Assembly (NCBI GenBank): GCA_947085845.1
Contig: CAMTXO010000002.1
Span: forward strand, 234,231-298,230
DNA from: an uncultured Candidatus Saccharibacteria bacterium
GTDB taxonomy: Bacteria; Patescibacteriota; Saccharimonadia; Saccharimonadales; Saccharimonadaceae
Length of the DNA stretch: 64,000 bases
Direction: 5' to 3'
Under the pieces are notes generated by a model, which was not told where the DNA came from, made no database searches, and saw nothing but the letters and a program-made list of their open reading frames with translations. Numbering within the stretch: position 1 is the first letter of the stretch; the number at the start of each line of letters is the position of its first letter. The position numbers and the translations under genes were made by a program. Of the stretch, positions 1-64,000 are shown one piece after another.

Positions 1-1299
1 TTCGTCTATATAACTGAGATTTGATTGCAGCCCACGTTTGCTGACTATTAGCTGAATAACACCACCAACATATGACTGAGGTACAACAATTTCGCCTTTG
101 ATCCATGGTTCGCGGATTTCAACTATTTTACTGACATCTGGTAAATCAGAGGCGGATTTTATATCTACCCCTGTTCCGTCTGCTAATGACACCTGATAAT
201 CAGTACTAGGGTTAGTAATGACTAAATCGAGATTATATTCTCTCTCTAGTCGCTCTCGCACGATATCCATGTGTAAAAGCCCCAAAAAGCCGATTCGTAC
301 GCCAAAACCCAGAACAGGGGAGTTCTCGGGCTCAAACTGCAAAGCAGAGTCGCTTAGAGAGAGTTTTTCGACAGCATCTTTGAGTTCTTGATAGTCCTGA
401 TTACTCACAGGGAAAAAACCAGCATATACAAATGGTTTGATATCTTGGTAGCCTGGAAGCATCTCTGTCGCATGAGCTCGTTTAACTGTCACTGTATCTC
501 CTACGCGAGCATCTCTGGTGGTCTTGAGGTTTGTCACAATATAGCCAATTTGGCCATTTTCGATCGCTCCATCAGCTTTCATACTAGGCGAAAGGTGTCC
601 CACCTCTAAAGCAAGACCATGCGCCTCTGTTGCAAGCATCTGTATATCGTCACCTTTTTTGATAGAGCCGTCAAAAACACGGGTATAGAGGATAACACCT
701 CTGTAATCATCATAATAGCTGTCAAATATGAGTGCCCGTGTAGCCTCATTTGAACTGCTTTTTGGTGGCTGTATCTTCTCTATAACAGCTTCTAGTACCT
801 CTGTTACGCCTTCGCCTGTTTTTGCGCTGATTTTGATGATGTCTGACTCGCTGCACCCCAGTAAATTGATGACTTCTTTGGAAACTTTGGCCACATCGCT
901 GGCTGGGAGATCTATTTTGTTCAGAACTGGGATAATTGTCAGATCAGCAGCGAGCGCTAGATAGACATTGGCCAGAGTCTGCGCCTGGATGCCCTGAGAG
1001 GCGTCAACTACCAAAACCGCTCCTTCGCACGCCTCAAGACTACGAGACACCTCGTAGCTGAAATCAACATGCCCTGGAGTGTCTATTAGATTCAAATCAC
1101 ACCCTTGGTAACGCATTTTTACAGGGGCGAGCTTGATGGTTATACCCTTTTCGCGCTCCAAATCCATACTATCAAGCAGCTGACTCTTCATATCGCGCTT
1201 TTGCACGGTGTCGGTCATTTCCATCATACGGTCAGCAAGGGTAGATTTGCCGTGGTCAATATGGGCAATAATACAAAAATTACGAATATTAGAACTCAT
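1..1299 (-). CDS. lepA: Elongation factor 4 (LepA), N-terminal ~433 aa; the gene runs off the left window edge
   Basis: Absent from the ORF track. My minus-strand translation from the ATG at 1299 reads MSSNIRNFCIIAHIDHGKSTLADRMME...NLIDTPGHVDFSYEVSRSLEACEGAVLVVDASQGIQAQT...NKIDLP. These are translational GTPase G1/G3/G4 motifs with a LepA-type N-terminus. The + strand ORFs 388-1347 are antisense noise. Confidence 0.88.
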   Translation of the reverse strand, partial: MSSNIRNFCIIAHIDHGKSTLADRMMEMTDTVQKRDMKSQLLDSMDLEREKGITIKLAPVKMRYQGCDLNLIDTPGHVDFSYEVSRSLEACEGAVLVVDASQGIQAQTLANVYLALAADLTIIPVLNKIDLPASDVAKVSKEVINLLGCSESDIIKISAKTGEGVTEVLEAVIEKIQPPKSSSNEATRALIFDSYYDDYRGVILYTRVFDGSIKKGDDIQMLATEAHGLALEVGHLSPSMKADGAIENGQIGYIVTNLKTTRDARVGDTVTVKRAHATEMLPGYQDIKPFVYAGFFPVSNQDYQELKDAVEKLSLSDSALQFEPENSPVLGFGVRIGFLGLLHMDIVRERLEREYNLDLVITNPSTDYQVSLADGTGVDIKSASDLPDVSKIVEIREPWIKGEIVVPQSYVGGVIQLIVSKRGLQSNLSYIDE

Positions 1300-1301
1300 C
1301 A

Positions 1302-2930
1302 CTACCTGCTCTTTAGTTGTCCAAAGACAATTGCATTAACCCTGTGAAGCACCGGGTCCACCTCTTTGATACTCATCAGCTTACTACAAAGAATATACAC
1401 CGATCCTGACAGTAGACAGATAATGATAAATTTAGGGAAAAGGGATATAAAGCTCTGATCAGTTGCCTGCAAACTAAAGGTGTTGACGGCGAAATAAGCA
1501 GCAACAGATGTAAAACCAGTCGCTGAAAGCATACGAGTCACTGCACCGAAGAACGAGCGATCAAGTAGCTTTGGTATACGCCTCTGCATCACTATAAACA
1601 GTATGATTACCTCGATCATTGCCACAAGAGACTGTGCCCAGGCGAGGCCATATACTCCTAGATCGAAGTGCATTGTGAAGAGTACGGCCAAGAATATATT
1701 GAGACTAATCGTAAATATCGAGATATACAGGGGTGTTTTGGTGTCTTGCTGAGCATAAAAACTGCGTGCAGCAATGTGATATACCGAACGAAATAGTATA
1801 GCAATTGTTAAAATTCCTAAAATATTGGCAATAACAGCTTCTCCTCCGTTTTTGATAAAGTGCACTAAATAACCCCTGGTAAAGAATGCTACAGCAGCCG
1901 TAGGGAGCGCTAGCCAAATAATCACCCTAATAACTGCTTGTAGTTCCTTGCGAAACAGATCCGGTCTTCCTTGTGAAAGACGTTCCGTCATTTTAGGGAA
2001 TGCGGCCGTCGAGATTGCTACGCCGATCAAAGTAATCGGTAACATATGTAAGGTTGTCGCCTGTTGATATGCACGCACTGTACCGGCCGTCATACGAGAT
2101 GCTAGGTTAGTCTCTACCAAACTATTAAAATAGTCGATACCCTGGTCAAAACTCCGAGGTGGAAGTAGCTTGAGCACTGTTTTAAACCCATGGTTTTTCC
2201 AGTGAATTTTTAATCTGTAATCAAAACCAAGCCCTATCAGACCAAACGCACTAATAATTAGTTGTAAAATTGAACCCAGAACAACACCAAGCGCAACTCC
2301 CATAATGCCACCTTCGAATACCTGCACACCGAAAATAGTAATACCGTTTGCAAATACAGTGATTCCGATAATAATTCCTATGTTGTACAGAACTGGGGCC
2401 AGGGCATAGAACACAAACCTGCCTACCGCCTGCTGCATGCTGGCGATGACTGCTGAAATAGCAAACAGGAATGGATTGATGGCAATAACTCGCATCATAC
2501 TGACAGCTAGTCCATGTCCGGATTCATCGAGGCCCGGACCAACCACATAGCTTACTAACTGATCAGCAAAGACAATAATGAGTACGCTGGCGATTAGTGT
2601 TATCAGCGCCATAAAGTTGATCATGCTGGTCGAAAGTTCCCAGGCAGATTTTTTGTTGCCGCTTGCTAGCCGTTCATTGAAAACAGGTATGAAGGTAACA
2701 CTCAGCGCCCCTGACACAAGCAAAAAGAACATGAAGTCAGGGATAGTGAAAGCAACGGTATATGCATCGATACCAACAGGGTACGTATCATAATAGTTGG
2801 CATTTAACAGACGGTCTCGGAATAGGCCGAGCAGGCTAGAAACAAGCGTCGCGCTAGCAAGTAAAGCCGCAGCCAACTGAATAGATAGCTTTTGGTTAGC
2901 TCTGGCTAAAGCAACGCTGAATCGTCCCAT
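1302..2930 (-). CDS. murJ: Lipid II flippase MurJ/MviN
   Basis: 558-aa ORF with about 14 TM segments and a MurJ-like N-terminus (LLGLFRDRLL, TVAFTIPDFMF). I prefer the internal ATG at 2930 (MGRFSVALA...) because the 2978 start overlaps ftsH by 35 nt. Confidence 0.85.
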   Translation of the reverse strand: MGRFSVALARANQKLSIQLAAALLASATLVSSLLGLFRDRLLNANYYDTYPVGIDAYTVAFTIPDFMFFLLVSGALSVTFIPVFNERLASGNKKSAWELSTSMINFMALITLIASVLIIVFADQLVSYVVGPGLDESGHGLAVSMMRVIAINPFLFAISAVIASMQQAVGRFVFYALAPVLYNIGIIIGITVFANGITIFGVQVFEGGIMGVALGVVLGSILQLIISAFGLIGLGFDYRLKIHWKNHGFKTVLKLLPPRSFDQGIDYFNSLVETNLASRMTAGTVRAYQQATTLHMLPITLIGVAISTAAFPKMTERLSQGRPDLFRKELQAVIRVIIWLALPTAAVAFFTRGYLVHFIKNGGEAVIANILGILTIAILFRSVYHIAARSFYAQQDTKTPLYISIFTISLNIFLAVLFTMHFDLGVYGLAWAQSLVAMIEVIILFIVMQRRIPKLLDRSFFGAVTRMLSATGFTSVAAYFAVNTFSLQATDQSFISLFPKFIIICLLSGSVYILCSKLMSIKEVDPVLHRVNAIVFGQLKSR

Positions 2931-2943
2931 GTAATATTCTCTC

Positions 2944-4800
2944 TTAATATAATGCGGCTTGTTTTGGCAGCACCGCACCTTTCAAAATTGAATCGATTTC
3001 TTTTTCTTCAATCGTTTCTTTTTCAAGTAATGCTTTTGTCAGCGCTTCGAGTGGTTCCGGGTTGTGTTTGAGAATTATCTCGGCACGTTTAGCAGACTCC
3101 TTGATAAGCTCGGCAACTTCAGCATCTATTTCACGAGCGGTTTCATCGCTGTATGGTCGATCTCTAACCATTCGATCAAACATCATACCACCAGCATCTT
3201 CGTGAAATACTTGGTCACGTAACTTTGTACCCATTCCCTGTTCGATGATCATATTGCGAGCAATTTCTGTTGCTTTTTGTAAATCACTACCTGCACCTGT
3301 AGTTACCCTTTCGGTGCCGTATTTAAGCTTCTCCGCAACCCTCCCACCTAGTGCACGCGCCAACACATCTTTGAATTCAACAATCGAGGTATATTTTTTG
3401 TCTTCCGGAGGCAAGAACCATGTTACACCGCCAGTTCCACCGCGTGGAATGATTGTTACTTTGTGTACCGGGTCACTGTCTGGCAACACATGACCAACTA
3501 CTGCGTGGCCAGCTTCGTGATAGGCGGTCATTTCTTTGTCGGCTTGACTCATGATGCTTGATTTTCGTTCTGGACCAATGGCTATTTTCTCAAAGGCCTC
3601 TGTCAAATCGTTATTCTGAATAGTCTTTCGGTTGTTACGAGCGGCAACAATTGCGGCTTCGTTAGCAATATTTGCGAGATCTGCACCAGATGAGCCGACA
3701 CTTTTTGCGGCTAGTGAGTTGATGTCAACACTGCTATCAACTGGCTTGTCTTTAAAGTGAACCTTTAGAATTGCTTCGCGGTCTTCCCTCTCCGGCAAGC
3801 TAATCTGCACCCGTCGATCAAAACGACCAGGGCGTAGCAATGCAGGATCTAGTACGTCGGCGCGGTTCGTTGCGGCAATAACAATAACATTTGTACCTGT
3901 TTCGAAACCATCCATCTCTACCAGTATTTGGTTGAGGGTTTGCTCTCGCTCGTCGTGTCCGCCACCCATGCCGCTACCACGCTTACGTCCAACTGCATCT
4001 ATTTCGTCAATAAAAATGATTGCGGGAGAGTTCTTTTTTGCCTTGGCAAAAAGATCACGTACACGTGAAGCACCTACACCAACAAACATTTCTACAAATT
4101 CAGAACCAGAAATACTGAAATAGGGGACACTTGCCTCGCCTGCGACAGCACGTGCGAGCATAGTTTTACCGGTTCCCGGAGGGCCAACTAGCAATACGCC
4201 TTTTGGTATTTTTGCACCAACTGACTGATATTTTTTAGGATGCTTTAGAAAGTCAACAACTTCGTATAAATCTTCTTTTGCCTCACCATTTCCGGCTATA
4301 TCGTCGAATTTTACTTTTTCTTTGTCGCTGCCATATAGTTTTGCCTTGCTGCGACCAAAGCCGAGGGCTTGGTTGCTTTGCCCTTGTGCCTGACGAAACA
4401 TGAACCAAAATAGTCCACCTATTAGAAGGATTGGCAGCAGCAAAGAGGCGATATTCCAGATCGTTGAGCTAGTATTGCTTGGTTCTTTAACTTCAACTAC
4501 CACATCAGCTTCATGACTAAGCCCTTGTTCATAGATAGAACTGCCTGTTTCTTTGTAGGATTTTTCGGTGGCTTCTTTCTTTCCGTCTGGAGTAACCTTT
4601 ATATCATTGCCTTCGATCTGTATCTTTTTAATTTTACCCTCGTTAGCACGAGTAATGACATCTGAAAAAGGAACACTCTTTAATGTATCTCGTGGAGATG
4701 CCAAACCAATAAGTGTGAGCACAAAAAGGGTTAAAATAACCCAAAAAAGAGTATTCCGAATTATTACTCCCCACTGTTTCTTGTCTTGTTTTTTTACCAT
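2944..4800 (-). CDS. ftsH: ATP-dependent zinc metalloprotease FtsH
   Basis: Walker A GPPGTGKT, Walker [13 protein letters not shown] region, and zinc motif HEAGHAV. It has an N-terminal TM segment plus a periplasmic domain. Confidence 0.96.
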
Positions 4801-4846
4801 AAACTAAGCTGCCATTTTCCCTTTCTACGCATATTTTTGACTAGTA

Positions 4847-5695
4847 TTATTTTAGCACGCCAGATATGGTTTTGTCTGTAAATAACAGGGTTTTTTCTTT
4901 TGTAATTTCGAACTTTGTTCCTGGCTTTGCAGTTTTGATAGCCATCAAGAGTCTCTTTGATTGTGGGCGAGTAAGTTGCAGCTGTGAGCGAAGTACTTCC
5001 AACGAGACACTAGTAGGCCACATTATAAAATTGTGTCTACGATCGGTAGCAAATTCAGTCGTGTGAGTATCTATCTCATCTGCCAGATCACGCTGTGACT
5101 GATACAACTGCAGAAATTGTTGTCGCTGATTTTCGTTCATTTTTGTAACAATCTTGTGGCGAATTTCGTTTCGCAGATACTTGAGATCTTGGTTCGTACT
5201 ATCCTCTACCCACCGCAAATCATTGTTTTTTGCATAATCTAAAATATCTGCCTTTGTCAGATCGAGTAGGGGTCGACCAATATATTTCGTATTTCTAAGT
5301 GAGCTAATACCTCGCCAACCAGTTCCACGGATCAAGTTAATTATGATGGTCTCTATGATGTCGTCGCTGTGATGTGCTGTGACTATTTTTAATGCATTGC
5401 GATTTTGTCGCAATTTTTTCAAAAAAGCATATCTAGCATCTCTAGCTTGTTCCTCGCTGGCATCTGGACCAAGGGCTGCTGCACCTAATTCAAATTCCAA
5501 TCCATATTTTTCTGCAAGTGTTTTGACGAACATAGCGTCATTTGCTGACTCAGCTCGAATGCCGTGATCAAAATGAGCAACTACAAGCTTGATATTACCC
5601 TGTTTGCTAAGCAAATCCAGCAATGCCACAGAGTCTACTCCGCCAGATACGGCAACAATATATTCACCTTGTACTAATTTTTCTACTGTATTCAC
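4847..5695 (-). CDS. tilS: tRNA(Ile)-lysidine synthase (short form)
   Basis: PP-loop SGGVDSVAL near the N-terminus. It sits directly downstream of ftsH, which is the common tilS-ftsH neighbourhood. Confidence 0.85.
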   Translation of the reverse strand: MNTVEKLVQGEYIVAVSGGVDSVALLDLLSKQGNIKLVVAHFDHGIRAESANDAMFVKTLAEKYGLEFELGAAALGPDASEEQARDARYAFLKKLRQNRNALKIVTAHHSDDIIETIIINLIRGTGWRGISSLRNTKYIGRPLLDLTKADILDYAKNNDLRWVEDSTNQDLKYLRNEIRHKIVTKMNENQRQQFLQLYQSQRDLADEIDTHTTEFATDRRHNFIMWPTSVSLEVLRSQLQLTRPQSKRLLMAIKTAKPGTKFEITKEKTLLFTDKTISGVLK

Positions 5696-5718
5696 TGCTA
5701 ACTATTATTCTTCGCTCT

Positions 5719-5886
5719 TTAAACCCTAATTTTTGTACCAACCCAAATACCAAATAAACCACCAACAAGTCCGCCAAGAATACTTAGACCTCCCAGGCCT
5801 GTAGGATCCCAGCCTGCCAGTATCGGTATATAGGCACCTAAAGTACCGAATATGCCCGCCATTAGTGTTAAGACCCCTTTACTCAT
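5719..5886 (-). CDS. Small glycine-rich membrane peptide (55 aa), hypothetical
   Basis: My translation is MSKGVLTLMAGIFGTLGAYIPILAGWDPTGLGGLSILGGLVGGLFGIWVGTKIRV. The length of 168 nt is in frame. It falls below the ORF-track cutoff and I see no clear SD. Confidence 0.3.
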   Translation of the reverse strand: MSKGVLTLMAGIFGTLGAYIPILAGWDPTGLGGLSILGGLVGGLFGIWVGTKIRV

Positions 5887-5901
5887 ACTAAACAGTATAC
5901 T

Positions 5902-6516
5902 CTATGCGCCACTCGGCGGTGTTTCATTGCAACTTGTCACATTTGATACAGTGTACGAGTATTTATAATAATCTCTGGTAGCAAGATATGGCGTTGGGTT
6001 ATTGCCTCCGATATTAACTTGATTGCAGTAATAGAAATGTTGATTTGGCATCTCACGAAAACCAATCCGACGATACATTAATGAATTTTGTGGTGATTCG
6101 AGCATATTCCAGGCACTAAGGAGATAGTTTACTCCGTCACTGGTATACATATAACATCCAGTTGTATTGCCGTTCACGCCCTTGTTGGTATTTGGGCTAC
6201 TTTGTGGAAGTGTAGAGCTGAGGCTCGGGACCCAATCTGCTTGGCTCGATCCTACCGCACAATTGTCATCTGTCCTGGCGATATTGCTACTGCCCAGAGC
6301 TGATGCTCCGGTTGAAGGATATACGCCGTTGTCGGCATAATATAGCTCGATTTGCTTGTGGACATTTCTAATATCGGTTGCAATATCTGTCGCTTTTGCA
6401 CGAGACTGTATGCCGTTATATCCAATGATTATCAAAGCTGCAAGAATACCAATGATAACGATAACTACTAGTAGTTCTACAATTGTAAACCCTCTATTAT
6501 TAGTCATAAAGCTCAT
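5902..6516 (-). CDS. Type IV pilin-like protein (prepilin N-terminal cleavage/methylation motif)
   Basis: N-terminus is ...NNRG|FTIVELLVVIVIIGILAAL: Gly-1, Phe+1, Glu+5 and a hydrophobic helix. The C-terminal globular part has Cys pairs. Confidence 0.82.
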   Translation of the reverse strand: MSFMTNNRGFTIVELLVVIVIIGILAALIIIGYNGIQSRAKATDIATDIRNVHKQIELYYADNGVYPSTGASALGSSNIARTDDNCAVGSSQADWVPSLSSTLPQSSPNTNKGVNGNTTGCYMYTSDGVNYLLSAWNMLESPQNSLMYRRIGFREMPNQHFYYCNQVNIGGNNPTPYLATRDYYKYSYTVSNVTSCNETPPSGA

Positions 6517-6562
6517 GTTATGTCTATTTTATGTACTAGTTGAAAAATGCGCAACCTTGAGT

Positions 6563-7165
6563 CTACTCTTTTGCTAAGTGTTTAAGAAACAATAGCGGAA
6601 CCAATGAAAAGATGGTTATACCGAGCACAATTGAAGGAACATGAAATAGGGTAGGGAGGATTGCTTTTTTTGCGCCGTCAACAAATGTATCTGTTATTAC
6701 AACGGTCTCATCAAATAGGGGATGGATGCTTAGTATTCTCGCCCGCTCTTGTTTTGTAAGACTAGCAATATTTTGATTAAGCGTGTTCATAGCTTCATGA
6801 AAGGCTGGATTTTTTAGATAGTAGTTTGCTCCAACGGCTTCGGGCCGACGAAGCTTTCCACAGATAAATGCGACACCTTGTATAACTTCTCCACGCCTAC
6901 TATAGGCAGCAACCGCCATGCTTGCGCCTGCACTTACACCTACTAGCGATACCTTCTGTCCACTGATTTCATGATGATCGATCAAAGCCAGTAGACGATC
7001 TAGCTTTTCAGAAAATGATTTTTTGTCAGTCCAGTTTGTTTGAAACAATATTGGTTCGACACCATATATCCTCCACCATGAGACAGCTCGTTTTTGAAAT
7101 GCAACATTGCGATCGTTGAGTCCGGTAACATATATGACTGTGTGTTCTCGCCTACTCATTTTCAC
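6563..7165 (-). CDS. Alpha/beta-hydrolase fold protein
   Basis: Nucleophile elbow GVSAG (GxSxG) in a ~200-aa protein. No further family assignment is possible by eye. Confidence 0.55.
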   Translation of the reverse strand: MKMSRREHTVIYVTGLNDRNVAFQKRAVSWWRIYGVEPILFQTNWTDKKSFSEKLDRLLALIDHHEISGQKVSLVGVSAGASMAVAAYSRRGEVIQGVAFICGKLRRPEAVGANYYLKNPAFHEAMNTLNQNIASLTKQERARILSIHPLFDETVVITDTFVDGAKKAILPTLFHVPSIVLGITIFSLVPLLFLKHLAKE

Positions 7166-7187
7166 TACTATCTTTCTATTTAAATTT

Positions 7188-7805
7188 CTATAGATTGGTT
7201 GGATTTGGCAATGCCATCACACAAAATGTTCCGCCACTACTACCGGAATATGTTTCTGAATAACCACTTGCGGGAGGAGTTGATGAGAATGTGCCGTATG
7301 GACTAAAACTAAGAATTGGCTTAGCTGAACATTGCTGCTGATAGCCATCTAGCATATATATGAGATACCAGGAATGCGTCACCCCGTCTAATGTCCACCC
7401 AGTCGCAGTATATTGAAACCAAGCACCTATGCGTGTTGAAGGACCGATATAAGGTATTGCCTTTGTACTGGGGGTAGGTAGCTCTGCAGTATTTCCAAGA
7501 TAGGGGCGTAGTAGGTTGTTCACGGTTGAGTTCTCGACGACACTTCCACCACCGCCACAGCCACTGGTATATGCCTCCCCTAGGCAAAAATTTGAGTTAG
7601 CTGGATATGCTCTATTGTCACTTGCATATTGGATCAGGGCTTTTTTGTACTGCTGAACAGTAGAGGTTGTTTGCGTATTCGAAGCTGTTCGGCGAATATT
7701 GCCATAAGTAATCATTATCAATGAAGCTAATATGCCAATGATAACGATAACGATTAAAAGTTCTACTATAGTAAACCCTTTTTGTAGGGCTGCCCGATTT
7801 CCCAT
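7188..7805 (-). CDS. Type IV pilin-like protein
   Basis: MGNRAALQKG|FTIVELLIVIVIIGILASL prepilin motif. The ORF-track start at 7907 is a TTG extension that runs through a terminator hairpin and the tRNA-derived repeat, so I use the ATG at 7805. Confidence 0.8.
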   Translation of the reverse strand: MGNRAALQKGFTIVELLIVIVIIGILASLIMITYGNIRRTASNTQTTSTVQQYKKALIQYASDNRAYPANSNFCLGEAYTSGCGGGGSVVENSTVNNLLRPYLGNTAELPTPSTKAIPYIGPSTRIGAWFQYTATGWTLDGVTHSWYLIYMLDGYQQQCSAKPILSFSPYGTFSSTPPASGYSETYSGSSGGTFCVMALPNPTNL

Positions 7806-7830
7806 ATCATAATGATAACGCTTTATACGA

Positions 7831-7856
7831 AAAAACCCAATCAATACTGATTGGGT
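7831..7856 (-). terminator. Intrinsic terminator-like hairpin
   Basis: Minus strand reads ACCCAATCA-GTAT-TGATTGGGT followed by TTTTTCG. It sits immediately after the tRNA-Met 3' fragment repeat. Confidence 0.6.
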
Positions 7857-7863
7857 GATTTCG

Positions 7864-7882
7864 TGGTAGCAGCGACAAGGAT
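7864..7882 (-). repeat. Direct repeat of the last 19 nt (including CCA) of tRNA-Met at 8042-8060
   Basis: + strand TGGTAGCAGCGACAAGGAT is identical at 7864-7882 and 8042-8060. Confidence 0.95.
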
Positions 7883-7893
7883 ATCGGCTAAAG

Positions 7894-7951
7894 CCTCCTC
7901 CGATCAAGCTTTCTCGAAGTGAACTTCTGCGAGAGCTTTCGCTACGCGAAC
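7894..7951 (-). other. Conserved ~58-nt structured core, copy A (paralog at 29855-29912)
   Basis: Minus strand reads GTTCGCGTAGCGAAAGCTCTCGCAGAAGTTCACTTCGAGAAAGCTTGATCGGAGGAG. It aligns with copy B with compensatory changes in the inner stem (GAAG/CTTC versus GGAA/TTCC). Confidence 0.7.
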
Positions 7952-8004
7952 TTTGTGACTATTTTGAGCAAGCTCAAAAGTCACAAGTTGATAACCTGAT
8001 AGCC

Positions 8005-8032
8005 AAATAAAATAGACCACCAATTGGTGATC
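8005..8032 (-). terminator. Intrinsic terminator of tRNA-Ser/tRNA-Met unit
   Basis: Minus strand GATCACC-AATT-GGTGGTC followed by TATTTTATTT. The stem contains a U-G pair that only works on the minus strand. Confidence 0.7.
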
Positions 8033-8041
8033 AATTTTATT

Positions 8042-8118
8042 TGGTAGCAGCGACAAGGATTGAACTTGTGACCTCAGGCTTATGAGTCCTGCGCTCTAAC
8101 CAACTGAGCTACGCTGCC
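8042..8118 (-). tRNA. tRNA-Met (CAU), elongator type
   Basis: Cloverleaf by hand: GGCAGCG/CGCTGCT acceptor (G1-U72), D arm GCTC..GAGC, anticodon loop CTCATAA, T arm ACAAG-TTCAATC-CTTGT, and encoded ACCA. The overall sequence resembles E. coli elongator tRNA-Met. Confidence 0.88.
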
Positions 8119-8121
8119 ACA

Positions 8122-8214
8122 TGGCGGAGGAGGAGGGATTCGAACCCTCGCACCAGGTTTCCCCGATCTAACGATTTAGCAAACCGTCCCCTTAAGCCAC
8201 TTGGGTACCCCTCC
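8122..8214 (-). tRNA. tRNA-Ser (GCU)
   Basis: Anticodon arm ACGGT-TTGCTAA-ATCGT, long variable arm, T arm GAGGG-TTCGAAT-CCCTC, and encoded CCA. Confidence 0.88.
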
Positions 8215-8284
8215 ATGAAAGCTGTGCGCTTCAAAGATTATACCACATGCAATAGGGGTGGGGGAGTAGTCCCCTGCCGCTGCC

Positions 8285-8434
8285 CTACTCTTCGTCGTCT
8301 AGATCAGCGACTGCTTCGTGTCGACGTGAAATAAATCCTTGCAACTGATCGCTAGAGCGCGCTTCGTTCCAAGTATCTAGTGCCAATACCTCTGATAGAG
8401 TAACTGGTTCAATACCTTGTGCTGTTGTTTCCAT
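8285..8434 (-). CDS. Small acidic hypothetical protein (49 aa from ATG; the ORF-track version starts at 8506 on a non-ATG codon)
   Basis: ORF only. No motif recognised and the RBS is weak. Confidence 0.25.
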   Translation of the reverse strand: METTAQGIEPVTLSEVLALDTWNEARSSDQLQGFISRRHEAVADLDDEE

Positions 8435-8594
8435 TGCTTTTATTAACCCTTTTTGTTTTTGTTTGTTGGTTATGTCTATATTCGCATAAATTAGCTTAAT
8501 TGTCAATATGATTATGGTTGTATTTTTGACTACCGTAAGCGTTTTATGATAGTCTATAGGGTGAAAACTCTATAAAAAGAAACATAACAAAAAA

Positions 8595-9299
8595 ATGATT
8601 AGTGCATCGCCTATTCTTGTCATCGCCTTCGCAGGTTTGCTGCATGCCAGCTTTCAACTTGGTGTAGCTTTGTTAACACTTCTCAGTGGTCATTCTTTGG
8701 GTGCGAATCGTTCATTCCGCAAACTAATGCGGCTTAATGTTGCATACCTACTTGGCGCGAGTGTTATCACTGTGTTACTTTTTGCTGCCCTGGCATATAT
8801 TGCTCTGGCGACAATTGGTGAAAATATACAAACTGCCTGGTTCATAGTTGCGCTGCTCAATATGGCTATAGGTGTTAGTGTTATGATATTTTATTATCGC
8901 CGAGAAAAAGGGACAGGGCTATGGATCCCCGACTCTATGGCGGAATATCTCAGCAAACGTGTTAAAAAAACTGATCATACCGCCGAAGCATTTACCTTGG
9001 GAGCCGGCTCGATATTAGCAGAGACTCCATTTTTAATAGGTCCGTTTTCAGTTGCAGTGCTTTATACCTTGACGCTTGATGGTGCTCAGTTGCAACTTTT
9101 TAGCTTGCTCATTTATAGCTTGATCGCACTAGCTCCTCTACTTGCTATCGTTAGCCTGGTTGGTGCTGGTCACAAGATTAGTCATATTCAAAAGTGGCGC
9201 GAAGAGAACAAACTTTTCCTCCAGTACTGTGCAGGTTGTGGATTGGTTATTTTGGGTGCGTTTGTCTTGGTTGATAAATTCATAGGAGCAGGTGTATGA
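8595..9299 (+). CDS. Integral membrane protein (6-7 TM), hypothetical
   Basis: Hydrophobic helices throughout. The stop overlaps the next start (ATGA). Confidence 0.55.
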   Translation: MISASPILVIAFAGLLHASFQLGVALLTLLSGHSLGANRSFRKLMRLNVAYLLGASVITVLLFAALAYIALATIGENIQTAWFIVALLNMAIGVSVMIFYYRREKGTGLWIPDSMAEYLSKRVKKTDHTAEAFTLGAGSILAETPFLIGPFSVAVLYTLTLDGAQLQLFSLLIYSLIALAPLLAIVSLVGAGHKISHIQKWREENKLFLQYCAGCGLVILGAFVLVDKFIGAGV

Positions 9300-9574
9300 A
9301 TTCATACGTAGTGAAGAGCGGTGGTCTGCATGAAAGTGAACTATTTGACCCGTTAAAATTGCACGGATCACTCATGGCGGCCTGTTTGGCAGTCCGCGCA
9401 CTTGAGGGTGAAGCTCATTTGGTTGCTCAAAAAATTACAGAAAAAGTAATTGACTGGCTAGAAACAAAGACCGAAGTAACAAGTGAAGATGTGCGGCGAG
9501 TTGCAGCAAATAACCTACAGGTATACCAACCAGAAGCTGCATATATTTATGAAACATATAAAACAATGTTATAA
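9296..9574 (+). CDS. Stand-alone ATP-cone-like domain protein
   Basis: 92 aa. V.K.GG..E.FD..KL...L..A pattern followed by a helical segment, typical of ATP-cone domains. Tentative. Confidence 0.45.
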   Translation: MNSYVVKSGGLHESELFDPLKLHGSLMAACLAVRALEGEAHLVAQKITEKVIDWLETKTEVTSEDVRRVAANNLQVYQPEAAYIYETYKTML

Positions 9575-9583
9575 GGAAAAAGA

Positions 9584-10954
9584 ATGGCGAAGAAAAATTT
9601 TGACTATGATGTACTAGTAATCGGCAGCGGAGCCGGTGGTTCTATTGCTGCAACAGCTGTTGCCCGCCAAGGTAAACGAGTTGCGTTAGTAGAAATGAAT
9701 GCACTGGGTGGCGATTCTGCAAACTTTGGCGATGTACCGGCAGGTGCAGTACTAAATGTTGCCCGAATATTTTCTGAAGCAAAAAATGCTGGTAAATTTG
9801 GCATTCGCTCTAACACCATAGGATACAACTATCCTACGATAAAAGCGTGGAAAGAAAAGGTAGTTGCCAAAACGAGTTCTGGTGGAGGAAAACGCTACTA
9901 TCAATCAGTTGGCGTCACAGTCATACCAGGGTCGGCACATTTTATTAGCCCACACGAGGTCTCGGTAAATCGACGCCATATATCAGCTGAATACATTGTT
10001 ATTGCGAGTGGTGCCCAGTGGGCTCTACCAAAAATCAACGGAGTAGATAAAGTAAATTTATTGACTCCTGAAACTGCTCTGGAGCTAATTCGCCCACCAA
10101 AGAGCTTGTTTATTATTGGAGGAGGGGCTGTTGGTCTGGAATTTGCGAGACTCTTTAGCGCATTTGGCAGCAAGGTATACATTGGTGAAATCGCTCCGAG
10201 GCTTTTACCTAGAGAAGATGAAGAAGCTGGCAAATTGGCAGCTAAAATACTTTCTGAACAATACGGAGTCACCCCACTACTCGAAACAAGGGTGTCTCGA
10301 GTCAGCAAAGAAGCTGTTGCAAAACGTGTTACCTTCCTACGTGGACGCGAAGAGCACTCAGTAAAAGTTGAGGAAATTTTACTCGCGACCGGGAAAACCC
10401 CTCGTGTTGATATCGGACTTGAAAATGCAGGTGTCAACTATTCGCCGCGTGGTATAGAAGTGAACGAACATCTACAAACCAGCAACAAACATATTTTTGC
10501 AGCCGGTGATGTACTGGGTGGCTTTGGTTTAACCCATGTCGCACTGATGGAAAGTCGAATTGTTGCCCATAATATTTTGCATAAAAACAAAGTGACACCA
10601 AACTATCAAAGCATCCCGCGTATCACCTACATTACTCCCGAGATTGCCTCTGTTGGAATGAGCGAAGATGATTTGATTAAACGAGATCTCAACTACAAAA
10701 AATCTGTAGTGCCTTTGGGCATTGTTGGACGCTCTATTATTACGGATAACCATGAAGGATTCGTAAAGATACTTGCTGACAAGAAATCTGGACGCTTACT
10801 AGGTGCAACCGTTGCAGCTCCGTCTGCGGGGGAAATAATACACGAGCTCACACTTGCGATTCAACATGGCCTCACAGCTAGCGACATCGCAAATACTATG
10901 CATGCATTTCCTTCATGGAGTGAAGCGGTGCGTGTAGCTTGTGCGAAAATATAA
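9584..10954 (+). CDS. Pyridine nucleotide-disulfide oxidoreductase class I homolog (Lpd/MerA/GR-like) with a degenerate active site
   Basis: FAD motif VIGSGAGGS, NAD motif IIGGGAVGLEFA, and a dimerisation domain. The redox motif GGxCxxxGCxPSK is replaced by GGDSANFGDVPAG, and C-terminal HAHPT is replaced by HAFPS. Confidence 0.85.
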   Translation: MAKKNFDYDVLVIGSGAGGSIAATAVARQGKRVALVEMNALGGDSANFGDVPAGAVLNVARIFSEAKNAGKFGIRSNTIGYNYPTIKAWKEKVVAKTSSGGGKRYYQSVGVTVIPGSAHFISPHEVSVNRRHISAEYIVIASGAQWALPKINGVDKVNLLTPETALELIRPPKSLFIIGGGAVGLEFARLFSAFGSKVYIGEIAPRLLPREDEEAGKLAAKILSEQYGVTPLLETRVSRVSKEAVAKRVTFLRGREEHSVKVEEILLATGKTPRVDIGLENAGVNYSPRGIEVNEHLQTSNKHIFAAGDVLGGFGLTHVALMESRIVAHNILHKNKVTPNYQSIPRITYITPEIASVGMSEDDLIKRDLNYKKSVVPLGIVGRSIITDNHEGFVKILADKKSGRLLGATVAAPSAGEIIHELTLAIQHGLTASDIANTMHAFPSWSEAVRVACAKI

Positions 10955-11000
10955 TTGCATCCATATCTGTAAGGTGTTACAATAGGCTAACAACAAACGC

Positions 11001-11078
11001 CGCGGGGTGGAGCAGTCTGGTCAGCTCGTGTGGCTCATAACCACAAGGTCGTAGGTTCAAATCCTACCCCCGCTACCA
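11001..11078 (+). tRNA. Initiator tRNA-fMet (CAU)
   Basis: CGCGGGGTGGAGCAG...GGCTCATAACC...GGTTCAAATCC...CCCCGCTACCA. It is near-identical in pattern to E. coli tRNA-fMet and has an unpaired C1xU72. Confidence 0.9.
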
Positions 11079-11104
11079 AGAGAATTTATAAAATACCCAG
11101 TTAA

Positions 11105-11521
11105 CTACTGGGTATTTTTGTTGCCGAAAAAGAAATTGAGCCAAGCTTGAAAATTACTGGTTGAAAATGTTGTCTTGGCTTTGTTGGCTTGCGTCGAGAT
11201 AGTATCGCTTACAGTATTGGCGGGTAAGATTAACATATGTTCGCCTGCTGAAGCTTTTGAGAATTGCTGTCGTGCCTGAAGCTCTAAATATTCGTTGCTA
11301 GCAAAATAAGTATTTTCGAGTGCTAAATTATCAGCCTCGAGCTTGCTCGATTCAACTTCAGATGCCAGTACATCAACCTGACTCTGCAGCACGTAGTTAT
11401 TTTGCAAAGCACCCATAGTACTCCAGATAAAACCTGAAGCCATTAAAATAGCGGCGGTCAACACAACATTATCAAGTGTGTAGTACTGTTTTATTTGGTG
11501 ACGAATCTGATGAAAGTTCAT
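11105..11521 (-). CDS. Septum formation initiator (FtsB/DivIC-like) protein
   Basis: One N-terminal TM segment, a coiled coil, then YLELQARQQF...GEHMLIL, resembling the DivIC/FtsB C-terminal signature. Confidence 0.6.
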   Translation of the reverse strand: MNFHQIRHQIKQYYTLDNVVLTAAILMASGFIWSTMGALQNNYVLQSQVDVLASEVESSKLEADNLALENTYFASNEYLELQARQQFSKASAGEHMLILPANTVSDTISTQANKAKTTFSTSNFQAWLNFFFGNKNTQ

Positions 11522-11567
11522 ACTGCTATTGTACAGTAAGCATAAAAATTATATATCTTATTGAATC

Positions 11568-11801
11568 CTACTTCTGGCTGAGAGAGTTTGCTCTGATCTG
11601 TTTGAGTTCAACATTGGTGTTGTACTGCTCGACTTGCCCGCCTAGCGTAAAAAGGTCTATCAGAGAACCAACACCAAAAACACCGCCTGTGACAATCCAC
11701 ACGATACCAGTGCCAACTTTACCTAAATAAAAACGATGAATGCCTAGCCAGCCAAAAATACTGACACACCATAACACATACGCGACACCCTTTGACTTCA
11801 T
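11568..11801 (-). CDS. TM2 domain-containing small membrane protein
   Basis: GWLGIHRFYLGK...G.L.D pattern with two TM helices. Confidence 0.7.
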   Translation of the reverse strand: MKSKGVAYVLWCVSIFGWLGIHRFYLGKVGTGIVWIVTGGVFGVGSLIDLFTLGGQVEQYNTNVELKQIRANSLSQK

Positions 11802-11839
11802 GGTTGCTCCTAAAATAGGTTGTTTTTATAATTTCAATA

Positions 11840-11915
11840 TGGTGGGGGTGGTTGGATTTGAACCAACGGCCAATCAGTTATGAGCCGACTGCTCTAACCA
11901 CTGAGCTACACCCCC
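11840..11915 (-). tRNA. tRNA with CAU anticodon, probably tRNA-Ile2 (lysidine-modified)
   Basis: GGGGGTG acceptor, anticodon loop CTCATAA, and T arm GTTGG-TTCAAAT-CCAAC. The body resembles E. coli tRNA-Ile2 more than tRNA-Met. This is the third CAU tRNA in the window and tilS is present. Confidence 0.7.
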
Positions 11916-11944
11916 AGTGAAAACCATTATAACAGATTGAAAGT

Positions 11945-13054
11945 CTATTCCCAGCGGAAAACTTTGAAAGCTATAGCGTATATAACAATCAGCCAAATAG
12001 CCATTAAGCCTATTTGCGGCCCAAGTTCAAATAAATGCTTACCCTCGGTTGTAATGAGACGTATGCCGTCTATTACCGGCGTTAAAGGCAAGAATGTTGA
12101 TACATTTTGTAGCCACTCCGGCATAAGGAAGCGCGGAAAGAACGTGCCAGAAAGAAACATCATAGGAAATACAATAATATTTGTTAGTGGTGCTGCTTGT
12201 CGTTCATTCTTTGCCCAACCACCAAGTGCAAGTCCTATCCCTAAAATAAGTGTGATGCTAAATACTAAGAACAACACCAGCTCGGCATAATTTCCAACCA
12301 CTTTTAACTTAAAGACAATGATTGCAACGATGAACATTATAGCCAGAGCCAGCAAACCAATGATTGCTTGTCCTATCATGGTAGATAAGAAATATTGCCA
12401 CACCTTTAATGGGGTAGTGCTGAGACGACGCAAAATACCCATTTTCTTGAGCTCGGGAAATACATTAACTGGACCAAAAATACCCATACCAATAATGGCA
12501 AAACCGAGTAGCCCCGCAAAAGCATAGTCAAAAGGAGAAAGGCTTTTTTGCTTAATTTCTTTTGAAGTTACCACGAAAGGTGTTTCGGTTTGTACAAATT
12601 TATTATTGATTCCTTTGAACTGCGCATCCAATATTGAGGAGAGTGCTTGTCCAGATGATTGGTTATTTTGAGTGTACCGTACCTCTGCTTTACCACTTGG
12701 AAATGCCTGACCAGGTTGAATATCACCGAAGCTAGTTGGCAGTATAATCGTTGCGTCGATTTGAGATTTGGTCATTTTATCTTTTGCCTGAGAAAGTGTT
12801 TTCACTTCATCATCAACTTTCAATACATCGCCTTTTGTGGCGTTTTTAACAAATTCTTTTGCAAACTGACTATCAGAATTGTTGATAAGCGCAACTCTTA
12901 AAGATATGTCTCCGCTACCGCTATTGAGTCCGCCGAAGACAAACAAGAATATAAGCGGAAAGCCTATAGTGAAAAAGATTGCTAATTTGTCACGAAAAAA
13001 TCGCTTTGTGTTAATACGGACAAAAGCAAGTACGGTATAAAGCGATTTATTCAC
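11945..13054 (-). CDS. ABC-2 type transporter permease
   Basis: Large extracytoplasmic loop after TM1, then 5 C-terminal TM segments. It lies downstream of the ABC ATPase. A GTG at 13054 overlaps the ATPase stop (GTGAATAA). The ORF-track start at 13090 is the alternative. Confidence 0.8.
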   Translation of the reverse strand: MNKSLYTVLAFVRINTKRFFRDKLAIFFTIGFPLIFLFVFGGLNSGSGDISLRVALINNSDSQFAKEFVKNATKGDVLKVDDEVKTLSQAKDKMTKSQIDATIILPTSFGDIQPGQAFPSGKAEVRYTQNNQSSGQALSSILDAQFKGINNKFVQTETPFVVTSKEIKQKSLSPFDYAFAGLLGFAIIGMGIFGPVNVFPELKKMGILRRLSTTPLKVWQYFLSTMIGQAIIGLLALAIMFIVAIIVFKLKVVGNYAELVLFLVFSITLILGIGLALGGWAKNERQAAPLTNIIVFPMMFLSGTFFPRFLMPEWLQNVSTFLPLTPVIDGIRLITTEGKHLFELGPQIGLMAIWLIVIYAIAFKVFRWE

Positions 13055-13805
13055 CTTGTAGCCCCTTTCCGGTAAGATCGATAAATACATCTTCGAGGTT
13101 GGCTTGTTCTACATGCTGATCTTTCTTGAATCCACGCTTGAGTAGTTGTTTGATAAGATTTTTTGGCGTGTCTAGCGCAATGATCTTACCGTTGTCCATA
13201 ACAGCAATTCGGTCACATAGCACTTCCGCTTCATCCATGTAATGAGTTGTCATAACAACACTGATCCCTTTATCACGTACCTGTTCTATCAGCTCCCATA
13301 AATTTCGCCTAGCTTGTGGGTCTAAGCCTGTTGTTGGCTCGTCTAAGAAAAAGACCTTTGGACCATGCACAAGGGCTGTGGTAATAGACAGCCGCTGCTT
13401 TTGACCGCCAGATAACTCTTCAACATAGTTGTTGGCTTTTTCTTCAAGCCCTACGTCTTTTAGAAACTCCATTGGGTCTACTCGTTCACCGTAAGCAGCA
13501 GCAAACATTTGAACTACTTCGGTTAGCTTAGTTTTGTCTTGAAAAGCAGGAGTTTGCGGTTGCACACCAATAAGATACTTGATAGTGTTTGGATCTTTGG
13601 CGACATCAATACCGTCGATTATGGCCGAACCGCTATCAATTGGTCGCAAAGTTTCCATCATCTCAAGAGTTGTAGTCTTTCCCGCACCATTTGGCCCAAG
13701 AATACCGAATATTTCACCCTTTTTTACCTCAAAGCTAACACCGTTAACAGCTTGCTTATCACCGTAGCGTTTTTTGAGGTTTTTCACCTTTATCATCACA
13801 CTCAT
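13047..13805 (-). CDS. ABC transporter ATP-binding protein
   Basis: Walker A GPNGAGKTT, signature LSGGQKQR, Walker B FLDEPTTGLD. Confidence 0.93.
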   Translation of the reverse strand: MSVMIKVKNLKKRYGDKQAVNGVSFEVKKGEIFGILGPNGAGKTTTLEMMETLRPIDSGSAIIDGIDVAKDPNTIKYLIGVQPQTPAFQDKTKLTEVVQMFAAAYGERVDPMEFLKDVGLEEKANNYVEELSGGQKQRLSITTALVHGPKVFFLDEPTTGLDPQARRNLWELIEQVRDKGISVVMTTHYMDEAEVLCDRIAVMDNGKIIALDTPKNLIKQLLKRGFKKDQHVEQANLEDVFIDLTGKGLQGE

Positions 13806-13845
13806 TGCTATCCACTATACCGTTCTTTCCTGTATCAGACAACCA

Positions 13846-13875
13846 AAAAACCCCGACCGGAGTCGGGGCGTTTTT
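13846..13875 (-). terminator. Intrinsic (bidirectional) terminator
   Basis: AAAAAACCCCGAC-CGGA-GTCGGGGCGTTTTT. Confidence 0.75.
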
Positions 13876-13939
13876 AGCACCTTTTTGTTTGTACCTAGTC
13901 TAACGTATAACGTCAACCAAGGGCAAGCAAAAAATGATG

Positions 13940-14146
13940 TTATTTTTTCTTAAGTGTCAAAAAGCCGTTACGTGGGTTTTCTTGAACTTTTCGGTCACCT
14001 GGTAGGTCACATGGTTCACCCTTTTCGTTCTTTGGTTTTTTAGCAAAAAAGTAGATTGTGTACGTTTTGCCACCTCGCAGTTGTACGTCTTTTTTATGCA
14101 AGTAGTATGTTACACCCTTTGAATTTGTGTGCTCGTAAGCTGCCAT
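13940..14146 (-). CDS. Small basic conserved-looking hypothetical protein (68 aa)
   Basis: Strong SD (AAGGAGGAGA) upstream. Contains KGVTYYLH...RGGK.YTIYFF...ENPRNGFLTLKK. No function known to me. Confidence 0.55.
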   Translation of the reverse strand: MAAYEHTNSKGVTYYLHKKDVQLRGGKTYTIYFFAKKPKNEKGEPCDLPGDRKVQENPRNGFLTLKKK

Positions 14147-14218
14147 AGTCTCTCCTCCTTGTTTAAAATAATGGCTACGAACTTTAGATTAAACCCCTGC
14201 GCCACAGATGTCAACACT

Positions 14219-14878
14219 TTAGAGCACTTTTGCGCGTCTTTTGATGATAAAACGTAATGAATAAAGAGCAATCAACCTCAGTAAAATAAATAGCGAGAGT
14301 GAAAATATGATAATTACTAAAATGCCCGCAAAATCGAACGAAATTAGAGGTGATGCAAAGTTATATCGATACTCTTCGGGGTGAGGAATATTCGCTGCAA
14401 CTTGTTGATTTTCTGGCAGCTCACCAACTATATTTTGTACACATGTCACATAATCATCCCTAAATGAGGCGGCCCCTCCATCGAAGCGAGCACGGCAGTC
14501 TATAGCTGCTTTTTGATAGATATCACTGTTGGTATTGTGAGCATTACTTGCGACTTCTATTGCCTTATCATAGTCACGAAGGTAAATGTTCTCTAAAAAG
14601 ACTCCGCTGGGCATCTGACTATTCATGTGAGAAGTCACATAGTTCTGCAATTCTATAAGCTGCTTTTTTGCCTCGTTCGAGTCGAGCTTTTTATCAGCCT
14701 GAATAACTGCATCGCGATGATGTATCATGCCAATGTTGTTAAGCCGTAAAAGAGTAGCAGCAATAAAACCACACAAAATGAGCAGTATCAAAAGCTGCCA
14801 TGTTTTGGCTTTTTTGAGCCACTTCAATGCTTTTTTCGCAGTGAAGCGATCTTTAGTTGGCGCCCACCTCTTATACAT
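14219..14878 (-). CDS. Hypothetical bitopic membrane protein
   Basis: ORF with one TM segment at each end. No motif recognised. Confidence 0.5.
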   Translation of the reverse strand: MYKRWAPTKDRFTAKKALKWLKKAKTWQLLILLILCGFIAATLLRLNNIGMIHHRDAVIQADKKLDSNEAKKQLIELQNYVTSHMNSQMPSGVFLENIYLRDYDKAIEVASNAHNTNSDIYQKAAIDCRARFDGGAASFRDDYVTCVQNIVGELPENQQVAANIPHPEEYRYNFASPLISFDFAGILVIIIFSLSLFILLRLIALYSLRFIIKRRAKVL

Positions 14879-14890
14879 AACTATTGTGTA

Positions 14891-16138
14891 TTATACACGA
14901 TGGATGAAGCGAGTGAGTATGCCACGACGATAAACAGCTGTAGTGTGTAGGCCTATTAGTAGCATTAGTGGAGCAAAAATAAAGTAAATATTTTTCAGCG
15001 CATCTTGATCTCCCATAAAACCCGTGAGACAAGCGAGTAGTAGCATTGCCAGTGTATCTCCAACGACCAACATAGTTGTCATAGCTGTAATATAGACTAT
15101 TCTGTACCCTGGCAAGCCATCAGCAGTATCGAAGATTCCTCGTAGCGCAGGCAACATGTAGCCCGTTGTGACTACTTCGTTTGCAACATTCACACTAGCA
15201 ACCTGAAGTGGAGTGCCAACAAATGGCCGACTAAGGTATACCAAGAAATCACCTATAACGCTGAGTTGGAGTAGCGTTTTGCCTTTGCGATTATCCACTA
15301 ATTTCCCGTAGACATATGAGATAGCGATTGATGCAAAAAGTGCTACTGAGCTCAACACCCCGAGCTGTAAATAGCTGCCATTGTTGATAGACCCAAACAC
15401 AACAACGATAATAAACATACTCCACATGACCCCGGAAGCATTCATATCCAAGCCGGCTGCGATTTGTGCAATCATCGGTTTCCATGCAATCTTGATATTA
15501 AAATGTTTGAGCGTAATTTTTTGATGAACTTTGACCGGTTCATTCGTAAAGAACAGGGGTAATGCAGATCCTAACATCAGTAGGCCTGCAACCAAAATCA
15601 TAATAATTGGCCCAAATAGCAGCGCAACAACCCCGCCGAATATAGGCCCAAATGCAGTCATGACTCTTTCGATAATCTGCATAATTCCTAGTTCTTTTCC
15701 AGAATGTTCAACATGTTTTACTTTTGAAAAATCAACGAGATAGCATACGTCGTAAAGCGAGCGCGAAAAGCCTGCCAATGGCACAAGAAGCGCAAACGCC
15801 CAAACCCCCCAAGTAGGAACAAGTGCCATAGCGATCGCCGAAAAAACAAAAAGAATGTTTGAGATAAGTGTTCCATGCTTTGGTCCGTAACGGGCAACGG
15901 TAAGAGCAACTAGTGGCGACATCAGAACTCTCGCGCTAAAATAAATAACAAAATACCAGGCAAGCCAGTGAATACTGTAGCCAAGTTGGTAAAAATAAAT
16001 AGCGCTAAAACCACCCATCATCTGCATAGCCATAACTCGTAGCATTCGCGACGAATACAGCTCGGCCATTTCAGAAATACTAACAGAGCGCCAGAAATGA
16101 GTGCGCCTGATGAAAATATGAAGAAAATGTTGGATCAT
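14891..16138 (-). CDS. MFS-type transporter
   Basis: About 12 TM helices of MFS-like size and topology. Confidence 0.65.
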   Translation of the reverse strand: MIQHFLHIFIRRTHFWRSVSISEMAELYSSRMLRVMAMQMMGGFSAIYFYQLGYSIHWLAWYFVIYFSARVLMSPLVALTVARYGPKHGTLISNILFVFSAIAMALVPTWGVWAFALLVPLAGFSRSLYDVCYLVDFSKVKHVEHSGKELGIMQIIERVMTAFGPIFGGVVALLFGPIIMILVAGLLMLGSALPLFFTNEPVKVHQKITLKHFNIKIAWKPMIAQIAAGLDMNASGVMWSMFIIVVVFGSINNGSYLQLGVLSSVALFASIAISYVYGKLVDNRKGKTLLQLSVIGDFLVYLSRPFVGTPLQVASVNVANEVVTTGYMLPALRGIFDTADGLPGYRIVYITAMTTMLVVGDTLAMLLLACLTGFMGDQDALKNIYFIFAPLMLLIGLHTTAVYRRGILTRFIHRV

Positions 16139-16185
16139 GTTTGTTTTTTAACCGTTTCGTCTAGTTTATCAGTTAAAATGGTTTT

Positions 16186-17391
16186 ATGCACATATACTTT
16201 TCTGGTATTGGTGGTGTTGGACTAGGGCCACTTGCTGAGATTGCACTAGATGCTGGCTACGGTGTTTCAGGTTCAGATGCAAATGACTCACCTATGTTTC
16301 GTCAATTACAAAAACGTGGCGCCGAAGTCCATCTTGGTCAGGAAGTTGCCGTCATCAATCAGTTGAATGCGACACAGCCAATTGATTGGCTAGTATATAC
16401 TTCTGCCCTGCCAGATAACCATCCAGAACTAGAGTTTGCTCGGTCTAATGGAATAAAAACTAGTAAACGAGATGAACTTTTAGCAACTATCATCAAAGAA
16501 AAGGGCTTGAAATTAATTGCTGTGAGCGGTACCCATGGAAAAACAACCACGACTGCAATGGTCGTGTGGTTGTTCCATCAGCTCGGCTTGCCTGTCAGCT
16601 ACTCTATCGGTTCGTCAATTAGCTTTGGGCCAAGTGGCGTATTTGATCCGAATAGTGAATATTTTGTCTACGAGTGCGATGAGTTTGACCGTAATTTCTT
16701 GAACTTTCACCCATATATAAGCTTGATACCGAGCCAGAGTTTTGACCATAGCGACACATACGCCAGTCAGGATGATTACGACAATGCATTTGACCAGTTT
16801 AAGTCACAGAGCAATACAACAATAACGTGGCGGGATGCTGTAACAGACGGCATAACATTGATTGGCGAGCATAATCGTACAAATGGCGGCCTAGCCATCC
16901 TGGGTATGCAGAAAATTGTCAGTCAATCGCGAGACGAACTAGTTGGTCTGCTTAATAGCTTTCCTGGCACTGCCAGACGATTTGAAAAACTAGCAGAAAA
17001 TCTATACAGCGATTATGCCCACCATCCAGAAGAGATCTCCGCCACCTTGCAGTTAGCACGCGAGTTGTCAGAGCATGTTGTTGTTGTCTACCAGCCTCAT
17101 CAAAACATACGCCAGCATGAAATAAGCTACGGTCACTGTTTTGATCAATCAGAAAAAGTGTACTGGCTTCCGACATATCTTAGCCGCGAAGATCCTAGCT
17201 TGGCAATTCTAGCCCCTGAAGAATTGGCTAAAGACATACCAGCCGACAAAGTGGTTTTTTCTCATCTAGATGCGCAGCTGCTGTCTGATATAAAGAGTCA
17301 GCTGGCTGACAACAAGCTAGTAGTCTTAATGGGGGCTGGATCAATCGATAGCTGGATTCGAGAGAATATTACACTTTTGGGCCAAGGCTAG
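16186..17391 (+). CDS. murC: Mur ligase family protein, MurC-like (UDP-N-acetylmuramate--L-alanine ligase), short form
   Basis: N-terminus HIYFSGIGGVGLGPLAEIALDAGYGVSGSD (MurC/Mpl Rossmann domain) and the central P-loop-like GTHGKTTTT. Confidence 0.75.
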   Translation: MHIYFSGIGGVGLGPLAEIALDAGYGVSGSDANDSPMFRQLQKRGAEVHLGQEVAVINQLNATQPIDWLVYTSALPDNHPELEFARSNGIKTSKRDELLATIIKEKGLKLIAVSGTHGKTTTTAMVVWLFHQLGLPVSYSIGSSISFGPSGVFDPNSEYFVYECDEFDRNFLNFHPYISLIPSQSFDHSDTYASQDDYDNAFDQFKSQSNTTITWRDAVTDGITLIGEHNRTNGGLAILGMQKIVSQSRDELVGLLNSFPGTARRFEKLAENLYSDYAHHPEEISATLQLARELSEHVVVVYQPHQNIRQHEISYGHCFDQSEKVYWLPTYLSREDPSLAILAPEELAKDIPADKVVFSHLDAQLLSDIKSQLADNKLVVLMGAGSIDSWIRENITLLGQG

Positions 17392-18241
17392 ATATATCTT
17401 GATACTGCGACAACTTTATATCACTGTGTTTTTTGAGTTCACTCAGTAGTTTCTTTTTGAATTCTGTCGTGATTGCAAATTGATCGCCTGGCTGTGTCTT
17501 GCCTGCAATTCTCACTTCGAGAGCAGTGTCGCTAAAGGCGCCAAGATTTAAAAGTGTGGGTGGTTCGATAATTTTCTTTTGCCATTTTTCATCACTAGCA
17601 AGCTTGAGTCCTATTTTCTCTATGATTGACGTTAGCTTATCGATGTCAGTTTCTGGAGATACAGCTAGTGTAAAGTACACCTTTGAATATCCCATTGTTT
17701 TGTTGATAGTATGAAATACGGTGCCGTTAGCTATGTAGTGTACGTTACCTGCATCATCACGAATAACAGTACTACGAAGTGTAATATGCTCAACCTTGCC
17801 AACTGCGCCATCAATTTCGACTTCGTCACCAACTCGAAATTGATTTTCAACAATTATGAAGGTGCCAGATATAAAGTCTTTGATAATTGACTGTGCTCCA
17901 AAGCCAATAACCGCACCCAATACACCTGCACTGGCTAGAAGCGGTAATAGATTAACATTTGGGAAGAACACCCCAAAAAGAGCCAAACCAGCCCCAATAA
18001 AGACGAGCAGTTTCCAAACAATCACCGATATGCTGATAATGGTATCTTGGCGCTTCTTTACATCAATAATGGACTGATTCTGTCGAATGATATGACGACC
18101 ATGTACAATTCGTCGAACACTAGTCTTTATTATTTGTTCTCCAAGGTACTCCGCAATACATGCAATGACAATAATCACTACAATCGCAAACCAGTGCGAG
18201 GAGAGCCATTGAGCTTCGTCTTTTAGTTCATATAGTTGCAT
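17369..18241 (-). CDS. Small-conductance mechanosensitive channel (MscS family)
   Basis: 3 TM helices followed by FRVGD..EI.G..G.V..I.LR.T beta-domain signature. Confidence 0.82.
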   Translation of the reverse strand: MQLYELKDEAQWLSSHWFAIVVIIVIACIAEYLGEQIIKTSVRRIVHGRHIIRQNQSIIDVKKRQDTIISISVIVWKLLVFIGAGLALFGVFFPNVNLLPLLASAGVLGAVIGFGAQSIIKDFISGTFIIVENQFRVGDEVEIDGAVGKVEHITLRSTVIRDDAGNVHYIANGTVFHTINKTMGYSKVYFTLAVSPETDIDKLTSIIEKIGLKLASDEKWQKKIIEPPTLLNLGAFSDTALEVRIAGKTQPGDQFAITTEFKKKLLSELKKHSDIKLSQYQDISSLGPKV

Positions 18242-18257
18242 ATCTATATAGTATCAC

Positions 18258-18713
18258 CTACTCTGTGGCACCGTCACTCGGCGCTATTTGCTGCCCCGTT
18301 AAACCAAGCTGTGAATCATCTAGAATGCTTTGATGAAAAATGTCGTATTGTTCTAAATTTTTAGATCGCTTGTCATACATGGTTAGAAAATCTTTCATAA
18401 CCTTGCCGTCGAGTGAGCCATTTGATGAAAAATTGTCACTGTTGTTGTCGTCGTGATCAATCTGTTGACGAACTGACTCATAGCCTGGACGAGAAAGATC
18501 AAGTTTAGCAGTGTCGCTAATGAAATAAAGTGTCATATTGAGTACAGTCAGTAGAATTGCCGCAACAATCGCCAAGCCTATGCCAAAGGGTAATCCGTAG
18601 CGGCTTGCTAGTACATCCATTTTACGAACAAACCAATTGTCTGGTTTTTTACGAGAGAATACATGCTGTAGCTTGTGTGTTAGTGTATGTTTTTTACGTG
18701 CAAAAAAATTCAT
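18258..18713 (-). CDS. Hypothetical membrane-anchored protein
   Basis: ORF with one TM segment. No motif. Confidence 0.45.
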   Translation of the reverse strand: MNFFARKKHTLTHKLQHVFSRKKPDNWFVRKMDVLASRYGLPFGIGLAIVAAILLTVLNMTLYFISDTAKLDLSRPGYESVRQQIDHDDNNSDNFSSNGSLDGKVMKDFLTMYDKRSKNLEQYDIFHQSILDDSQLGLTGQQIAPSDGATE

Positions 18714-18715
18714 AA

Positions 18716-19240
18716 CTATTGCACCTCACTTCGCAATTTCACTACATTTCCTCTATATTCACCAGTCAGCGTCGATAGTACGCTGACATCGTTTGCTAGA
18801 TTTTGTCGTTGATTACGAGCTTCTTCAATATAGCCGTAGAATTTTACTGGATCGGTCTTGCATTTGACTCGCAATGACGCAGTGATAGCATCGTCATATT
18901 CTTTGTAATGGTCTTTGAAGCTTTCAAGGGCTTGCTGGTACCTTTTTGTGGTGTCTACTAAAAATGATGCTGAGTTGTTGTAGCCACCAGAAGTTGCGCG
19001 GCTATTGAGAGGTGTCATAAGGCGTGATACAAGAGTTTCATAGCCCTGTCCACGATTTACTCTGGTTGCAGCATCATTATGTTGAATACGCTGCAATGTA
19101 GTTTGTGCTCCTACACAACTTTCTACGATAATTGCCTGCTTTTCGGCTGTCATATTTGTTTCGGCCTTCGTGCTTGAAGCAAACCCTAAGACAATCAATC
19201 CAGGAAGCAGCAATACACTAAAAGTTTTTCTTTTATTCAT
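18716..19240 (-). CDS. Hypothetical secreted protein
   Basis: N-terminal signal peptide (LLLPGLIVLGFASSTKA). No motif. Confidence 0.5.
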   Translation of the reverse strand: MNKRKTFSVLLLPGLIVLGFASSTKAETNMTAEKQAIIVESCVGAQTTLQRIQHNDAATRVNRGQGYETLVSRLMTPLNSRATSGGYNNSASFLVDTTKRYQQALESFKDHYKEYDDAITASLRVKCKTDPVKFYGYIEEARNQRQNLANDVSVLSTLTGEYRGNVVKLRSEVQ

Positions 19241-19279
19241 CGTCTACCATTATAAACTAAAAGTTTAGCAGTCGCTTAT

Positions 19280-20596
19280 TTAAGGTGTTAACCTGTTGAT
19301 ATCACGCGGGAAGAGTGTGGCTTCTTTGATGTTGTTGAGGCCAATAGCCTTTTGTACCAAACGATCGATGCCGTAGCCACAGCCACCATGCTCTGGCAGA
19401 CCATATTTAAATGCTTGCAGGTAATATTTGAAACCTTCGTGAGTGACATCTAGGCCGGCTTCTTTCATCTGTTCAACCATCTTTTGGTAGTTGTTTTCAC
19501 GCAGCGGTACTGTGGCGATTTCCACTCCACGGAATAATAAATCACCCCAATAAACTGTGCCGTTTTCAACATTTCGTTTGTGATAAAACTTGGCTGCTGC
19601 TAGCGGAAATTCAGTTGCATAAACTAGATCCGAGCCCAGTTCTTTTCGTGCATATTCACAAATCCATTTTTCTTCATCGGGTGTGAGGTCTTTTTTGTCC
19701 TCGACTGTATTTTTGGTTGCAGCTTCGTACATTTCGTGGATTTTGGCAATAGTAAATCGTGGTACTTTGCCATCACTCGGCAATTTTAGTTCTGGAGCGT
19801 TCAGACTCTTTAGGTCATTAGCATGGTCTGAGTAAATACGATTTAATGTATTGATTGTCATGTCACCCACTGTATCTAGAACTTCGTCGTGTCCACTGAC
19901 AAATCCCATTTCGATATCTAGCATCATGGTTTCAGTCATGTGACGTGTAGTTGCGCTAGGTTCAGCACGATATGCTGCAGCTATTTCAAAAACCCTCTCG
20001 TACGCGCCAACCATGATCTGTTTATAAAATTGTGGACTTTGAGCTAATGTTGCAGTTTTGTCGAAATAATCTAGTTTGAAAACTTCGGCACCACCTTCGG
20101 TTGCTTCGGCTAGTAATTTTGGTGTTTGGATTTCTACAAACTCATTTTTTGTTAAATATTCACGAATATTAGCCAATATACTAGCGCGTATTTTGAATAT
20201 TTTTTGTTCTTGCAGGTTGCGAACGTTTAATACACGATATTCAAACAAGGTATCTAGGTTTTCAGATTTGTGCGAGATTGGTTTGTCGATTTCGATTGGT
20301 GGTTCGTCAGTAACTGGTACTTGGACTTCTACTTTTACATCGTGAAGCTCTGCTCCTCCGGGTGCTCGCTCGTCTGGAGTAACCATCCCGGTCAAACTAA
20401 ATACGGTTCCAATCTGTAATCCACGGAGTTTTTCTATTTCATCTTTATCTTCTATCAAGCTCTGTGCAATACCGCTACGATCACGTAATGTTATGAAATT
20501 GAGGCCACCAAGCAATCGCTTTTTATGCAACCACCCTTCAATCGTGACTGTTTCGTTATGTTTGGTTGCTAGGTCTCTTACTAATACTCTACTCAT
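19280..20596 (-). CDS. aspS: Aspartate--tRNA ligase, archaeal/eukaryal-type (possibly non-discriminating)
   Basis: 438 aa with an N-terminal OB fold. Class II motif 2 is AYRAEPS.TTRH and motif 3 is GGCGYGIDRL. Confidence 0.85.
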   Translation of the reverse strand: MSRVLVRDLATKHNETVTIEGWLHKKRLLGGLNFITLRDRSGIAQSLIEDKDEIEKLRGLQIGTVFSLTGMVTPDERAPGGAELHDVKVEVQVPVTDEPPIEIDKPISHKSENLDTLFEYRVLNVRNLQEQKIFKIRASILANIREYLTKNEFVEIQTPKLLAEATEGGAEVFKLDYFDKTATLAQSPQFYKQIMVGAYERVFEIAAAYRAEPSATTRHMTETMMLDIEMGFVSGHDEVLDTVGDMTINTLNRIYSDHANDLKSLNAPELKLPSDGKVPRFTIAKIHEMYEAATKNTVEDKKDLTPDEEKWICEYARKELGSDLVYATEFPLAAAKFYHKRNVENGTVYWGDLLFRGVEIATVPLRENNYQKMVEQMKEAGLDVTHEGFKYYLQAFKYGLPEHGGCGYGIDRLVQKAIGLNNIKEATLFPRDINRLTP

Positions 20597-21627
20597 ACAT
20601 CTACTCTGCTTTCTGGCTGGTTATTGTCTTTTTGGTTTCGTCGGGCGACTTCTCTTAGATCTTCATGGGTATCAAATTCATCGTTTATCTTTTGCCCAAT
20701 TAATGCTTCTATGACATCTTCGAGACTCACAACGCCGACTGTCTCTTGAAATTCATTTACTACTATAAACAGATGGTGGTGCGTACGCAAGAAAGCAGCG
20801 AGTGCGTGAGACAGGGTTTGGTCTTGGTTGATATAAAAAACACGAGACTCCATGGCCTTTTCAGCAGTTAACGAACGCTTCGTGTCTAGTGCTAGTAAGC
20901 TTTGAACATGCAACACCCCGACCACATGATCTATGTCTCGATTAATAACTGGAAATCGACTGTGCCCTGTTTTGTGTAAATCATCTAAAACAAGTGGGCC
21001 TAGTAGTTCCTTTTTTTCAATGCTATGGACCGCTGATTTTGGCGTCATAACATCTTTTACTGGTTTTTCCTGAAAGCCAATTGCATGTGACAGTAGGTTC
21101 TTTTCATCTTTGCTTAAAGTATCTTGGGTGCTTTCAATTAAATGCAGTAGTTCTTCTTTTGAATGTAGTGAGAAATCACCAACCGGCTGAATGCTTGATG
21201 TACGAAGCAATTGCAAGTACGGGTGTAGTTTCTCAACTATAGATAGTAGTTTGATTTCGTATGTCGAGTATAGTTTTTGAACGTTTTTTGTGACAACTTC
21301 CCAACGAGCAATAGCATTTGCAAATAATAGTAACGCAACACTTGCTAATAAACCGAGGAGCCAGCCTAGATGCCCGATTGTGACTATTACTAGTAGCACA
21401 GTCAGAACAGTATCTTTCACATACCGCAGTGTCGCCAAGTCTGTTAGTGCCTTTTCTCTACGAAGATTTAGTTTTGCGATATCATCTTTTGCCTTGGCTC
21501 GTCGCTTGAGTTCATATGTAGTTAGGTCGCTTTGATTAATTTTTATAGCTCGCACAATAACTATCAACAATAATAGTATTGCTTCTACAAGTAAAAAGAT
21601 TGATACAGCCGCATTCATTAGATACAT
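20593..21627 (-). CDS. CNNM/DUF21-CBS pair membrane protein (HlyC/CorC family without the CorC_HlyC tail)
   Basis: N-terminal TM domain plus two CBS-like repeats (DVMTPK...V..D....G..S..D). Confidence 0.78.
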   Translation of the reverse strand: MYLMNAAVSIFLLVEAILLLLIVIVRAIKINQSDLTTYELKRRAKAKDDIAKLNLRREKALTDLATLRYVKDTVLTVLLVIVTIGHLGWLLGLLASVALLLFANAIARWEVVTKNVQKLYSTYEIKLLSIVEKLHPYLQLLRTSSIQPVGDFSLHSKEELLHLIESTQDTLSKDEKNLLSHAIGFQEKPVKDVMTPKSAVHSIEKKELLGPLVLDDLHKTGHSRFPVINRDIDHVVGVLHVQSLLALDTKRSLTAEKAMESRVFYINQDQTLSHALAAFLRTHHHLFIVVNEFQETVGVVSLEDVIEALIGQKINDEFDTHEDLREVARRNQKDNNQPESRVDV

Positions 21628-21674
21628 TATAGCTTATTTTAATGGTATTATGGTAAGCAGCTTAAGGAGGAATA

Positions 21675-22367
21675 ATGGATAGAACACGTTGGATTATATT
21701 TGCCGTCATTTGTGTGGTAGTGCTTGGTGTATTAGTTGTGAATAAAAAAAGTGATGATGTAAACGTCAAGAATATTAATGCAGGGAAAGTTATTACTGCA
21801 GATAAAAAAGAAAATGAAATACCAGATCACACGTTTGGCAGTACAGCCAATAAAACAGTCCTGATCGAATACGGTGATTTTCAATGTCCCGGCTGTGGTA
21901 GCTTGTATCCTGGACTAAAACCCTTGAAAGAAAAATATAGTGAACAGCTGACATTTGTATTTCGTAACTTTCCCCTTACATCCATTCATCCGAATGCATT
22001 AGCAGCGGCCACCGCTGCAGAGGCGGCAGGCCTACAAGACAAATGGTGGGAATATCATGACATGTTATATGAAAATCAAGATGCATGGTCAAGTGCTGAC
22101 ACCACAAAGAGAACAGATGTGTTTGTGGAATATGCAAAACAGTTGGGCTTAAATGTAGATACATTCAAAAAAGATCTTGAGAGTGATAAAATTGCCCGCA
22201 AAATTTCTCGTGATCAGGCTTTAGGTAAAAAAATTGGAGCGACTTCGACACCTACTCTAGTTTTAGATAGCAAGCTAATCGCTCAAGACCAGTGGTCGAG
22301 TACCGAAAAATTGGAAAACACTATTCGTGAAGCGATTAAGGCTAGCGGTCAGACCTTACCAGAATAG
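21675..22367 (+). CDS. DsbA-family thiol:disulfide oxidoreductase (membrane-anchored)
   Basis: CPGC active site within FQCPGCGS, in a thioredoxin fold after an N-terminal TM segment. Confidence 0.82.
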   Translation: MDRTRWIIFAVICVVVLGVLVVNKKSDDVNVKNINAGKVITADKKENEIPDHTFGSTANKTVLIEYGDFQCPGCGSLYPGLKPLKEKYSEQLTFVFRNFPLTSIHPNALAAATAAEAAGLQDKWWEYHDMLYENQDAWSSADTTKRTDVFVEYAKQLGLNVDTFKKDLESDKIARKISRDQALGKKIGATSTPTLVLDSKLIAQDQWSSTEKLENTIREAIKASGQTLPE

Positions 22368-22380
22368 ACTTATTTGTTAA

Positions 22381-22415
22381 CAAAAAAATCCGCCTCAATA
22401 TATGAGGCGGATTTT
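22381..22415. terminator. Bidirectional intrinsic terminator
   Basis: AAAAAAATCCGCCTCA-ATATA-TGAGGCGGATTTTT. Confidence 0.8.
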
Positions 22416-22640
22416 TCTTTAGTGTGCAATATACATTTGCCACTTTGCCGGCTCAACGACCACTTGGATCTTCTTTGCGCGGCTCGGTACTTTGTTGATG
22501 TCAATATGCATCGTGTCAAAGCTCCTTGTTTATGGACATAGGTTTTCGCCTGTCGACCTAGTGCACCTGGGTCTTCATGTAAGTTTTGGCGAAAACGCAG
22601 ATTTAAGCCTATCATAGATTGAACTATCGGGTCAAACTTT

Positions 22641-23570
22641 TTAGAAAATTCTTTTCTTTCGCCCCAGTATAAATACCGTGAAAGAAGCAAGTAGTGTAAA
22701 GCCAAATATAAGAGAATATGCCCATTCTTCATCTTGAAATGGCAATGGAATATTCATACCATACATACCATACAGAACGTTTGGTAAGGTTATGAGAACA
22801 GTAGCGGCAGTTAATATTTTCATTGAGCGGTTTAGGTTGTTACTAGCAATTGTTGCATGAGAATCCCGAATACTTGCAATAGATTTTATATAACTACGAC
22901 AAGCCTCAATAGACTGCTCTGTGGCAAGCGTAAGGTCCTCTATGATGTCTTCGTCTTGTTCGTATAGTGCAATATGTTTGCCTACTAGAATACGGTGCAA
23001 CAACGCTGACATAGGCTGCAAGCCTGAAAGGAAATCATTTAGCTCGTCCTCGATCGTGACAAAGTCGATAAAATCTTGGTTTACTACTTCGTGAGTACGA
23101 AGCCTTGTCCGAATTCCCTTTATGCGTTTGCCTATATTATTGATATGTACGTTGTATTGATCAACGATTTGCCCCAATTGCTGCAAGAAAAGTTTATTTT
23201 TTTGTGTAGTAGAGAAATCTATTTTACCTCCGGTAAATTGCTGCAGTCGTGGCATGGAATGTATAGAAATAGTGATAATGGCCTTTGGACTCAAAATAAT
23301 CAATAACGGTGAAGTAGAAAGGTCTAGATCATCCTCGGCATACGCATAGCGTAAAAATACGTACAACGTCTCGCCCTCGCGCTCGATACGAGGCATCTCC
23401 TCTAGATCCAGCGCATCACTGAGATGTCCGGCATCGAGATGAAATTTGGTCACTAAAAAATCAAGCTCTTCCGATGTTGGATGCTCGACGCATACCCAGG
23501 CCCCAGCTCGATGCTTTTCTAGAGTAAGTACGTCGCTAGAACGTATGTCTTTGTAAAAATAAGAGATCAT
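22641..23570 (-). CDS. corA: Magnesium/cobalt transporter CorA
   Basis: YGMNI (GMN) motif between two C-terminal TM helices. Confidence 0.88.
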   Translation of the reverse strand: MISYFYKDIRSSDVLTLEKHRAGAWVCVEHPTSEELDFLVTKFHLDAGHLSDALDLEEMPRIEREGETLYVFLRYAYAEDDLDLSTSPLLIILSPKAIITISIHSMPRLQQFTGGKIDFSTTQKNKLFLQQLGQIVDQYNVHINNIGKRIKGIRTRLRTHEVVNQDFIDFVTIEDELNDFLSGLQPMSALLHRILVGKHIALYEQDEDIIEDLTLATEQSIEACRSYIKSIASIRDSHATIASNNLNRSMKILTAATVLITLPNVLYGMYGMNIPLPFQDEEWAYSLIFGFTLLASFTVFILGRKKRIF

Positions 23571-23625
23571 AACATAAGCAGTATAACAGCTGTGGACTAG
23601 GTACGACTAGGCCTGTTTTAGCTAT

Positions 23626-25422
23626 TTAGGCGATACCAGGTGCTACATCAGCCGAACCATGCTGCAATGGCTTTTCTCGTATGAAGAGTGCAAAAATGAA
23701 TGCTACTACCATGAGAACCGAGGCGGAATAAAAGATAGCACGCAGGCTATCACTAAAGGCATATTTGACGTCATGATTGAAATCTTTTTGCTTTGTATTA
23801 AAGTCATCTTTGACCTTGCTAAACTGGTTTTCGATCTTTTGGTCAGCCTCTAGCTGGGCTTTGGTTTTAAATGCATCTGGCAATTGGCTAGCAGCAATTT
23901 GAGCGTTTGCAGCTGCCTTGGCTTTTTCTTCAGCCTTGGCTAAGCCTTTGCTTAGGCCTTTGTCTATCTTTTGTTTTGTATCATGAGTGTTGATGTTGAG
24001 TGCTGTGTCGGCATCCGCTTTTGATAGATCGAAATTTTGTGACTGTGAAGATTGTGGCTGCTGGCTCAAAAACTCAATGTATGGAATTTTCTGTATATTA
24101 CCTAGACTTGCTGCGACACCCGCAGTTAATATACCGCCAAAAACAGCTACTCCTACTGTTGATCCTAGGTTTCTAAATAACTGAGTTGCGGCGGTCACGG
24201 TACCTAGGTCTTTTTGGCTGAATTCATTTTGTACAGCAAGGTTCAATGTCGGCATAAGTGCACCAAGACCAGCACCTGTCATTATCATGATCAGTATTTC
24301 ATGAGTGAATCCACTAGTCGGAGACAAGAAACTGAGGCTAAAAATACCTACACTTGCAACTATCAGTCCAACTTGCATGATTAGTTTGTAGTGACCCGTT
24401 CGCTGCATAATTTGTCCACTAATTGCAGCCGAGACAACTAGTCCAAATACCATTGGAATAATCATTAATCCCGCCTGAGTTGGTGACACTCCAAAGACTT
24501 GCTGGTTAAACTGTGTAATGTATAAAATTGCACCCAGGAATGCAGCACCGTTGAGTACAGATATGATCATGAATAAACTAAAGTTTCGGTTTTTAAAGAA
24601 ATCTAGACTGAGTATAGGTTCTCTGCTCCTTTTTTCTGTCCAAATGAATAGCCCTGTTGCGATCGCTGCAACCGATAATAACATTGCTCGAACCGCCAGT
24701 AAGCTCCAATCAGTAGCGTCCATAAACCCTGCAAAAACTTTGTCAGTATTGTCGGCAGCTAAAATAACTGTTGCTAGAGCAATAGACAATAACCCCGCTC
24801 CAGCATAGTCTATATGAGGTTTTGTCTCGTGTTTTATTTTCGGCATAAAAATCGCAATAATGATAAAGACGATAATTCCTACTGGAACATTCACCCACAA
24901 TGTCCAACGCCAGTTTGTCACTAATCCAGCAATATTATGAGGCTCGGTTAGATAGCCACCAAGCAATGGACCGATGACAGATGCTATACCAAACACACCG
25001 CCAAACACACCTTGCCAGCGGCCTCTTTCTCGTGGCGCAAACAAATCACCAATTACGGCAAAAGCATTCGCGGTTATAATACCACCGCCAACACCTTGCA
25101 CTGCTCGCCAGAAAATTAACTGCTCGATAGTACCAGCCGAACCACTAAAGAGGCTGGCAATTGTGAACACGGTAATACCAGTTAGTAGTACAAGTCGTCG
25201 TCCAAACATATCAGAAAATTTACCTGCAATTGGTGTGGCAATTGTACTGGTTAGTAGGTATGCAGTGATAATCCAGCTAAGGCTAGAAAAGCTGTTGAAC
25301 TCTTCGACAATTTTGCCAAGTGCTGTCGTGATAATCAATTGATCGAGCGCAAATAGGAATAGTGCAGACATAACTGCGAGCATGATGATTACTTTTTGTC
25401 GGTGCGGTATATTATGAAGCAT
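23626..25422 (-). CDS. MFS drug:H+ antiporter (DHA2/EmrB-QacA-like, 14 TM) with a long charged insertion before the last TM
   Basis: GKFSDMFGRR motif A and a 14-TM layout. A KA-rich coiled segment spans aa ~470-560. Confidence 0.8.
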   Translation of the reverse strand: MLHNIPHRQKVIIMLAVMSALFLFALDQLIITTALGKIVEEFNSFSSLSWIITAYLLTSTIATPIAGKFSDMFGRRLVLLTGITVFTIASLFSGSAGTIEQLIFWRAVQGVGGGIITANAFAVIGDLFAPRERGRWQGVFGGVFGIASVIGPLLGGYLTEPHNIAGLVTNWRWTLWVNVPVGIIVFIIIAIFMPKIKHETKPHIDYAGAGLLSIALATVILAADNTDKVFAGFMDATDWSLLAVRAMLLSVAAIATGLFIWTEKRSREPILSLDFFKNRNFSLFMIISVLNGAAFLGAILYITQFNQQVFGVSPTQAGLMIIPMVFGLVVSAAISGQIMQRTGHYKLIMQVGLIVASVGIFSLSFLSPTSGFTHEILIMIMTGAGLGALMPTLNLAVQNEFSQKDLGTVTAATQLFRNLGSTVGVAVFGGILTAGVAASLGNIQKIPYIEFLSQQPQSSQSQNFDLSKADADTALNINTHDTKQKIDKGLSKGLAKAEEKAKAAANAQIAASQLPDAFKTKAQLEADQKIENQFSKVKDDFNTKQKDFNHDVKYAFSDSLRAIFYSASVLMVVAFIFALFIREKPLQHGSADVAPGIA

Positions 25423-25431
25423 ATTATTTGA

Positions 25432-25683
25432 TTAGTCCTTTGTGTCTTTGAGTTTTGATTTTATATTGCTAATTTGACTATCTATTTTTTCGATAATCTC
25501 GTTAAAAGCCGTCTCGTTACAGAGTCCTACGAATTGTGGTTTATGTGCCGGCCCGACAATAACCACTTTGTCACCAGGCTCAACGCCAAGTCGTTTGCGT
25601 GCGTCTATCGGTATGACAATTTGACCCTTAGGCCCAACGGTAGCAACACCGTACAGTGTATGATTTATATGTTGATCGCCCAT
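25432..25683 (-). CDS. AbrB/MazE/SpoVT-family DNA-binding protein
   Basis: G.ATVG.KGQIVIP...R..LG..PGD swapped-hairpin motif. It lies 9 nt upstream of the MFS gene. Confidence 0.75.
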   Translation of the reverse strand: MGDQHINHTLYGVATVGPKGQIVIPIDARKRLGVEPGDKVVIVGPAHKPQFVGLCNETAFNEIIEKIDSQISNIKSKLKDTKD

Positions 25684-25701
25684 AGATTGACTCCTTTAAA
25701 G

Positions 25702-25757
25702 GTTATACTTGTATAACATGTTATACTTTCACAAAATCCATGTCAATACATTTTGTG
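25702..25757. promoter_or_regulatory. Divergent-promoter region with candidate operators
   Basis: Perfect 16-bp palindrome GTATAACATGTTATAC (25711-25726) overlaps GTTATAC-TT-GTATAAC (25702-25717). An 8-bp inverted repeat CACAAAAT-N12-ATTTTGTG spans 25730-25757. A TATATAAT -10-like box follows. Confidence 0.55.
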
Positions 25758-25773
25758 AAAAATCCTATATAAT

Positions 25774-26160
25774 ATGACTATTATGGGTGCTACTAAAATT
25801 GCAATTGTTGAAGATGATGGCGTCATACGCCAAATGTACCGTATGAAGTTTGAGGGCGAGGGCTTTGAGGTCGAAGTTGCTGAAAATGGCAAGGATGGCG
25901 TTGCGCTAGTTCAACATATGAAGCCAGATATTATATTGCTGGATATGCATATGCCAGAAATGGATGGTGCTACAGCTCTAACAAAAATACGTGCCGAGAA
26001 ATGGGGCAAAGATATACCGGTAATTGTTCTGACGAACCTAGGGGAAGAAGAGTCACCAAAGAGCTTGCGAGCACTGGGCATTAGCGGCTACATTGTCAAA
26101 GCTGATTTTACGCCTAGACAAGTTGTGGCTCGAGTTAAAGACGCGCTGTCAGAAAAGTAG
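25774..26160 (+). CDS. Stand-alone response regulator receiver (CheY-like)
   Basis: EDD acidic pocket, phospho-acceptor LLDMHMP, T (LTN) and K (IVKADF) positions. There is no output domain and no kinase in the window. Confidence 0.85.
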   Translation: MTIMGATKIAIVEDDGVIRQMYRMKFEGEGFEVEVAENGKDGVALVQHMKPDIILLDMHMPEMDGATALTKIRAEKWGKDIPVIVLTNLGEEESPKSLRALGISGYIVKADFTPRQVVARVKDALSEK

Positions 26161-26967
26161 CTATTTTGACCTTGCAGCTCGGATAACGTTATCAAAAAGG
26201 GCTGCAACTGTTAGTGGGCCAACCCCGCCAAATCGTGGCGTTATGGTTATATCGTCTCTTTCATATACATCCTGATCTACATCCCCCACTGTTTTTCCTG
26301 AATCGGATGCAACACCCGCATCGACTACGATCGACTCTATTGGAACAATCTGACTTTTGACAATGCCCGGTTGACCAGTTGCTGCAATGATAAGCTCTTT
26401 ATTCTTTAAGCTAGTCAAAAAATCATCATCTTTTTCTATGGTTTCAACATCGTAGCCAGCTTTGGTCCACATATCATACAGCGGTTTACCAACCAATCTT
26501 CCGTTGCCAATAATGGCTATTTTTTTATCTTTTATGTCGATGTTATACCCGGCAAGTAGCCAGTTAATCGCCGTTGGGGTTGCAGGGTCAAATGTTGCTT
26601 TTTCACCCAGTCCGTCTACATCTTTTTCTGGAGCAATTGTATTTATAACTTGATCGGTTTGGGATATATCCTCAAGTGGAAGCTGGACAATGATTCCGTG
26701 TACATCTTTGTCACTATTGAGTTTTTTGATAGTTTCTATTGCTTCGTTTTGTGACACTTTATAAATATCAACATCAACGAATATATCAGCACCGTAATTT
26801 TTTTTGAGCCTAACGTAAGTCTCGATAACTGGATCTTGTTTCACCACGACAATTGCAAGCTTCGGATTTATGCCATCAGCCTGGCGCAAAGCTCTCACCT
26901 GCCCTATTTGTCGAACTTTTATATAATCAGCCAGATCGGCGCCGCTTAGAATTTTCATCTTGTTCAT
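26161..26967 (-). CDS. folD: Bifunctional methylenetetrahydrofolate dehydrogenase/cyclohydrolase FolD
   Basis: VQLPLP-type motif (IVQLPLED), DVDG, GNG..VGKPL, and C-terminal TPRFGGVGPLTVA. Confidence 0.88.
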   Translation of the reverse strand: MNKMKILSGADLADYIKVRQIGQVRALRQADGINPKLAIVVVKQDPVIETYVRLKKNYGADIFVDVDIYKVSQNEAIETIKKLNSDKDVHGIIVQLPLEDISQTDQVINTIAPEKDVDGLGEKATFDPATPTAINWLLAGYNIDIKDKKIAIIGNGRLVGKPLYDMWTKAGYDVETIEKDDDFLTSLKNKELIIAATGQPGIVKSQIVPIESIVVDAGVASDSGKTVGDVDQDVYERDDITITPRFGGVGPLTVAALFDNVIRAARSK

Positions 26968-27036
26968 TATATCAGTAAGGTGCTACAATAATGCCATATA
27001 ATAAAGCGTAAGCTCTTTTGCGAGGGGAGTTAGACA

Positions 27037-27537
27037 ATGCAAGACTACACATATCAAACAACAGGAGATGATGCTGCATTTCTGGGCACATTTTTGATCA
27101 GTTATACTATATTTTTGGTGATTGCCTACTTAGTCAGTGCATTCCTATTGTCCAAAGTATTCGTAAAAGCAGGCAAGCCAGCTTGGACGGCGTTCGTGCC
27201 AATATATAACGGCTGGGTCTTATTTGAAATTGCTGGCAAGCCAGGGTGGTGGGTTCTAAGCTCTTTCATACCGTTGCTAGCAGCTGTGCTCTACCTCATT
27301 GCTTCGCTCGAACTAGCAAAGAGGTTTGGCAAGGGTTCAGGTTTTGGAGTTTTAGCGCTATGGTTTTTTCCTATCGTAGGCTACATCATACTTGCGTTTG
27401 ATGACTCGAAGTATCAGAGCGCTGGTGGCGGTGCACCAGTACCAGAAACTACACCCTCAGCTAAGCCAGAAGTGCTTGGTGAAGAAAAATCTAGCAAAAA
27501 CGACAACCCCCCAACTCCACCACCATTAGTGCAGTAG
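27037..27537 (+). CDS. DUF5684-like membrane protein
   Basis: KAGKPAWTAFVPIYN...FEIAGKPGWW signature as I recall it for that family, with a Pro-rich tail. Confidence 0.55.
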   Translation: MQDYTYQTTGDDAAFLGTFLISYTIFLVIAYLVSAFLLSKVFVKAGKPAWTAFVPIYNGWVLFEIAGKPGWWVLSSFIPLLAAVLYLIASLELAKRFGKGSGFGVLALWFFPIVGYIILAFDDSKYQSAGGGAPVPETTPSAKPEVLGEEKSSKNDNPPTPPPLVQ

Positions 27538-27538
27538 T

Positions 27539-28132
27539 TTAGCTTACTGTATCGTCAGCTTCTTTTATAATTACTATAATTTTAGATATGATAAGCCATA
27601 AGCCTAGAGCAAGTGCAACAAATGCTACTAAATCACCTACACCCCGAACGATCGAACCAATCAACACGTCAGATTCAAGCCAGCCTAGCTGACTAAATAC
27701 ATAGTTCCAGTCATGTTTCACTGTCTCTCCTGGACCGATCAAGGGTAGCTGTTGCGCTCTGGCATCGGCCATATATCGCCCTGCACTATTCATTGCAAGC
27801 ATAAACCAAATTGAACCAAATATAGCTGCAAAGTATGAGCGAGCCTTTAGGGCTGCGAGGACAATCAGCAATGTAAATAGTATTTCTCCTGTGGATCCTG
27901 CTGCTGCAACCAGTATGCTAGGCAAAAAGAAAACTACTAGATGCGAGGCTTCGTGAACTCCAAATTCTATAAAATACATACCGCTCAGCAACAAGTTTTG
28001 AGAATATTCGGCATTAAAAAATAGTATCTGAACATAGAGATATACAAAAAATATCCATAGCGGTATATATATCCATAGCGATAGTGGTAGTTTTGACTTT
28101 TTTGTGTTTTGCATAATTTCTTTTCTAAACAC
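27539..28132 (-). CDS. Membrane protein with HExxH motif (putative zincin-like, DUF3267-like)
   Basis: FGVHEASHLV lies at a TM boundary, with 4-5 TM segments. Tentative. Confidence 0.45.
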   Translation of the reverse strand: MFRKEIMQNTKKSKLPLSLWIYIPLWIFFVYLYVQILFFNAEYSQNLLLSGMYFIEFGVHEASHLVVFFLPSILVAAAGSTGEILFTLLIVLAALKARSYFAAIFGSIWFMLAMNSAGRYMADARAQQLPLIGPGETVKHDWNYVFSQLGWLESDVLIGSIVRGVGDLVAFVALALGLWLIISKIIVIIKEADDTVS

Positions 28133-28174
28133 AAGTATAACAAAAAGACTCTTTCGAGTCTTTGAATAATCACG

Positions 28175-28251
28175 TGGAGGGCCAGGTGAGACTTGAACTC
28201 ACGACACCCTGCTTAAGAGGCAGGTGCTCTAACCAGCTGAGCTACTGGCCC
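28175..28251 (-). tRNA. tRNA-Lys (CUU)
   Basis: GGGCCAG acceptor, anticodon arm CCTGC-CTCTTAA-GCAGG, T arm GTGAG-TTCAAGT-CTCAC, and encoded CCA. A terminator follows at about 28142-28163. Confidence 0.9.
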
Positions 28252-28360
28252 GTATTTGTATGATATTGATTGGCAAGGTACAACTCCTTTTTATGGAATC
28301 TTCTTAAGATCAGAGCACAGGTGCTTATTATCTGTAACGGAGAAACGAGTTTCTCGTATG

Positions 28361-28378
28361 CAGCTGAGCTACTGGTCC
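28361..28378 (-). repeat. 18-nt tRNA-Lys 5' fragment (pseudo-tRNA remnant)
   Basis: Minus strand GGACCAGTAGCTCAGCTG matches the acceptor and D arm of the tRNA-Lys genes. No T arm or anticodon arm follows. Confidence 0.7.
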
Positions 28379-28434
28379 AAACGCAGAAGATAGAGCCTCA
28401 ATAATATACCATATTCCAGAGGTGATAGCTAGGA

Positions 28435-29220
28435 CTATTCTTCTGGAGGTAGTGTTGCTGAAATGAGCTCTGACCAGCCGTTTACTGGATCTTGCCACTC
28501 AACCTTCACCAAGTCGTCACCAGCTCCTCCGTAGTCAACTGAACCGATATACCAAGTCGCTGTACCGCCTCCAGAGTAATTGTCGTACTGTGTTGTCTCC
28601 ATAGATGCTGTATATACACCGTCTATGTACACTGCCGCACGAATAAGTGCAGTACCTTCATATCCAGGAGGGAGGTTGGAAGTGCTTAGACTGAATTGAC
28701 CTTTTAGTGGAGCTCTTCCCTCAACTTCTAAAGTACCGTATTGACTACTCCCCTCTATTGTCTCGCCATTAAATCCGTTACCCAATGCCTCCTGTTGAAA
28801 TCCGTTGCAATCTCCTGGGAGCGGGTCTGTATTTACAGAACTTACATGGTAGTTGACAATCTGAGTCGTTGGCCACAAGCCCACAATGTCGGTAATCTCC
28901 AAACAATAACATTCTCCGTCACCACACCAACCATAGCTACTGGCATATATATAGTTATTTTCATAAGAATCCGGTACGGTACCAGCTGGTAGTTGATCAA
29001 ATTGTGGATAAGCACCTTCTTTTTTCTTGTAATCTTCGATTTTTTGTCGTGCATTCGTCAGGATAGTCTTCATTTCGGTTTGTTTTGATGAGACCACTAC
29101 TGCACCCGCGCCTACATAGCTAATTGTGGCCAGTATGCCAATAACAACTATTACTACCAAAAGTTCTACAATAGTGAAACCTTTTTGTTTTTGAATAGTA
29201 AGAGAAGTGAGCTGCTTCAT
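28435..29220 (-). CDS. Type IV pilin-like protein (large, 261-270 aa)
   Basis: ...QKQKG|FTIVELLVVIVVIGILATI prepilin motif. The ATG at 29220 (MKQLTS...) or at 29247 could be the start. Confidence 0.78.
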   Translation of the reverse strand: MKQLTSLTIQKQKGFTIVELLVVIVVIGILATISYVGAGAVVVSSKQTEMKTILTNARQKIEDYKKKEGAYPQFDQLPAGTVPDSYENNYIYASSYGWCGDGECYCLEITDIVGLWPTTQIVNYHVSSVNTDPLPGDCNGFQQEALGNGFNGETIEGSSQYGTLEVEGRAPLKGQFSLSTSNLPPGYEGTALIRAAVYIDGVYTASMETTQYDNYSGGGTATWYIGSVDYGGAGDDLVKVEWQDPVNGWSELISATLPPEE

Positions 29221-29297
29221 GTTATTTGGAATTATAACATTATGCATAAGCGGTATGCAAACAACGATACGGCCCTAGACTTGCTATTATAAATACT

Positions 29298-29837
29298 ATG
29301 CAAATCATTGCTGAAGTTAAAACATTTTCTCCCTTCGGATGGGAGTCTGATAAGAGCTGGGATGAATTGTTCGAATCAGCAAATAAAATTGGTGATATTA
29401 TTTCTATACACACAGATCCGAAATGGCATGGATCTTTCGAACTTTTAGAAAAAGCTCGAAAATTAACAAATAAACCAATTCTTGCTAAAGGTATACACGC
29501 CCGCGATGAAGATATCGAACAAGCTGTACGATCTGGAGCTAATTACGTGCTTGTTGTTGGTAGGCTGCCAAAAATACATCTTGATAAATGTTTTATTGAA
29601 CCAAATACACTGAAAGAATTAGCAAATTTACCGAGTGATATCAAAGCTGTATGGAATAGTCGAGATCTTACTACTGGCGGCCTTAAAAAGCATACATTTG
29701 ATGATGCTCGAAAGGTCTTTGATGGGTGGTTATGTCAAGCAAGTAATATTTCTAGCTCTAAGGACATTAATAACAAAGCTGATGCTATTTTGGTTGGTAC
29801 ACATTTGGAAAATTTTAAAGTACACCCGACAGGATAG
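29298..29837 (+). CDS. Indole-3-glycerol-phosphate synthase (TrpC)-like minimal TIM-barrel protein
   Basis: IIAEVKTFSPFG / ISIHTD..W.GSFE.L / PILAKG / ILVGTHL are co-linear with IGPS motifs (IAEIKKASPSKG, ISVLTD, PIL.KDF, LIGSALM). The last 6 codons (KVHPTG*) are encoded by the tRNA-Arg-derived repeat. Confidence 0.55.
   Translation: MQIIAEVKTFSPFGWESDKSWDELFESANKIGDIISIHTDPKWHGSFELLEKARKLTNKPILAKGIHARDEDIEQAVRSGANYVLVVGRLPKIHLDKCFIEPNTLKELANLPSDIKAVWNSRDLTTGGLKKHTFDDARKVFDGWLCQASNISSSKDINNKADAILVGTHLENFKVHPTG
29820..29835 (-). repeat. Direct repeat of 16 nt of the 3' end of tRNA-Arg (29983-29998)
   Basis: + strand GTACACCCGACAGGAT is present at both positions. Confidence 0.93.
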
Positions 29838-29854
29838 CGCTTCACTTCGTTGCG

Positions 29855-29912
29855 CTCCTCCACTCAATATTTCTCGGAACAAGTTCCTGCGAGAGATTTC
29901 GCTACGCCGAAC
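29855..29912 (-). other. Conserved ~58-nt structured core, copy B (paralog of 7894-7951)
   Basis: Minus strand reads GTTCGGCGTAGCGAAATCTCTCGCAGGAACTTGTTCCGAGAAATATTGAGTGGAGGAG. Confidence 0.7.
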
Positions 29913-29946
29913 CTTACAGTTCTCGCATACTCACGTATGCAACCAT

Positions 29947-29971
29947 ATAAAAAGCCCATGACAAGCATGGG
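29947..29971 (-). terminator. Intrinsic terminator of tRNA-Arg
   Basis: Minus strand CCCATG-CTTGT-CATGGG followed by CTTTTTAT. Confidence 0.7.
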
Positions 29972-29980
29972 ATTTTTATA

Positions 29981-30057
29981 TGGTACACCCGACAGGATTC
30001 GAACCTATGGCCTTCGGCTCCGCAAGCCGACGCTCTATCCAGCTGAGCTACGGGTGC
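29981..30057 (-). tRNA. tRNA-Arg (GCG)
   Basis: GCACCCG/CGGGTGT acceptor (G1-U72), anticodon arm TCGGC-TTGCGGA-GCCGA, T loop TTCGAAT, and encoded CCA. Confidence 0.85.
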
Positions 30058-30250
30058 TCGTCAGCATTCACTCCATTTAGTCGTTTTACTACGTAAAAAC
30101 TTCTTCACTACGTCATGCTTCCTCTTTCGTTGTACAAACAGCACAAAAACAAGTGTTGCGCTTGGTTTGTCCAACGAGTCCAGGTACAAGACAGTATAAC
30201 AGATATAACCCTAGTCAACTAGACCCAAAAGCATTATACTTACGCTAACT

Positions 30251-31267
30251 ATGCAACAAAATATACCACTCAAAGATTACACTACTATGAGACTCGGGGG
30301 ACCAGCTAAATATATGGCTACTGCCGAAACAAAAGAAGAGCTTGTCTCCTTGGTTGAACAAGCGGGTACTTTGCCAATACTGGTGCTCGGACAGGGCAGC
30401 AATGTCATTGTGAGCGACAAGGGCTTTGATGGTTTAGTTATTCTAAATAGAATTACCGGGTACGAAGTATTTGATGAAAATCCTGCAACAACAAAAATAA
30501 AAGTTGGTGCCGGGGAAAATTGGGATTCAGTGGTAGCGCGAACAACAGAGATGGGGCTAAGTGGCATAGAGTGCTTATCTGCAATTCCAGGATTTTGCGG
30601 CGCTGCACCAGTTCAAAATATTGGTGCATATGGCCAAGAAATTGCCGACACACTACTCGAACTTGAAGCGTATGACCTACGCACAAAAACGTTTGTGACT
30701 TTTAGTAACTCAGATTGTGACTTCACATACAGAAGAAGTATATTTAATTCCGAGGCAAATAAACGTCGATACATTATTACGAGTTTAGTTCTAGAGCTTC
30801 AAAAAACTATCCTGGAGCCACCTTTTTATAGTAGTTTACAGATATATCTTGATAAAAATCAGATTACCGACTACAACCCATATAATCTAAGGGAAGCTGT
30901 TAGGACTATCCGTACTACAAAATTACCCGATCCAACTATTATTCCAAACACGGGATCTTTCTTTAAAAATCCAATTGTAGAAAAGTGGCAGGCTGAAAAT
31001 TTACAAAAAGAATATCCAGATATCAAAGTATTTCCTATGGATGAAAATTTTTCAAAACTTGCTGCTGGATGGCTTGTCGAAAATGCAATTATGAAAGATC
31101 TAGAAATGGACGGATTTAAGGTCTATGAAAAAAACGCGTTAGTTATTACAAACACAGGCTCGGGCACATATGAAGGTCTGGTGAACATTAAGAATCATAT
31201 AACGGAAGCAGTACGTGACAGCTTTCGCATAACATTGGAGCAAGAGCCAGAGGAGGTTGGAATATGA
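30251..31267 (+). CDS. murB: UDP-N-acetylenolpyruvoylglucosamine reductase MurB
   Basis: LKDYTTMRLGGPAKY N-terminus, FAD-binding GQGSN.., and C-terminal GSFFKNP motif. Confidence 0.9.
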   Translation: MQQNIPLKDYTTMRLGGPAKYMATAETKEELVSLVEQAGTLPILVLGQGSNVIVSDKGFDGLVILNRITGYEVFDENPATTKIKVGAGENWDSVVARTTEMGLSGIECLSAIPGFCGAAPVQNIGAYGQEIADTLLELEAYDLRTKTFVTFSNSDCDFTYRRSIFNSEANKRRYIITSLVLELQKTILEPPFYSSLQIYLDKNQITDYNPYNLREAVRTIRTTKLPDPTIIPNTGSFFKNPIVEKWQAENLQKEYPDIKVFPMDENFSKLAAGWLVENAIMKDLEMDGFKVYEKNALVITNTGSGTYEGLVNIKNHITEAVRDSFRITLEQEPEEVGI

Positions 31268-31959
31268 AAAACAAAGGATTTAGCGTGGTAGAAATGGTAA
31301 TTGTCATTACAATTATCGGGATACTGGCTGGCCTAGGTACCGTACAAATGCTACGGTCGCAGGCTGTAGCTCGAGATCAAGAGCGCGCAGATGACACACG
31401 ATCGATTGCAATTAACCTACAAGATATTTACGACACTGGTCAAATTGATGGTGAGATCATCGCTAGTGGTGACGGTACAATTACAAGCGCTGTTAACATG
31501 GGCTATCCGAGCACCGCACTACTCAATCCCCCAGCATCAAGCGCATCTCAGGCAAATGGAATTATACAGAGCATTCGATTAGATGCACTGAAAAGTCCGT
31601 ATCTTCCCAACTCAGCAACTAGTCCAAACTTTAGTATGGTTGCTGCCACCTCGACTGCAGACCTAAACAACACAAACAAAACCGCTGGGGGTATTACACT
31701 AGGTAAAACAAATGACGCATACGTGTATCAGCCTCTTGATGCTAATGGTGCATTGTGCGCATTTGCAACAGGGCTTGTCTCAACGGGAGTAGGTGCGAGT
31801 GCTACTATACCCACAAAAACAGGATCTACTTCTCAAGCTGTTATCGCACCTAGACTCGTAGATAATTGTGTAAAATTCAATTTATATTACTATTCGGAAG
31901 CAAACGATACGATTATCAAGGTACAGAGTGCCAAAAGTACAAGTGATGGTTTATACTAA
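31264..31959 (+). CDS. Prepilin-type N-terminal motif protein (minor pilin/pseudopilin-like)
   Basis: MKNKG|FSVVEMVIVITIIGILAGL. The start overlaps the murB stop (ATGA). Confidence 0.75.
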   Translation: MKNKGFSVVEMVIVITIIGILAGLGTVQMLRSQAVARDQERADDTRSIAINLQDIYDTGQIDGEIIASGDGTITSAVNMGYPSTALLNPPASSASQANGIIQSIRLDALKSPYLPNSATSPNFSMVAATSTADLNNTNKTAGGITLGKTNDAYVYQPLDANGALCAFATGLVSTGVGASATIPTKTGSTSQAVIAPRLVDNCVKFNLYYYSEANDTIIKVQSAKSTSDGLY

Positions 31960-31973
31960 TAACTATAAGTGTT

Positions 31974-32402
31974 ATGAATAAAAAACAATCTGGTTTCACT
32001 ATAGTCGAGCTACTAGTTACAGTCATTACGGCTGCTATGTTTGTGGCTATGTTTTATCAGCTATATGTTGTGTTGGTAGGTATAAATGCAACAGCTCGCA
32101 ACACTGCCCAAGCGAGTGATTTGGCGTATTCAAACCTTAGGCTATACCCTACTGTTGTTAGTACAGGCTTGACGTGTAATGCAGGTACGAATGTCTCAAC
32201 TACTGTGAATCTTATACCAGCTAGCGGCTCGCCAGTTGCTGTGACCAACGCTAATTACCCCGAACTTGGAGCGGTAACAGAACAACTAACGGCCCAATTC
32301 CCATACGGCTGCGCAGCTGTATACAATGTTGTAAAACTAGTATCAACGGTCACTTATGGATCTACGTCCTACAAGGTAAGTTATGCGACATATGTTAACT
32401 AA
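31974..32402 (+). CDS. Minor pilin-like protein
   Basis: MNKKQSG|FTIVELLVTVI. Confidence 0.72.
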   Translation: MNKKQSGFTIVELLVTVITAAMFVAMFYQLYVVLVGINATARNTAQASDLAYSNLRLYPTVVSTGLTCNAGTNVSTTVNLIPASGSPVAVTNANYPELGAVTEQLTAQFPYGCAAVYNVVKLVSTVTYGSTSYKVSYATYVN

Positions 32403-33123
32403 TAACCAAAAAGGCTTTACTTTGGTTGAAGTAGCCGTTATTGCACCTATGATGATACTGATTGCTTTGGCGATCGTGGCTGTGCTTGTTACGCTTGTCA
32501 GCAGTACTGTTGCTCCAAATGCAAAGGCGTTACTGATGCAACAGCAAGAAAAAGCATTTGATACTATTGAAAACGACATCAACAACAGCAGTACACTCCT
32601 CTCTACTTTGCCTGCAAATTTCAGCGATAGCGTCGCAAGCGACTACGCAACTCCACCGGCAAATACAGAAATATTACGAGTGCAAGGCTATGATCAGATA
32701 CAAAACCCAGGCGATACTAGTGGTACAAAAGTAATACCGGCTTTTAAAGATACTGCTGTATGTAGCAATATAACTGACCTTAGCGCATCGAACATTGTCC
32801 CGGTCGTTATCATTTACTTTGTAAAAGACAATATTTTATATAGAAGAACTTTAATCGAAGACACTCCCTCGAGCACATGCGGAACGAAATTGGCAAAAGA
32901 GACAGGATGCGCACAAGCCTCATGCACCAAAGACACTCAGCTCGTCCAAGGAGACACTATCCTAATATTTGACATAGAATACTACTCTACTACTACAGGA
33001 ACGACTACAACCACCCCTGCTTTGGCTAAAAGCGCCAAAATAACTATAAAGAGTGCTCTTAATGCGGGTGGTGACAGTATCGAGTATGCGGCTAGTATCA
33101 GGGCTGCACGACTAAATAATTAG
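32383..33123 (+). CDS. Minor pilin-like protein
   Basis: ...NNQKG|FTLVEVAVIAPMMILIAL. It overlaps the previous gene by about 10-20 nt. Confidence 0.7.
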   Translation: MRHMLTNNQKGFTLVEVAVIAPMMILIALAIVAVLVTLVSSTVAPNAKALLMQQQEKAFDTIENDINNSSTLLSTLPANFSDSVASDYATPPANTEILRVQGYDQIQNPGDTSGTKVIPAFKDTAVCSNITDLSASNIVPVVIIYFVKDNILYRRTLIEDTPSSTCGTKLAKETGCAQASCTKDTQLVQGDTILIFDIEYYSTTTGTTTTTPALAKSAKITIKSALNAGGDSIEYAASIRAARLNN

Positions 33124-33200
33124 TCAAAAAAAGTATTGCACTTATGCTTAGTATGGTATATGCTTTGTACATACAACAAAATTTAATTAGGGGGCAAAAG

Positions 33201-33635
33201 ATGACCTTTAACAATATTAAAATGAAAAACAAAGAAGGTGGCTTCACCATCGTCGAACTCTTGATCGTAATTGTGATCATTGGTATTTTGGCAGCCTTGG
33301 TGATTGTCGCTTACACAGGTATCCAAACTCGTGCACGTGATGCAAAGAGCCAAACTGATGCGCAAGCAATTCTTAAGAAAGCTGAAGCTTATGCAGCTGA
33401 CAGCAACGGTATTTACCCAGCTAACGAAGCAGGCTTTGGTACTGGTGTAGGTGCTTTAGGTACAGATCTTGCTGCAGTACTAGGTGACGGAACATCAGCT
33501 GTTCTTCCAGCTATTACAACTCACGGTGATATCCGTGGTTGGGCATGTGGTACAACACCAAACTTTACTGGTTACAAGATTCGTTACTGGTATAACGGTG
33601 CTGTAGCTACAATTGCTGCTGGTACAACTTGTTAA
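33201..33635 (+). CDS. Major-pilin-like protein, paralog 1
   Basis: SD AGGGGG lies 6 nt before the ATG at 33201. ...KEGG|FTIVELLIVIVIIGILAALVIVAYTG. A Cys pair is formed by WAC and the terminal C. The ORF-track start at 33144 has no RBS. Confidence 0.82.
   Translation: MTFNNIKMKNKEGGFTIVELLIVIVIIGILAALVIVAYTGIQTRARDAKSQTDAQAILKKAEAYAADSNGIYPANEAGFGTGVGALGTDLAAVLGDGTSAVLPAITTHGDIRGWACGTTPNFTGYKIRYWYNGAVATIAAGTTC
33238..33471 (+). repeat. Near-identical 234-bp block shared by the two pilin paralogs (copy 1); a second identical block lies at 33537-33601
   Basis: Compared base by base with 33857-34090. There are only six differences, all synonymous, clustered at about 33350-33385. Confidence 0.9.
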
Positions 33636-33671
33636 GAGTGTAGATACTTACTATAAAAGTAATGAAAATTT

Positions 33672-33711
33672 GGAAAACATAAACCGCTCGTACGAGCGGT
33701 TTATGTTTTCC
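33672..33711 (+). terminator. Long perfect-palindrome terminator between the pilin paralogs
   Basis: GGAAAACATAAACCGCTCG-TA-CGAGCGGTTTATGTTTTCC. Confidence 0.75.
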
Positions 33712-33819
33712 ACACAGTTAATTGTTTGTCTTATTTCTGTATTGCGTTTATGGTAACAATGAAATATTATGAAGCATATAACAAATTGAATAAAAATAAC
33801 TAATAACTAGGGGGCATAA

Positions 33820-34254
33820 ATGATAACTGAACAATTACAAAGTGCAACGAGACAGCGTGGCTTCACCATCGTCGAACTCTTGATCGTAATTGTGATCATT
33901 GGTATTTTGGCAGCCTTGGTGATTGTCGCTTACACAGGTATCCAAACTCGTGCACGTGATGCAAAGAGCCAAACAGATGCACAGGCAATACTTAAAAAGG
34001 CTGAAGCTTATGCAGCTGACAGCAACGGTATTTACCCAGCTAACGAAGCAGGCTTTGGTACTGGTGTAGGTGCTTTAGGTACAGATCTTGGAACGGTACT
34101 ACAAAACGGTACTTCAGCGCTACTACCTGCAATCACAACCCACGGTACTATATATGGTTGGGCATGTGGTACAACACCAAACTTTACTGGTTACAAGATT
34201 CGTTACTGGTATAACGGTGCAATATCGTCAATTGCTGCTGGTACAACCTGCTAG
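33820..34254 (+). CDS. Major-pilin-like protein, paralog 2
   Basis: SD AGGGGG before the ATG. ...RQRG|FTIVELL.... It is identical to paralog 1 over most of its length. Confidence 0.85.
   Translation: MITEQLQSATRQRGFTIVELLIVIVIIGILAALVIVAYTGIQTRARDAKSQTDAQAILKKAEAYAADSNGIYPANEAGFGTGVGALGTDLGTVLQNGTSALLPAITTHGTIYGWACGTTPNFTGYKIRYWYNGAISSIAAGTTC
33857..34090 (+). repeat. Near-identical 234-bp block (copy 2); second identical block at 34156-34220
   Basis: See the entry for 33238-33471. Confidence 0.9.
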
Positions 34255-35510
34255 AACTTTGAAATAAACTCTTGTACTTCTTGTCTGATATTATCAAGCG
34301 TTTGAGTATTTTCTCGATTTTGTATAACCCGAAGCACTAAATCAGCGATTCTTTGCATATCTTCTTCTCGCATACCATGGGTGGTTATTGCTGGCGTCCC
34401 AAGTCGTATACCACTAGGACGAAATGCTGGCAACGTATCGTCTGGTATCGCGTTTTTGTTGACAGTTATGCCAACATTGTCTAGTACTGACTGCACCACT
34501 TCACCGTCCAGGCCAAAGCTCTTTTTTACATTCGCTAGTATAAGGTGATTATCGGTTCCTCCTGTCACAAGCTCGAAGCCATTTGCCTGTAGTGCACTCG
34601 CTAGTGTTCGAGCATTCTTTACAATCTGCTGGGCGTATTTTTTGAATTCTGGCTGTGAGGCTTCCCTAAATGCAACAGCTTTTGCTGCAATAACGTGCAT
34701 ATGTGGGCCTCCCTGCAACCCAGGAAAAACTGTTCGATCAATCAATGTGGGGATATTTTCTATGGTATGATCTGGCCTCTTCAAAGGATTGCTGACTACG
34801 CCTTTTGATAATATTAGGCCAGCTCGTGGACCACGAAGTGTTTTGTGGGTAGTAGTTGTAATAACATGAAAGCCATAGTCAAAAGGATTTTTCGCAACTC
34901 CCCCTGCTATCAACCCAGCGATGTGGCTCATATCAGCAACCAGCAAAGCACCGACTTCGTTGCCAATACTGGCAAATTTTTCGTAGTCCAGCTCCCTTGG
35001 ATATGCAGAAAAGCCAGCTAAAATAATCTTTGGTTTATGTTTTAGGGCAAGTTTGCGCAAACCTTCATAATCGATTTCACCTGTTGCAATGTCTTTGATA
35101 CCGTACCGTACAAAATTGAACTGCTTTGCGAGGATAGTGACAGGATGTCCATGCGTTAGATGTCCACCGTGCGAGAGATCCATCGCAATTATAGTATCCC
35201 CAGGCTCACACCATGCGTGATACACGGCTTCATTTGCCTGGGCTCCACTATGAGGCTGTACATTGGCGTGATCGGCGCCAAAGAGCTTTTTAGCTCTCTC
35301 AATTGCAATTGTTTCTAGCTGATCAGTGTTTTCTTGTCCACCATAATATCTTTTACCTGGATATCCTTCTGAATATTTATTCGTAAAAACACTACCTAGA
35401 GCCGTCAGCACATCATTACTCACATAATTCTCGCTTGGTATGAGCTCGAGACCCGACTTTTGTCGTTGTTTCTCTGCTTCGATAATTTTTTCTACTTCTT
35501 TATCTTTCAT
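34251..35510 (-). CDS. glyA: Serine hydroxymethyltransferase
   Basis: TTTTHKTLRGPR PLP-lysine motif and full-length SHMT pattern. Confidence 0.96.
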   Translation of the reverse strand: MKDKEVEKIIEAEKQRQKSGLELIPSENYVSNDVLTALGSVFTNKYSEGYPGKRYYGGQENTDQLETIAIERAKKLFGADHANVQPHSGAQANEAVYHAWCEPGDTIIAMDLSHGGHLTHGHPVTILAKQFNFVRYGIKDIATGEIDYEGLRKLALKHKPKIILAGFSAYPRELDYEKFASIGNEVGALLVADMSHIAGLIAGGVAKNPFDYGFHVITTTTHKTLRGPRAGLILSKGVVSNPLKRPDHTIENIPTLIDRTVFPGLQGGPHMHVIAAKAVAFREASQPEFKKYAQQIVKNARTLASALQANGFELVTGGTDNHLILANVKKSFGLDGEVVQSVLDNVGITVNKNAIPDDTLPAFRPSGIRLGTPAITTHGMREEDMQRIADLVLRVIQNRENTQTLDNIRQEVQEFISKF

Positions 35511-36241
35511 AACCGCGCTTTTTCTCGTAATTTAGTCTGTTTTTTTCTGAAATCAATCATGTTTGGTGCTACAAAAAATACAGTAGTAAATGCTAGCACT
35601 ACAGCGAAACCACACATTATCGACGGTATGCCCGAGATTGTAGCAGGATCTAAAAGGTTTACAGTGATAGTTGGCCCCATAAAGAGTACATAGCCCGCTG
35701 CCAAAAACCGTAGTGCCTTTGCGACATTAGCTTTTTTAGTACGATTTGCTTGTGTCCAGCAATAGGCAACGCCTGTCACCAATAGCCCGTAGTAGTAGGT
35801 TGCATACAGCCAATTGATGTTTTGGGTTAGGTTAAAAATAATATAGTTACCTCCACAAACTTTATGCTCTATAGAGTTTGTTACTACCAAAAAAAAGCCG
35901 ACAAACAATGCGCTGAGTCCGTAGGCAAACCAAACAAGCTTTCGATGACGTCTTCCGGCTATTTCGTTCGCTAGATGAATACCTAATGGTGGCAACATTG
36001 TAATTGCTACAAAACCAGACCTAGCCCAGTTATCACCAGACACGCCCATACCACCGCAAACCATATACTCGGCCAGCTGGAAAAAGGCTAAAAAGCCAAG
36101 TATGGCGACTATTAGCCTAGTGATGTTAGTTAATTTATATCGCCATAGTGTATACACTATCAATGCAATTTCAATGAAAAAAGTAGCCAGCATAACTGGA
36201 GGTGAAAAACAGTAAAATGTTGTTTCTTTTTTTCTAAACAC
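35507..36241 (-). CDS. Hypothetical polytopic membrane protein (7 TM)
   Basis: ORF and hydrophobicity only. The stop overlaps the glyA start. Confidence 0.5.
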   Translation of the reverse strand: MFRKKETTFYCFSPPVMLATFFIEIALIVYTLWRYKLTNITRLIVAILGFLAFFQLAEYMVCGGMGVSGDNWARSGFVAITMLPPLGIHLANEIAGRRHRKLVWFAYGLSALFVGFFLVVTNSIEHKVCGGNYIIFNLTQNINWLYATYYYGLLVTGVAYCWTQANRTKKANVAKALRFLAAGYVLFMGPTITVNLLDPATISGIPSIMCGFAVVLAFTTVFFVAPNMIDFRKKQTKLREKARL

Positions 36242-36326
36242 TCAGCGGTACTCCCTGTATTGTCTATAATTATAACTCATAAGACCCTGCAAGGATACGC
36301 ATATTCATGTTGCGTTAATATCATAA

Positions 36327-37871
36327 ATGATATACAATTTTTTATACATGAATGACACCTATAAAGCGAGAATAGGAAATCTGATTCAACAGTCACGCCT
36401 GTCTAGAGGCCTTACTCAACAACAATTGGCCGAGAGTCTCAATACATCACAGAGTGCTGTTAATCGCATAGAAAAAGGCGGACAAAATATCAGCCTTGAG
36501 ATGTTAGCTCGCATTAGCGAAGTACTTTCCAGTGACCTTGTGCACTTTAACCAGTCTGGTACGGTTAATTTTCGGGTACATGGTGGTAGAAAATTAAGTG
36601 GTAAGATTACAGTTAATACTAGTAAAAATGCTGCTGTTTCGATCTTGTGCGGCGCACTTCTCAATCGCAACACCACTGTATTGAAGCGTGTTCCAAAGAT
36701 CGAAGAAGTTAATCGAATTATAGAGGTTCTTCAAAGTATTGGGGTGAAAACACGATGGTTTGGAGAAAGTGATCTTGAGATAATCCCCCCTGCTCGGCTT
36801 AAGCTAGAAAACATTGATTTCACCGCCGCTCAAAAGACAAGAACCATTATCATGTTCCTTGGACCATTACTGCATAGATACAAAAAATTTAAAATTCCAT
36901 ACGCAGGTGGATGCCATTTGGGTGAACGTACTATAGAGCCCCACCTAGACGGGTTGCGTCATTTTGGCCTAGAAGTAGTAACGAAAAGTCATTATTACGA
37001 AGTTACCTCTCGCAAAAAACCGGCCCAAAGACCGATAGTCCTCAGTGAGCGGGGCGAAACCGCAACAGAAAATATTTTATTTGGTGCAGCTATGACTGAA
37101 GGTGAAACTATTATTCGCAATGCTAGTTTCAACTACATGGTACAAGATACCTGTTTATTTCTTCAAAAACTAGGAGTCAAAATAGATGGCATAGGCACCA
37201 CAACTCTTCATATACATGGCAAGAAAAATATAGACAAAAAAGTTGAACACACCTTGGCTGAAGACCCCATTGAAGCAATGAGCCTGCTGACGGCCGCAAT
37301 TGTGACGAAGTCTGAAATAACTATAGAACGAGCTCCAATAGAATTTTTAGAAATAGAGCTTGGGCTTTTGGAAAAGATGGGCTTTCACTACGAACTTACC
37401 AAAGAATACACAGCAACGAATGGTTTTACGAGACTCGTTGATATCACAACAAAAGTAAGCCAACTCCACGCACCAGTAGATAAGATTCATGCACTACCAT
37501 TCCCTGGTATCAACATGGACAACCTTCCTTTTTTTGCTGTTATTGCAGCGACTGCGAAAGGTCGCTCTCTACTACACGACTGGTCATTTGAAAATAGAGC
37601 TATCTACCTAACTGAGCTCAACAAACTCAATGCAAATATCGAATTACTCGACCCCCACAGAGCTTATATAGAAGGTCCTACAAATTGGAAGAGTGCAGAG
37701 ATTGTGACTCCACCAGCGCTCAGACCTGCGGTCGTTATCCTGCTAGCAATGTTAGCTGCACCAGGCGTTTCTACGCTGCGTAATATATATTCCATTGCTA
37801 GAGGATACGAGGATTTCGCTAATCGACTAAACTCTTTGGGTGCAAAAATAGAATCTTTCAGAGAAGTATAA
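36327..37871 (+). CDS. murA: XRE-family HTH domain fused to UDP-N-acetylglucosamine 1-carboxyvinyltransferase (MurA)
   Basis: aa ~15-70 read IGNLIQQSRLSRGLTQQQLAESLNTSQSAVNRIEKGGQNISLEMLARISEVL (HTH_3). This is directly followed by NFRVHGGRKLSGKITVNTSKNAAVSIL (MurA N-terminus), and the catalytic Cys lies in YAGGCHLGERTIEPH. The start is probably the ATG at 36348. Confidence 0.85.
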   Translation: MIYNFLYMNDTYKARIGNLIQQSRLSRGLTQQQLAESLNTSQSAVNRIEKGGQNISLEMLARISEVLSSDLVHFNQSGTVNFRVHGGRKLSGKITVNTSKNAAVSILCGALLNRNTTVLKRVPKIEEVNRIIEVLQSIGVKTRWFGESDLEIIPPARLKLENIDFTAAQKTRTIIMFLGPLLHRYKKFKIPYAGGCHLGERTIEPHLDGLRHFGLEVVTKSHYYEVTSRKKPAQRPIVLSERGETATENILFGAAMTEGETIIRNASFNYMVQDTCLFLQKLGVKIDGIGTTTLHIHGKKNIDKKVEHTLAEDPIEAMSLLTAAIVTKSEITIERAPIEFLEIELGLLEKMGFHYELTKEYTATNGFTRLVDITTKVSQLHAPVDKIHALPFPGINMDNLPFFAVIAATAKGRSLLHDWSFENRAIYLTELNKLNANIELLDPHRAYIEGPTNWKSAEIVTPPALRPAVVILLAMLAAPGVSTLRNIYSIARGYEDFANRLNSLGAKIESFREV

Positions 37872-37879
37872 ACAAGCTA

Positions 37880-38422
37880 TTAAAAAGTCTCGAGCATAGG
37901 CTTGCCGCCATCCCAAGTAACCGTACCTACCGTTTTAGCAACAATTGTTTTTTTATCCGTTTTGATTGTAAGTTTTGAATCTTCTTCACTTACCTTTTTA
38001 GAAATTTTATACACATATCGAGTACCTTGGTTATCGAGAAACACCTCGTCTCCGTCCTTTAGTTGGTCTATGTTATAGAACAAAGACGCCTGACGAAGGC
38101 TGCTTGGTGTAATCCCAAAACCGAGATCTGGACCCGATACAATCACATCGCTATACGAAGGATCACCATCAAGTTTTACATCACCACCGTTTGCCTGAAC
38201 ATTTATTGCAGGTATGAAAATTTTATTACTTGTTGGTTTGGTTGTTTGTACTACATGTGCAGTACTAGCAACATCTGATAGTGGCCAACCATTGAGGTTG
38301 AGAACTGCCATCAAAAAACCACTGTAGGCAACAATAGTGAACAGCGCAAAAAAGCCGACCCATAGTTTCTTATGGCCTTTTTTGTCTTTTTCGACTATTC
38401 CTTTTTGATAATGATACTTCAT
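37880..38422 (-). CDS. Hypothetical membrane-anchored exported protein
   Basis: One TM segment followed by a beta-rich domain. It contains no Cys (see rejected sortase idea). Confidence 0.45.
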   Translation of the reverse strand: MKYHYQKGIVEKDKKGHKKLWVGFFALFTIVAYSGFLMAVLNLNGWPLSDVASTAHVVQTTKPTSNKIFIPAINVQANGGDVKLDGDPSYSDVIVSGPDLGFGITPSSLRQASLFYNIDQLKDGDEVFLDNQGTRYVYKISKKVSEEDSKLTIKTDKKTIVAKTVGTVTWDGGKPMLETF

Positions 38423-38440
38423 ACTTTTTTGATAATTTTA

Positions 38441-38518
38441 TGGGGCGAATGATGGGAATTGAACCCACGACCTCCTGAACCACAACCAGGCGCTCTAACC
38501 AACTGAGCTACATCCGCC
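38441..38518 (-). tRNA. tRNA-His (GUG) with encoded G-1
   Basis: G-1 opposite discriminator C73, anticodon arm CCTGG-TTGTGGT-TCAGG, T loop TTCAATT, and encoded CCA. Confidence 0.88.
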
Positions 38519-38551
38519 ATATAACCCTTGTACTCTGTACGAGCCATTTTA

Positions 38552-38953
38552 TCACAATTTGGATCGAAATTCAGGGTAGAACGGAGTATTAGTTACTGGC
38601 GGCGTTGATGGCATCGCCTGTGGCGGTATGGGATTAGATATAGTGTCAGCAGTATCTTCGGGATTCGCAAACCGCTGATTAATTTTTTCTCTCTCTGACT
38701 GAGCTGCCCTAGTTAAGTCTCCTCGAGCGGCGGTACTTGCTGTCGCGATCGAAGAATCAGCATACCTACCAACAGTACCTCTTATTCTGTCTATTTGGCG
38801 TCTTTGTGAAAAAGTTTCCCGTGACGATGAGCCAAATCGTGCACTGCGAGTTTTATCTTCGCTCATCCAAGTGTGCGATGCTTCTTTGGCTTGAAGACCA
38901 GTAGTGAGGTCTATGACTTTACTCACAATATTTTTTGGCTTACGCGTATACAT
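38552..38953 (-). CDS. Hypothetical protein
   Basis: ORF only. Low-complexity and basic. Confidence 0.4.
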   Translation of the reverse strand: MYTRKPKNIVSKVIDLTTGLQAKEASHTWMSEDKTRSARFGSSSRETFSQRRQIDRIRGTVGRYADSSIATASTAARGDLTRAAQSEREKINQRFANPEDTADTISNPIPPQAMPSTPPVTNTPFYPEFRSKL

Positions 38954-38970
38954 AAGCTTATTATAACAAA

Positions 38971-39675
38971 CTAGAGCTGTGCGTTAGTACTAACGTTGAC
39001 GACATCGTCTAAATCATCAATGAGGCCTAGGAGTTTGAGTATTTTTTCTGTTTTTTCTGGTTCTGGAACTACCGTACTTTTAGGCACATATTCTAGCCCA
39101 GCATCTTTTATTTCCAACCCGCTACTCACAATATCCTGGCGCACTTTTGCAAGATTTTTAGCCTCTGTATAAACGATAATCTCACCTTCTTCTTCGATAG
39201 CATCTTCCGCACCTGCATCTAAAACCTGTAGCAAAATATCCTCACCACTGCCCGCAACTGTTATGACACCTTTTCGGTCAAACTGGAAAACAACACTGCC
39301 TGGCTCAGCTATTCTTCCGCCATTTTTTGTTAGAATATTTTTCACTTCAGGGAAAGTGCGATTTTTGTTATCTGTTGCTGCTTCGATTATTAGTCCGACC
39401 CCACCTGGTCCGTAGCCTTCATAGGTGACCTCTTCTAATTGGGCAGCTGTTTTATCTTTTGCTCTATCGATGCTGCGCTGTATATTAGCATTTGGCATAT
39501 TGGCAGCTTTAGCTTTTTCAATAACCATTGCAAGTACTGAATTGGTCGTTGGATCAGTACCACTTCTGGCTGCAATAGCAATCTGGTTGCCTATTTTTGT
39601 AAAAATAGCACCACGTTTTGCATCGGCAGCACCTTTTTGCCGTTTAATTGTTGACCATTTCGAATGTCCTGACAT
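38971..39675 (-). CDS. YebC/PmpR family DNA-binding regulator
   Basis: MSGHSKWSTIKRQKGAADAKRGAIFTK is the canonical family N-terminus. Confidence 0.93.
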   Translation of the reverse strand: MSGHSKWSTIKRQKGAADAKRGAIFTKIGNQIAIAARSGTDPTTNSVLAMVIEKAKAANMPNANIQRSIDRAKDKTAAQLEEVTYEGYGPGGVGLIIEAATDNKNRTFPEVKNILTKNGGRIAEPGSVVFQFDRKGVITVAGSGEDILLQVLDAGAEDAIEEEGEIIVYTEAKNLAKVRQDIVSSGLEIKDAGLEYVPKSTVVPEPEKTEKILKLLGLIDDLDDVVNVSTNAQL

Positions 39676-39710
39676 ATACCGACATTATACCATGTTCAAT
39701 CTGTTAAAGA

Positions 39711-41192
39711 CTACTCTACTATATTATCTTTCCTGAAGTTATGGCGAGTTACTCGTTGCATATATATCGCTACGACTAATAATATAGCGTAGAATATAAT
39801 AACTCCAAAAATTGTAAAAGAAATATCTACTGAAACATTTGGTATACTGGCAAACCAGTCTATAACACTTGTCATATATGTTAATACAAAAAAAGCAGGT
39901 ATGCCCACAAAAGCCACCGATAGAGGAATGATGACAGCAAGAATACCAGCTACAAAAACAAATAGCATAGCCAATGGAACAAAAGGTAGTACTAGAAGAT
40001 TTGCAGGAAGAGCAAACAGCGCTAATATACCAAAACTAAATGCAATAATGGGCAATGTTGTTAACTGCGCAGAAATTGTCTCGCCTAAGATTTGTTGTAT
40101 CGTGCCCGGCTTTTTAGAACCAAAAAAATAGTTTTGAAAAAGTGGCGCCAATATCATTACTCCGGCGAATGCTGAAAATGATAGATACCAGCCCAAGTCT
40201 CCCCACATAAAACCAGGATTTATAAAAACAGTTACTGCAGCAGCAAACGGTAAAAGCACCATCGGGTGTATTTTTCGACCATAGTACCATGCAGCTAGGC
40301 TTAGTCCAGTTACCAATCCTGCACGCGTCATGCTGGGGCTAAATCCAGTCACTAATATAAAACTAAAAATCATCAAGCTACTCGAGAGCATAGCTAGGTA
40401 TTTTGAAATACTAGCAAATAGTCTACGAGCAAAACGTACCAAAATCGTCAGATTATACCCGCTGGCTACAACAATATGCGTCAGTCCAACTAGGCGCAGC
40501 TGTTCTTGCAGGCTCTCGGGTAAGCTTGATTTTTGACCAACTAAGTATCCTATTCCCAGACTAGCTTCTGGTTCGGGGATAGCTTTTCGGATACCGTCAC
40601 TAAACCAATCACGCAGCTCGCGGGCTTTATCGCTGTGTGTATTTTCTACGACCAAAATTTTTGCACGATACATACTAGCTGAAAAACTACCGAAACCTTC
40701 GTCTAAGCTACCACTCGAAGTCACTACATATCCCCGTTTTATATCCAAGTCTGTTGTCGTACTGAGCCAAATTGTGCCCAAAAAATCCCTTCCTTCCACA
40801 GAGATACTACTCAATTTGATTTGTTTTTCCCCATGCTTACCTGTTGTAACATCTTCACTTACAATGCCTTTTATTTTTACTGATTTGCTATACAACTGGT
40901 TATACCTTTCCAGTTGTATTTGAGTAGGTACTGCTCGTGCAATTCCCAACAACATACCAGATATTATAGCTAGAATAATAAACAAAGTTTTTCTTTTCCA
41001 AAAACATAAAAGAAGCAGTAATATCGCAGAGACAAACCAACTGAACCCATAAAATATCTCTGCAATTTGCAGGGTAGAAAATCCAACGCCCGTCAGAAAA
41101 CCAGCTGATACAAATGCAATGAAAACTGATGCGTGCTGCTGTCGTTTTAAAAACAGACTGATTTTTTGCATAATAAAATCATACCAGAACAA
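39711..41192 (-). CDS. comEC: ComEC/Rec2-family DNA uptake channel (no metallo-beta-lactamase domain)
   Basis: OB-like DUF4131 region followed by the competence-domain TM bundle (GLTHIVVASGYNLTIL). The alternative start is 41171. Confidence 0.8.
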   Translation of the reverse strand: MFWYDFIMQKISLFLKRQQHASVFIAFVSAGFLTGVGFSTLQIAEIFYGFSWFVSAILLLLLCFWKRKTLFIILAIISGMLLGIARAVPTQIQLERYNQLYSKSVKIKGIVSEDVTTGKHGEKQIKLSSISVEGRDFLGTIWLSTTTDLDIKRGYVVTSSGSLDEGFGSFSASMYRAKILVVENTHSDKARELRDWFSDGIRKAIPEPEASLGIGYLVGQKSSLPESLQEQLRLVGLTHIVVASGYNLTILVRFARRLFASISKYLAMLSSSLMIFSFILVTGFSPSMTRAGLVTGLSLAAWYYGRKIHPMVLLPFAAAVTVFINPGFMWGDLGWYLSFSAFAGVMILAPLFQNYFFGSKKPGTIQQILGETISAQLTTLPIIAFSFGILALFALPANLLVLPFVPLAMLFVFVAGILAVIIPLSVAFVGIPAFFVLTYMTSVIDWFASIPNVSVDISFTIFGVIIFYAILLVVAIYMQRVTRHNFRKDNIVE

Positions 41193-41205
41193 GTATATTC
41201 TTAGA

Positions 41206-42099
41206 TTATTTTGAGGCTAGTTCAACCAATTCTTGTACAAGCTCTGATATTGACATTCCAGCTGCTTCTGCAGCTTTTGGGAATAGGCTCTGAGCGGTGA
41301 GTCCAGGAATTGTATTTGCCTCAAGTGTATATATAGCTCCATCTGGAGAAATGATCATATCCGTCCTAGAAATATGCTTCAATTCAGCTAGTTTATGTAT
41401 TTTTTCAGCTAAAGCTTTAGCTTCTTGCGTCACACCTTTTGAAAGAATATCCGGCTCTATAAGCTCTTGGCTTTTACCATTATATTTATTTTCATAATCA
41501 AATTCCTCACCTTCTGGCGGAATGATTAGAATGACAGGCAGGGCGGTATTGCCTAAGACACTGACCGTTATTTCTTGGCCTATGATCAATTCTTCGAGTA
41601 ATAGTTCACCATACTTTTTAAAAGCGGCGTCAAAGTTAGTTATTTGATGCCCGGGATTGTGAATAATAAATGTATCAATGCTTGAGCCGCCTTTGATGGG
41701 TTTTAGCACATACGGTTTATGTTTCAGACCAGAGGTTGCAAAAGTGTCTTGGTTAACTATCTGCCAGTTTGGCGTCAATATACCATGTTCTGCCATACGT
41801 TCTTTGAAAGCTATTTTATCGAAAGCAATAGCTGATGCCTTTGAGCCTGTACCTAGAAATTTAGCTCCATGTTTTTCAAGCTCAGTTTGAATTTCACCAT
41901 CCTCACCACCAGCGCCATGAATAATGGGCAAAACTACATCTATTTTTTGTAGCTCATCTTTTAGGTTGAACTCGTCGGCTATATCAATAGTAGTAGTTGC
42001 GTAGCCTACTTTAGCCAAAGCAGCCTCTGTATTCTTGGCAGACTTTAGTGATATTTCACGTTCGTTAGATGGACCGCCGGTTAGTATTAGTACTCGCAT
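41206..42099 (-). CDS. ddl: D-alanine--D-alanine ligase
   Basis: ATP-grasp protein with GGPSNEREISL, HGAGGEDG, and C-terminal E.NT.PG.T motifs. Confidence 0.9.
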   Translation of the reverse strand: MRVLILTGGPSNEREISLKSAKNTEAALAKVGYATTTIDIADEFNLKDELQKIDVVLPIIHGAGGEDGEIQTELEKHGAKFLGTGSKASAIAFDKIAFKERMAEHGILTPNWQIVNQDTFATSGLKHKPYVLKPIKGGSSIDTFIIHNPGHQITNFDAAFKKYGELLLEELIIGQEITVSVLGNTALPVILIIPPEGEEFDYENKYNGKSQELIEPDILSKGVTQEAKALAEKIHKLAELKHISRTDMIISPDGAIYTLEANTIPGLTAQSLFPKAAEAAGMSISELVQELVELASK

Positions 42100-42126
42100 A
42101 TATATTTAAGTATAGCAAAATAAAGC

Positions 42127-42963
42127 TTATTGCCACTCACCTACTGCAGCGCGATAACTACCTAATACCGTGACTTTACAACCCTGATCATTTAATTCAG
42201 CGAGAGCATCTTTACATTTTTTATCATTAATACCCGTATCAATATCTATATAGAACATATAATGCCATGCTTTGCCTATAATTGGTCGTGACTGTATCTT
42301 GCTGAGGCTCAATGAGCGATTTGCAAAACAACCCAGCGCATTATAAAGCGCTCCCGCTACGTGGTTTGTACTAATTACGATAGATGTTTTATTTGGTTTT
42401 TTATCTGCATTATCATTTTTACTTAACACAATAAACCGAGTGTAATTTTCTTTGTTCGTCTCTACTGATCGAGCTAGTATTTTCATATTATACAGCTTTG
42501 CTGCTTCTTCACTCGCTATTGCGACTATACTTGGGTCATTGAGTTCTTTGACCATTTTCACACTTGTGGCTGTATCCTGATATTCAAGACGTTCTGCCTT
42601 AGCAATGTTTTTGTTTAAATATTCGTCACATTGCGCGAGAGCTACAGGATGTGAGTAAACCTTAGTTACAGAATCAAGATCTGTATCAGGCAGACCTATC
42701 AGACATTGTTCAACACGTAGGTATACCTCACCACATATATAAAACTGATTTTTTAGAACCAAATCGTAGACTTCATTAATTGAACCAAATAGTGAGTTTT
42801 CAATCGCACACAAAGCGTAGTGACTCTGATCGTTTTTTAAAGCATCAAAAGCACTGGCAAATGTATCACAGTATGTACGTTCAGTATTGTCACCAAAAAA
42901 ATCTCTGGCTGCAATATCGTGAAACGAAGCCTGATAGCCTTGTATTGAGATATTATTAATCAT
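42127..42963 (-). CDS. pheA: Prephenate dehydratase (PDT + ACT domains)
   Basis: AIENS..G.I, TRF (YTRFIVL), and ESRP-type ACT motif (IQSRPI). Confidence 0.85.
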   Translation of the reverse strand: MINNISIQGYQASFHDIAARDFFGDNTERTYCDTFASAFDALKNDQSHYALCAIENSLFGSINEVYDLVLKNQFYICGEVYLRVEQCLIGLPDTDLDSVTKVYSHPVALAQCDEYLNKNIAKAERLEYQDTATSVKMVKELNDPSIVAIASEEAAKLYNMKILARSVETNKENYTRFIVLSKNDNADKKPNKTSIVISTNHVAGALYNALGCFANRSLSLSKIQSRPIIGKAWHYMFYIDIDTGINDKKCKDALAELNDQGCKVTVLGSYRAAVGEWQ

Positions 42964-43077
42964 GTTTACTTATTGTACCATTTAGCAATACTGCGATTAA
43001 TTCAACCAAGAAAATAACCCCACAACAGGTGGGGTGATTTTCTTGGAGGGACACAGTGGAATTTATCAGGACTAAAC

Positions 43078-43581
43078 TTAGCCTAGATTGCCATATTGCT
43101 CAAGTATTCGCTGTTGATTAGCTTCAAATGTTTCGAGACCCATTGCTGCGCGTCTTTCTTCAAGTCGACCTTCATCTTCGATTTGTCGAGGAGCGAATTT
43201 GTCACCCTCTTTATAGAATTGCGTGCCATAAAGCTGCGGTCTGCCTTGGGCGACTCGCACCCTATCTTCAAGGTAGGCTATATTTGCAGCCCTCACCTCA
43301 GTGTCGGGTAGAGTCTTAAGTAATTCTAGGCACTTAGCCTGAAAATCAGGTTTGTGGTCTGCGTGTTGAACGAGTAGCCAGGCAGCCTGTGATACTTCGT
43401 CTCCAACCTTGGAAATAGTAGGCCAGCCATCTTCGTCAACAATTTTCTCAAGATATTCAGTATTTTGTTTATCTATCTCATCATTCCAGTGAGTCATGTC
43501 GCCTGATTCAATGACTTCATTTCGCATCGCCCGGTCTACCGCCGAACGGCGGATAAGTTCATTGCTTAATTCGTTGCTCAT
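43078..43581 (-). CDS. Hypothetical cytoplasmic protein
   Basis: ORF only. All-helical. Confidence 0.5.
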   Translation of the reverse strand: MSNELSNELIRRSAVDRAMRNEVIESGDMTHWNDEIDKQNTEYLEKIVDEDGWPTISKVGDEVSQAAWLLVQHADHKPDFQAKCLELLKTLPDTEVRAANIAYLEDRVRVAQGRPQLYGTQFYKEGDKFAPRQIEDEGRLEERRAAMGLETFEANQQRILEQYGNLG

Positions 43582-43643
43582 GAACTAATAATATCAAACA
43601 AAAAAGACTCCTCGGATGAGAAGTCTTTCATAGTGCTTATGCT

Positions 43644-43720
43644 TGGAGGACCAGGTGAGACTTGAACTCACGACACCCTGCTTAAAAGGCAGGTGCTCTA
43701 ACCAACTGAGCTACTGGTCC
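43644..43720 (-). tRNA. tRNA-Lys (UUU)
   Basis: GGACCAG acceptor, anticodon loop CTTTTAA, the same T arm as the CUU isoacceptor, and encoded CCA. A terminator follows. Confidence 0.9.
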
Positions 43721-43771
43721 GTAATTGAATAACAGATAGAACTATAGCAAATTTAAGGTGTTTCGTCTAGC

Positions 43772-44224
43772 CTAGCCTTTTTTTCGTGGACGGTGTGATA
43801 AAAGAATAGTTACTATTGCAACTATCAAACCGGCACCAACAGCAAGCCTAGCGTACTGACTGATTTCATCTATCAGCGGATCACCACCTGTTCCGAGCCC
43901 GACCACTAGTAGTGCCGCCGTAACTATAGCCATAACAGTTGAGTCTAAAATTCGCAGCAACATGCTAGATTCTTTGCCACCTACAATAATCAGTAGAAAA
44001 GCAGGGGCGAGAATAAGCGCTGTTGTGACCACACTTACTAGAGGTGGTGCGATGAGGTTTACGCCTTGTTGCTGCAAAATAATTGTTAACCAACCGCCCC
44101 ATTGCTGCGCAATTAACGCTCCGGCTGCAAGTCCTAATATTGGTAGACCCAGGCGTTTTTTTGAAAAATAGCCTATTACGAAAACTACCAAACTTATTAC
44201 TACTATTACAATGCTCATGTTCAT
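43772..44224 (-). CDS. Hypothetical membrane protein (4 TM)
   Basis: ORF and hydrophobicity only. Confidence 0.5.
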   Translation of the reverse strand: MNMSIVIVVISLVVFVIGYFSKKRLGLPILGLAAGALIAQQWGGWLTIILQQQGVNLIAPPLVSVVTTALILAPAFLLIIVGGKESSMLLRILDSTVMAIVTAALLVVGLGTGGDPLIDEISQYARLAVGAGLIVAIVTILLSHRPRKKG

Positions 44225-44241
44225 GAGCTTATTATAGCAAT

Positions 44242-45153
44242 TTACGCGCCAACTTTGTCTTTTTTGTTGCGTCTTTTTGCATTCAGCTCAATATACTCGA
44301 TAACTGCTTTTGCCACATTACGATCAGTATATTTTTCAATTGTGAATCCTGGACTAGCATTTACCTCGAGTATCAGAGGTCCGTTGTTAGACCTCATCAT
44401 ATCAACACCGCAAATGCTTAGACCCATTGCCTTTGCTGCTTTTGTTGCTGCTCGTTTTTCTTCGTCACTTAGTTTAATTTTAGTACCTTCACCGCCTTGG
44501 TGGATATTTGAACGAAAATCATCATCCAGGCTTTGGCGTTTCATACTGGCGACTACTCGTCCACCTACAACAAACGCCCGAATATCAGTTCCTGCTGATT
44601 CTTTGACAAATTCTTGCAACAAAATATTTGTTCCATCTTCGTTTCCTAGATAAAATGCCTGCAAAGTTGATTTAGCAGCTTTTTTGGTTTCGGCTAAAAC
44701 AACACCGTTCCCATGTGTACCACGAGCAAGCTTAATAATCACAGGAGTGCCCCCGATTTGCTCTAGCATATCATCAATATCTGTAGTGTTTCGACTAAAA
44801 ACAGTCTTTGGTATACCCACTCCTGATCGAGATAGTAGCTGCATGGACCGAAGTTTATCGTGAGAACGTCCAATCGCAATCGAACTAATGGGAGTGTACA
44901 CCCCTTGCATCTCGAATTGACGAACTATAGCGGTACCATACCGTGTCATGTGACCTGCTATACGAGGAATAATAGCGTCATATCCTGTCAAATATTCACC
45001 TTCGTAGCCAACACGAGGATTACTGCTTTCTATACTAGCGTAGCAGTCTCGATATTTAATGATGTCTACCTCGTGACCGCGGGCTTCAGCCTCTTCGACT
45101 AGACGTTTGGTCGAATAATTACCTGGTCCGTTTGAAAGTATTGCTATTCTCAT
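44242..45153 (-). CDS. rimK: RimK-family alpha-L-glutamate ligase (ATP-grasp)
   Basis: MRIAILS..., G..VI.KL..G..G.GV, and C-terminal EVN.SPG motifs. Confidence 0.85.
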   Translation of the reverse strand: MRIAILSNGPGNYSTKRLVEEAEARGHEVDIIKYRDCYASIESSNPRVGYEGEYLTGYDAIIPRIAGHMTRYGTAIVRQFEMQGVYTPISSIAIGRSHDKLRSMQLLSRSGVGIPKTVFSRNTTDIDDMLEQIGGTPVIIKLARGTHGNGVVLAETKKAAKSTLQAFYLGNEDGTNILLQEFVKESAGTDIRAFVVGGRVVASMKRQSLDDDFRSNIHQGGEGTKIKLSDEEKRAATKAAKAMGLSICGVDMMRSNNGPLILEVNASPGFTIEKYTDRNVAKAVIEYIELNAKRRNKKDKVGA

Positions 45154-45674
45154 TTCTCTAGCTCCTCAAGATATTCCTCGTCACCACGTTTTATTAGTTC
45201 GCGAGCAGCAGCCTTGAGTTCTTTTCTGTTCACTCCACTTCTGGTTACGTCTACTAAAAATCGGTTGCGGATTGCTTTTCTACCAACTAATACTGGAAAC
45301 ACATTCTGTGAACGATCCGCCAAAGTAAAAGATGTTTGAAATATTTTATAACCTAAACGTATTTTTAGGCTTACTTCATATCTTTTTACCTTGTGACCGG
45401 TCGAACTTGTAACTTCTATTTCCGTAAATGAACTAGTTTGAATTGTGCGTTTACGATTAAATGATGGGTGGGCGCCAATTGTAAATTTCAAATAGTCTTT
45501 ATTTTTCTTAGTGTATATTTCAATATCACGCGCATGAATAGCAGAACGATAGGCACCGGTATCAATTTTCGCCGGTACACCCTCAAGTTTCCCGACAACG
45601 TCGAGATGTTCGAACCTACCTATAACGACTGGGTATTTCTTCATGAATTTCCTGCTGCAATGTTTAATTGCCAA
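45150..45674 (-). CDS. RimK-associated retropepsin-like / 'ATP-dependent zinc protease' domain protein
   Basis: PAKIDTGAYRSAIHA motif. It overlaps the rimK start, a known pairing. Confidence 0.6.
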   Translation of the reverse strand: MAIKHCSRKFMKKYPVVIGRFEHLDVVGKLEGVPAKIDTGAYRSAIHARDIEIYTKKNKDYLKFTIGAHPSFNRKRTIQTSSFTEIEVTSSTGHKVKRYEVSLKIRLGYKIFQTSFTLADRSQNVFPVLVGRKAIRNRFLVDVTRSGVNRKELKAAARELIKRGDEEYLEELEK

Positions 45675-45728
45675 ATATTAGTATAATTATAACACTTTTA
45701 ACTGTATAATTCAATGCTATTTATAGTC

Positions 45729-48476
45729 CTATTTTTTATTTAATAGTCGCCAGATAGCAAGACCTATAAGACCCAGCCCGAGCAGACCCAAAAGTATATA
45801 TGTCTGGTCTTTGAGCCAATATAAAACTGCTAGGGCTACACCAGATGAGCCCCATAAAACAACCAAGCGATAGTTTAATACCCCACCGATAGTTAACAAA
45901 ATTACATGTTCTATAAGAAATATCATCTGGTATTTACTAGGATCACCTAGTGCAGCCAGACCTGTAGGGATACTTAGTATACAAAGCGCAGCAATAAGCC
46001 AATGTAGGGCATTATTTTTGTCTGATATTACATAACGTGCACCAGCTAGCACCGCTAGTATAATAGCCCACCAATGTGTATAGACGAGCATGTCGTAATT
46101 ACCACCAAGCGAAAACATTCTTTGCATTGCTAATGTAGCTACTACTGCTGCAGCTTCGTAATAGCCATGTTTTTTTGTACAAGCACCCTCTACCGCCAAT
46201 ATGGCTGCTGCTGCCAATAGTGTTAGAGATGCATTCAGTGCCGTGGTATCAGAGAAGAAGTGGTAGAAAGATCCAAAGAATAGAACAACAAGGCTAATTA
46301 CTACCCAAAACTGAGTTGCAGGTGTGTCTTGACGCTGCCGGCGAAGCCACGCGAGACCATAAAATATTATTGCCCACCAATTTGCATATAGCAGTACGCT
46401 AATATCATTTGCAGTATTTACAGCCACAATTCGTTGCAATGCTAATGTGGTAGCAAGTATAGCGATCTCATAGTATTCATGCTGTTTGTATACCCAGCCC
46501 TCGGCAGTTATTAATACTGATGCTGCAATTAATGTAGCTGCGGCAGCAATTGTATAGGAATCGAAGAATATAAATATCAACCCAGAAGCCATCAGCAGTA
46601 ATACACTGTAGACTCCCATAATTTGAGCTCGAACCTGGTCTTTTTGTGTTGGGAAGAATATTCTTAGTGGATAAAATATAGCAGCAGCTATCCAGGAAGT
46701 CGTCAGTAATCTACGGACCATATCTTCTTCAAATGTACCAACTAGCATATATACTGCAACCAGGAAAACGGCGTTTGCAATAATTTGAATCTGCCCTGTT
46801 TTTTCAATATAAGAAACAGCAGTTAGCAAGATAGCAATGATAGTAAAGTAAGCTGCAGCCCATTCAAAAGCCAAGTTCAAACTTATGATACCGGCGATTA
46901 TTAGATATAGACTATAGCCAGCGATTATTACTTCCTTCTTCTCACCCACTTTTGCCCATAACATTCTGAGCGCTATTGCCGCAGCGCCTATAGCAACGTA
47001 AGCACCAGCTATTAACTGGTAAGACAACTGAGAATCCATGAGGTCTCTGCCGATTTGGATTGGAAGTGCCGCTGCTACAAATATTCCTACCAGTGCAAAA
47101 CGTGCCTGTTGTAGCCAGGCAGCAAGGCTAATGCTTGTAACTACAGTGAGCGCTAGTGATGCAGTGGTCATTTCGGCACGAATATCGGATTGACTCCACA
47201 ATGATATAGCGACAAGCAGGACAGCCATGCCTCCCCAGATCCAAAATTGTTCATCATCACTTTTTGTCTTTTTGATAACCACCGCAGATATAATAATCTG
47301 CACAAGAGCGACAGACGAGAGCACAATACCCGTAGTGACGAGATCTTTTGAAGAAATGTCGTAGGTAAACAATACTACAGCTATACTTGCTGCCAAACGT
47401 GCAAGAAATACATAGATTTGACGATAACTATCTTTGCTAGGTGCAAGCGCAGCTACCCCGTAATGTAGCGCGGCTACCGCCAAAACTACAGCATTTTGCC
47501 ATAGCGGTACCTGGGAGACACCCCACCAACTACCAAATACTGCTAACGGGACAGCTAGCTGTCCGCTATCGTCAATAGGCTTCAAGAAAACACCAGGTAA
47601 TAATTTTGGCCGTAGAAACGCAATAATATTTAGTATTGATGCTACCAAAATAATGAGGATAAAGTACCATACAAATCCTATCTGCAGCACCGCAACGGAA
47701 GAGGTAGTCATTGAGAACACAAAACCAAGAGTTAGATATGCAAGGACTTGGCTCTGCAGTTTTAGCGTCGCAAACAGGAACAATACTAGTCCCAAAATAG
47801 ATGTGATAAACCAACTGAGTACAGGGTCGTGTAATACGAATGTATTTGTAGCAAGCCCAGCAAATGGAAGTAGCGCCAAACCTGTACCAATAAATGCGAC
47901 CGCCGCTGGTCGTAACCGCTGGCTAGAACTATGGAGAATCATTCCCGAACCATAGAACCCTATGGTTACCGCCCAGGCGCCTATAAACTTTAGACTATTG
48001 TCGACTGATCCGCCTATAAATAGTACAGCGGCAGCGACTAATAAAAAGCTGGCAACATATAATATGGTATTAATATTCTGAAGATCACGCTGCTCTTTTG
48101 TTTTCTCATGCGTAATAATCGGTTGCTTTGTTGTTTTTCGTTGTTTTGGAGTAGTTTCTTCAGCTTCTTCACCATCAGAAAAAGGAGACCAGCTGGCCTC
48201 CGTTTCTGTTTTTTCTAGTGTTGCGGTTTGTTTTACTTCCTCACTAACAGTTTTTGTAGCGCTAGTCACGCCCATTTCTTTTAGTAAAACACTCTTATTG
48301 ATCAGTTTCGGTTGTGACGATATAAATGCCACCATATAGTCTCTAACTTCACGTTGACCTTGGAGTCTTAGCTCGTCATTGCTAGCTTTTCCAGAACTAT
48401 TCCCTTTGCCTATAAAGTAGCCAATAGCAAATGGTACCCCAAATACCAACGCCAAGATTAGAAGTATCCCCTCCAT
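45729..48476 (-). CDS. Very large polytopic membrane protein (915 aa) with internal repeats
   Basis: About 25 or more TM helices. The module EG...K.H.YYE.A...TLA.QR....D....Y..WWAII occurs twice. Confidence 0.6.
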   Translation of the reverse strand: MEGILLILALVFGVPFAIGYFIGKGNSSGKASNDELRLQGQREVRDYMVAFISSQPKLINKSVLLKEMGVTSATKTVSEEVKQTATLEKTETEASWSPFSDGEEAEETTPKQRKTTKQPIITHEKTKEQRDLQNINTILYVASFLLVAAAVLFIGGSVDNSLKFIGAWAVTIGFYGSGMILHSSSQRLRPAAVAFIGTGLALLPFAGLATNTFVLHDPVLSWFITSILGLVLFLFATLKLQSQVLAYLTLGFVFSMTTSSVAVLQIGFVWYFILIILVASILNIIAFLRPKLLPGVFLKPIDDSGQLAVPLAVFGSWWGVSQVPLWQNAVVLAVAALHYGVAALAPSKDSYRQIYVFLARLAASIAVVLFTYDISSKDLVTTGIVLSSVALVQIIISAVVIKKTKSDDEQFWIWGGMAVLLVAISLWSQSDIRAEMTTASLALTVVTSISLAAWLQQARFALVGIFVAAALPIQIGRDLMDSQLSYQLIAGAYVAIGAAAIALRMLWAKVGEKKEVIIAGYSLYLIIAGIISLNLAFEWAAAYFTIIAILLTAVSYIEKTGQIQIIANAVFLVAVYMLVGTFEEDMVRRLLTTSWIAAAIFYPLRIFFPTQKDQVRAQIMGVYSVLLLMASGLIFIFFDSYTIAAAATLIAASVLITAEGWVYKQHEYYEIAILATTLALQRIVAVNTANDISVLLYANWWAIIFYGLAWLRRQRQDTPATQFWVVISLVVLFFGSFYHFFSDTTALNASLTLLAAAAILAVEGACTKKHGYYEAAAVVATLAMQRMFSLGGNYDMLVYTHWWAIILAVLAGARYVISDKNNALHWLIAALCILSIPTGLAALGDPSKYQMIFLIEHVILLTIGGVLNYRLVVLWGSSGVALAVLYWLKDQTYILLGLLGLGLIGLAIWRLLNKK

Positions 48477-48503
48477 AATTACCTTAAGCTTACATGAAAA
48501 ACT

Positions 48504-49607
48504 CTACTTAAACAAGCCGCGTTTTTTTGAGGCTGATAATTTTTCAAATAGTTCTTTTTGCTGTTTTGTTAGTTTGGTCGGAGTATCTACTACGATTGTT
48601 ACGATATGAGGACCACGCTTGTCTCCTCGAAGGTGCGGAACTCCATGACCACTAAGCTTAAAATCAGTGCCTGCCTGTGTACCGGCTGGTACCTTCATGG
48701 TCATTACACCATCGACAGTTTCAACATCAATTTCAGCGCCAAGAGCTGCTTCGCTAAATGATATATGTTCATCGCTTAAAATCAAATCGCCTTCTCTTGT
48801 AAATTTCTTGTGAGGTTTCACGCGTATATGAACGAACAAATCACCCTTTGGACCGTTGGCGATGGCTTCGCCATGTTCACGCAATCTAATAGTAGCTCCG
48901 TCATCAATACCTGCTGGGATTTTGAGTTTTATATCTACTTTCTTCCTTTTCGTACCTTTTCCATGACAAACACTACAGTCTTTTTCTGGGATGCGACCTC
49001 TGCCAGAACATATAGGACAATTTTCATCTTGTTGTATTTGACCAAAGATTGTATTGACAATTCTTGACTTCCTGCCAGAGCCTTTACAGGTTTCGCAGAC
49101 TTTCATACCATGACCGGGTTCGGCACGTTTGCCTTTACAGTGCTCGCAGGTATCTTCCAATGTTAGACTAATTTTTTCTTCCAAACCAAAGATTGCCTCT
49201 TCGAAAGATAGTGTTAGTTCGGTCTCTACATCACGACCACGCCGTGCACGAGTTTGTTGTTGCTGGCCGCCACCAAAAAAACTTCCAAAAATATCACCCA
49301 GACCGCCATCACCAAAATCAAAATTACCAGTTTGTCCCTGAAAACCACCAAACCCTTCGAAAGGATTGCTACTAGCACCACCGGAAGATCCACCAACACC
49401 AGCGTGCCCAAACTGATCATACCTTTGGCGTTTGCTTGAGTCTTTTAGGACTTCGTAAGCTTCGTTTGCTTCTTTGAATTTAGCTTCATCACCACCCTCT
49501 TTGTCGGGATGATGCTTGACTGCAAGCTTACGAAAAGCTTTTTTTATTTCATCAGCTGAAGCGCCTTTTGCAATGCCCAGTACTTCGTAATAATCTCGTT
49601 TACTCAT
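48504..49607 (-). CDS. dnaJ: Chaperone DnaJ
   Basis: J domain with HPD, a G/F region, and four CxxCxGxG zinc-finger repeats. Confidence 0.96.
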
Positions 49608-49626
49608 TACATTCTATGATATCAAT

Positions 49627-49653
49627 TTAGCACTTACGTGTCTAGAGTGCTAA
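49627..49653. promoter_or_regulatory. CIRCE operator (HrcA site) upstream of dnaJ
   Basis: TTAGCACTT-ACGTGTCTA-GAGTGCTAA, compared with consensus TTAGCACTC-N9-GAGTGCTAA. Confidence 0.85.
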
Positions 49654-49695
49654 GTAATTAAGTAATAAATTTCCTATGATATACTAACGTCTGAT

Positions 49696-50814
49696 ATGAA
49701 ATATTTCCTACATCGCGCACTCGGTGCTGTTGGCATGGTTCGCGTCGGTATCCGTCAAGTGTACGGAAGATATTTTGGAAAAATAGAGCATATAGACGGC
49801 AACGCACGTCATGTGAGCGCTGAAATTGTAAAACGTCTCTGGAACGGCACTTTCTACCGAACAAGCTTGGGACATTATGATTTTTTCTGGATGCGTGACT
49901 TTGGTACAGTTGCTGAATCACTTACAAAATTAGGTCATGGAGAAAATGTTCGCAATACTTTAAAATGGGCACTTGTGCATTTTCAAAATATCGACCATGT
50001 AACGCTTTGCATTGATAAATCTGGTCGCACATTTAATGCACCAGATGGGCATAGTATAGACGCTTTACCTTGGCTGCTACACTCACTCGCAGTTAGTCAC
50101 TATGAATTAACACAGAAAGAACGAGTTTTTTTAAACCGTCGTTTGTCAAAATACTCCGAGAGATACATTGACTCTTTCACAGGTCATCTCACCAAAAATC
50201 TTTACGCTGAACTACGTGACGCGGTATTTTATGATCGTAGTGCATATTCGTATGCTTTGGTGGGTCGTCTAGCGGCTGCATCTCAAGAACTTGGCTTACA
50301 TTTTCCCTTTCCAAAAAGTCGTTATGAAGAAGCCTTGGTAAAATACTACTGGAATGGTTCGTTTTTTAGAGCTGACAGCAAACTAAATGTTTTTAGTGCC
50401 GACAGCGCCTTAATGCCTTTCTTTTTGAAGGTAGTTGAAGACGAAAAGTTGGTAAACAAGACATTCGACTATATAAACGATGAAAAACTTAACCGCCCTT
50501 ACCCACTCAAGTACAGTAAAATTGGCGGCAAAATACGCTATCGTTTCGGAATGGGGCCCATTGCGTTGCCAAACTACACAGGCAATAGTATATGGACATG
50601 GCACGCAACATTTTACCTTCATCTTCTTAAGCGCTATAAACGTCGCGAATATGGTCAAGAATATGAGAGATTTGCTTCACTAATCGAACGTCACGGTAAC
50701 TATCCAGAACTGGTAAACCCCGATGGGTCTTGGTATTATGCCCCCTTCTACCGTAGTGATCCTGGTATGGTATGGGCAGCACTTTTTCTAGAATTACCCA
50801 CCCCTCGCGATTAA
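49696..50814 (+). CDS. Glycoside-hydrolase-like (alpha/alpha)6-barrel protein (GDE_C/GH15/GH63-like), tentative
   Basis: The FFWMRDFG motif and protein size are the only support. The family call is weak. Confidence 0.4.
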   Translation: MKYFLHRALGAVGMVRVGIRQVYGRYFGKIEHIDGNARHVSAEIVKRLWNGTFYRTSLGHYDFFWMRDFGTVAESLTKLGHGENVRNTLKWALVHFQNIDHVTLCIDKSGRTFNAPDGHSIDALPWLLHSLAVSHYELTQKERVFLNRRLSKYSERYIDSFTGHLTKNLYAELRDAVFYDRSAYSYALVGRLAAASQELGLHFPFPKSRYEEALVKYYWNGSFFRADSKLNVFSADSALMPFFLKVVEDEKLVNKTFDYINDEKLNRPYPLKYSKIGGKIRYRFGMGPIALPNYTGNSIWTWHATFYLHLLKRYKRREYGQEYERFASLIERHGNYPELVNPDGSWYYAPFYRSDPGMVWAALFLELPTPRD

Positions 50815-50818
50815 GTAC

Positions 50819-50847
50819 TTGACAAATATTGCATAATGGAGTAATAT
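50819..50847 (+). promoter_or_regulatory. Consensus sigma70-type promoter
   Basis: TTGACA (50819-50824), a 17-nt spacer, then TAATAT (50842-50847). It begins 4 nt after the stop of the preceding CDS. Confidence 0.7.
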
Positions 50848-50851
50848 ATAA

Positions 50852-51270
50852 GTCCGCCACAAGTGAGTGGCCAAATGGGAAATAGATAGCCAGACCACAG
50901 AGTGAAATGACAGGCGTACACAAGTACCCTGTCCCTATTCAAGCGGGAGGACCGCAGCAAAGTGGCAATACAGCTCAAACCCTAGGGCAGAGGCCCCTAA
51001 ACCAAGACCTCACCCCCGACTTGACGCAGTCAAGTCACTAGTACCCGAAAGGGTCTACAACACCTGAATGCCCTGAACTTTTCAGTCACGCACTGAGAGT
51101 TGCAGTCGCATACACCGGCCGCGAATAGGGAGGAGAATACGAGATTCCAACAATAGCAGACTTAATAGGACTGAGGCAGACGTGCACTCACCCGACAAAG
51201 CAGCTTGAGGAAGTCGAGTTATCTCCTCCCTACCGGCACTCCAAGCCAGCGAGCAATCGCTGGCTATTTT
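50852..51270 (+). ncRNA. Unclassified ~420-nt structured non-coding RNA candidate
   Basis: It is promoter-to-terminator delimited and clearly more GC-rich than its surroundings, with no credible ORF. It contains many stable hairpins and a long-range GGGAGGAGA/TCTCCTCCC pairing. The terminator is GCCAGCGA-GCAA-TCGCTGGC followed by TATTTT (51245-51270). Confidence 0.6.
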
Positions 51271-51288
51271 CATATATAAACCCTAGAT

Positions 51289-53142
51289 TTATACTACATT
51301 TGTTAAGATATCTTGTAATTCTTGCTCTTCTTCTGAATTTAAAACAAAAGGAAAATCATTAGCACAGAATTTTATAACCCCATCAAGATCGTGTTTTTCT
51401 ACACCTAAGTAATCTTCTAATTCACCTCTTTTTAAGATGTATATCCCCTCTTTGTATTTTTCTTTTATACTTATATCTATTTGTTTTTGTTTTTTTTGGT
51501 CCTCCAGGTTAAAGGGTTTTATTACTCTCTTCGTTTTTATCTTATTTTCTAGGGAATTAACTTTGTAATCCTTGCTCTCGGCAATTTTTAATTTAATTAC
51601 ACAGTCATAGTCACCTAAAAAGAAGCTCTGTATTTTCCAGCCCTCAAGAAACTTCATCCACCTTTTGTGGCTATCTTTACCATCTATAGAAAGAACTCCT
51701 ATAGATTCACCAGGAAATTTTTTTTCTATAAAAGCTCTAAAAAAATATTCATCACTTATGCCCTCAACAAGCAGTATTCTATCTTCAAAGAATATTTTTG
51801 ATGAATTCGTATAGCTCAAATACTGTATTAGATCTTTGGTTTTAGAAGCTTCTACATTGGATTTGACTGACTTTGTATTACCACTATCATCTTTATACAA
51901 ACGAATCACACCTGGAATAGATACTTCATCTACAAAAGCAGGCGAATGAGTAACAAGAATTATTTGCAATTTCCTATCTTTAGAAAATTTTTCGATTATA
52001 TCCTTATACTGTCTTTGTAGTCTTGGGTGTAAGTGAAGTTCTGGCTCATCAATGATTACTATGCCGTCATTGACATTAAACATTCCTAGTGTTAAGAGTA
52101 AATCGATAATTGATTTTTCCCCTGAACTAAGGCTGTTATATGGAACTTCGCCATTGTTTTGTTTTAAGCAAAACTCAAAAGTATGGGTTTCGTATATATA
52201 ATCTTTTAGGTCAAATGATAGTCCTGAGTGCTTTTTAAGATACTTAATTGTTTCATCTTCTTCTAGCGCAGATCGGACGGCTTTTTCAGCTTCTTCTTTT
52301 CCATGCTTTTTTCCTGCAATATAGCCCTTGTCTATGAATTCCTGGAAAAAAATACTATTGCCATTTGACTGATCTTGATAATTACCAAGTGTGCTGGTCT
52401 TTAGCCCTTTTACAGTATTGATTTTTTCATTAAGAAGATCTGTTTTTGATTTGGCACGGCTAAAAGATAACGGGAAACCACTGTATATTCTGCTGGCGCC
52501 TTTCAATAGAAAAGTAGGCTTTAGATTATTTAGAGTATTACTTCCGTCTCCATTTGCATTAATCAGGTCTATTGCTCTGTTGATAAGTTCGTAATTCTCT
52601 AGGTACTGAGTCCATATATTTTGCACTTGTACAGTCGCAGTAATTTGCTGACCATAAATAAAGTCGATCTCTATGTCTTTTTGATTTACCATGAGATATT
52701 TTTTATCTGTTCTCTCAAGGTTAGTTAAAAAAATATCTATATTTTTGTTACTGTAAGCTGCTAAGCAGTTTGTGAGATCTGTAGATATACTTTTTATATA
52801 TTCTAGGTTCTTAATATCCGACTCTTCAAACAAGACAGAAAGCTTGACATTACCTCCGCCCTTGTCCTCTGAGTTTCGGTTGGCAATAAGATGTTCGATA
52901 TTTGTATTATCTTGAATAATTGTTTGTTTTCTAGATTGCTCGTTTATAGAACTACCGTAATTGAGGGTGTATTCACAAAAAAACACTTTCGTAAATATTT
53001 GGTTTATTATTTCAACCAGATTACTCTTGCCAGAACCATTAGGCCCAATAATAATATTGGGCCTATCATCTTCTAATACGATTGGTTCACTAGTTGTTGC
53101 GAAACTACGAATATTTGAAATTTGTATAGATCGCAGTTTCAT
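51289..53142 (-). CDS. OLD-family / PARIS-like ABC ATPase fused to a C-terminal Toprim (DUF4435-like) nuclease domain
   Basis: Walker A GPNGSGKS, signature LSSGEKS, Walker B VIIDEPELHLH, and H-loop VTHSP. The C-terminal region carries ILLVEGISDEYFF and FLGDYD (Toprim E and DxD), then GELEDYL. The SD AAGGAG lies inside the last dnaK codons. Confidence 0.75.
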   Translation of the reverse strand: MKLRSIQISNIRSFATTSEPIVLEDDRPNIIIGPNGSGKSNLVEIINQIFTKVFFCEYTLNYGSSINEQSRKQTIIQDNTNIEHLIANRNSEDKGGGNVKLSVLFEESDIKNLEYIKSISTDLTNCLAAYSNKNIDIFLTNLERTDKKYLMVNQKDIEIDFIYGQQITATVQVQNIWTQYLENYELINRAIDLINANGDGSNTLNNLKPTFLLKGASRIYSGFPLSFSRAKSKTDLLNEKINTVKGLKTSTLGNYQDQSNGNSIFFQEFIDKGYIAGKKHGKEEAEKAVRSALEEDETIKYLKKHSGLSFDLKDYIYETHTFEFCLKQNNGEVPYNSLSSGEKSIIDLLLTLGMFNVNDGIVIIDEPELHLHPRLQRQYKDIIEKFSKDRKLQIILVTHSPAFVDEVSIPGVIRLYKDDSGNTKSVKSNVEASKTKDLIQYLSYTNSSKIFFEDRILLVEGISDEYFFRAFIEKKFPGESIGVLSIDGKDSHKRWMKFLEGWKIQSFFLGDYDCVIKLKIAESKDYKVNSLENKIKTKRVIKPFNLEDQKKQKQIDISIKEKYKEGIYILKRGELEDYLGVEKHDLDGVIKFCANDFPFVLNSEEEQELQDILTNVV

Positions 53143-53148
53143 TTATTG

Positions 53149-55068
53149 CTACTCCTTTTTGGAGCCTTTGTCTTCGTCGATTACTTCACCTTCTACAGGC
53201 TCTTCTGTTTTCTTTTCTTCGCCTTCTTCTGCTGGTTCGCCTGCTGGCGAATTCTCAGCTGCAGCTGCTTCGTACAACTTAGCGCCAATTGGCATTACTT
53301 TTTCAGACAATTCTTTTGCAGCAGTTTCTAGCGCTTCTTTATCTGCAGCTTCGTCCGCCAAAACTTTTTTACCAGCTTCTACTGCCTCTTCGATAACTTT
53401 CTTGTCATCATCAGAAATCTTGTCCTTGTTTTCACTCGGTAGTTTTTCTGCTTGGTAGATACCGTTCTCTAGAGTGTTACGAGCGTCAATAGATTCGCGT
53501 TTTTTCTTGTCGTCTTCAGCATGAGCTTCGGCTTCTTTCTGAGCTTTTTCGATATCTTCTTTGCTCATATTTCCACTGCCAGAAATAGTAATAGACTGTT
53601 CTTTACCAGTTCCTTTATCTTTGGCAGCTACATTCAAAATTCCGTTTGCATCAATATTAAATGTTACTTCGATTTGTGGCACACCGCGAGGTGCAGGCGC
53701 GATGCCATCTAGCGTAAAGCGTCCGAGTGATTTGTTGTCGGTAGACATTTCACGCTCGCCTTGCAGTACATTGATTTCAACCTGCGGCTGATTGTCTGCT
53801 GCAGTTGAATAAGTTTCGGACTTGCTAGTAGGAACTGTTGTGTTTCGCTCGATCAACTTGTGAGTTACACCACCAAGAGTTTCGATACCAAGCGAAAGGG
53901 GAGTGACATCTAGAAGTAGTACATCTTTTACGTCCCCTGCTAATACTCCACCTTGTATAGCTGCACCAACGGCAACTACTTCATCCGGGTTCACGCCTTG
54001 CATAGGGTCTTTACCGAAAATTGATTTTACCTTTTCGACGACTGCAGGCATACGTGTCATACCACCAACAAGTACAATTTCGTCGATATCACTTGCTTTT
54101 AGTTTTGCGTCTTTCAATGCTTTTTCAACTGGTTTTGCCGTTGCGTCGATCAAATCACCTACGATTTCTTCGAGTTTGGCACGAGTCAGTTTGTATTCAA
54201 AATGTTTCGGACCATCTGCATCGGCAGTAAGAAATGGCAGGTTAATGTCTGTAGATGGAGTGCTTGAAAGCTCCTTCTTAGCTTTTTCGGCTTCGTCTTT
54301 GAGACGTTGCATTGCTGCATTGTCGCCTTTTAGATCAACACCGTTTTCTTTTTTGAATTCATCTAAAAAGTGGTTGACGATTCGGTTGTCAAAATCTTCA
54401 CCGCCTAGGTGTGTGTCGCCGTTAGTAGATTTTACTTCGAACACGCCGTCGCCTAGCTCTAATATAGATACATCAAATGTACCACCACCAAGGTCAAAGA
54501 CCGCAATCTTTTCTTCCTTTTTCTGATCTAGCCCGTACGCTAGAGCAGCTGCAGTTGGTTCATTGATTATTCGTTTGACTTCTAGGCCTGCAATCTTACC
54601 CGCATCTTTGGTTGCTTGGCGCTGTGCGTCGTCGAAATATGCTGGAACGGTGATGACCGCTTCAGTCACAGACTCACCTAGAAACGCTTCGGCATCGGCT
54701 TTTAACTTACTCAGGATCATTGCCGAAACAGCTTCTGGCGTTTCACTTCCGTCACCTAATTTTACTGCCACACCATTGCCTTTTTTGACAATTTCAAATG
54801 GCATTAGGTCGATATCTTTTTGTACTTCTTTATCTGTAAATTTACGTCCAATCAAACGTTTCACACCATAGATAGTGTTTTTGGCGTTCGTTACTCGCTG
54901 ACGTTGGGCAACTTGCCCAACTAAACGCTCGCCTTTTTTGTTGACTGCTACGACAGATGGCGTAGTTCGATTACCTTCAGCATTCGCAATAACTTCTGGC
55001 TTGCCCGCAACCATGTAAGCTACTGCGCTGTTAGTAGTACCGAGGTCGATTCCTATGATTTTGCCCAT
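53149..55068 (-). CDS. dnaK: Chaperone DnaK (Hsp70)
   Basis: GIDLGTTNS and DLGGGTFD motifs, full-length Hsp70, with an acidic tail. Confidence 0.97.
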
Positions 55069-55144
55069 ATTTTTAGATTTCCTCCTAATAATTTTCTTGT
55101 AATTATTCTAGCACTCAAGTGCTTATACTGCCAGTATATTATAG

Positions 55145-55171
55145 CTGGCACTCGTGTGTCAAGAGTGCTAA
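55145..55171. promoter_or_regulatory. CIRCE operator upstream of dnaK
   Basis: CTGGCACTC-GTGTGTCAA-GAGTGCTAA. On the minus strand a TTGACA lies in the spacer. Confidence 0.8.
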
Positions 55172-55246
55172 TTAATTATTTTGACATTCTTATTAACATC
55201 ATAGAAGCAGGTATGGTTACAGCAACAATCTATGATGAAACTACTT

Positions 55247-56617
55247 CTATACACTTACAACTTCAGAAGTGGAAATGATAGTAGGCTCTAAATTGTCATC
55301 TTTTGAGCATTTATAAATAATCAAGTGAGCTATAAAACGAGCGATTTTTTCTGCTAGCTCACGACGCTCGATACTGGCCGACTCTACAACTTCGTCAACT
55401 ATTCTTTTAGTTGAACCACCCGACGCGTGTCCATCAACAGTAATGTCGCGTATTGCCTCAGGTTCAGCTTTTATAATTGCTAGCGCTTGAGGTCTGCCAA
55501 GTATCGCGTCCACCAGAGCTCGAGGAATATAATTATCATAAAGTGGCCAACGCACCGGGTCTTCAAGCGCCCTCGCACTTGCCTGATCGTGCGGACCACA
55601 ACCAGCACTATATGCTTCGGGGTCTCCCAGAGCTGTACGTTCAAACCGACGCTGCACTCCATATATTTGTGCAATTTCCTGACTAGCGGGATAAAAATTA
55701 CCAAGACCGTATACAAGCTCTGGCGATAAATACCTGTTACTAAATAAAGCCCTTCGGCCAATTGCTTTTACAGTTTCTGAACTGACTTCACTGTCTGCAA
55801 TTTCCAGTAGACGCATTGCAACATCGCCTAGTGCAGCATTTCCTGTACGTTCACCCATTCCTATCAATGTACCTTCTACTTTATCAAAACCAGCATATAT
55901 AGCCTGTACAGAAAACTCAACAGCCGAACCAAAGTCATTATGCGCATGTATGCTTGTAGTTACTGTTGGAAATTGGTTTTTTATTGCGGAATTGAAAGAT
56001 TCAAGTTCATCTAGTCGCCATACACCTACTGCAGACGAACCGTTTGTACTTGGTAGGTTTATGTTTACTTCTAGTTTTTCTTCTTTTTGTTCACAGTGTT
56101 TTAGTATTGCAGCGTAATATTGCATTGCATCACCCACACTTGCACCAGTGGCACCTTCGCCCGAAACTGAAAAACGACGAAAACCGTTTTCGTACGCTAT
56201 ATCAATTGCACTAGAAACTCTACGTGCAGATTCGTCACGGCCGTAATATTCGGAGGCCAAATCACGCATATTTTCATCTAATCGATCATAGACATGTACA
56301 ACTACTCTGTCTTTATCAAAACCCTCTAGCCACTGCAAGCCATTAGCTACTATTTCTGATTGCGAGCCAAATAGCACCTGCAAGGATATATCATCGTATT
56401 CACTATTTTTATTAATATGTTCTACAAGTGCCTTGGCATATGTTTGATCTGTGTCATTACCAAGATGTCCTATTTCAAATGTTTTTATACCTGTGCTTGC
56501 TAGTGCGTCAAAAGCATCGAGTCTTTCGCTCACCCCAACTTCATCTATTCTCATTTGTTCGCCGTCACGTTGTGTGACATCTACAAAATGTATTGGTTTT
56601 CTTTCTTCTCTACTCAT
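55247..56617 (-). CDS. HMGL-like DRE-TIM metallolyase (2-isopropylmalate/citramalate/homocitrate synthase family)
   Basis: VDVTQRDGEQ, E.GH, and HAHNDFG motifs. Substrate specificity is not assignable by eye. Confidence 0.75.
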   Translation of the reverse strand: MSREERKPIHFVDVTQRDGEQMRIDEVGVSERLDAFDALASTGIKTFEIGHLGNDTDQTYAKALVEHINKNSEYDDISLQVLFGSQSEIVANGLQWLEGFDKDRVVVHVYDRLDENMRDLASEYYGRDESARRVSSAIDIAYENGFRRFSVSGEGATGASVGDAMQYYAAILKHCEQKEEKLEVNINLPSTNGSSAVGVWRLDELESFNSAIKNQFPTVTTSIHAHNDFGSAVEFSVQAIYAGFDKVEGTLIGMGERTGNAALGDVAMRLLEIADSEVSSETVKAIGRRALFSNRYLSPELVYGLGNFYPASQEIAQIYGVQRRFERTALGDPEAYSAGCGPHDQASARALEDPVRWPLYDNYIPRALVDAILGRPQALAIIKAEPEAIRDITVDGHASGGSTKRIVDEVVESASIERRELAEKIARFIAHLIIYKCSKDDNLEPTIISTSEVVSV

Positions 56618-56641
56618 CCATTGTCTCCTAAAATTAAAAAT

Positions 56642-56726
56642 CGAGTCTCGTCGGACTCGGTTTAATTGCGGCTGTGCGGAGAGCTATTTAGTAGCTACGA
56701 GCCTCGACTTTAACAAGGCACAGCCG
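56642..56726 (-). promoter_or_regulatory. Structured 5' leader with intrinsic terminator (attenuator/riboswitch candidate)
   Basis: On the minus strand a 9-bp stem CGGCTGTGC...GCACAGCCG (56718-56726 / 56669-56677) encloses about 40 nt. It is followed by CGAGTC-CGACGA-GACTCG plus ATTTTTAATTTT, directly before the SD AGGAGA. Confidence 0.5.
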
Positions 56727-56798
56727 ATTTAGGCTGAGCAGTAGAATGTTTGTCAAAGTTGCTGCGTAGTTCATTACAATATTTACTATAACTTATAT

Positions 56799-57926
56799 TC
56801 AGTTATGTGTGAAGGCCAGTGTCTGTCCCGCACCTTCGGTCCCTTTACTAACTATACTGATACTTGGCCGCTGTGTGACTCTGCCTATAATCTTTGCTTC
56901 GAGCCCTCTCCTTTTTGCATGCTCAATAATAGGTACTGGTTTTGGAGAAGAAATAATCATTCCAGTTCCCATGTGCCATTTTCCGTACGATTCTTTATCG
57001 CTCATACCAGAAAGGGTTTGTGCGAATTTCATAATTGGCGGTGGAGATTGTGGACTAAGAAGAATTGCACCTAGGCCAGACGGCTCAAGCATTCTACCAA
57101 GCTTGCTCGGTATGCCGCCACCAGTAATATGTGCTACTCCTGTTACCTCTGCTAGTGGTTCTCTTGTAATGTCATACCCACCCGTCAGCTCGTTAACAAA
57201 ACTGCTATATATGATAGATGGTTTTTGAACAAGTTGTCCAAGTGATGCATCGCCAAGCTCACTTACTACTTGTTCGTGCCACAAAGGACCAAATTCTTCT
57301 TTCATAACTCTTCTTACATCGGTTAAACCATTCGATCGAAAACCGTGCTCAGCCAGGCCTACCAACATATCACCTGGCGCTATTTTGTCGCCTGCAAGTA
57401 TTCTTTCGGGATGAGCATATGAAAGTAATGTTGCTCCCCAGTTGTAATTGAACGTCCCATACCCACCGATTCGGTCGCCCAATTCGGCAAGCTCTCCATT
57501 TAGTATCACTACTTTTGCCAAAGCAGCTGCAGCCACATACCCCTCAGCAATGCCAGCAATTGCTTCGATTGTCAGCTGGTCATTTTCGTCTAGTTTATTA
57601 ACATCAAGCACTGTGTTAATTGCAATTGGTTCAGCGCCACGCACTACGGCGTCGTCACACACCATTGCAAAAAGATCATGCGCAACACTTGAGTGATCTT
57701 TTGTGCGTTCAGCAACTTCAACTTTAGTTCCCACACCATCAGAGCCGAGTAGTTCAAAACATTCGGCAGGTTTGTAGGCGGGGTCAATGGCACGAAGACC
57801 CGAAAACGAAGGATGTAGCTCTGCAACAGCACCTGGCCTATTAATATAGGTTTGTTTTGCTGCTTGGTAGAGCATTCTAGATACATCGTCGCCAAACTCT
57901 ATATTGACTTGTCCTACTTCACTCAT
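56799..57926 (-). CDS. purM: PurM-like protein (phosphoribosylformylglycinamidine cyclo-ligase / AIR synthase family)
   Basis: GSDGVGTKVEVA motif with N- and C-terminal PurM-fold domains. The ATG at 57926 (MSEVGQ...) is preferred over the ORF-track start at 57986. Confidence 0.7.
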   Translation of the reverse strand: MSEVGQVNIEFGDDVSRMLYQAAKQTYINRPGAVAELHPSFSGLRAIDPAYKPAECFELLGSDGVGTKVEVAERTKDHSSVAHDLFAMVCDDAVVRGAEPIAINTVLDVNKLDENDQLTIEAIAGIAEGYVAAAALAKVVILNGELAELGDRIGGYGTFNYNWGATLLSYAHPERILAGDKIAPGDMLVGLAEHGFRSNGLTDVRRVMKEEFGPLWHEQVVSELGDASLGQLVQKPSIIYSSFVNELTGGYDITREPLAEVTGVAHITGGGIPSKLGRMLEPSGLGAILLSPQSPPPIMKFAQTLSGMSDKESYGKWHMGTGMIISSPKPVPIIEHAKRRGLEAKIIGRVTQRPSISIVSKGTEGAGQTLAFTHN

Positions 57927-58046
57927 ATCTTCAGTATACGTGGGCAATTTGCATATCCAAAGCATGAGCAATATGATAATTGCCAAGTATTTGTAAAGCT
58001 GTCATACTCATAAGCATAAGAATATAGGGAACAAAAACATACATAT

Positions 58047-59732
58047 ATGCATGGTCTAGATATATTTGCTCAACTCAGCCTTATCATCGTTTTTGTGACG
58101 GTCATTTCTATGATCGTTCATCTGCTAAAACAACCTTTGATTCTTGGTTATATTTTAACTGGTATTCTCATTGGTCCATCTGCTTTTAACCTACTATCAA
58201 AAGGTAACGAGAGTTTCGAAGTCTTTTCTAGCATCGGCATTACACTGCTGTTATTTATTATTGGTCTGGGGTTGAACGCTGGGGTCTTTCGTAAATTAGG
58301 TAAAGTAGTCCTGCTGGTAGCGCTTTCGGAACTAGTGGTTGTAGGTAGTGTTGGATTCTTTATTACCCAATCGTTTGGCTTTAACTTTACCGAGGCTCTA
58401 CTTATTGGTCTGTGTTTGTTCTTTAGCTCAACAATTATTATCGTCAAGGTATTGTCCGATAAAAAAGAACAAACTCGCCTACATGGTCAGATTGCAATCG
58501 GCGTCATTCTTCTTGACGACCTTGTTGCTACTATCGCTCTATTGTTTGTAGCTGCTGGCAAAAATGGCTTTGAAGTAACCGAGCTTGGGCTGCTTATCAT
58601 AAAGGGAATTATACTGGCTACGATTTTGTATTTGGTGAGTTCAAAAGTCTTGCCTCGGCTCAGCAAAATGTTTGCTGGTAGCCAAGAGCTTTTGTTTTTG
58701 TTTACCATCGCGTGGGGATTTGGTGTCGCTACAATATTCGAACTAGCTGGTTTTTCTATAGAAGTTGGTGCATTGTTCGCGGGTGTTAGTTTAGCTAGTC
58801 TTCCGTACAGCCAGGAAATGGCATCACGCTTGAAGCCTTTGCGAGACTTTTTCATTGTGCTGTTCTTCATAACTTTGGGAGAAAGTTTAAACATTGGAAA
58901 CTTGGCCGCTGGCATAATACCGGCAATAGTTCTTTCCGCGGTGGTCGTTATACTAAAACCACTTTCGGTCATGGTCGGATTGGGGCTGTTCGGCTATACA
59001 AAACGTACTAGCTTTAAAGCAGGTATTAATTTGTCGCAAATAAGTGAGTTCTCCATCATACTTATTGTGCTGGCTGCCGGAACTGGTATGGTTGGCGCGG
59101 ACTTAGCAGCAATTGTAACGTTGGTGGCTATTATCACCATTGCTACATCTACATACCTTATGCAGTACGACAACCAAATATTACAAAAACTCGAGCAGCG
59201 ATTTGAGTTTTTCAAAGAACGTATTACGAGAGAAGAGGATGTTTCACAAACCACAAACCACTCACTCATTTTGTTTGGCTACAAAAAAGGTGGCCATGAG
59301 TTTGTGCGTACATTTAAACAAATGCACAAAAAATATGTAATTATCGACTACAACCCAGAAGTTATTGAGTCACTCGAACGACAACGCTTACCGTTTATAT
59401 ATGGCGATGCGACCGACATTGAGTTACTGCGAGAAATTGGTATACGTAACGCACAGTTAATAGTAAGTACAATGACGAACTTTAGTTCAAACGAACAACT
59501 TGTTAAATATTCACACCGGGTAAACCCAAAAACAATCATTGTTTGTCACGCCGACAACTACGAAGAAGCCGTCGCTCTGTACCGTCACGGCGCAACTTAT
59601 GTAATGCTACCTCACTATATTGGTAGTGAACGTATAAGTGCGTTTATCAAAAAACACGGTACCAATCACAAGGCATTTAACGAATACCGCCAAAAACACT
59701 TGCTCAACCTAGGCCGCACTGCACTTAAATAA
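58047..59732 (+). CDS. CPA2 cation:proton antiporter with C-terminal RCK/TrkA-N domain (Kef-type)
   Basis: About 12 TM helices with a Na_H_exchanger-like pattern, followed by LILFGYKKGGHEF Rossmann-like RCK domain. Confidence 0.82.
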   Translation: MHGLDIFAQLSLIIVFVTVISMIVHLLKQPLILGYILTGILIGPSAFNLLSKGNESFEVFSSIGITLLLFIIGLGLNAGVFRKLGKVVLLVALSELVVVGSVGFFITQSFGFNFTEALLIGLCLFFSSTIIIVKVLSDKKEQTRLHGQIAIGVILLDDLVATIALLFVAAGKNGFEVTELGLLIIKGIILATILYLVSSKVLPRLSKMFAGSQELLFLFTIAWGFGVATIFELAGFSIEVGALFAGVSLASLPYSQEMASRLKPLRDFFIVLFFITLGESLNIGNLAAGIIPAIVLSAVVVILKPLSVMVGLGLFGYTKRTSFKAGINLSQISEFSIILIVLAAGTGMVGADLAAIVTLVAIITIATSTYLMQYDNQILQKLEQRFEFFKERITREEDVSQTTNHSLILFGYKKGGHEFVRTFKQMHKKYVIIDYNPEVIESLERQRLPFIYGDATDIELLREIGIRNAQLIVSTMTNFSSNEQLVKYSHRVNPKTIIVCHADNYEEAVALYRHGATYVMLPHYIGSERISAFIKKHGTNHKAFNEYRQKHLLNLGRTALK

Positions 59733-59787
59733 ACCTCTTTGATTTTTTAGCAATTTTAGTGTTAAAATTATATTAAAGGAGTTTATT

Positions 59788-60096
59788 ATGTCACGATTAG
59801 TCCTCATTAGTGCCGGTGAAGGTGTAGCTGGTAAACATAAGCGACCCGATATATCCATTAGAGCTGCTGATAGTCTAAAAGCATCCACAGACCCAATAGT
59901 TGTCGAAGCAGTTACGGGTGTAGATATCGCACTGGGCGCTCTATGGCAAAAAGCTGCTGATCACATGCCTTACGTTGAAAGAAGAGATGCTTTGGAAGAT
60001 CTCGATGCACATGGTGCAGTTAGTAGGAATACTCAAACTCACACACCTTCAAAACTAAAAACTTTCAGTGCTGGCGTTCTCAAAATCATAAAGTAA
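59788..60096 (+). CDS. Hypothetical protein
   Basis: Strong SD (AAAGGAG) and a terminator hairpin after the stop. No motif. Confidence 0.55.
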   Translation: MSRLVLISAGEGVAGKHKRPDISIRAADSLKASTDPIVVEAVTGVDIALGALWQKAADHMPYVERRDALEDLDAHGAVSRNTQTHTPSKLKTFSAGVLKIIK

Positions 60097-60134
60097 AACC
60101 CCGCCAAGTGTAAAAACCTGACGGGGTTACGTGA

Positions 60135-60803
60135 CTACAAAGTCACGTTTTCTTTCGCCCACTCGAATGCTTCGAGTGAACGCTGGCGAGCCTTCAAGGC
60201 TGCTTTTGGTGGAGTGTCTTCACCCCACCATGCAGACCAAAACGGCTCGTTTGGGTTGATGCACTCTAGATATTGCTGGTGACGCAACTTGCCGTCCACG
60301 AACTTGAAGTTGCGTTGGACATAGGTTGGCCTGTAGCCAACTTTTTCTAGAGCTTTGCGACTGGCAGTATTGCCATGCATCACTCCGGAATTGATTTGGT
60401 GCAAGCCAACATGCTGACACAGGTACCAAGTTCGAGCCTTGTGTATGGCAGATGCAATGCCTTTCCCCCAAAGTTCAGGGCGAAAGATTTGCGAGCCAGT
60501 AACTGTGCTAGATACTCCGCAGTAGTGTGTGATGTTTGTAGCACTAGTCACACCTATGACAGTTCGTTTCTCGCCTGCAACATTATAAATGCCCCAAACT
60601 AGAGAGTCTCGCTGCGTACGTACTTTTTCGAACCAGTCAAACTCGTCCTCTAGCACGGGCGCCATTGAAGTACCCAAAAAACGAGTGACAACTGCCTGCT
60701 GCATACCCGGAGATACAAACTCCTTTAGATCTTTCCTTGCGATAGGAGCAAGCTCAATTGTAAGCTCACCAACCTTCATACGCATGATTGGACCAAATGC
60801 CAT
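60135..60803 (-). CDS. GNAT-family N-acetyltransferase (RimJ/RimL-like)
   Basis: The motif A region ..WGKGIASAI... and the size are typical. Confidence 0.7.
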   Translation of the reverse strand: MAFGPIMRMKVGELTIELAPIARKDLKEFVSPGMQQAVVTRFLGTSMAPVLEDEFDWFEKVRTQRDSLVWGIYNVAGEKRTVIGVTSATNITHYCGVSSTVTGSQIFRPELWGKGIASAIHKARTWYLCQHVGLHQINSGVMHGNTASRKALEKVGYRPTYVQRNFKFVDGKLRHQQYLECINPNEPFWSAWWGEDTPPKAALKARQRSLEAFEWAKENVTL

Positions 60804-61077
60804 TTCTGGCTCCCTTCTTCCTTCAGTTTCCCGAAAGAAATGTTGTATGTGTACTTGGTTTCAGATTTTCCGAAACCAGATCTGCCTCCAAGTTGTTTCT
60901 TATATAAAAAGCCTCCGTAACTTGGAGGCTTATCTCGTTTCAATAAATTGTGTTTAAGTAGTTAAAAGATAAGCCATACCAGCAATGCCGTCATTCATAG
61001 TGACGATGGGTGGTGTTAGGTATGAATTAAATTTGTTCATATACTTACTTTAACATAACTACTATATTTTGCAAATA

Positions 61078-61542
61078 CTACTTTTTAGTAACTTTTACCA
61101 TCGCATGACGTATTGGAGTTTGGCCTAGTAGATAGCCGGGTTGTAGCTCTTCGGCTATGACTTCACTGTCACCCTCAGCTTCTTCGTCGAATTGTATGGC
61201 TTCATGCAGATCGGGGTTGAAGGCTGTGCCAGCTTTTGCATCGATTCGCTTCAAGTTTAAACCTTCAAGAGATTTGTCAAGGTTTTTTGCTAAGCCTGCG
61301 ACACCTTGTGCCCATTTGTCAGCTTTGAGCTCAGCTGGCATATGGCCAATTGCTCGCTCGATATTGTCGATGACTGGTAGTAGCTTTAAGATTGCGCCTG
61401 TTTGCCCTGCTTCGCGTGCAGAAAGTTTGTCGAGCTCGCTACGGCGTCGAAAGTTTTCGAAATCGGCACGAGTACGCTGCAAGTCGGCGATTGCGTCGAT
61501 CAACTTTTCTTCTAGCTCGGCTTGTTTTTTAGGCTTTGGCAT
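61078..61542 (-). CDS. grpE: Nucleotide exchange factor GrpE
   Basis: DFENFRRR and NPDLHEAI motifs. The start abuts the hrcA stop (TAAATG). Confidence 0.93.
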   Translation of the reverse strand: MPKPKKQAELEEKLIDAIADLQRTRADFENFRRRSELDKLSAREAGQTGAILKLLPVIDNIERAIGHMPAELKADKWAQGVAGLAKNLDKSLEGLNLKRIDAKAGTAFNPDLHEAIQFDEEAEGDSEVIAEELQPGYLLGQTPIRHAMVKVTKK

Positions 61543-62280
61543 TTAGAGAATTTCCTCCAACATTGAACCCGCATGTCGGACTAACCCCATAACTTTGCCG
61601 TAGCTTTGACGTGTTGGGCCAAGTATACCTATGTAGCTGTTGTCACTATATGGTGAGCGGAAACGACTAATGATTAGTGTTGCTTCGGCGTTTTTTCCAA
61701 TTGGATTTTCAGTGCCAATAAAGACATTTAGTGGTTCGTTTGGCGCGGCTTCACGTAGCCACGGCTCGAGGTTGTCGAGTAGGCGTGCAACATTTTGCGA
61801 ATGAGTCGCACCGGTAAATTCTGGGTGTGAGAAAAGATTGCCCATACCACTAAGATACAACTGGTCGCCAATAGTTGCGATGCCTAAGTTGTGCGTAAGG
61901 TCGGCAAGGCTGTCTACTGTAGAGCGAATAGCTTGGTCGGCACGATCGCCGTGCGTAGAAGCACGAGCTTCGATGGCACGTGCGCTGCGATCTAACACTG
62001 GAGTTTCGTTTGCTTCGGTAATGCCGTTTACATAGTAGCGATAGCCTTTGTCGGTAGGTACTCGACCTGCACTTGTGTGAGGCTGGGCTATAAGACCCAT
62101 TTCTTCAAGACGCACCATTTCTGCGCGAATAGTTGCACTGGAAACACCGAAAAGTTTTGCGAGAGTAACACTACCTACAGGTACCGCAACTTCTGCATAC
62201 TGTTCGATAATGCTGGCCAAAATAGCAATTTGTCTCTCTGTCATATGTGTAATTATAGTCTTTTTGGCGCTCTCGGTCAA
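61543..62280 (-). CDS. hrcA: Heat-inducible repressor HrcA (short form)
   Basis: LTERQIAIL...VGS..LA....VSSATIR.EM..LE..G....PHTSAGR.PT..GYR. The start is either the TTG at 62280, overlapping the upstream stop (TTGA), or the ATG at 62244. Confidence 0.9.
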   Translation of the reverse strand: MTESAKKTIITHMTERQIAILASIIEQYAEVAVPVGSVTLAKLFGVSSATIRAEMVRLEEMGLIAQPHTSAGRVPTDKGYRYYVNGITEANETPVLDRSARAIEARASTHGDRADQAIRSTVDSLADLTHNLGIATIGDQLYLSGMGNLFSHPEFTGATHSQNVARLLDNLEPWLREAAPNEPLNVFIGTENPIGKNAEATLIISRFRSPYSDNSYIGILGPTRQSYGKVMGLVRHAGSMLEEIL

Positions 62281-62290
62281 TGAGTGCTAG
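62264..62290. promoter_or_regulatory. Degenerate CIRCE-like inverted repeat at the hrcA start
   Basis: Minus strand CTAGCACTC-ATTGACCGA-GAGCGCCAA, with 8/9 and 7/9 matches to the consensus arms. Confidence 0.5.
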
Positions 62291-62999
62291 CACGAATTGC
62301 TTCGAGAAGTTCGTGTGCTACTTTAGACCCACGTTGCCATGCAATATCCGACTGCTCTTCGCCGTCGGCGATAGATTCTATTTGCTGGGCTGCGTCTTTA
62401 AGGTCGTCGTTTATGATGATGGAGTAGTAGTGTTTACCCAGAACGTGTTCAATTTCTTGAGCAGCCGTATGCAAACGACGCTGAAATTCACCTTCGCCCA
62501 ACCTGCCTTCGTAGCGTGCCTTAAATCGTTGCTGCCAAGTGTCGAAATCTGGAGGTAGTACAAAAATTGGCTTGGTAGTTTCGGAAGCTATCTTCATGTA
62601 TTCTTCTACGCCTGCTACATCAACATCGGCTATTGCAGCTTTATGTTGTGTTTCACAATCTTTGAATTCTTGCGGACTAGTAGCATACATATTTTGCCTA
62701 TGTACCCATTTTGCTTCTACAAATTCGTGATTTTCAAGCATATTAATTGCTTGATTCATGGTAATAAAATGATACTCGACACCATCTTTTTCCAGAACTC
62801 CGTTATTTTCACGCGGTGGTCGTGTAACGTGTGAAATAACATAACGAAATTTGTCGGTTTTGAGTAGCTCACGTATCATTGCATTTTTGCCAGCACCAGC
62901 GATGCCAACTATAAATACTTTTGGCACGCGTTTTATAATTTCAACTGTTTCTTGAGTTGGTTGATAGTCGTTAATAAGTTTAGCTATTTGCTCGTTCAT
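62277..62999 (-). CDS. P-loop kinase, guanylate-kinase-like
   Basis: GIAGAGKN P-loop and SHVTRPPRE..G..DGVEYHF, resembling the Gmk TTRPPR..E..G.DY.F motif. Confidence 0.65.
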   Translation of the reverse strand: MNEQIAKLINDYQPTQETVEIIKRVPKVFIVGIAGAGKNAMIRELLKTDKFRYVISHVTRPPRENNGVLEKDGVEYHFITMNQAINMLENHEFVEAKWVHRQNMYATSPQEFKDCETQHKAAIADVDVAGVEEYMKIASETTKPIFVLPPDFDTWQQRFKARYEGRLGEGEFQRRLHTAAQEIEHVLGKHYYSIIINDDLKDAAQQIESIADGEEQSDIAWQRGSKVAHELLEAIRASTH

Positions 63000-63031
63000 A
63001 TAGTAGAGCTTTAATTATACCAGAATAGATA

Positions 63032-63802
63032 CTAGCTGCGAAGTTTGTAGCCGCGTTTGAACAAGCGAGCATTGATGGTGATTATTGCGATGGTGGCCGC
63101 TGTGATTGCGAGTAGTGATAAGTATGGATTCACATCAGAGTGACCGAGCATACCATAGCGCACTGTGTTAATCATATAAAAGATTGGGTCAAAATGAGTC
63201 AAGGTTTTGAATGGTTCTGGCAGCAATGTAACTGAATAAAATACACCGCCTAAGAAAATTAATGGTGTCAGAATGAATGTTTGATATGAGGTGATTTGAT
63301 CGAAAGTATCGCTGATCAAACCAACAAGCACACCAATCGATGAAAAGAATAATCCACTAAGCGTTAGTCCAAGAATGAATATCCATGCATGTTCCATTGG
63401 TAGCTGAATCATTAAACTAGCCGTTATAAATGCAATGATAACGACGATGCTCGATCGTAAGAAACCGGCTAATGTATACGCCACTAGTAAACTGTAGTTT
63501 GAGACTGGTGATGCCAGCTGATCATCGATAGCATGCATCATTTTTTGCTGAAATAAACTAGAGCTGTTATTGGCGTAACTGTTAATAATCATACTCATGA
63601 GTAGCAAGCCTGGAATAATAAAGACGACGTAACTGACACCATGGATTTCATTTATACGTGAACCAAGTGCCGCACCAAATACACTAATGTATAGAAAAGT
63701 TTCGAGGAGTGGCCCCGCTACTGTCTGACGAGGAATCGAGAGAAAACGATAACACTCACGTCGAAGTAAACTATAAAAACCTATCCATTCACCGCGACTC
63801 AT
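63032..63802 (-). CDS. ABC-2 type transporter permease
   Basis: 6 TM helices. The start overlaps the stop of the upstream ATPase (ATGA). Confidence 0.8.
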   Translation of the reverse strand: MSRGEWIGFYSLLRRECYRFLSIPRQTVAGPLLETFLYISVFGAALGSRINEIHGVSYVVFIIPGLLLMSMIINSYANNSSSLFQQKMMHAIDDQLASPVSNYSLLVAYTLAGFLRSSIVVIIAFITASLMIQLPMEHAWIFILGLTLSGLFFSSIGVLVGLISDTFDQITSYQTFILTPLIFLGGVFYSVTLLPEPFKTLTHFDPIFYMINTVRYGMLGHSDVNPYLSLLAITAATIAIITINARLFKRGYKLRS

Positions 63803-64000
63803 ACTGATGACTCCTGTTTGTCGCCGGTTGCTTTTAGATAGACATCTTCGAGAGTTTTTACTTTATAAGCTTTTTTGAGCTCACTCACTGTTCCGACTTT
63901 TAATATCTTGCCATCGTTGATTAATGCAATTTGATCGCACAGCTCTTCGGCTTCTTCGATGTAATGCGTGGTGAGTAGAATTGTTGTTCCCTGCTCGTTA
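63799..64000 (-). CDS. ABC transporter ATP-binding protein, C-terminal fragment (runs off the window)
   Basis: My translation is NEQGTTILLTTHYIEEAEELCDQIALINDGKIL..., covering the H-loop region and D-loop-distal part. Confidence 0.85.
   Translation of the reverse strand, partial: NEQGTTILLTTHYIEEAEELCDQIALINDGKILKVGTVSELKKAYKVKTLEDVYLKATGDKQESSV

Follow-up and report, generated by a model that had tools for sequence, protein, structure and literature searches.

The tRNA-Met Module

The stretch of Candidatus Saccharibacteria DNA analyzed here (the "window") is 64,000 nucleotides long and carries an elongator tRNA-Met gene on its minus strand, followed by a module that holds no ORF of relevant size and then by a pilin gene whose start codon is at 7805. 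The parts of the locus, in minus-strand order, are as follows:

8042..8118, minus: elongator tRNA-Met(cat), the intact target (ARAGORN and Rfam)
8060-8042, minus: 3'-terminal 19 nt of tRNA-Met, which form the upstream member of the direct repeat (repeat search)
8006..8041, minus: T1, a palindromic intrinsic terminator with its stem at 8032-8015 and an A-tract and a T-tract on either side (terminator scan)
7980..8005, minus: inverted, partly deleted copy of the 3' third of tRNA-Met, TGGCTATCAGGTTATCAACTTGTGAC (cognate alignment)
7960..7979, minus: inner hairpin, TTTTGAGC TT GCTCAAAA, the turnaround that separates the inverted and direct tRNA copies
7947..7959, minus: direct copy of the variable-loop/T-stem 5' strand and the start of the T-loop, GTCACAAAGTTCG
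7946 to 7898 or 7893, minus: conserved core, one long bulged hairpin (covariation counts, covariance model R1)
7883..7905, minus: purine tract GATCGGAGGAG (which overlaps the 3' strand of helix P0, below), variable terminal hairpin, and a constant GAT that abuts the repeat (alignments A2 and A3)
7895-7886, minus: the short terminal hairpin itself, GGCTTTAGCC
7864..7882, minus: downstream member of the direct repeat, identical to the 3'-terminal 19 nt of tRNA-Met from T-loop position ~58 to CCA (repeat search)
7829..7856, minus: T2, a second intrinsic terminator, with its hairpin at 7856-7835 (terminator scan)

All of the features that the initial annotation listed for this locus were found on the minus strand where it placed them, but its list was incomplete, in that it overlooked the inverted copy of the tRNA 3' third and the direct T-arm copy that precedes the core. 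Within the inverted copy the sequence AACTTGTGAC (7989-7980) is the exact reverse complement of tRNA-Met positions GTCACAAGTT, and it pairs with GTCACAAAGTT (7958-7948) to make a bulged hairpin in which one additional A of the direct copy forms a bulge opposite the inverted copy. Alignment of the inverted copy with its cognate tRNA gave a score of 22, compared with a mean of 11.4 and a maximum of 18 for non-cognate tRNAs. The inner hairpin has a homologue in iMet modules in which pairing is retained, and the terminal hairpin varies in sequence from copy to copy in the alignments but keeps its pairing.

The Met module is not an assembly artefact, because the assemblies of two independent runs (X2 and X3) contain it whole within one contig, with no difference from the window over positions 7600-8097, and because the orthologous tRNA-Met of another MAG (L004) is followed by the same module.

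A Second Module at tRNA-Arg

The architecture seen behind tRNA-Met was said by the initial annotation to recur behind a tRNA-Arg gene with a different tRNA sequence, and it does so as follows:

29981..30057, minus: tRNA-Arg(gcg), the target of the second module (ARAGORN and Rfam)
29907..29980, minus: proximal part, with T1 (29980-29944), TGGTT and two hairpins
29940-29925, minus: hairpin GCATAC-GTGA-GTATGC
29836..29906, minus: core (P3 is GGAA-CTTG-TTCC), purine tract, long terminal hairpin and GCT
29820..29835, minus: 16-nt copy of the tRNA-Arg 3' end, ATCCTGTCGGGTGTAC, with the final CA left out (repeat search)

A GAACT-GTAA-GGTTCGG hairpin in the proximal part carries a T-arm-like copy. The two loci thus have the same layout, tRNA, terminator, hairpins, a common ~75-nt core and a copy of the tRNA tail (19 and 16 nt, respectively), and their cores score 82.3 (Met) and 84.5 bits (Arg) with covariance model R1. 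The two core blocks occur in the window at these two loci only, compared with 0.00 and 0.04 occurrences expected from shuffled sequences.

The Core Family and its Fold

We collected 30 copies of the core, all from Candidatus Saccharibacteria and lying behind at least 12 tRNA species; the collection scans demanded conserved core bases, so the breadth of this family and the conservation of helix P2 in it are biased. Each copy is paired with the tail of its own tRNA, and the architecture recurs at other tRNAs with a matching 3' end, as the initial annotation had asked of every copy. Related loci have 15 such tRNA-tail repeats, and the length of the unit from tRNA end to repeat is uniform at 138-177 nt.

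The fold of the core contains the following helices: P0 is made by alignment columns 8-56, 12-52 and 13-51, and in the Met core P1 (AAGC/GCTT) has an AA bulge after it, P2 (TCTC/GAGA) has a GCA bulge after it, and P3 is GAAG-TTCA-CTTC. Over the 30 copies 94.9% of the cells in these helices are paired, whereas shuffles reach 83.5% and slid controls no more than 46%; 8 of the 15 core pairs have changes on both sides. P3 is found as GAAG/CTTC, GGAA/TTCC, GGAG/CTCC and GATG/CATC, and pair 8-56 is C-G in 20 copies, U-A in nine and U-G in one. The unpaired nucleotides of the GCA bulge, the AA bulge, the G-N-A/G-G-A internal loop and the purine tract are invariant. From the Met and Arg copies the initial annotation had reported the exchange of GAAG/CTTC for GGAA/TTCC between an unchanged TCTC/GAGA stem, GCA bulge and GGAGGAG tract, and had argued that the structure is under selection; the sequences are as it described them, and its argument is borne out by the covariation, which persists in the 30 copies. 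Similar short direct motifs, GYGNAGCGA...NAGCGAT, lie at the two ends of the core. Some cores are mosaic and P3 alleles have been swapped at orthologous sites (the orthologous modules of the window and L004, for example, have identical flanks and different core alleles), which indicates recombination within or between cores.

Several other structural readings were tried and set aside. A GCGNAGC mini-hairpin at the 5' end of the core is disfavored by the covariation of pair 8-56, which supports the long-range pairing; neither a closing stem nor base pairing between the purine tract and the repeat is consistent from copy to copy; a tRNA-like fold of the module would have no 5' acceptor strand; a mini-ORF after GGAGGAG is not conserved; and the motifs of hammerhead and hairpin ribozymes are unmatched.

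Searches outside the family were negative in the following senses. Rfam 15 gave only tRNAs at the gathering score, and nothing with E<=10 within positions 7780-8060. In the 2.9 million viral contigs of IMG/VR a strict core pattern gave no matches, a relaxed P2-P3 pattern gave 72 chance matches of which none has the flanking blocks, and a 5' block pattern gave three matches that are inside ORFs and do not fit the model, so no true core copy was found there. The RNA runs listed share no words other than those of tRNAs and none contains the core, and we found no description of this element in the literature.

tRNA-derived Copies inside the Modules

The order of parts is tRNA, T1, inverted copy, inner hairpin and split direct copy in modules of types A, B and C, of which B (L002) and C (L003) are core-less families with the same layout. 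The inverted copy of the cognate tRNA's 3' third sits just past the first terminator, the direct copy of the T-arm 5' strand immediately precedes the core, and the core lies in every case exactly between the two T-loop halves of the partial tRNA copy. In the core-less Met-e module of L002 and Lys module of L003 the T-arm repeat is uninterrupted (29 nt or 22 nt). In most of 21 modules the inverted copy is specific to the cognate tRNA; the sequence TGGTGG-ATGGAAGGATCCCGAACCTC of L025, for example, agrees with the reverse complement of its tRNA's 3' third. An inverted copy and a core that resides within the T-loop of a tRNA copy speak against a simple double-stranded scar of a tyrosine integrase and for a site that acts as folded DNA.

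Do such sequences in fact have an unusual propensity to fold? Hypothetical excised circles fold far better than shuffles, with predicted energies of, for example, -30.1 and -50.5 kcal/mol, compared with -10.4±3.1 and -15.5±3.2 kcal/mol for the respective shuffles, and the circular folds of the window Met-e and L025 elements are 20-35 kcal/mol below shuffles. In the predicted folds of L025 and the B-type L002 Met-e module, base pairs around T1 join the tRNA tail to the inverted copy.

Filled and Empty Sites, Arrays and the Search for a Recombinase

Three tRNA genes are occupied in relatives and empty in the window: iMet (filled in L002), Ser(gct) (filled in L002 and L004) and Lys(ctt) (filled in L026). 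At iMet the L002 flank past the 19-nt repeat is the same as the window flank directly past the tRNA. Insertion restores an intact tRNA, which is followed by the element's own terminator, and leaves the displaced tRNA tail as the direct repeat. The Met-module T1 is ~85% identical (by eye) to the T1 of the L002 iMet module, which is missing from the empty iMet site of the window, and T1 is carried by the element; by analogy with the same filled/empty pair, T2 would be the native terminator of tRNA-Met. At the orthologous tRNA-Met, where the initial annotation proposed looking for an empty site, the closest relative at that site (L102) retains a T1-like terminator, has none of the rest of the module, and is not a clean repeat-to-repeat empty site.

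Modules also form arrays that begin at tRNA genes, and some units carry a single cargo gene (arrays and cargo were found in L016, L017 and L022). L017 has three cores with ORFs of 172 and 311 aa between them. Contigs of seven runs from the source samples (X1-X5, X9 and X10), in which rare variants are dropped, contain no excision joint, either as a circle or as a restored empty site.

The initial annotation's statement that there is no integrase is correct for the module, and Pfam identified no recombinase among 30 ORFs of the window; the remaining ORFs have housekeeping-like starts. Ten cargo or neighboring ORFs likewise contain no recombinase family in Pfam, no recombinase gene lies between tRNA and core in any of the 30 copies, and no integrase is present in any module-bearing locus inspected. 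Loci orthologous to the Met site, located through homologues of the 234-aa neighbor, hold other islands that lack the core, and neither these nor the IMG/VR scans contain an integrase-bearing element with this core. Nothing implicates a Xer gene or a dif site, the target being the tRNA segment from T-loop to CCA.

Interpretation of the Modules

Among the three options raised by the initial annotation, a miniature non-autonomous integrative element fits best because of the clean filled and empty sites, the tandem arrays and the cargo-bearing units, and the window module is best explained as a cargo-less member of a Saccharibacteria element family that targets the T-loop-to-CCA segment of tRNA genes. 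We tentatively favor the more specific view that the modules are non-autonomous integrative elements whose attachment site would act as folded DNA and which would be moved by a putative trans-acting recombinase. The proposed events are as follows: In a single-stranded or extruded-cruciform form the inverted and direct copies would anneal and rebuild a duplex that mimics the T-arm and 3' end of the tRNA gene, and the core hairpin would branch off where the crossover takes place. Strand exchange of this folded site with the tRNA gene would then be carried out by a recombinase whose own gene lies elsewhere in the genome, much as XerCD acts on the forked attP1 + attP2 hairpin of CTXphi and integron integrases act on folded attC. 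The last 19 nt of the present tRNA-Met (8060-8042) would have been supplied by the element, and the repeat at 7864..7882 would be the displaced original 3' end. The integrated double-stranded form would be a poor substrate, so that copies would be retained, would decay at the repeat and would build up into arrays. The core might serve as the recognition structure, as a block to second-strand exchange, or as a priming site.

Several considerations count against this view: no recombinase was tied to the family and no excision joint was found in the contigs, L102 is not a clean empty site, the inverted copy is only generic (CGAACC/GGTTCG) in about half of the modules, the core is better conserved than its flanks (below), and a move to another tRNA would require the replacement of three tRNA-derived segments.

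A broader proposal, which we consider less likely than not, is that Saccharibacteria harbor an undescribed mobile system of recombinase-less cassettes, ranging from a bare ~157-nt site to single-gene units, that would enter the T-loop of essentially any tRNA gene by way of a folded single-stranded site made of mirrored target copies. What a host recombinase recognizes would be the structure of the core, a conserved branched hairpin, and the system, possibly fed by natural competence, would be a tRNA-directed counterpart of CTXphi/Xer and integron attC.

Candidate Phyla Radiation bacteria have tiny genomes with few recognizable mobile elements, and gene exchange among them is poorly understood. 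If the above is true, a gene-less, structure-defined module able to switch among a dozen tRNAs would account for some of the plasticity at tRNA hot spots, would be a third case of folded-DNA recombination after integrons and Xer-exploiting phages, and would offer a compact ~160-bp integration site, sequence-programmable in appearance, for genetic tools in these newly tractable organisms.

Alternative Explanations

Could the core instead be a small structured RNA gene or cis-acting RNA element that rides on, or evolved within, old tRNA-linked scars and is kept by the host for its own function? We consider this option, which the initial annotation raised as a small RNA unit, unlikely. Compensatory changes with invariant unpaired nucleotides look like the conservation of a functional RNA, the unit is flanked by two intrinsic terminators, its fold as RNA is significantly more stable than those of shuffles (z = -5.3), and orthologous copies that have the P3 allele in common are 93-98% identical in the core and 66-88% identical in the flanks, a difference that could equally reflect a function in situ such as that of an RNA. 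On the other hand, there is no promoter-like site from T1 to the core, and T1 is expected to block read-through from the tRNA. G-T and A-C mismatches in the helices are equally frequent (8 and 8), and therefore an RNA read off one strand is not favored. The core is unmatched in Rfam even at the permissive E value above, and an RNA function would leave the inverted tRNA copy, the strict position in the T-loop copy, the arrays and the insertion polymorphism unexplained. Were the core an RNA all the same, it would represent a new, Saccharibacteria-specific class of conserved non-coding RNA.

Quite unlikely, in our view, is that deletions in conventional integrase-bearing, tRNA-targeting prophages or islands left the modules behind as attL plus attR arms, with the core being an attP arm. 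In relatives these tRNA genes are hot spots for islands, among them a large serine recombinase island that overlaps the tRNA-Met 3' end (L104) and others with metal-resistance genes or a reverse transcriptase plus HNH; integrase-less degraded elements and tandem partial-tRNA repeats are also known, for example in Prochlorococcus tycheposons (10.1101/2020.12.28.424599). However, random deletions would scatter the unit lengths, which are tightly clustered (above), and double-stranded arms predict neither compensatory stem changes within one genome (GAAG and GGAA) nor an inverted copy of the target. The absence of a recombinase in all 30 copies, of the core in islands at orthologous sites and of any true copy in the viral contigs also speaks against this explanation, and the suggested attR arm of a known prophage gains no support.

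We give still less weight to the idea that the ~75-nt core alone is mobile, as a hairpin-forming miniature element that would insert into T-loop DNA (GGTTCG^AATCC) and survive only in dispensable partial tRNA copies left by an older, core-less B-type element. The exact flanking of the core by T-loop halves, the uninterrupted T-arm repeats of the otherwise similar core-less modules, the different core alleles between identical flanks in the window and L004, and the direct motifs at the core ends would all fit. But no core was found outside the context of a tRNA copy, no pair of modules differs by the core alone, and the analysis turned up no candidate transposase. Modules at different tRNAs have homologous T1 and inner-hairpin sequences as well, and therefore more than the core moves together.

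Other mobile-element readings were also rejected. A guide RNA (scaffold plus 3' spacer, as in TnpB/CAST homing) is incompatible with the filled iMet site, whose repeat runs straight into the native flank. An IS91 or IS110 bridge-RNA analogy is at odds with the ends and repeats. A MITE or IS200-IS605-derived palindromic element would have terminal inverted repeats or subterminal hairpins, a short fixed target, no long duplication and many dispersed copies, but the 64 kb of the window contain just two copies, each located behind a tRNA, and the flanking repeat is 16-19 nt long and is always the tRNA tail.

Comparison with Known Systems

Returning to the favored reading, a folded site served in trans, a close parallel is CTXphi, whose two dif-like sites lie ~90 bp from each other with opposite orientation and fold into a 150-nt forked hairpin, and whose integration gives one functional and two non-functional sites (PMC3089051). 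The module has a corresponding composition, one working target and two dead copies in opposite orientation. Like CTXphi and other IMEX (integrative mobile elements exploiting Xer), the modules have no element-encoded recombinase and possess two opposed target-like sites able to anneal, and in both cases the restored functional target permits tandem arrays. They differ in that the modules target the T-arm and 3' end of many tRNA genes, whereas CTXphi uses dif with XerC/XerD; in that modules can be as small as ~157 bp and lack replication and packaging genes; and in that the central region is a conserved 50-75-nt hairpin here but a few mismatched bases in CTXphi.

The pdif modules of Acinetobacter plasmids are also small and recombinase-less and are bounded by host-recombinase sites of alternating orientation; these sites are XerC/XerD binding sites on plasmids and have no tRNA link and no conserved hairpin.

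With the CIMEs of streptococci and degraded Prochlorococcus tycheposons the modules share a tRNA 3' direct repeat that bounds the insert, regeneration of an intact tRNA, tandem accretion at tRNA hot spots and the lack of an internal integrase. Those elements derive from, or parasitize, identified autonomous elements and have ordinary double-stranded att sites, whereas no autonomous partner was found for the ~157-bp modules, which hold an inverted target copy and a structured core common to at least 12 tRNA specificities. Measured against tyrosine-integrase elements that target tRNA genes, the modules show the tail repeat, the regenerated tRNA and presence or absence at the repeat, but have no internal integrase.

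The resemblance to integron attC sites lies in a site that is apparently defined by a bulged hairpin under compensatory change, in an enzyme that would act in trans, and in single-gene units between sites (L017). Unlike integrons, no intI/attI platform was found at module loci and the arrays start at a tRNA gene; R and L boxes (RYYYAAC/GTTRRRY) are absent, the module ends being GGTTCGG.../...GCGAT (alignments A2 and A3); and the core sequence itself is highly conserved, with tRNA-derived segments in every unit. One of the L017 cargo genes has homologues in ordinary operons that do not contain cores.

Layout of the modules at tRNA-Met and tRNA-Arg

The initial annotation described, behind the elongator tRNA-Met gene, a terminator, a bulged hairpin, a core, a short hairpin, a 19-nt duplicate of the tRNA tail, a second terminator and a pilin gene, and we see this layout as claimed. 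The features of this locus and of the second locus at tRNA-Arg are as follows:

8214 to 8122, minus strand: tRNA-Ser(gct)
8118 to 8042, minus strand: elongator tRNA-Met(cat)
Stem 8032-8015 plus T-tract, minus strand: T1, terminator-like hairpin after tRNA-Met
Between T1 and the core, minus strand: bulged hairpin AACTTGTGAC...GTCACAAAGTT
7946-7893, minus strand: core of the Met module
Between the core and the 19-nt repeat, minus strand: short hairpin GGCTTTAGCC, then GAT
7882-7864, minus strand: 19-nt repeat, exact duplicate of the tRNA-Met 3' end
7856-7835, minus strand: T2, second terminator
7805, minus strand: start codon of the type IV pilin gene, after T2
30057 to 29981, minus strand: tRNA-Arg(gcg), followed by the same layout as at tRNA-Met
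29835-29820, minus strand: 16-nt duplicate of the tRNA-Arg(gcg) tail

The recurrence at tRNA-Arg with a different tail copy was likewise borne out, and both conserved core blocks occur in the window at these two loci only (chance expectation 0.00 and 0.04). Single contigs of two independent sequencing runs cover 7600-8097 with zero differences, so the 19-nt repeat stands and is not an assembly artefact. A 179-aa ORF (window 29298-29837, plus strand) matches the indole-3-glycerol-phosphate synthase profile at positions 49-140 only; its 3' end crosses the reverse complement of the tRNA-Arg repeat, its stop lies in the module's last bases, and it is probably a truncated gene adjoining the insertion.

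A family of modules in Saccharibacteria

The two modules belong to a family. Core-pattern scans of species-representative genomes and of metagenome contigs, followed by a covariance model of the core (R1) built from 24 copies, gave 30 core copies; each comes from a Candidatus Saccharibacteria MAG or from an unbinned contig of the same make-up. Pattern matches in other phyla lie within ORFs and are without the remainder of the core. The preceding tRNAs are Met (elongator and initiator), Arg(gcg), Arg(tcg), Ser(tga), Ser(gct), Ser(gga), Pro, Val(cac), Val(gac), Asn and Lys(ctt). The arrangement noted in the window recurs across the family: every core with available flank is followed by a copy of its own tRNA's tail, beginning at T-loop position ~58, and 138-177 nt separate the tRNA end from the repeat. 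Rfam gave zero matches to the core or module, and three scans of viral contigs gave zero true core copies.

Covariation in the core

In a MAFFT alignment of 24 copies, 97% of cells are paired in the proposed structure (~90% in shuffles and <=43% in slid controls); helix P3 appears as GAAG/CTTC, GGAA/TTCC, GGAG/CTCC or GATG/CATC, and pair 18-46 (numbered by alignment column) as G-C, U-A or A-U. RNAalifold adds the long-range pairs 8-56, 12-52 and 13-51. In the 30-copy model alignment, which leans towards the structure to which it was fitted, 94.9% of cells are paired, 8 of 15 pairs have changes on both sides, and pair 8-56 is C-G in 20 copies, U-A in nine and U-G in one. The covariation expected from the compensatory swaps between the window's two copies thus extends to more copies. 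In divergent "type II" copies the entire P1 helix is swapped (AGTCA/TGACT, AAAAG/CTTTT, AGTCG/CGGCT) and the architecture kept, and the terminal hairpin ahead of the repeat keeps its pairing while its sequence and length vary. The invariance of P2 and of part of the flanks carries little weight because it was fixed by the search patterns. Judged from the aligned copies, the core is a selected structure, but does it encode a small RNA? Such a gene would make sense of the conserved bulges and of a core that stays conserved in situ. However, mismatches in the core helices are equally frequent as G-T (8) and A-C (8), so there is no G-U bias and an RNA read from one strand is not favoured; in addition, no promoter was found, none of the RNA runs listed contains the core, and the tRNA copies would be left unexplained.

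Empty sites, arrays and recombination

The module is inserted DNA of modular make-up. In the window, the initiator tRNA-Met gene (11001-11078) is an empty site; at the syntenic locus of a relative (L002) the same gene carries a 175-bp module with a 19-nt repeat, and the sequence past that repeat is the window sequence directly after initiator tRNA-Met, so T1 is element-borne and T2 native. The tRNA-Ser(gct)/tRNA-Met gap is 3 nt in the window and contains a module in L002 and in a second relative, L004, and tRNA-Lys(ctt) is empty in the window and filled (perfect 19-nt repeat) in L026. The comparison of relatives gave empty and filled sites at initiator tRNA-Met, tRNA-Ser(gct) and tRNA-Lys(ctt), but no clean empty site at elongator tRNA-Met itself. 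There the closest relative (L102 9250-9640, minus strand) has tRNA-Met, a T1-like terminator and then directly the pilin gene, which suggests that the hairpins, core, repeat and T2 were lost by deletion between the TTGG(G)TTTTT ends of both terminators; the site is most plausibly the product of a secondary deletion, not a clean empty site.

The L002 initiator module and the window tRNA-Met module have T1 hairpins ~85% identical (by eye) and closely related inner hairpins, with differences confined to the tRNA-derived segments. Two loci (L016 and L022) have two or three tandem units, each with its own repeat, and a third (L017) has three cores within 2.7 kb; one ORF lies between each neighbouring pair (172 and 311 aa, zero Pfam matches), and one Arg(tcg)-type repeat stands among Arg(gcg)-type ones. 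A second, truncated core-like segment (GCAGGAATNTAC..CGAGCACGG...TTGCGATAGCAACC) lies between each L017 core and its full repeat (1-2714, minus strand), and similar stacked remnants lie 3' of the core in locus L025. The orthologous modules of the window and L004 have identical flanks and different P3 alleles, and pair 18-46 is mismatched in several cores, which is expected of left/right chimeras; the cores thus recombine with each other. Orthologues that share a P3 allele are 93-98% identical over the first 58 nt of the core versus 66-88% over the 85 nt upstream.

Could the modules be ordinary island scars? This is plausible in general. The tRNA-Met and initiator-tRNA sites of relatives carry large islands:

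L104, 8044-9621: large serine recombinase, 3' end overlapping the tRNA-Met tail; metal-homeostasis genes
L105, 12353-16191: reverse transcriptase and HNH-like nuclease
L107, 1-9300 and 13100-17900: copper-resistance genes

Integrase-less partial-tRNA arrays of Prochlorococcus are a further precedent (10.1101/2020.12.28.424599). However, the core is absent from the islands listed above, and the modules' uniform size and structure speak against random remnants. With the viral scans also negative, the full-length element with the core at its att site that had been envisaged was not found.

Additional tRNA copies and core-less modules

Two other tRNA-derived segments were overlooked in the initial annotation. 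A direct copy of the cognate tRNA's variable-loop/T-stem 5' strand, ending in GGTTCG, always lies immediately 5' of the core, which places the core at the T-loop position of a partial tRNA copy (between ~57 and ~58). An inverted copy of the tRNA 3' third directly follows T1; it often extends from TGGT (complement of ACCA) across the T-arm and has internal deletions. One example is L025, where TGGTGG-ATGGAAGGATCCCGAACCTC matches the reverse complement TGGTGGGCGATGGAGGATTCGAACCTC. For most of the 21 modules compared, the inverted copy aligns to its cognate tRNA with a higher score than to any non-cognate one; by exact match the generic CGAACC/GGTTCG part alone is recognisable in about half of the modules.

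Core-less families B and C have the layout and size of the core-bearing (A-type) modules. The B-type module (L002 1-276, minus strand) is a ~157-nt insert at elongator tRNA-Met with an uninterrupted 29-nt repeat (whole T-arm to CCA) and a T1-like terminator after it; an inverted copy of the T-arm and other hairpins are present, and the GGCTTTAGCC hairpin is shared with the window module. The C-type module (L003 3650-3962, minus strand) lies at tRNA-Lys(ctt) with its repeat at +154; beyond the T-arm, most departures of its inverted copy from the tRNA complement are G-to-A changes. That the core alone is a T-loop-specific mini-transposon agrees with the contrast between B and A types, but no module pair differing by the core alone was found.

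Drawn in circular form, the element reads as a quasi-palindrome that turns around at T1 and at the inner hairpin. The predicted folding of such hypothetical circles is far better than that of shuffles, and in those of L025 and the B-type module the tRNA tail is predicted to pair with the inverted copy around T1.

A possible mode of integration

In the integrated state a working target precedes two dead copies of that target, which are oppositely oriented, and the element has no recombinase. CTXphi at dif leaves the same arrangement; in its single-stranded genome attP1 and attP2, spaced about 90 bp, pair to form a forked hairpin of ~150 nt, which XerCD recombines with dif through one strand exchange (PMC3089051). 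From this match we infer by analogy that a folded attachment site mediates integration of the modules. The integron attC is, to our knowledge, the other known hairpin recombination site and a second precedent. The folded site would mimic the T-arm of the tRNA gene, the core would branch out at the crossover point, the recombining enzyme would be encoded outside the module, and an element moving to another tRNA would have to exchange all three tRNA-derived segments. Such a model would account for the inverted copy, the core position, the compensatory changes, wobble pairs without strand bias, the arrays and the absent recombinase.

In its working the module most resembles an IMEX or an integron cassette; it differs in being without the dif/Xer that defines the former and the intI/attI or R/L boxes that define integrons. 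It has the repeat and polymorphism of tRNA-targeting integrative elements but not their integrase. No description of the module was found in the literature searched, and there is a fair chance that its mechanism is new. The window also has many type IV pilin-like genes (N-terminal GFTIVELL) and a ComEC competence channel (5902-6516, 7188-7805, 28435-29247, 31264-34254; 39711-41192), which fit a naturally competent Saccharibacteria genome; entry of DNA as single strands bears on the proposed mechanism.

Other features of the window

A 915-aa ORF (45729-48476, minus strand) matches no Pfam family at E<=0.001. An OLD-family nuclease gene (AAA_15/AAA_21 plus TOPRIM; 51289-53142, minus strand) and its divergent neighbour, a 372-aa ORF with zero Pfam matches (49696-50814, plus strand), may be a defence pair. 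At 28361-28378 (minus strand) lie 18 nt from the 5' end of a tRNA-Lys(ttt)-like gene (GGACCAGTAGCTCAGCTG), with the intact tRNA-Lys(ctt) gene (28175-28251) ~110 nt downstream; unrelated sequence follows the fragment, which appears to be what is left of a disrupted tRNA gene.

Follow-up and report, generated by a model that had tools for sequence, protein, structure and literature searches.

On the minus strand of the window, by which we mean the whole 64,000-nucleotide stretch of Saccharibacteria DNA analysed here, an intact tRNA-Arg(gcg) gene (29981-30057; ARAGORN; Rfam tRNA score 68.5 bits) is followed by a compact series of hairpins and then by a second copy of its own 3′ end. The first of these elements is a palindrome, T1 (29942-29984), which begins at the ACCA of the tRNA and has the features of a bidirectional terminator. 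Its arms (29942-29960 and 29966-29984; 19 nt, 95% complementary) extend 4 nt into the tRNA gene (ACCA/TGGT), and a terminator stem with a T-run at 29971-29955 is predicted for both strands. The minus-strand hairpin P0 (GCATAC-GTGA-GTATGC, 29925-29940) has a GNRA loop (GUGA), and its stem is compensated in the orthologue L022, which reads GCATGC-GCAA-GCATGT. P0 sits where a decayed antisense copy of the tRNA, A′, would be, with the start of A′ represented by TGGT at 29945-29942. P1 (29909-29922, minus strand) consists of GAAC/GUUC closed by the loop UGUAAG, in the RNAalifold pairs 27-43 to 32-38, and is weakened in this module; its relatives read (C)GAACC-GNRA-GGUUC(G).

The core of the module, GTTCGG...GGAGGAG, occupies 29912-29855 and was matched by covariance model R1 at 29855-29914 on the minus strand (84.6 bits, E 6e-21). 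According to the junction map, it takes the T-loop position of a second, partial copy of the tRNA. Most of it is one hairpin, P3/P4 (29862-29902), with a CUUG loop, one mismatch (C.U) and one G.U pair. The initial annotation had described the core as a string of separate motifs; the sequence is present as described, but the segment CTCTCGCAG...CGAGAAA...TGA forms a single long hairpin. An earlier register for P3 was replaced by the RNAalifold register, in which G.A mismatches become compensated pairs. Downstream of it, P5 (29836-29856) pairs AGCGC with GCGCT around an 11-nt loop; it is closed by pairs between GGA, from GGAGGAG, and UCC, from AUCC, and its length differs among family members. 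The module ends with the 16-nt distal repeat ATCCTGTCGGGTGTAC (29835-29820), identical to 29998-29983, that is, to tRNA positions 60-75, at a spacing of 163. The proximal copy, defined by repeat mapping, comprises the last 16-18 nt of the tRNA (29998-29981), and the distal one is most likely the original 3′ end of the gene, now displaced. Seventeen nucleotides past the distal repeat, an extra copy of the last 8 nt of tRNA-Arg, GTGTACCA (29795-29802, minus strand), could be the remnant of an older tail or part of a split tail. A convergent short IGPS-like (TrpC-like) ORF on the plus strand (29298-29837; Pfam PF00218, 1.3e-09) overlaps the repeat at its stop region, its final codons being antisense to the distal repeat, as had been noted. 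The layout first described for this locus, from the terminator and the GCATAC hairpin through the core and the 5-bp stem with its 11-nt loop to the 16-nt repeat, holds at all coordinates.

The other module in the window follows the elongator tRNA-Met gene (8042-8118) on the same strand. Its T1 palindrome (8003-8044; arms 21 nt, 90%) takes in the CCA of the tRNA. A′ (7980-7989) is an exact reverse complement of tRNA-Met positions 47-56, AACTTGTGAC (10 nt, 100%), and is followed by the hairpin P1a (7960-7979) and by A″ (7947-7959), a sense copy of the 5′ strand of the T-arm, GTCACAA(A)GTTCG. The core (7895-7954; model R1, 75.6 bits) leads into the P5 hairpin GGCUUUAGCC (7886-7895), then GAU, and then the distal member of a 19-nt repeat pair (7864-7882 and 8042-8060, spacing 178). 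The original host terminator of tRNA-Met now lies past the distal repeat (7827-7864, minus strand). Repeat mapping thus bore out both the common order of the two modules and their spacings of 163 and 178. The "variable hairpins" reported upstream of the core are present as well, but they are partly tRNA-derived, consisting of antisense and sense T-arm copies. P1a itself showed no similarity on inspection to an anticodon or variable arm, and was rejected as a copy of either.

Two occurrences of a 20-nt core pattern, and no more, were found in the window; 100 shuffles gave an expectation of 0. Covariance-model searches across Saccharibacteria genomes and metagenomes found 33 distinct core copies, only two of them in the window. 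Pattern matches at L006-L008, L011 and L021 were set aside as chance hits, from other phyla or with the module absent. Nearly every core has a tRNA gene about 100 nt ahead of it, and those with available flanks lie either behind a tRNA gene or within an array closed by tRNA 3′ copies, not at a single prophage end, the finding that would have reduced the two loci to ordinary att remnants. The targets include at least 12 isoacceptors: Met, initiator Met, Ser(tga, gga, gct), Arg(tcg, gcg), Pro, Val(cac, gac), Asn and Lys. As had been proposed from the two window modules, the repeat is specific to the local tRNA, each core being followed by a copy of the 3′ end of that same tRNA. Its bounds are constant across the family, from T-loop position 59/60 to the CCA, and an intact tRNA with a direct repeat of its 3′ segment bounds the insert not only in the window (16 nt and 19 nt) but in at least 20 other copies.

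The size of the module and the order of its parts are nearly constant over the 33 copies. The proximal repeat copy completes a normal tRNA, so that the insertion supplies the gene with a new 3′ end and, in T1, a bidirectional terminator abutting the CCA; then come A′, A″, the core, the second 3′ copy and the old downstream flank. A′ is an antisense copy of the 3′ part of the tRNA, matching the T-arm exactly over up to 15 nt and reaching past position 58 to about position 44; its 5′ part is decayed in most copies, for which reason we rejected the idea that a closure resembling an acceptor stem gives the module a tRNA-like form. The core measures about 60-90 nt and replaces T-loop positions 57-59 of the partial tRNA copy, and the functional tRNA beside it is uninterrupted. 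The matches to the local tRNA include A′ and A″, which are internal to the element, so every module is fitted to its own tRNA and is not a one-for-all unit with a target-site duplication; a pure duplication of the transposon or casposon style was rejected on the same grounds. Tandem arrays occur at L013 (three units of three subfamilies), L018 (two units) and L014 (three units with one gene in each), and at L029 tRNA-Asn and a module with an Asn tail are separated by seven genes in a 6.8-kb block. Mirror-image insertions are found on the 5′ side of tRNAs and include about 4 nt of the tRNA leader. Segment 29820-29980 thus belongs to an undescribed family of miniature tRNA-end insertion modules in Saccharibacteria, in which no recombinase gene was found.

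Orthologous sites without a module were found for two of the targets. In the window, the initiator tRNA-Met gene (11001-11078) and its flank (11001-11140, plus strand) served as an empty reference for L001 and L016, which have the same upstream flank, tRNA and downstream flank but carry a module between two copies of AATCCTACCCCCGCTACCA. tRNA-Arg(gcg) is unoccupied in two relatives; the CCA is 12 nt from the IGPS stop in L028 and 4 nt from it in L037. At this tRNA-Arg site there has also been turnover: L027 has a module of another core subfamily, and L025 and L026 carry a copy in which P1 has been deleted. An occupied site is longer than an empty one by an insert of about 145-165 bp and by a second copy of the final 16-19 bp of the tRNA. 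These comparisons show that the module is a clean insertion. The T1 sequence differs from the flank of the empty site; a tandem inversion duplication by snap-back at the native terminator was rejected for this reason and because it would leave the core unaccounted for. The earlier proposal that a small cargo, conserved and structured, is inserted site-specifically into tRNA genes is thus supported by the empty sites, by the at least 12 tRNA targets and by stems that covary.

Covariation was assessed on 32 copies of the core. The 13 pairs of the long hairpin were paired in 96% of cells, against 24-52% in slid controls, and in 8 of the 13 both sides had changed in a compensatory manner. The covariation score was 0.457, compared with 0.176 for shuffled alignments (0 of 500 shuffles reached 0.457) and at most 0.101 for slid ones. 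The compensatory changes indicate selection for a fold, in a sequence whose mean identity is 85%. The helices of the core are supported, as in structured RNAs generally, by compensatory changes beyond those of the controls. Single-sequence folding was uninformative (z from -0.2 to -3.3 overall), and the window copy folded by itself was unexceptional (-0.2 to -0.3). With the gathering thresholds of Rfam 15, whose families include small ribozymes, omega-RNAs, tmRNA and Y RNA, the whole window yielded tRNAs only. In 29700-30150, with E allowed up to 10, the highest-scoring match other than tRNA reached 18 bits against a cut-off of 70. The core family is a well-supported structured nucleic-acid motif absent from Rfam. 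A coding function was rejected on inspection, as the sense frames contain stop codons, length differences are not multiples of three and the stems are compensated. GNRA and CUUG loops are present on the tRNA-sense strand, and the balance of 11 G.U against 7 A.C pairs is only a lean toward that strand. Core coverage in libraries labelled "metagenomic RNA-Seq" amounted to two small contigs of depth 2, from libraries that may contain DNA, and index searches for RNA runs containing the module returned no match.

Copies with decayed repeats (L009, L010, L012, L019 and L023) scored 82-86 bits, equal to copies with intact repeats; because the core is kept where the repeat has decayed, it appears to be selected independently of the distal repeat. 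Purifying selection on the core whatever the state of the tail is what one would expect of a host-useful small RNA gene spread only by natural transformation and homologous recombination, with the 77-bp tRNA gene as the left arm, the 19-bp tail as the right arm, no dedicated recombinase, and a rare accident as the founding event at each tRNA. Competence and T4SS genes occur in these genomes, and ComEC and pilin genes are present. The distribution is also patchy across lineages, 2 of 8 tRNA genes being occupied in the window and 0 of 13 in L028 and L035-L037, and at the tRNA-Arg site of L027 a different core subfamily lies between the same flanks as in the window, an allelic replacement. Still, this explanation does not say why independent founders at no fewer than 12 tRNAs all placed the core at T-loop positions 57-59 with the repeat starting at 59/60, it does not account for the antisense copy, and 19 bp is very short for RecA. 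We regard it as unlikely.

Pfam searches of 30 ORFs of the window and of L004 and L014, together with precomputed Pfam lists for 13 loci, detected no recombinase or integrase domain in or beside modules or arrays, and no integrase or prophage adjoined the core at the examined loci. Extending L004 to 20 kb (L029/L030) and following homologues of one cargo protein of L014 (L031-L034) yielded only housekeeping genes or genes of unknown function. Simple modules contain no ORF, and their neighbours encode pilins, the IGPS-like ORF and MurB. No TnpB, IscB, IS110-type, Cas or reverse transcriptase gene was detected near modules with Pfam. Since no recombinase was found at modules or arrays, the mobilising activity is purely inferred. 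Pattern scans of viral contigs and blastn against phages and plasmids found no core, so a phage or plasmid origin was rejected, and no free, circular or phage-borne module was found in these collections. DNA runs were covered as assembled contigs, which drop rare variants.

These searches bear on the most conventional explanation, in which the modules are ordinary decayed att remnants, left after the deletion of large integrase-bearing islands or prophages, with the core as a conserved attP arm. Direct repeats of tRNA 3′ ends and tandem accretion are classical marks of integrase elements; in tycheposons, which form arrays at tRNA genes, successive insertions push older ones outward and degraded, cargo-only units occur (bioRxiv 10.1101/2020.12.28.424599). 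Some copies of the module are also plainly decaying, including L025 and several with decayed tails. Leftovers of this kind, however, would hardly recur as 33 copies of near-constant size and order in many genomes, with an integrase fragment in none of them and no match in viral, phage or plasmid collections, nor would they show compensatory changes that reflect selection for a fold or a core conserved where the att repeat has decayed. We therefore think this explanation very improbable. The modules share with tyrosine-integrase elements at tRNAs, tycheposons and CIMEs the full tRNA and partial 3′ copy that flank the insert, the restoration of the tRNA, an identity block extending from the T-loop as far as the 3′ end, the outward displacement of older insertions by newer ones, and the occurrence of degraded units with cargo only. 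Unlike them, the modules are only about 160 bp long, an integrase was seen at none of at least 30 loci, the partial copy has its T-loop split by a conserved, covarying hairpin core, and besides a palindrome that abuts the CCA there is a tRNA copy in antisense. Among the features that define tRNA-integrating islands and CIMEs, the tRNA with its 3′ repeat and the exact empty site are present, and no integrase domain was seen at the loci covered by Pfam; the enzyme could be encoded elsewhere in the genome. The T-arm is contiguous in a classical attP and split by the core here, and A′ has no role in the classical scheme.

Our best reading, to which we assign a probability of about 0.5, is that the module is a non-autonomous tRNA-integrating element bearing a structured RNA. 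The element would bring its own tRNA 3′ end and, much as attP recombines with attB, enter by a reciprocal exchange inside the 16-19-bp identity block. An enzyme might be supplied in trans or, alternatively, RecA might act on DNA imported by competent bacteria. Repeated entries would produce tandem arrays, some with cargo genes, which deletions would then erode. The core would act when folded as a single strand of tRNA-sense orientation, and this strand is most likely RNA made by read-through from the tRNA promoter. Its role could be that of a small RNA carried as payload, or of a structure that the mobilising machinery recognises.

A more specific proposal is that the module homes to tRNA genes as a self-contained device specified by its structure: the tRNA copies would fold, as ssDNA or RNA, to give either guides or an image of the target, and the core at the T-loop would be a handle for a recombinase that the element does not encode. 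We consider this possible but rather unlikely. In another reading, a recombination site specified by a folded single strand, A′ would pair with A″ and the tail in single-stranded DNA taken up by competence or a T4SS, giving a duplex image of the tRNA 3′ segment with the core bulging at the T-loop and P1a as the apical loop; one strand would be exchanged and replication would fix an irreversible insertion, as with integron attC and CTX-phage attP(+). The sense-antisense-sense layout, in which up to 15 nt of the T-arm are copied exactly in antisense, the strand-specific structure, the competence and T4SS genes of these genomes, and the way modules pile up and decay in place without an excision partner are all consistent with such a site. 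Hairpins of the GCGNAGC type, which are very stable in DNA, occur at P2 and P5. Against these stand the GNRA and CUUG loops, which point to RNA rather than DNA, the decay of the 5′ part of A′ in most copies, the lack of a recombinase in or beside modules, and the mismatch with the attC consensus. P1 reads CGAACC/GGTTCGG, and GTTCGGC breaks the RRR rule of the boxes RYYYAAC / GTTRRRY, with no integrase gene by arrays or tRNAs. The resemblance to integron cassettes and attP(+) nevertheless includes a site conserved on one strand, in structure more than in sequence, an inverted repeat that can rebuild a duplex image of the target, and units that travel without a recombinase in arrays of gene plus structured site, as at L014. 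It does not extend to the target, which is a tRNA gene and not attI or dif, or to R′/R″ boxes, IntI and a Pc promoter, which the modules lack; unlike attC, moreover, the core is strongly conserved in sequence and the units carry their own terminators. On balance, a folded-strand recombination site seems quite unlikely.

Slightly less probable, in our judgement, is an RNA-guided homing element in which the core is a scaffold and the antisense A′ and the sense tail are left and right guides that steer a protein encoded elsewhere to the cognate T-loop. The likeness to IS110 bridge RNAs and IS200/IS605 omega-RNAs lies in a structured scaffold at the element end followed by 16-19 nt identical to the target, and in antisense and sense segments flanking a single insertion point, T-loop positions 57-59; the universal T-loop sequence beside the target could serve as a fixed motif. 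Those systems, however, keep the RNA beside a recombinase or TnpB gene within the element, whereas simple modules contain no ORF, showed no nearby TnpB, IscB, IS110-type or Cas gene and no Rfam family match, and duplicate 16-19 bp as opposed to 0-2 bp. In addition, conservation of the core does not depend on the guide-like tail, whose decay leaves the core intact, A′ is mostly paired within P1, and the intact neighbouring tRNA would be a permanent self-target.

Other classes of element share single features with the modules. MITEs, REPINs and PATEs are likewise short, hairpin-rich, intergenic, non-coding, multi-copy and mobilised in trans, but the modules target a specific structural position of tRNA genes and are tailored inside to each tRNA; their T1 and P5/tail ends are not mutual inverted repeats, and the 16-19-bp duplication also departs from MITEs. 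Group I introns occupy the anticodon loop and have a P3-P9 core of at least about 200 nt, in contrast to a core of 60-90 nt in the T-loop of the partial copy, for which Rfam gave no intron match. At tRNA 3′ ends, casposons create duplications of about 14-15 bp, and the primer-binding site (PBS) of retroviruses is the last 18 nt of a tRNA, from the T-loop, with m1A58 relevant to it. The modules resemble casposons in the duplication of a tRNA 3′ end and LTR retroelements in a segment starting at the T-loop; they differ from both in lacking Cas1, polymerase, reverse transcriptase and TIRs and in having internal segments that also match the tRNA. Following the LTR analogy, A′ could be a primer-binding site, the T1 spacer a strong-stop cDNA and the 16-19-nt repeat a tRNA copied as far as a block in the T-loop, with subsequent homologous recombination at the tRNA gene. 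The span of the repeat from 59/60 to the CCA end, the exact abutment of CCA and element DNA, and a palindrome centred just past the CCA would suit tRNA-primed or -templated reverse transcription. No reverse transcriptase was seen by Pfam in the examined ORFs, however, and A′ runs beyond position 58 to about 44. The insertions on the 5′ side also contain tRNA leader, which means that DNA and not mature tRNA was copied. Such an origin is highly improbable.

The genomes of Saccharibacteria and other CPR bacteria are tiny and contain few mobile elements that can be recognised, yet strains differ in gene content. Through the module family, DNA is gained and turned over at tRNA genes by a concrete and repeatedly used route that can carry single-gene cassettes, and no integrase was seen. 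Were the homing-device reading true, it could explain cassette exchange at tRNA genes in genomes almost devoid of classical mobile-element genes, and a core acting as a guide or a folded recombination site would represent a new mechanism and a new class of guide RNA or recombination site. Should the mobilising activity be identified, the module might be developed into a tool for site-specific integration in Saccharibacteria, which are hard to manipulate. The modules are also usable as strain-level markers in metagenomes.

The tRNA-Arg(gcg) gene of the window (30057-29981, minus strand) is followed on the same strand by a predicted terminator stem with a T-run (29971-29955, predicted on both strands), the hairpin GCATAC-GTGA-GTATGC (P0, 29940-29925), the core (29912-29855), a 5-bp stem with an 11-nt loop (29856-29836) and a distal repeat (29835-29820). 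The terminator stem is part of a palindrome with 19-nt arms that reaches into the ACCA of the tRNA, and the 16-nt repeat, at a spacing of 163, is identical to the T-loop, T-stem and acceptor 3′ strand of tRNA-Arg. The module at tRNA-Met (8118-7864, minus strand) has its parts in the same order, with a 19-nt repeat and a spacing of 178, and a 20-nt core pattern matched exactly twice in the window when shuffles predicted zero matches. These results confirmed the initial annotation, which had placed a second module with these parts at tRNA-Arg, sharing its order and core with the tRNA-Met locus. Its claim that the repeat invades the 3′ end of the convergent TrpC-like coding sequence was also correct, the repeat overlapping the end of a short IGPS-like ORF (29298-29837). 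An extra GTGTACCA, the last 8 nt of tRNA-Arg, lies within the same ORF end at 29795-29802, 17 nt past the repeat, and could be a split tail or a remnant of an older module. The core at 7907-7953 contains two halves in tandem with 80% similarity to each other (sense strand AAGTTCGCGTAGCGAAAGCT and AAGTTCACTTCGAGAAAGCT), which hints at an internal duplication.

When one genome per species was scanned for the exact pattern, the core turned up in seven loci, each in a Candidatus Saccharibacteria MAG, and metagenomes added twelve true loci. Three more matches, in other phyla, came without the remaining module parts and were rejected as chance. A covariance model of the core, built on 25 copies and run on the DNA fetched for comparison, identified 33 distinct copies, just two of them within the window. 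Wherever sequence was available, a tRNA gene lay ~80-105 nt upstream of the core, or the core belonged to an array. The hosts listed comprise 12 kinds of tRNA: elongator and initiator Met, Ser(tga), Ser(gga), Ser(gct), Arg(tcg), Arg(gcg), Pro(tgg), Val(cac), Val(gac), Asn(gtt) and Lys(ctt). Behind each core, the tail copies the 3′ end of its own tRNA from T-loop position 59/60, and intact tails stop exactly at CCA. The specificity of the repeat for the local tRNA, first noted at the two window loci, extends to other tRNA genes. The insertion point is constant, and each module is tailored to its host tRNA. Nothing similar to the module was found in Rfam 15, IMG/VR contigs, GenBank phages or PLSDB plasmids, and full-text literature searches yielded no description of these modules; the modules form an undescribed family. 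In metagenome runs X1, X4 and X5, the core at 29855-29914 had a word depth of 100-380x while the window's own strain there had 6-15x, indicating that the core is carried by other Saccharibacteria in these samples that are far more abundant.

The module is an insertion, with turnover at its site. The initiator tRNA-Met of the window (11001-11078) is the unoccupied version of sites that are occupied in comparison loci L001 and L016; the upstream flank, tRNA and downstream flank all align, and L001 has an extra T1-to-core segment and a second AATCCTACCCCCGCTACCA. Relatives of the tRNA-Arg(gcg) site were traced via the neighbouring IGPS-like protein. This site is empty in L028 and L037, where CCA lies 12 nt and 4 nt, respectively, from the IGPS stop; L027 holds another core subfamily between the same flanks, and L025 and L026 have a type-1 core from which P1 and one base of P4 are missing. 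In the more distant genomes (L028, L035-L037), none of 13 tRNAs had a module, indicating that the distribution is patchy. A useful small RNA gene spread solely via RecA and natural transformation is an unlikely explanation, since the T-loop position is constant, which speaks against accidental founders.

Palindrome T1 starts at the CCA of the tRNA and is followed by A', the 3′ part of the tRNA in reverse complement and decayed to varying degrees, with exact antisense matches of up to 15 nt to the T-arm 5′ strand and T-loop (for example, GATTCGAACCCACGG in L010, 13 nt in L019 and 10 nt in the window Met module). A'' is a sense copy of tRNA positions about 44-56 that pairs with A' as helix P1, often with an inner hairpin, P1a; in the window Arg copy, the P0 hairpin stands in for most of A' and P1 is shrunk to GAAC/GUUC. 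A'' extends to C56, the core begins with G and finishes with ..CGA(T), and the tRNA copy picks up at positions 58-60. These junctions indicate the order tRNA (sense), palindrome, antisense 77-44, hairpin, sense 44-56, core, sense 59-77 and old flank. The module restores the tRNA 3′ end and supplies a terminator. A retro-mechanism primed by tRNA is very improbable as the origin of such modules. Behind the same tRNA-Met species in L001 (200-276), a different insert of ~150 nt (L001:1-200, minus strand) combines a T1 palindrome with an antisense copy of the T-arm and a degenerate J/P5 (GGCTTTAGCC), and ends in a contiguous 30-nt copy of T-arm and acceptor whose T-loop is without a core.

RNAalifold analysis of nine type-A modules and then a pair count over 32 copies supported one long hairpin in the core, P3/P4, with 13 pairs, 96% of cells paired and changes on both sides in 8 of the 13 pairs. 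Its covariation score was 0.457 compared with 0.176 in shuffles (0/500 reached 0.457), and slid partners gave no more than 0.10. P5 always folds into a hairpin, of variable length and sequence, with GGA closing on UCC. GNRA loops (GUGA, GUAA and GCAA in P0/P1) and CUUG loops (P4) occurred on the tRNA-sense strand only, and 11 G·U versus 7 A·C pairs lean weakly to the same strand. Single-copy folding was uninformative. The core is a conserved fold. A folded single-strand site resembling attC or the CTX-phage attP is a rather unlikely explanation of the modules. Cores beside decayed tails scored as high in the model as those beside perfect tails, and in three Ser(tga) modules, where T1 and P1a were diverged or compensated, the core differed at 3/60 positions, indicating that it is under purifying selection of its own. 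Tail decay beside intact cores makes a guide-RNA-like homing device doubtful, and plain decayed att remnants are improbable given that cores remain intact where tails have decayed. With the empty sites, tRNA-own repeats and covarying core, the initial proposal of site-specific integration into tRNA genes with a conserved structured cargo holds.

Modules also build arrays and decay in place. Three successive units with three core subfamilies, each ending in the same tail, lie behind a single tRNA-Arg(tcg) in L013, and two units behind tRNA-Val in L018. In L005, L010, L014 and L020, an older module's 3′ half and a second, decayed tail lie behind the module. L014 has a run of three units, each with one protein gene of unknown family, in the order terminator palindrome, gene, terminator, P0/P1, core and tail, with tails derived from different tRNA-Arg variants. 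A 6.8 kb block of seven genes separates tRNA-Asn in L029 from a module with the Asn 3′ copy as its tail; in the related L030, tRNA-Asn has a module directly behind it, and this block comes after that module. No recognisable recombinase was encoded in these array and cargo regions. A 2H-phosphoesterase/LigT-like gene (2′-5′ RNA ligase superfamily; L004:1633-2130 = L029:8860-9357) is just downstream of the displaced Asn module, and another family member is at L034:5159-5707. This family acts on RNA ends, and the position beside the Asn module is probably a coincidence.

A classical integrase, as in the comparable tycheposons (bioRxiv 10.1101/2020.12.28.424599), accounts for the repeats, empty sites and arrays but fails on the interrupted T-arm, the antisense copy and the missing integrase. 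We give a probability of about one half to non-autonomous integrative modules, which would enter by recombination inside the identity block that spans T-loop to CCA, with the activity provided in trans and the core acting as a structured RNA or folded strand in tRNA sense. For now, the family is best classed with the tRNA-targeting integrative elements, as a new variant with a structured motif that is also new.

On the 5′ side of tRNA-Arg, the window has 132 nt (30063-30194, between the -10 box, gttata, and the tRNA) that a related-strain contig from run X4 lacks, joining 30062 straight to 30195, which indicates an indel polymorphism at the same gene. A mirror-image insertion 5′ of tRNA-Arg(gcg) (minus strand; L025:3690-3800, L026 and L027:2380-2500) has the order promoter, 20-nt copy of tRNA positions -3 to 17, 75-95 nt and intact tRNA. 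The 75-95 nt include the D-loop and D-stem 3′ strand in reverse complement (GCTCTATCCAGCTG), and the repeat takes in ~4 nt of leader; the sense-antisense-sense logic is that of the 3′ module, with a different core.

Type IV pilin-like genes with the prepilin N-terminal methylation motif flank both window modules (7188-7802, 28435-29247 and 31264-33635). Near the tRNA-Arg/tRNA-Ser cluster of related genomes, runs of six or seven T4SS-pilin genes (PF18895; L028:2942-5630, L036:14264-17588 and L037:1713-4645) are accompanied by TrbC-/TrbL-like genes, indicating that a single-strand DNA transfer apparatus is present in the lineage. Elsewhere in the window, an OLD-family nuclease (51289-53142, minus strand; AAA_15/AAA_21 ATPase and OLD-like TOPRIM domain) between dnaK (53149-55068) and an ORF without a Pfam match (49696-50814) looks like an inserted defence gene.

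Follow-up and report, generated by a model that had tools for sequence, protein, structure and literature searches.

A candidate folded RNA gene of mosaic build in one clade of Saccharibacteria

Introduction

The locus raises the question of what is made from a GC-rich stretch of about 420 nt, closed to translation in its sense frames, that lies between a promoter and a terminator next to a defence-like OLD-family gene in a Candidatus Saccharibacteria contig. The preliminary description of the window, by which we mean the whole 64,000-nucleotide stretch of DNA analysed, had proposed a structured non-coding RNA on the + strand, either a divergent housekeeping RNA or a new large RNA possibly gained together with the neighbouring gene or linked to it in function. 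To our knowledge, almost no non-coding RNAs have been described in CPR bacteria beyond the universal ones.

Results

A putative self-contained RNA gene

Judged from its sequence signals, the interval 50819–51271 appears to be a self-contained + strand gene, framed by its own promoter and terminator, for a stable folded non-coding RNA roughly 415 nt long (Table 1). The sigma-70 promoter of the preliminary description is present as described and is the top promoter-like site of the region, with 10 of 12 matches. The transcript would start 5–9 nt past the −10 box, at G50852 or G50856, and end in the U-tract. The terminator hairpin, AGCCAGCGA-GCAA-UCGCUGGCU (51244–51265) followed by AUUUUC, retains the GNRA loop and U-tract reported earlier, with nine stem pairs counted instead of eight. 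Compositionally, positions 50815–51288 reach 50% GC against 41.7% for the whole window, with an A/T ratio of 32/18, and form the sole such intergenic stretch of at least 150 nt in the window, bearing out the GC enrichment first noticed.

The homologue search suggested in the preliminary description yielded nine distinct sequences, all from Saccharibacteria. The −35 element TTGACA keeps a constant offset in nine of nine variants, and the spacer and −10 box drift (TAATAT, TATAGT, TAAAAT). The terminator stem is the same in types A and B, with a GCAA or GAAA loop, and carries covarying changes in L126. A DNA-uptake-sequence-like role for the terminator was considered and rejected, the hairpin being seen only once in the 64 kb. 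The remaining matches to the hairpin pattern (23 in metagenomes and 3 in viral contigs) are ordinary terminators of unrelated organisms.

Table 1. Signals and predicted structural elements of the RNA gene, in window coordinates.
Feature	Positions	Strand	Remarks
Sigma-70-type promoter	50819–50847	+	−35 TTGACA 50819–50824, 17-nt spacer, −10 TAATAT 50842–50847
Inferred transcript, about 415–420 nt	50852–51271	+	ends read from sequence signals only
5′ hairpin GCCAC-AAGUGA-GUGGC	50856–50871	+	present in every type-A variant
5′ multi-helix domain	50895–50965	+	closed by CCAC (50895–50898)/GUGG (50962–50965)
Candidate H-type pseudoknot	50983–51011	+	predicted; sequence invariant in all type-A sequences
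Pseudoknot stem 1, UAGGG/CCCUA	50983–50987/50995–50999	+	one pair U-A in L082, C-G in L126
Pseudoknot stem 2, GAGG/CCUC	50990–50993/51008–51011	+	final loop A-rich
Helix 7, hairpin GACUUGAC-GCA-GUCAAGUC	51018–51036	+	2 two-sided, 2 one-sided pair changes
Hairpin ACCC-GAAA-GGGU, GNRA tetraloop	51043–51054	+	loop GCAA in relatives
Helix 9, long irregular hairpin	51070–51109	+	3 two-sided, 3 one-sided pair changes
3′ domain, long irregular hairpin	51118–51237	+	found as inverted repeat; covariation
P-a, GCCG/CGGC	51118–51121/51234–51237	+	helix of 3′ domain
P-b, UAGGGAGGAGA/UCUCCUCCCUA	51126–51136/51222–51232	+	11 pairs, covaries
P-c, GAUUCC/GGAAGUC	51143–51148/51209–51215	+	A-U to C-G in one pair
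P-d, AGCAGACUU/AAGCAGCU	51155–51163/51198–51205	+	7 pairs invariant
Apical hairpin	51168–51193	+	swapped among variants, two unrelated versions
Intrinsic terminator	51244–51271	+	9-pair stem, GCAA loop, tail AUUUUC

Coding for one or more small proteins would find an argument in the open stretches of 44–97 codons that occur on both strands of some members, and it is nevertheless extremely unlikely. As first described, stops interrupt all sense frames, and no open run in them exceeds 53 codons. Indels between relatives measure 1, 2 and 5 nt, not multiples of three, breaking the frames between close relatives; the window ATG at 50907 is missing in L002 and L003, leaving no common start codon; and substitutions track base pairing rather than codons. 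With 13 translated frames giving no match in a collection of 5.8 billion proteins, a conserved small protein, the outcome that the preliminary description had set against an RNA, is contradicted.

A multi-branched fold with compensatory changes

The + strand folds to −148 kcal/mol (z = −5.5), a stability equalled by none of 100 shuffles, and the predicted, covariation-supported structure is multi-branched with 15 helices. Across eight type-A sequences the 94 predicted pairs are 95.9% paired, and two-sided changes occur at 10 pairs compared with 0–2 in controls with slid partners; in 500 shuffles neither the observed percentage paired nor the double-change count nor the covariation score is reached. 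This pattern points to compensatory changes that maintain base pairing. The + strand is assigned from the promoter, the terminator and one-sided changes that give G-U on this strand and A·C on the other. A minus-strand RNA also folds stably (z = −4.0) but would lack both promoter and terminator, and was rejected. Together, these features support the + strand structured RNA originally proposed, and all of its named hairpins (50856–50871, 50909–50933, 50982–50999, 51018–51036 and 51043–51054) were recovered, several with compensatory changes.

In the 5′ region, the L123 variant leaves the local 50856–50871 hairpin intact and breaks a competing long-range pairing of GCCAC with 50963–50967. The adjoining multi-helix domain holds a variable hairpin (50909–50933), in whose place L123 has another one, and the hairpin GCGG-GAGGA-CCGC (50943–50955); one of its closing pairs changes from C-G to A-U in L123. 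Further downstream, the tetraloop at 51043–51054 has the sequence GAAA, with GCAA in relatives, so that the GNRA form is preserved.

The RNA alignment has a mean column identity of 87% and includes an 83-nt stretch (50931–51013) with a single change, whereas in the adjacent gene the window and L002 agree at 58% of third codon positions. The 83-nt core thus appears near-invariant despite close-to-saturated synonymous sites nearby, although blocks of 100% identity could partly reflect recent recombination instead of purifying selection. At the 3′ end of this core sits the candidate pseudoknot, whose segment is the only part of the body that the type-A RNA significantly shares with L082 and L126 (score 40, against 16 ± 2.4 for shuffled sequences). 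The motif is wholly missing from the sub-type L007/L118, which weakens the claim that the pseudoknot is the functional core. Because much of the core lacks variation, covariation speaks to the surrounding helices and not to the core fold, the candidate pseudoknot included.

The 3′ domain stacks helices P-a to P-d beneath an apical hairpin and additionally holds a tandem G·A loop. Its long-range pairing GGGAGGAGA/UCUCCUCCC, previously given as 9 bp, is present and extends to 11 pairs as helix P-b. Variants of P-b read GGGAGGAGA, GGGAGGGAUGA and GGG(U)GGGGAUGA, and in each of types A, B and C the 5′ strand is rich in purines and the 3′ strand in pyrimidines. In the apical hairpin, one allele contains GUGCAC and the other AGUACU. 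Palindromes of 6 nt that might serve as kissing loops are not enriched, with 4–14 per RNA against about 6.5 expected.

An accessory gene of exchangeable modules

All nine sequences fall in a 39-member, 90%-identity cluster of the flanking 372-aa protein, and the RNA family is confined to one genus-level Saccharibacteria (CPR) clade. The gene occupies a constant position, flanked by the conserved 372-aa gene and the dnaK operon in the gap where these converge, with one copy per locus and per 64-kb window. It is absent at the locus in L004, L005, L006, L008 and about 70 more distant Saccharibacteria loci. In L005 the same flanks enclose only a 52-nt terminator exactly where L119 carries the promoter–RNA–terminator unit, and in L004 dnaK starts 1 nt past the 372-aa gene. 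The gene is accessory, some close relatives having it at this locus and others not. Long syntenic gaps in more distant Saccharibacteria hold small ORFs, and these gaps fold no better than shuffles; phage, plasmid and viral-contig collections contain nothing similar to the RNA, the one match being a chance match inside a coding region.

Sister variants of types A and B cannot be aligned over most of their length, though their flanking proteins are about 90% identical. Comparison of individual variants points to an RNA built of exchangeable 5′ and 3′ modules that recombine between variants. Specifically, L082 resembles L126 in its 5′ part and L007 in its 3′ part, L123 joins a new 5′ part to a type-A remainder, and L091 and L123 share the apical hairpin of the window on an otherwise L002-like sequence. 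Only the promoter, closing helices and terminator are kept in all variants.

That restricted conservation would also fit a unit whose transcription counts for more than its product. On such a mainly cis reading, the strong convergent unit with its very stable hairpin would serve as insulator or terminator for the dnaK operon and the 372-aa gene, or as antisense to read-through from the dnaK operon, with the RNA product secondary. The bidirectional-looking terminator left alone at this position in L005 and the downstream convergent genes ending 3–25 nt from the hairpin are consistent with it; the hairpin lacks a U-tract on the − strand, making read-through into RNA-gene antisense plausible. An insulator, however, needs neither about 400 nt nor an 83-nt invariant core nor compensated helices, and an intergenic gap of about 50 nt suffices in most Saccharibacteria, so we regard a mainly cis role as improbable.

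The presence or absence of the whole promoter-to-terminator unit as one block, together with its mosaic modules, recalls a mobile-element relic or non-autonomous piece, such as a group I/II intron-derived ribozyme, an omega-RNA-like scaffold or an integrated remnant. GNRA loops, the putative pseudoknot and A-rich joints resemble those of self-folding ribozymes, and the window allows a C(A)GACU/AGUCG pairing identical to the one in helix P7 of group I introns. This pairing is contradicted by L002 and L091, in which GU to CG changes in the 3′ strand break the P7-like helix and are compensated in helix P-c instead, and a group I intron was rejected. Rfam models for introns (RF00028) and HEARO gave no match, and the RNA, which has its own promoter and terminator in place of an exon context, is unlike an intron. 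That each locus, like each 64-kb window, has just one copy likewise argues against mobility; no direct or inverted repeats flank the unit, no target duplication marks the L005/L119 junction, and the scanned neighbours lack any domain of a transposase, integrase, reverse transcriptase, IscB or TnpB. A mobile origin of this kind has, in our estimate, a low probability.

Comparison with known RNA families

Rfam 15 (4,227 models) was searched with permissive filters using stretches of 441–901 nt from the window, L082 and L007, and gave no match at E ≤ 10 for these three family members, terminator look-alikes aside; a search of the whole window gave no match for the RNA at the gathering score. The same runs listed matches of 9–20 bits to other families, so a match scoring well over about 20 bits would not have been missed. 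GOLLD, ROOL, OLE, HEARO, raiA and other large Rfam RNAs produced no covariance-model match. These results argue for an RNA family not described before.

RNase P RNAs and tmRNAs typically show such a length (about 415 nt) and raised GC, and a highly diverged RNase P, tmRNA, SRP or 6S RNA overlooked by the Rfam models must be weighed. CPR RNase P RNAs can score below Rfam thresholds (Lui et al. 2021, PMC8172020). Several RNase P motif look-alikes are present, namely AAGUCCG at the 5′ end, CCACAGAG and ACAAUAGCAGACUUA, and variable genes beside a stable-RNA gene are reminiscent of the genomic islands at tmRNA genes. Nevertheless, the housekeeping models gave no match at E ≤ 10 for the three family members, including RF00010, RF00011 and RF00373 for RNase P. 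The scattered resemblances prove spurious: the AAGUCC motif, the supposed P4 element, begins 3 nt past the −10 box and is absent from types B and C, so that little or none of it would be transcribed and no P1–P3 helices are possible upstream. P4 (CR-I GGAAAGUCC/CR-V ACAGAA..GGCUUA) is not formed, and its candidate 3′ partner CAGACUU sits in helix P-d.

The remaining housekeeping classes fare similarly. ARAGORN reports eight tRNAs and no tmRNA in the window, and reading for tmRNA (RF00023) traits reveals no tRNA-like domain with a T-arm-like GGUUCGAAUCC, no tag reading frame and no complementarity between the 5′ and 3′ ends. SRP RNA (RF00169, RF01854) and 6S RNA (RF00013) were rejected, with no Rfam match and a multi-branched rather than rod-shaped fold. 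The preliminary description had likewise seen none of the defining features of these four classes. Its suggestion of a divergent housekeeping RNA fails on the distribution described above, since universal conserved regions would not behave like these mostly unalignable variants and the gene is missing at this locus in the close relatives L005 and L004; such an identity is very unlikely.

Changing neighbours at a constant position

Unrelated single genes have been gained or lost around the RNA gene within its convergent gap. The OLD-family identity of the window neighbour is confirmed, and its stop codon at 51289 lies 18 nt past the U-tract, the distance originally given. OLD adjoins the RNA in the window only, and the eight other distinct variants have different neighbours or none: a NUDIX gene follows the RNA in L002 and L091, an HD-domain gene in L007 and L118, pilin genes in L082, and dnaK directly in L003, L114–117 and L119. 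In L124, a 98%-identical RNA is followed by a pilin gene. Acquisition with, or a tie to, the adjacent defence-like gene, as the preliminary description had entertained, is at odds with this arrangement. A component associated with OLD, PARIS or Gabija was rejected, given no constant co-occurrence with an ATPase–TOPRIM gene.

Pfam domains among the window neighbours within about 9 kb comprise DnaJ, OLD, DnaK, RimK, Zn protease, HMGL-like, AIRS, Na/H exchanger and GNAT, and Pfam matched neither the 915-aa nor the 372-aa neighbour. Within the same distance no reverse transcriptase, Cas, integrase, transposase, IscB or TnpB domain was found, and gene calls at related loci include no reverse transcriptase, IscB or TnpB either. 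A retron, DRT or omega-RNA-type RNA was rejected, the adjoining reverse transcriptase, IscB or TnpB gene being absent, as was a type III toxin–antitoxin (ToxI-like) RNA, no tandem repeat reaching a score of 30 in 50700–51400.

More broadly, a defence or counter-defence RNA tied to the OLD, NUDIX and HD neighbours, acting as antitoxin, decoy or guide and diversifying its modules in an arms race, would suit a hotspot at which single genes acting on nucleic acids or nucleotides are appended to dnaK, and an RNA that is accessory, mosaic and fast-changing. Metagenome contigs often end within the RNA (L001, L091, L122, L125), consistent with strain-level variation. No neighbour is constant, however: nearly the same RNA stands by OLD in the window and by a pilin gene in L124, and several copies have no cargo gene. 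The tandem repeats of type III antitoxins, the reverse transcriptase, Cas and transposase domains in scanned neighbours and the phage, plasmid or viral-contig matches are all wanting, and we consider a defence role of this type quite improbable.

Discussion

The reading we favour, with somewhat more confidence than doubt, is that the locus encodes a folded RNA or ribonucleoprotein scaffold that belongs to a new family, is accessory, acts in trans and is no partner of OLD. The RNA would most likely act in trans as a folded molecule, either as a protein-binding scaffold or through its own tertiary architecture, and would not be a guide, template, mRNA or housekeeping ribozyme. This view of its function draws on the GNRA loops, the predicted pseudoknot with its A-rich loop, the tandem G·A loop and the A-rich joining strands. 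The invariant, pseudoknot-containing core may be the functional site, with the peripheral hairpins serving as replaceable struts. 'Scaffold' is here a generic and presumptive term.

A bolder extension is possible but unlikely: the RNA may represent a new large structured-RNA class of ultra-small episymbiotic bacteria, in which a fixed promoter, closing helix and terminator frame modules shuffled around a pseudoknot core under diversifying selection. Module shuffling of this kind, if true, would imply a role at a fast-evolving interface, with host bacteria, phages or sibling strains, or in allele-specific self-assembly, and would amount to more than a cellular scaffold.

Few stand-alone bacterial RNAs exceed 400 nt and fold in a complex way, and every known class has opened new biology. 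Saccharibacteria genomes are smaller than 1 Mb and have shed most non-essential DNA, so a 415-nt RNA that is apparently strongly promoted and kept by selection, yet accessory and mosaic, is unexpected. If real, the family would offer an entry point to RNA-based functions in CPR bacteria and a natural case of modular structured-RNA evolution; 'new' refers to the family rather than to a demonstrated mechanism, and the family is so far seen in a handful of environmental genomes.

Among known systems, type A bacterial RNase P RNA shares the length, the raised GC, a CCAC/GUGG-closed multi-helix domain and A-rich joining strands with the Saccharibacteria RNA, in which the look-alike motifs are scattered and 7–10 nt long. 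Unlike RNase P RNA, it has no P4, no P1–P3 and no CR-I/CR-V across variants, and it is hypervariable and dispensable in close relatives. CsrB/RsmZ and the RNA polymerase-binding 6S/Ms1 RNAs are strongly expressed and act as folded RNAs that bind a protein. The present RNA resembles them in being a fast-evolving, lineage-specific, stand-alone gene with a terminator, its expression and protein binding being presumed. It differs from CsrB/RsmZ in having no repeated loop motif and a single GGA-containing loop, and from 6S/Ms1 in having no rod-like hairpin with a central bubble.

The remaining comparison is with GOLLD, ROOL, OLE and the raiA motif RNA. Unlike these, the Saccharibacteria RNA occurs in one clade without association with prophages or tRNA clusters, and swaps whole 5′ and 3′ modules among its variants. 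It shares with them, as far as can be read from sequence, independent transcription, a length of several hundred nucleotides, many helices, GNRA loops and pseudoknots, and in all of them the neighbouring genes do not reveal the function. The distribution of GOLLD and ROOL is patchy, marking them as accessory rather than core, and the same is true of the Saccharibacteria RNA.

Transcription signals, fold and base pairing

Comparative sequence evidence establishes the ~415-nt RNA as an accessory, selectively maintained structured RNA gene, independently transcribed as judged from its promoter and terminator signals, whose family lies outside Rfam 15. In a scan of 50300-51800, its promoter-like site ranks top and its terminator-like hairpin is the only one present. 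The surrounding intergenic stretch comprises 474 nt of 32% A, 18% T and 50% GC against a window average of 41.7% GC, and is the sole long intergenic stretch of the window to reach 50% GC. The longest open sense frame across the RNA spans at most 53 codons, and the plus strand has a folding energy of -148 kcal/mol (z = -5.5; 0 of 100 shuffles equally stable), with z = -4.0 for the minus strand. The promoter-to-terminator structured RNA of the preliminary description is thus recovered in its signals, GC content, closed frames and fold, and each hairpin listed there is found in the sequence.

Features of the RNA locus and compared sites (window positions unless a contig is named)
Feature	Position	Strand	Remark
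915-aa protein gene	45729-48476	-	adjoins dnaJ
dnaJ		-
372-aa protein gene	49696-50814	+	upstream of RNA
Intergenic stretch	50815-51288
RNA, promoter through terminator	50819-51271	+
Promoter-like site	50819-50847	+	TTGACA-17-TAATAT
Hairpin swapped in L123	50909-50933	+
83-nt conserved block	50931-51013	+
3' domain (helices P-a to P-d)	51118-51237	+
Apical hairpin	51168-51193	+	L002: ~5478-5505
Terminator-like site	51244-51265	+	AGCCAGCGA-GCAA-UCGCUGGCU, then AUUUUC
OLD-family ATPase/TOPRIM gene	51289-53142	-
dnaK	53149-55068	-
Compared stretch with terminator hairpin, L005	5795-5884		same place as unit in L119
Compared stretch with promoter-RNA-terminator unit, L119	1948-2417

In the alignment of eight type-A sequences, the type that includes the window's copy, 15 helices with 94 pairs show 95.9% pairing. 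Changes on both sides occur in ten of these pairs, compared with 0-2 after sliding the partners by 1-3 columns, and none of 500 shuffles matches the percentage paired, the double-change count or the covariation score. Hairpins are also swapped wholesale at the same site, one in L123 and the apical hairpin in L002 and L003, and the GNRA loops of two hairpins are kept as GAAA or GCAA. One-sided changes give G-U on the plus strand, the same changes being A.C on the minus strand. A coding reading is effectively excluded, because indels measure 1, 2 and 5 nt and no start codon is held in common; translated frames of the region likewise find no match in a large protein collection.

Sequence constraint and mosaic evolution

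In the adjacent gene, third-codon identity amounts to 58% for the pair window/L002, 57% for L007/L082 and 53% for window/L007 (L-numbers denote other Saccharibacteria or metagenome contigs), values that are near saturation. Across the type-A RNA alignment, mean column identity nevertheless reaches 87%, and the 83-nt block shows one change among three genomes. At the 3' end of this block lies a candidate H-type pseudoknot (UAGGG-CA-GAGG-C-CCCUA, A-rich loop, CCUC), the sole body segment significantly common to type A, L082 and L126, and missing from L007 and L118. The RNA would be trans-acting, serving as folded RNA or as the scaffold of a ribonucleoprotein, and its functional centre may be this pseudoknot core, whose near-invariant sequence leaves its fold predicted.

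The bodies of types A and B share no significant similarity. The 3' 150 nt of L082 are ~95% identical to L007 and its 5' 320 nt ~75-80% identical to L126; L123 joins a novel 5' 130 nt to a type-A remainder, and L091 and L123 combine the window's apical hairpin with otherwise L002-like parts. All variants keep helix P-a (GGCYG with CRGCC), the terminator hairpin and, at an unchanging offset, the -35 TTGACA. They also keep helix P-b, which covaries with its 5' strand still purine-rich and its 3' strand pyrimidine-rich. The apical-hairpin alleles of the window and L002 carry self-complementary hexamers, GUGCAC and AGUACU, close to the loop. These would suit allele-specific kissing dimers; such palindromes show no overall enrichment in the RNA.

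Distribution and genomic neighbourhood

Searching 80 syntenic loci with nhmmer confines the RNA to the closest relatives. A metagenome scan for the terminator pattern adds one partial copy, L091, and finds the contig of L007 again (L102), the remaining matches being ordinary terminators of unrelated organisms. A chance pattern match also led to the viral contig L113 (IMG/VR), separate from the RNA family, where a GC-rich, apparently structured non-coding stretch (1040-1270) directly follows a 329-aa ORF. With contigs fetched for all 39 members of the 372-aa protein's 90%-identity cluster, nine distinct RNA sequences are known, the last from an unannotated gap of L119, and all come from one clade.

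RNA sequences by type, with the downstream gene
Type	Contigs	Downstream gene
A	window/L124/L125	OLD (window); pilin-like gene (L124, RNA 98% identical to window's)
A	L002	NUDIX
A	L003/L114-117	dnaK directly
A	L091	NUDIX
A	L123
A	L119-122	dnaK directly (L119)
B	L007/L118/L102	HD domain (L007, L118)
B	L082	pilin cluster
C	L126/127

The RNA is absent from four close relatives, L004, L005, L006 and L008; in these, the 372-aa protein shares 83-87% identity with that of the window. L005 and L119 have the same flanking genes, and at the exact site of the ~465-nt unit of L119, L005 has a plain, GC-rich terminator hairpin of 52 nt (AAAAAGACCCGC...GCGGGTCTTT); the RNA gene is therefore accessory. The L005/L119 junctions show neither repeats nor target duplication, tandem and flanking repeats were not found around the RNA, and none of the neighbours scanned within ~9 kb carries a domain of a reverse transcriptase, a Cas protein, an integrase or a transposase; two of these neighbours, the 915-aa and 372-aa proteins, are without any Pfam match. 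Beside these results, a mobile-element relic has a low probability. Several metagenome contigs end at the locus: L001 ends 63 nt past the 372-aa gene, L091 starts mid-RNA, and L122 and L125 end within the RNA. Breaks in the RNA gene would fit locus variants that co-exist within single samples, but low coverage would explain the breaks just as simply.

The 372-aa protein, without a relative of solved structure, has 469 relatives at E <= 0.001; all named sources among its hundreds of homologues are Saccharibacteria or Patescibacteria. It is conserved across the Saccharibacteria, numerous Trp, Tyr and His residues being invariant, and its gene is found without exception between dnaJ and dnaK, on the strand opposite to both. 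The 915-aa protein is kept at 913-918 aa in the RNA-carrying relatives L001, L114-116, L123 and L124. In most of the 80 loci the 372-aa gene and dnaK are immediate, convergent neighbours ~50 nt apart, so the RNA and OLD sit in an insertion-prone gap; in L119, two small genes separate the 372-aa gene from the RNA promoter.

OLD starts 6 nt past the dnaK stop codon and is therefore probably co-transcribed with this heat-shock gene. Its best PADLOC matches are Old, GajA and AriA/AriAB. The gene is strain-specific, the same slot in related genomes holding a NUDIX, HD-domain, pilin or YGGT-like gene or being empty, so that the dnaK 3' end looks like a single-gene cargo hotspot. The earlier proposal that the RNA is tied to the adjacent defence-like gene does not hold, since the downstream gene changes from variant to variant and OLD is found only in the window. 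A defence-related RNA is correspondingly improbable, and a cis role at the dnaK operon end, as insulator or antisense, is also given little weight.

Comparison with known RNA families

At gathering scores, cmscan of the whole window returns eight tRNAs and nothing else; with permissive filters and a cutoff of E <= 10, only terminator look-alikes or AT-rich noise come up for the window region, L082 and L007. The Rfam comparison proposed in the preliminary description thus matches no known family at either level, ARAGORN detects no tmRNA, Rfam 15 contains no family for the RNA, and no account of it turned up in literature searches.

An RNase P-like motif, AAGUCCG, begins 3 nt past the -10 box, and for this reason is probably mostly untranscribed and leaves no sequence for helices P1-P3; it is missing from types B and C. 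Its putative P4 partner, CAGACUU, is part of helix P-d, which is invariant. A compensated change in helix P-c (L002, L091) contradicts a group I P7-like pairing with the CAGACUU segment. The divergent housekeeping RNA offered earlier as an option is effectively excluded by the missing Rfam match, the lack of a tmRNA, the failing RNase P motifs and the accessory nature of the gene. CPR bacteria do possess diverged RNase P RNAs that need lowered thresholds (Lui et al. 2021, PMC8172020); unlike the present RNA, in which comparable features are not seen, those RNAs retain many conserved RNase P features (PMC8172020).
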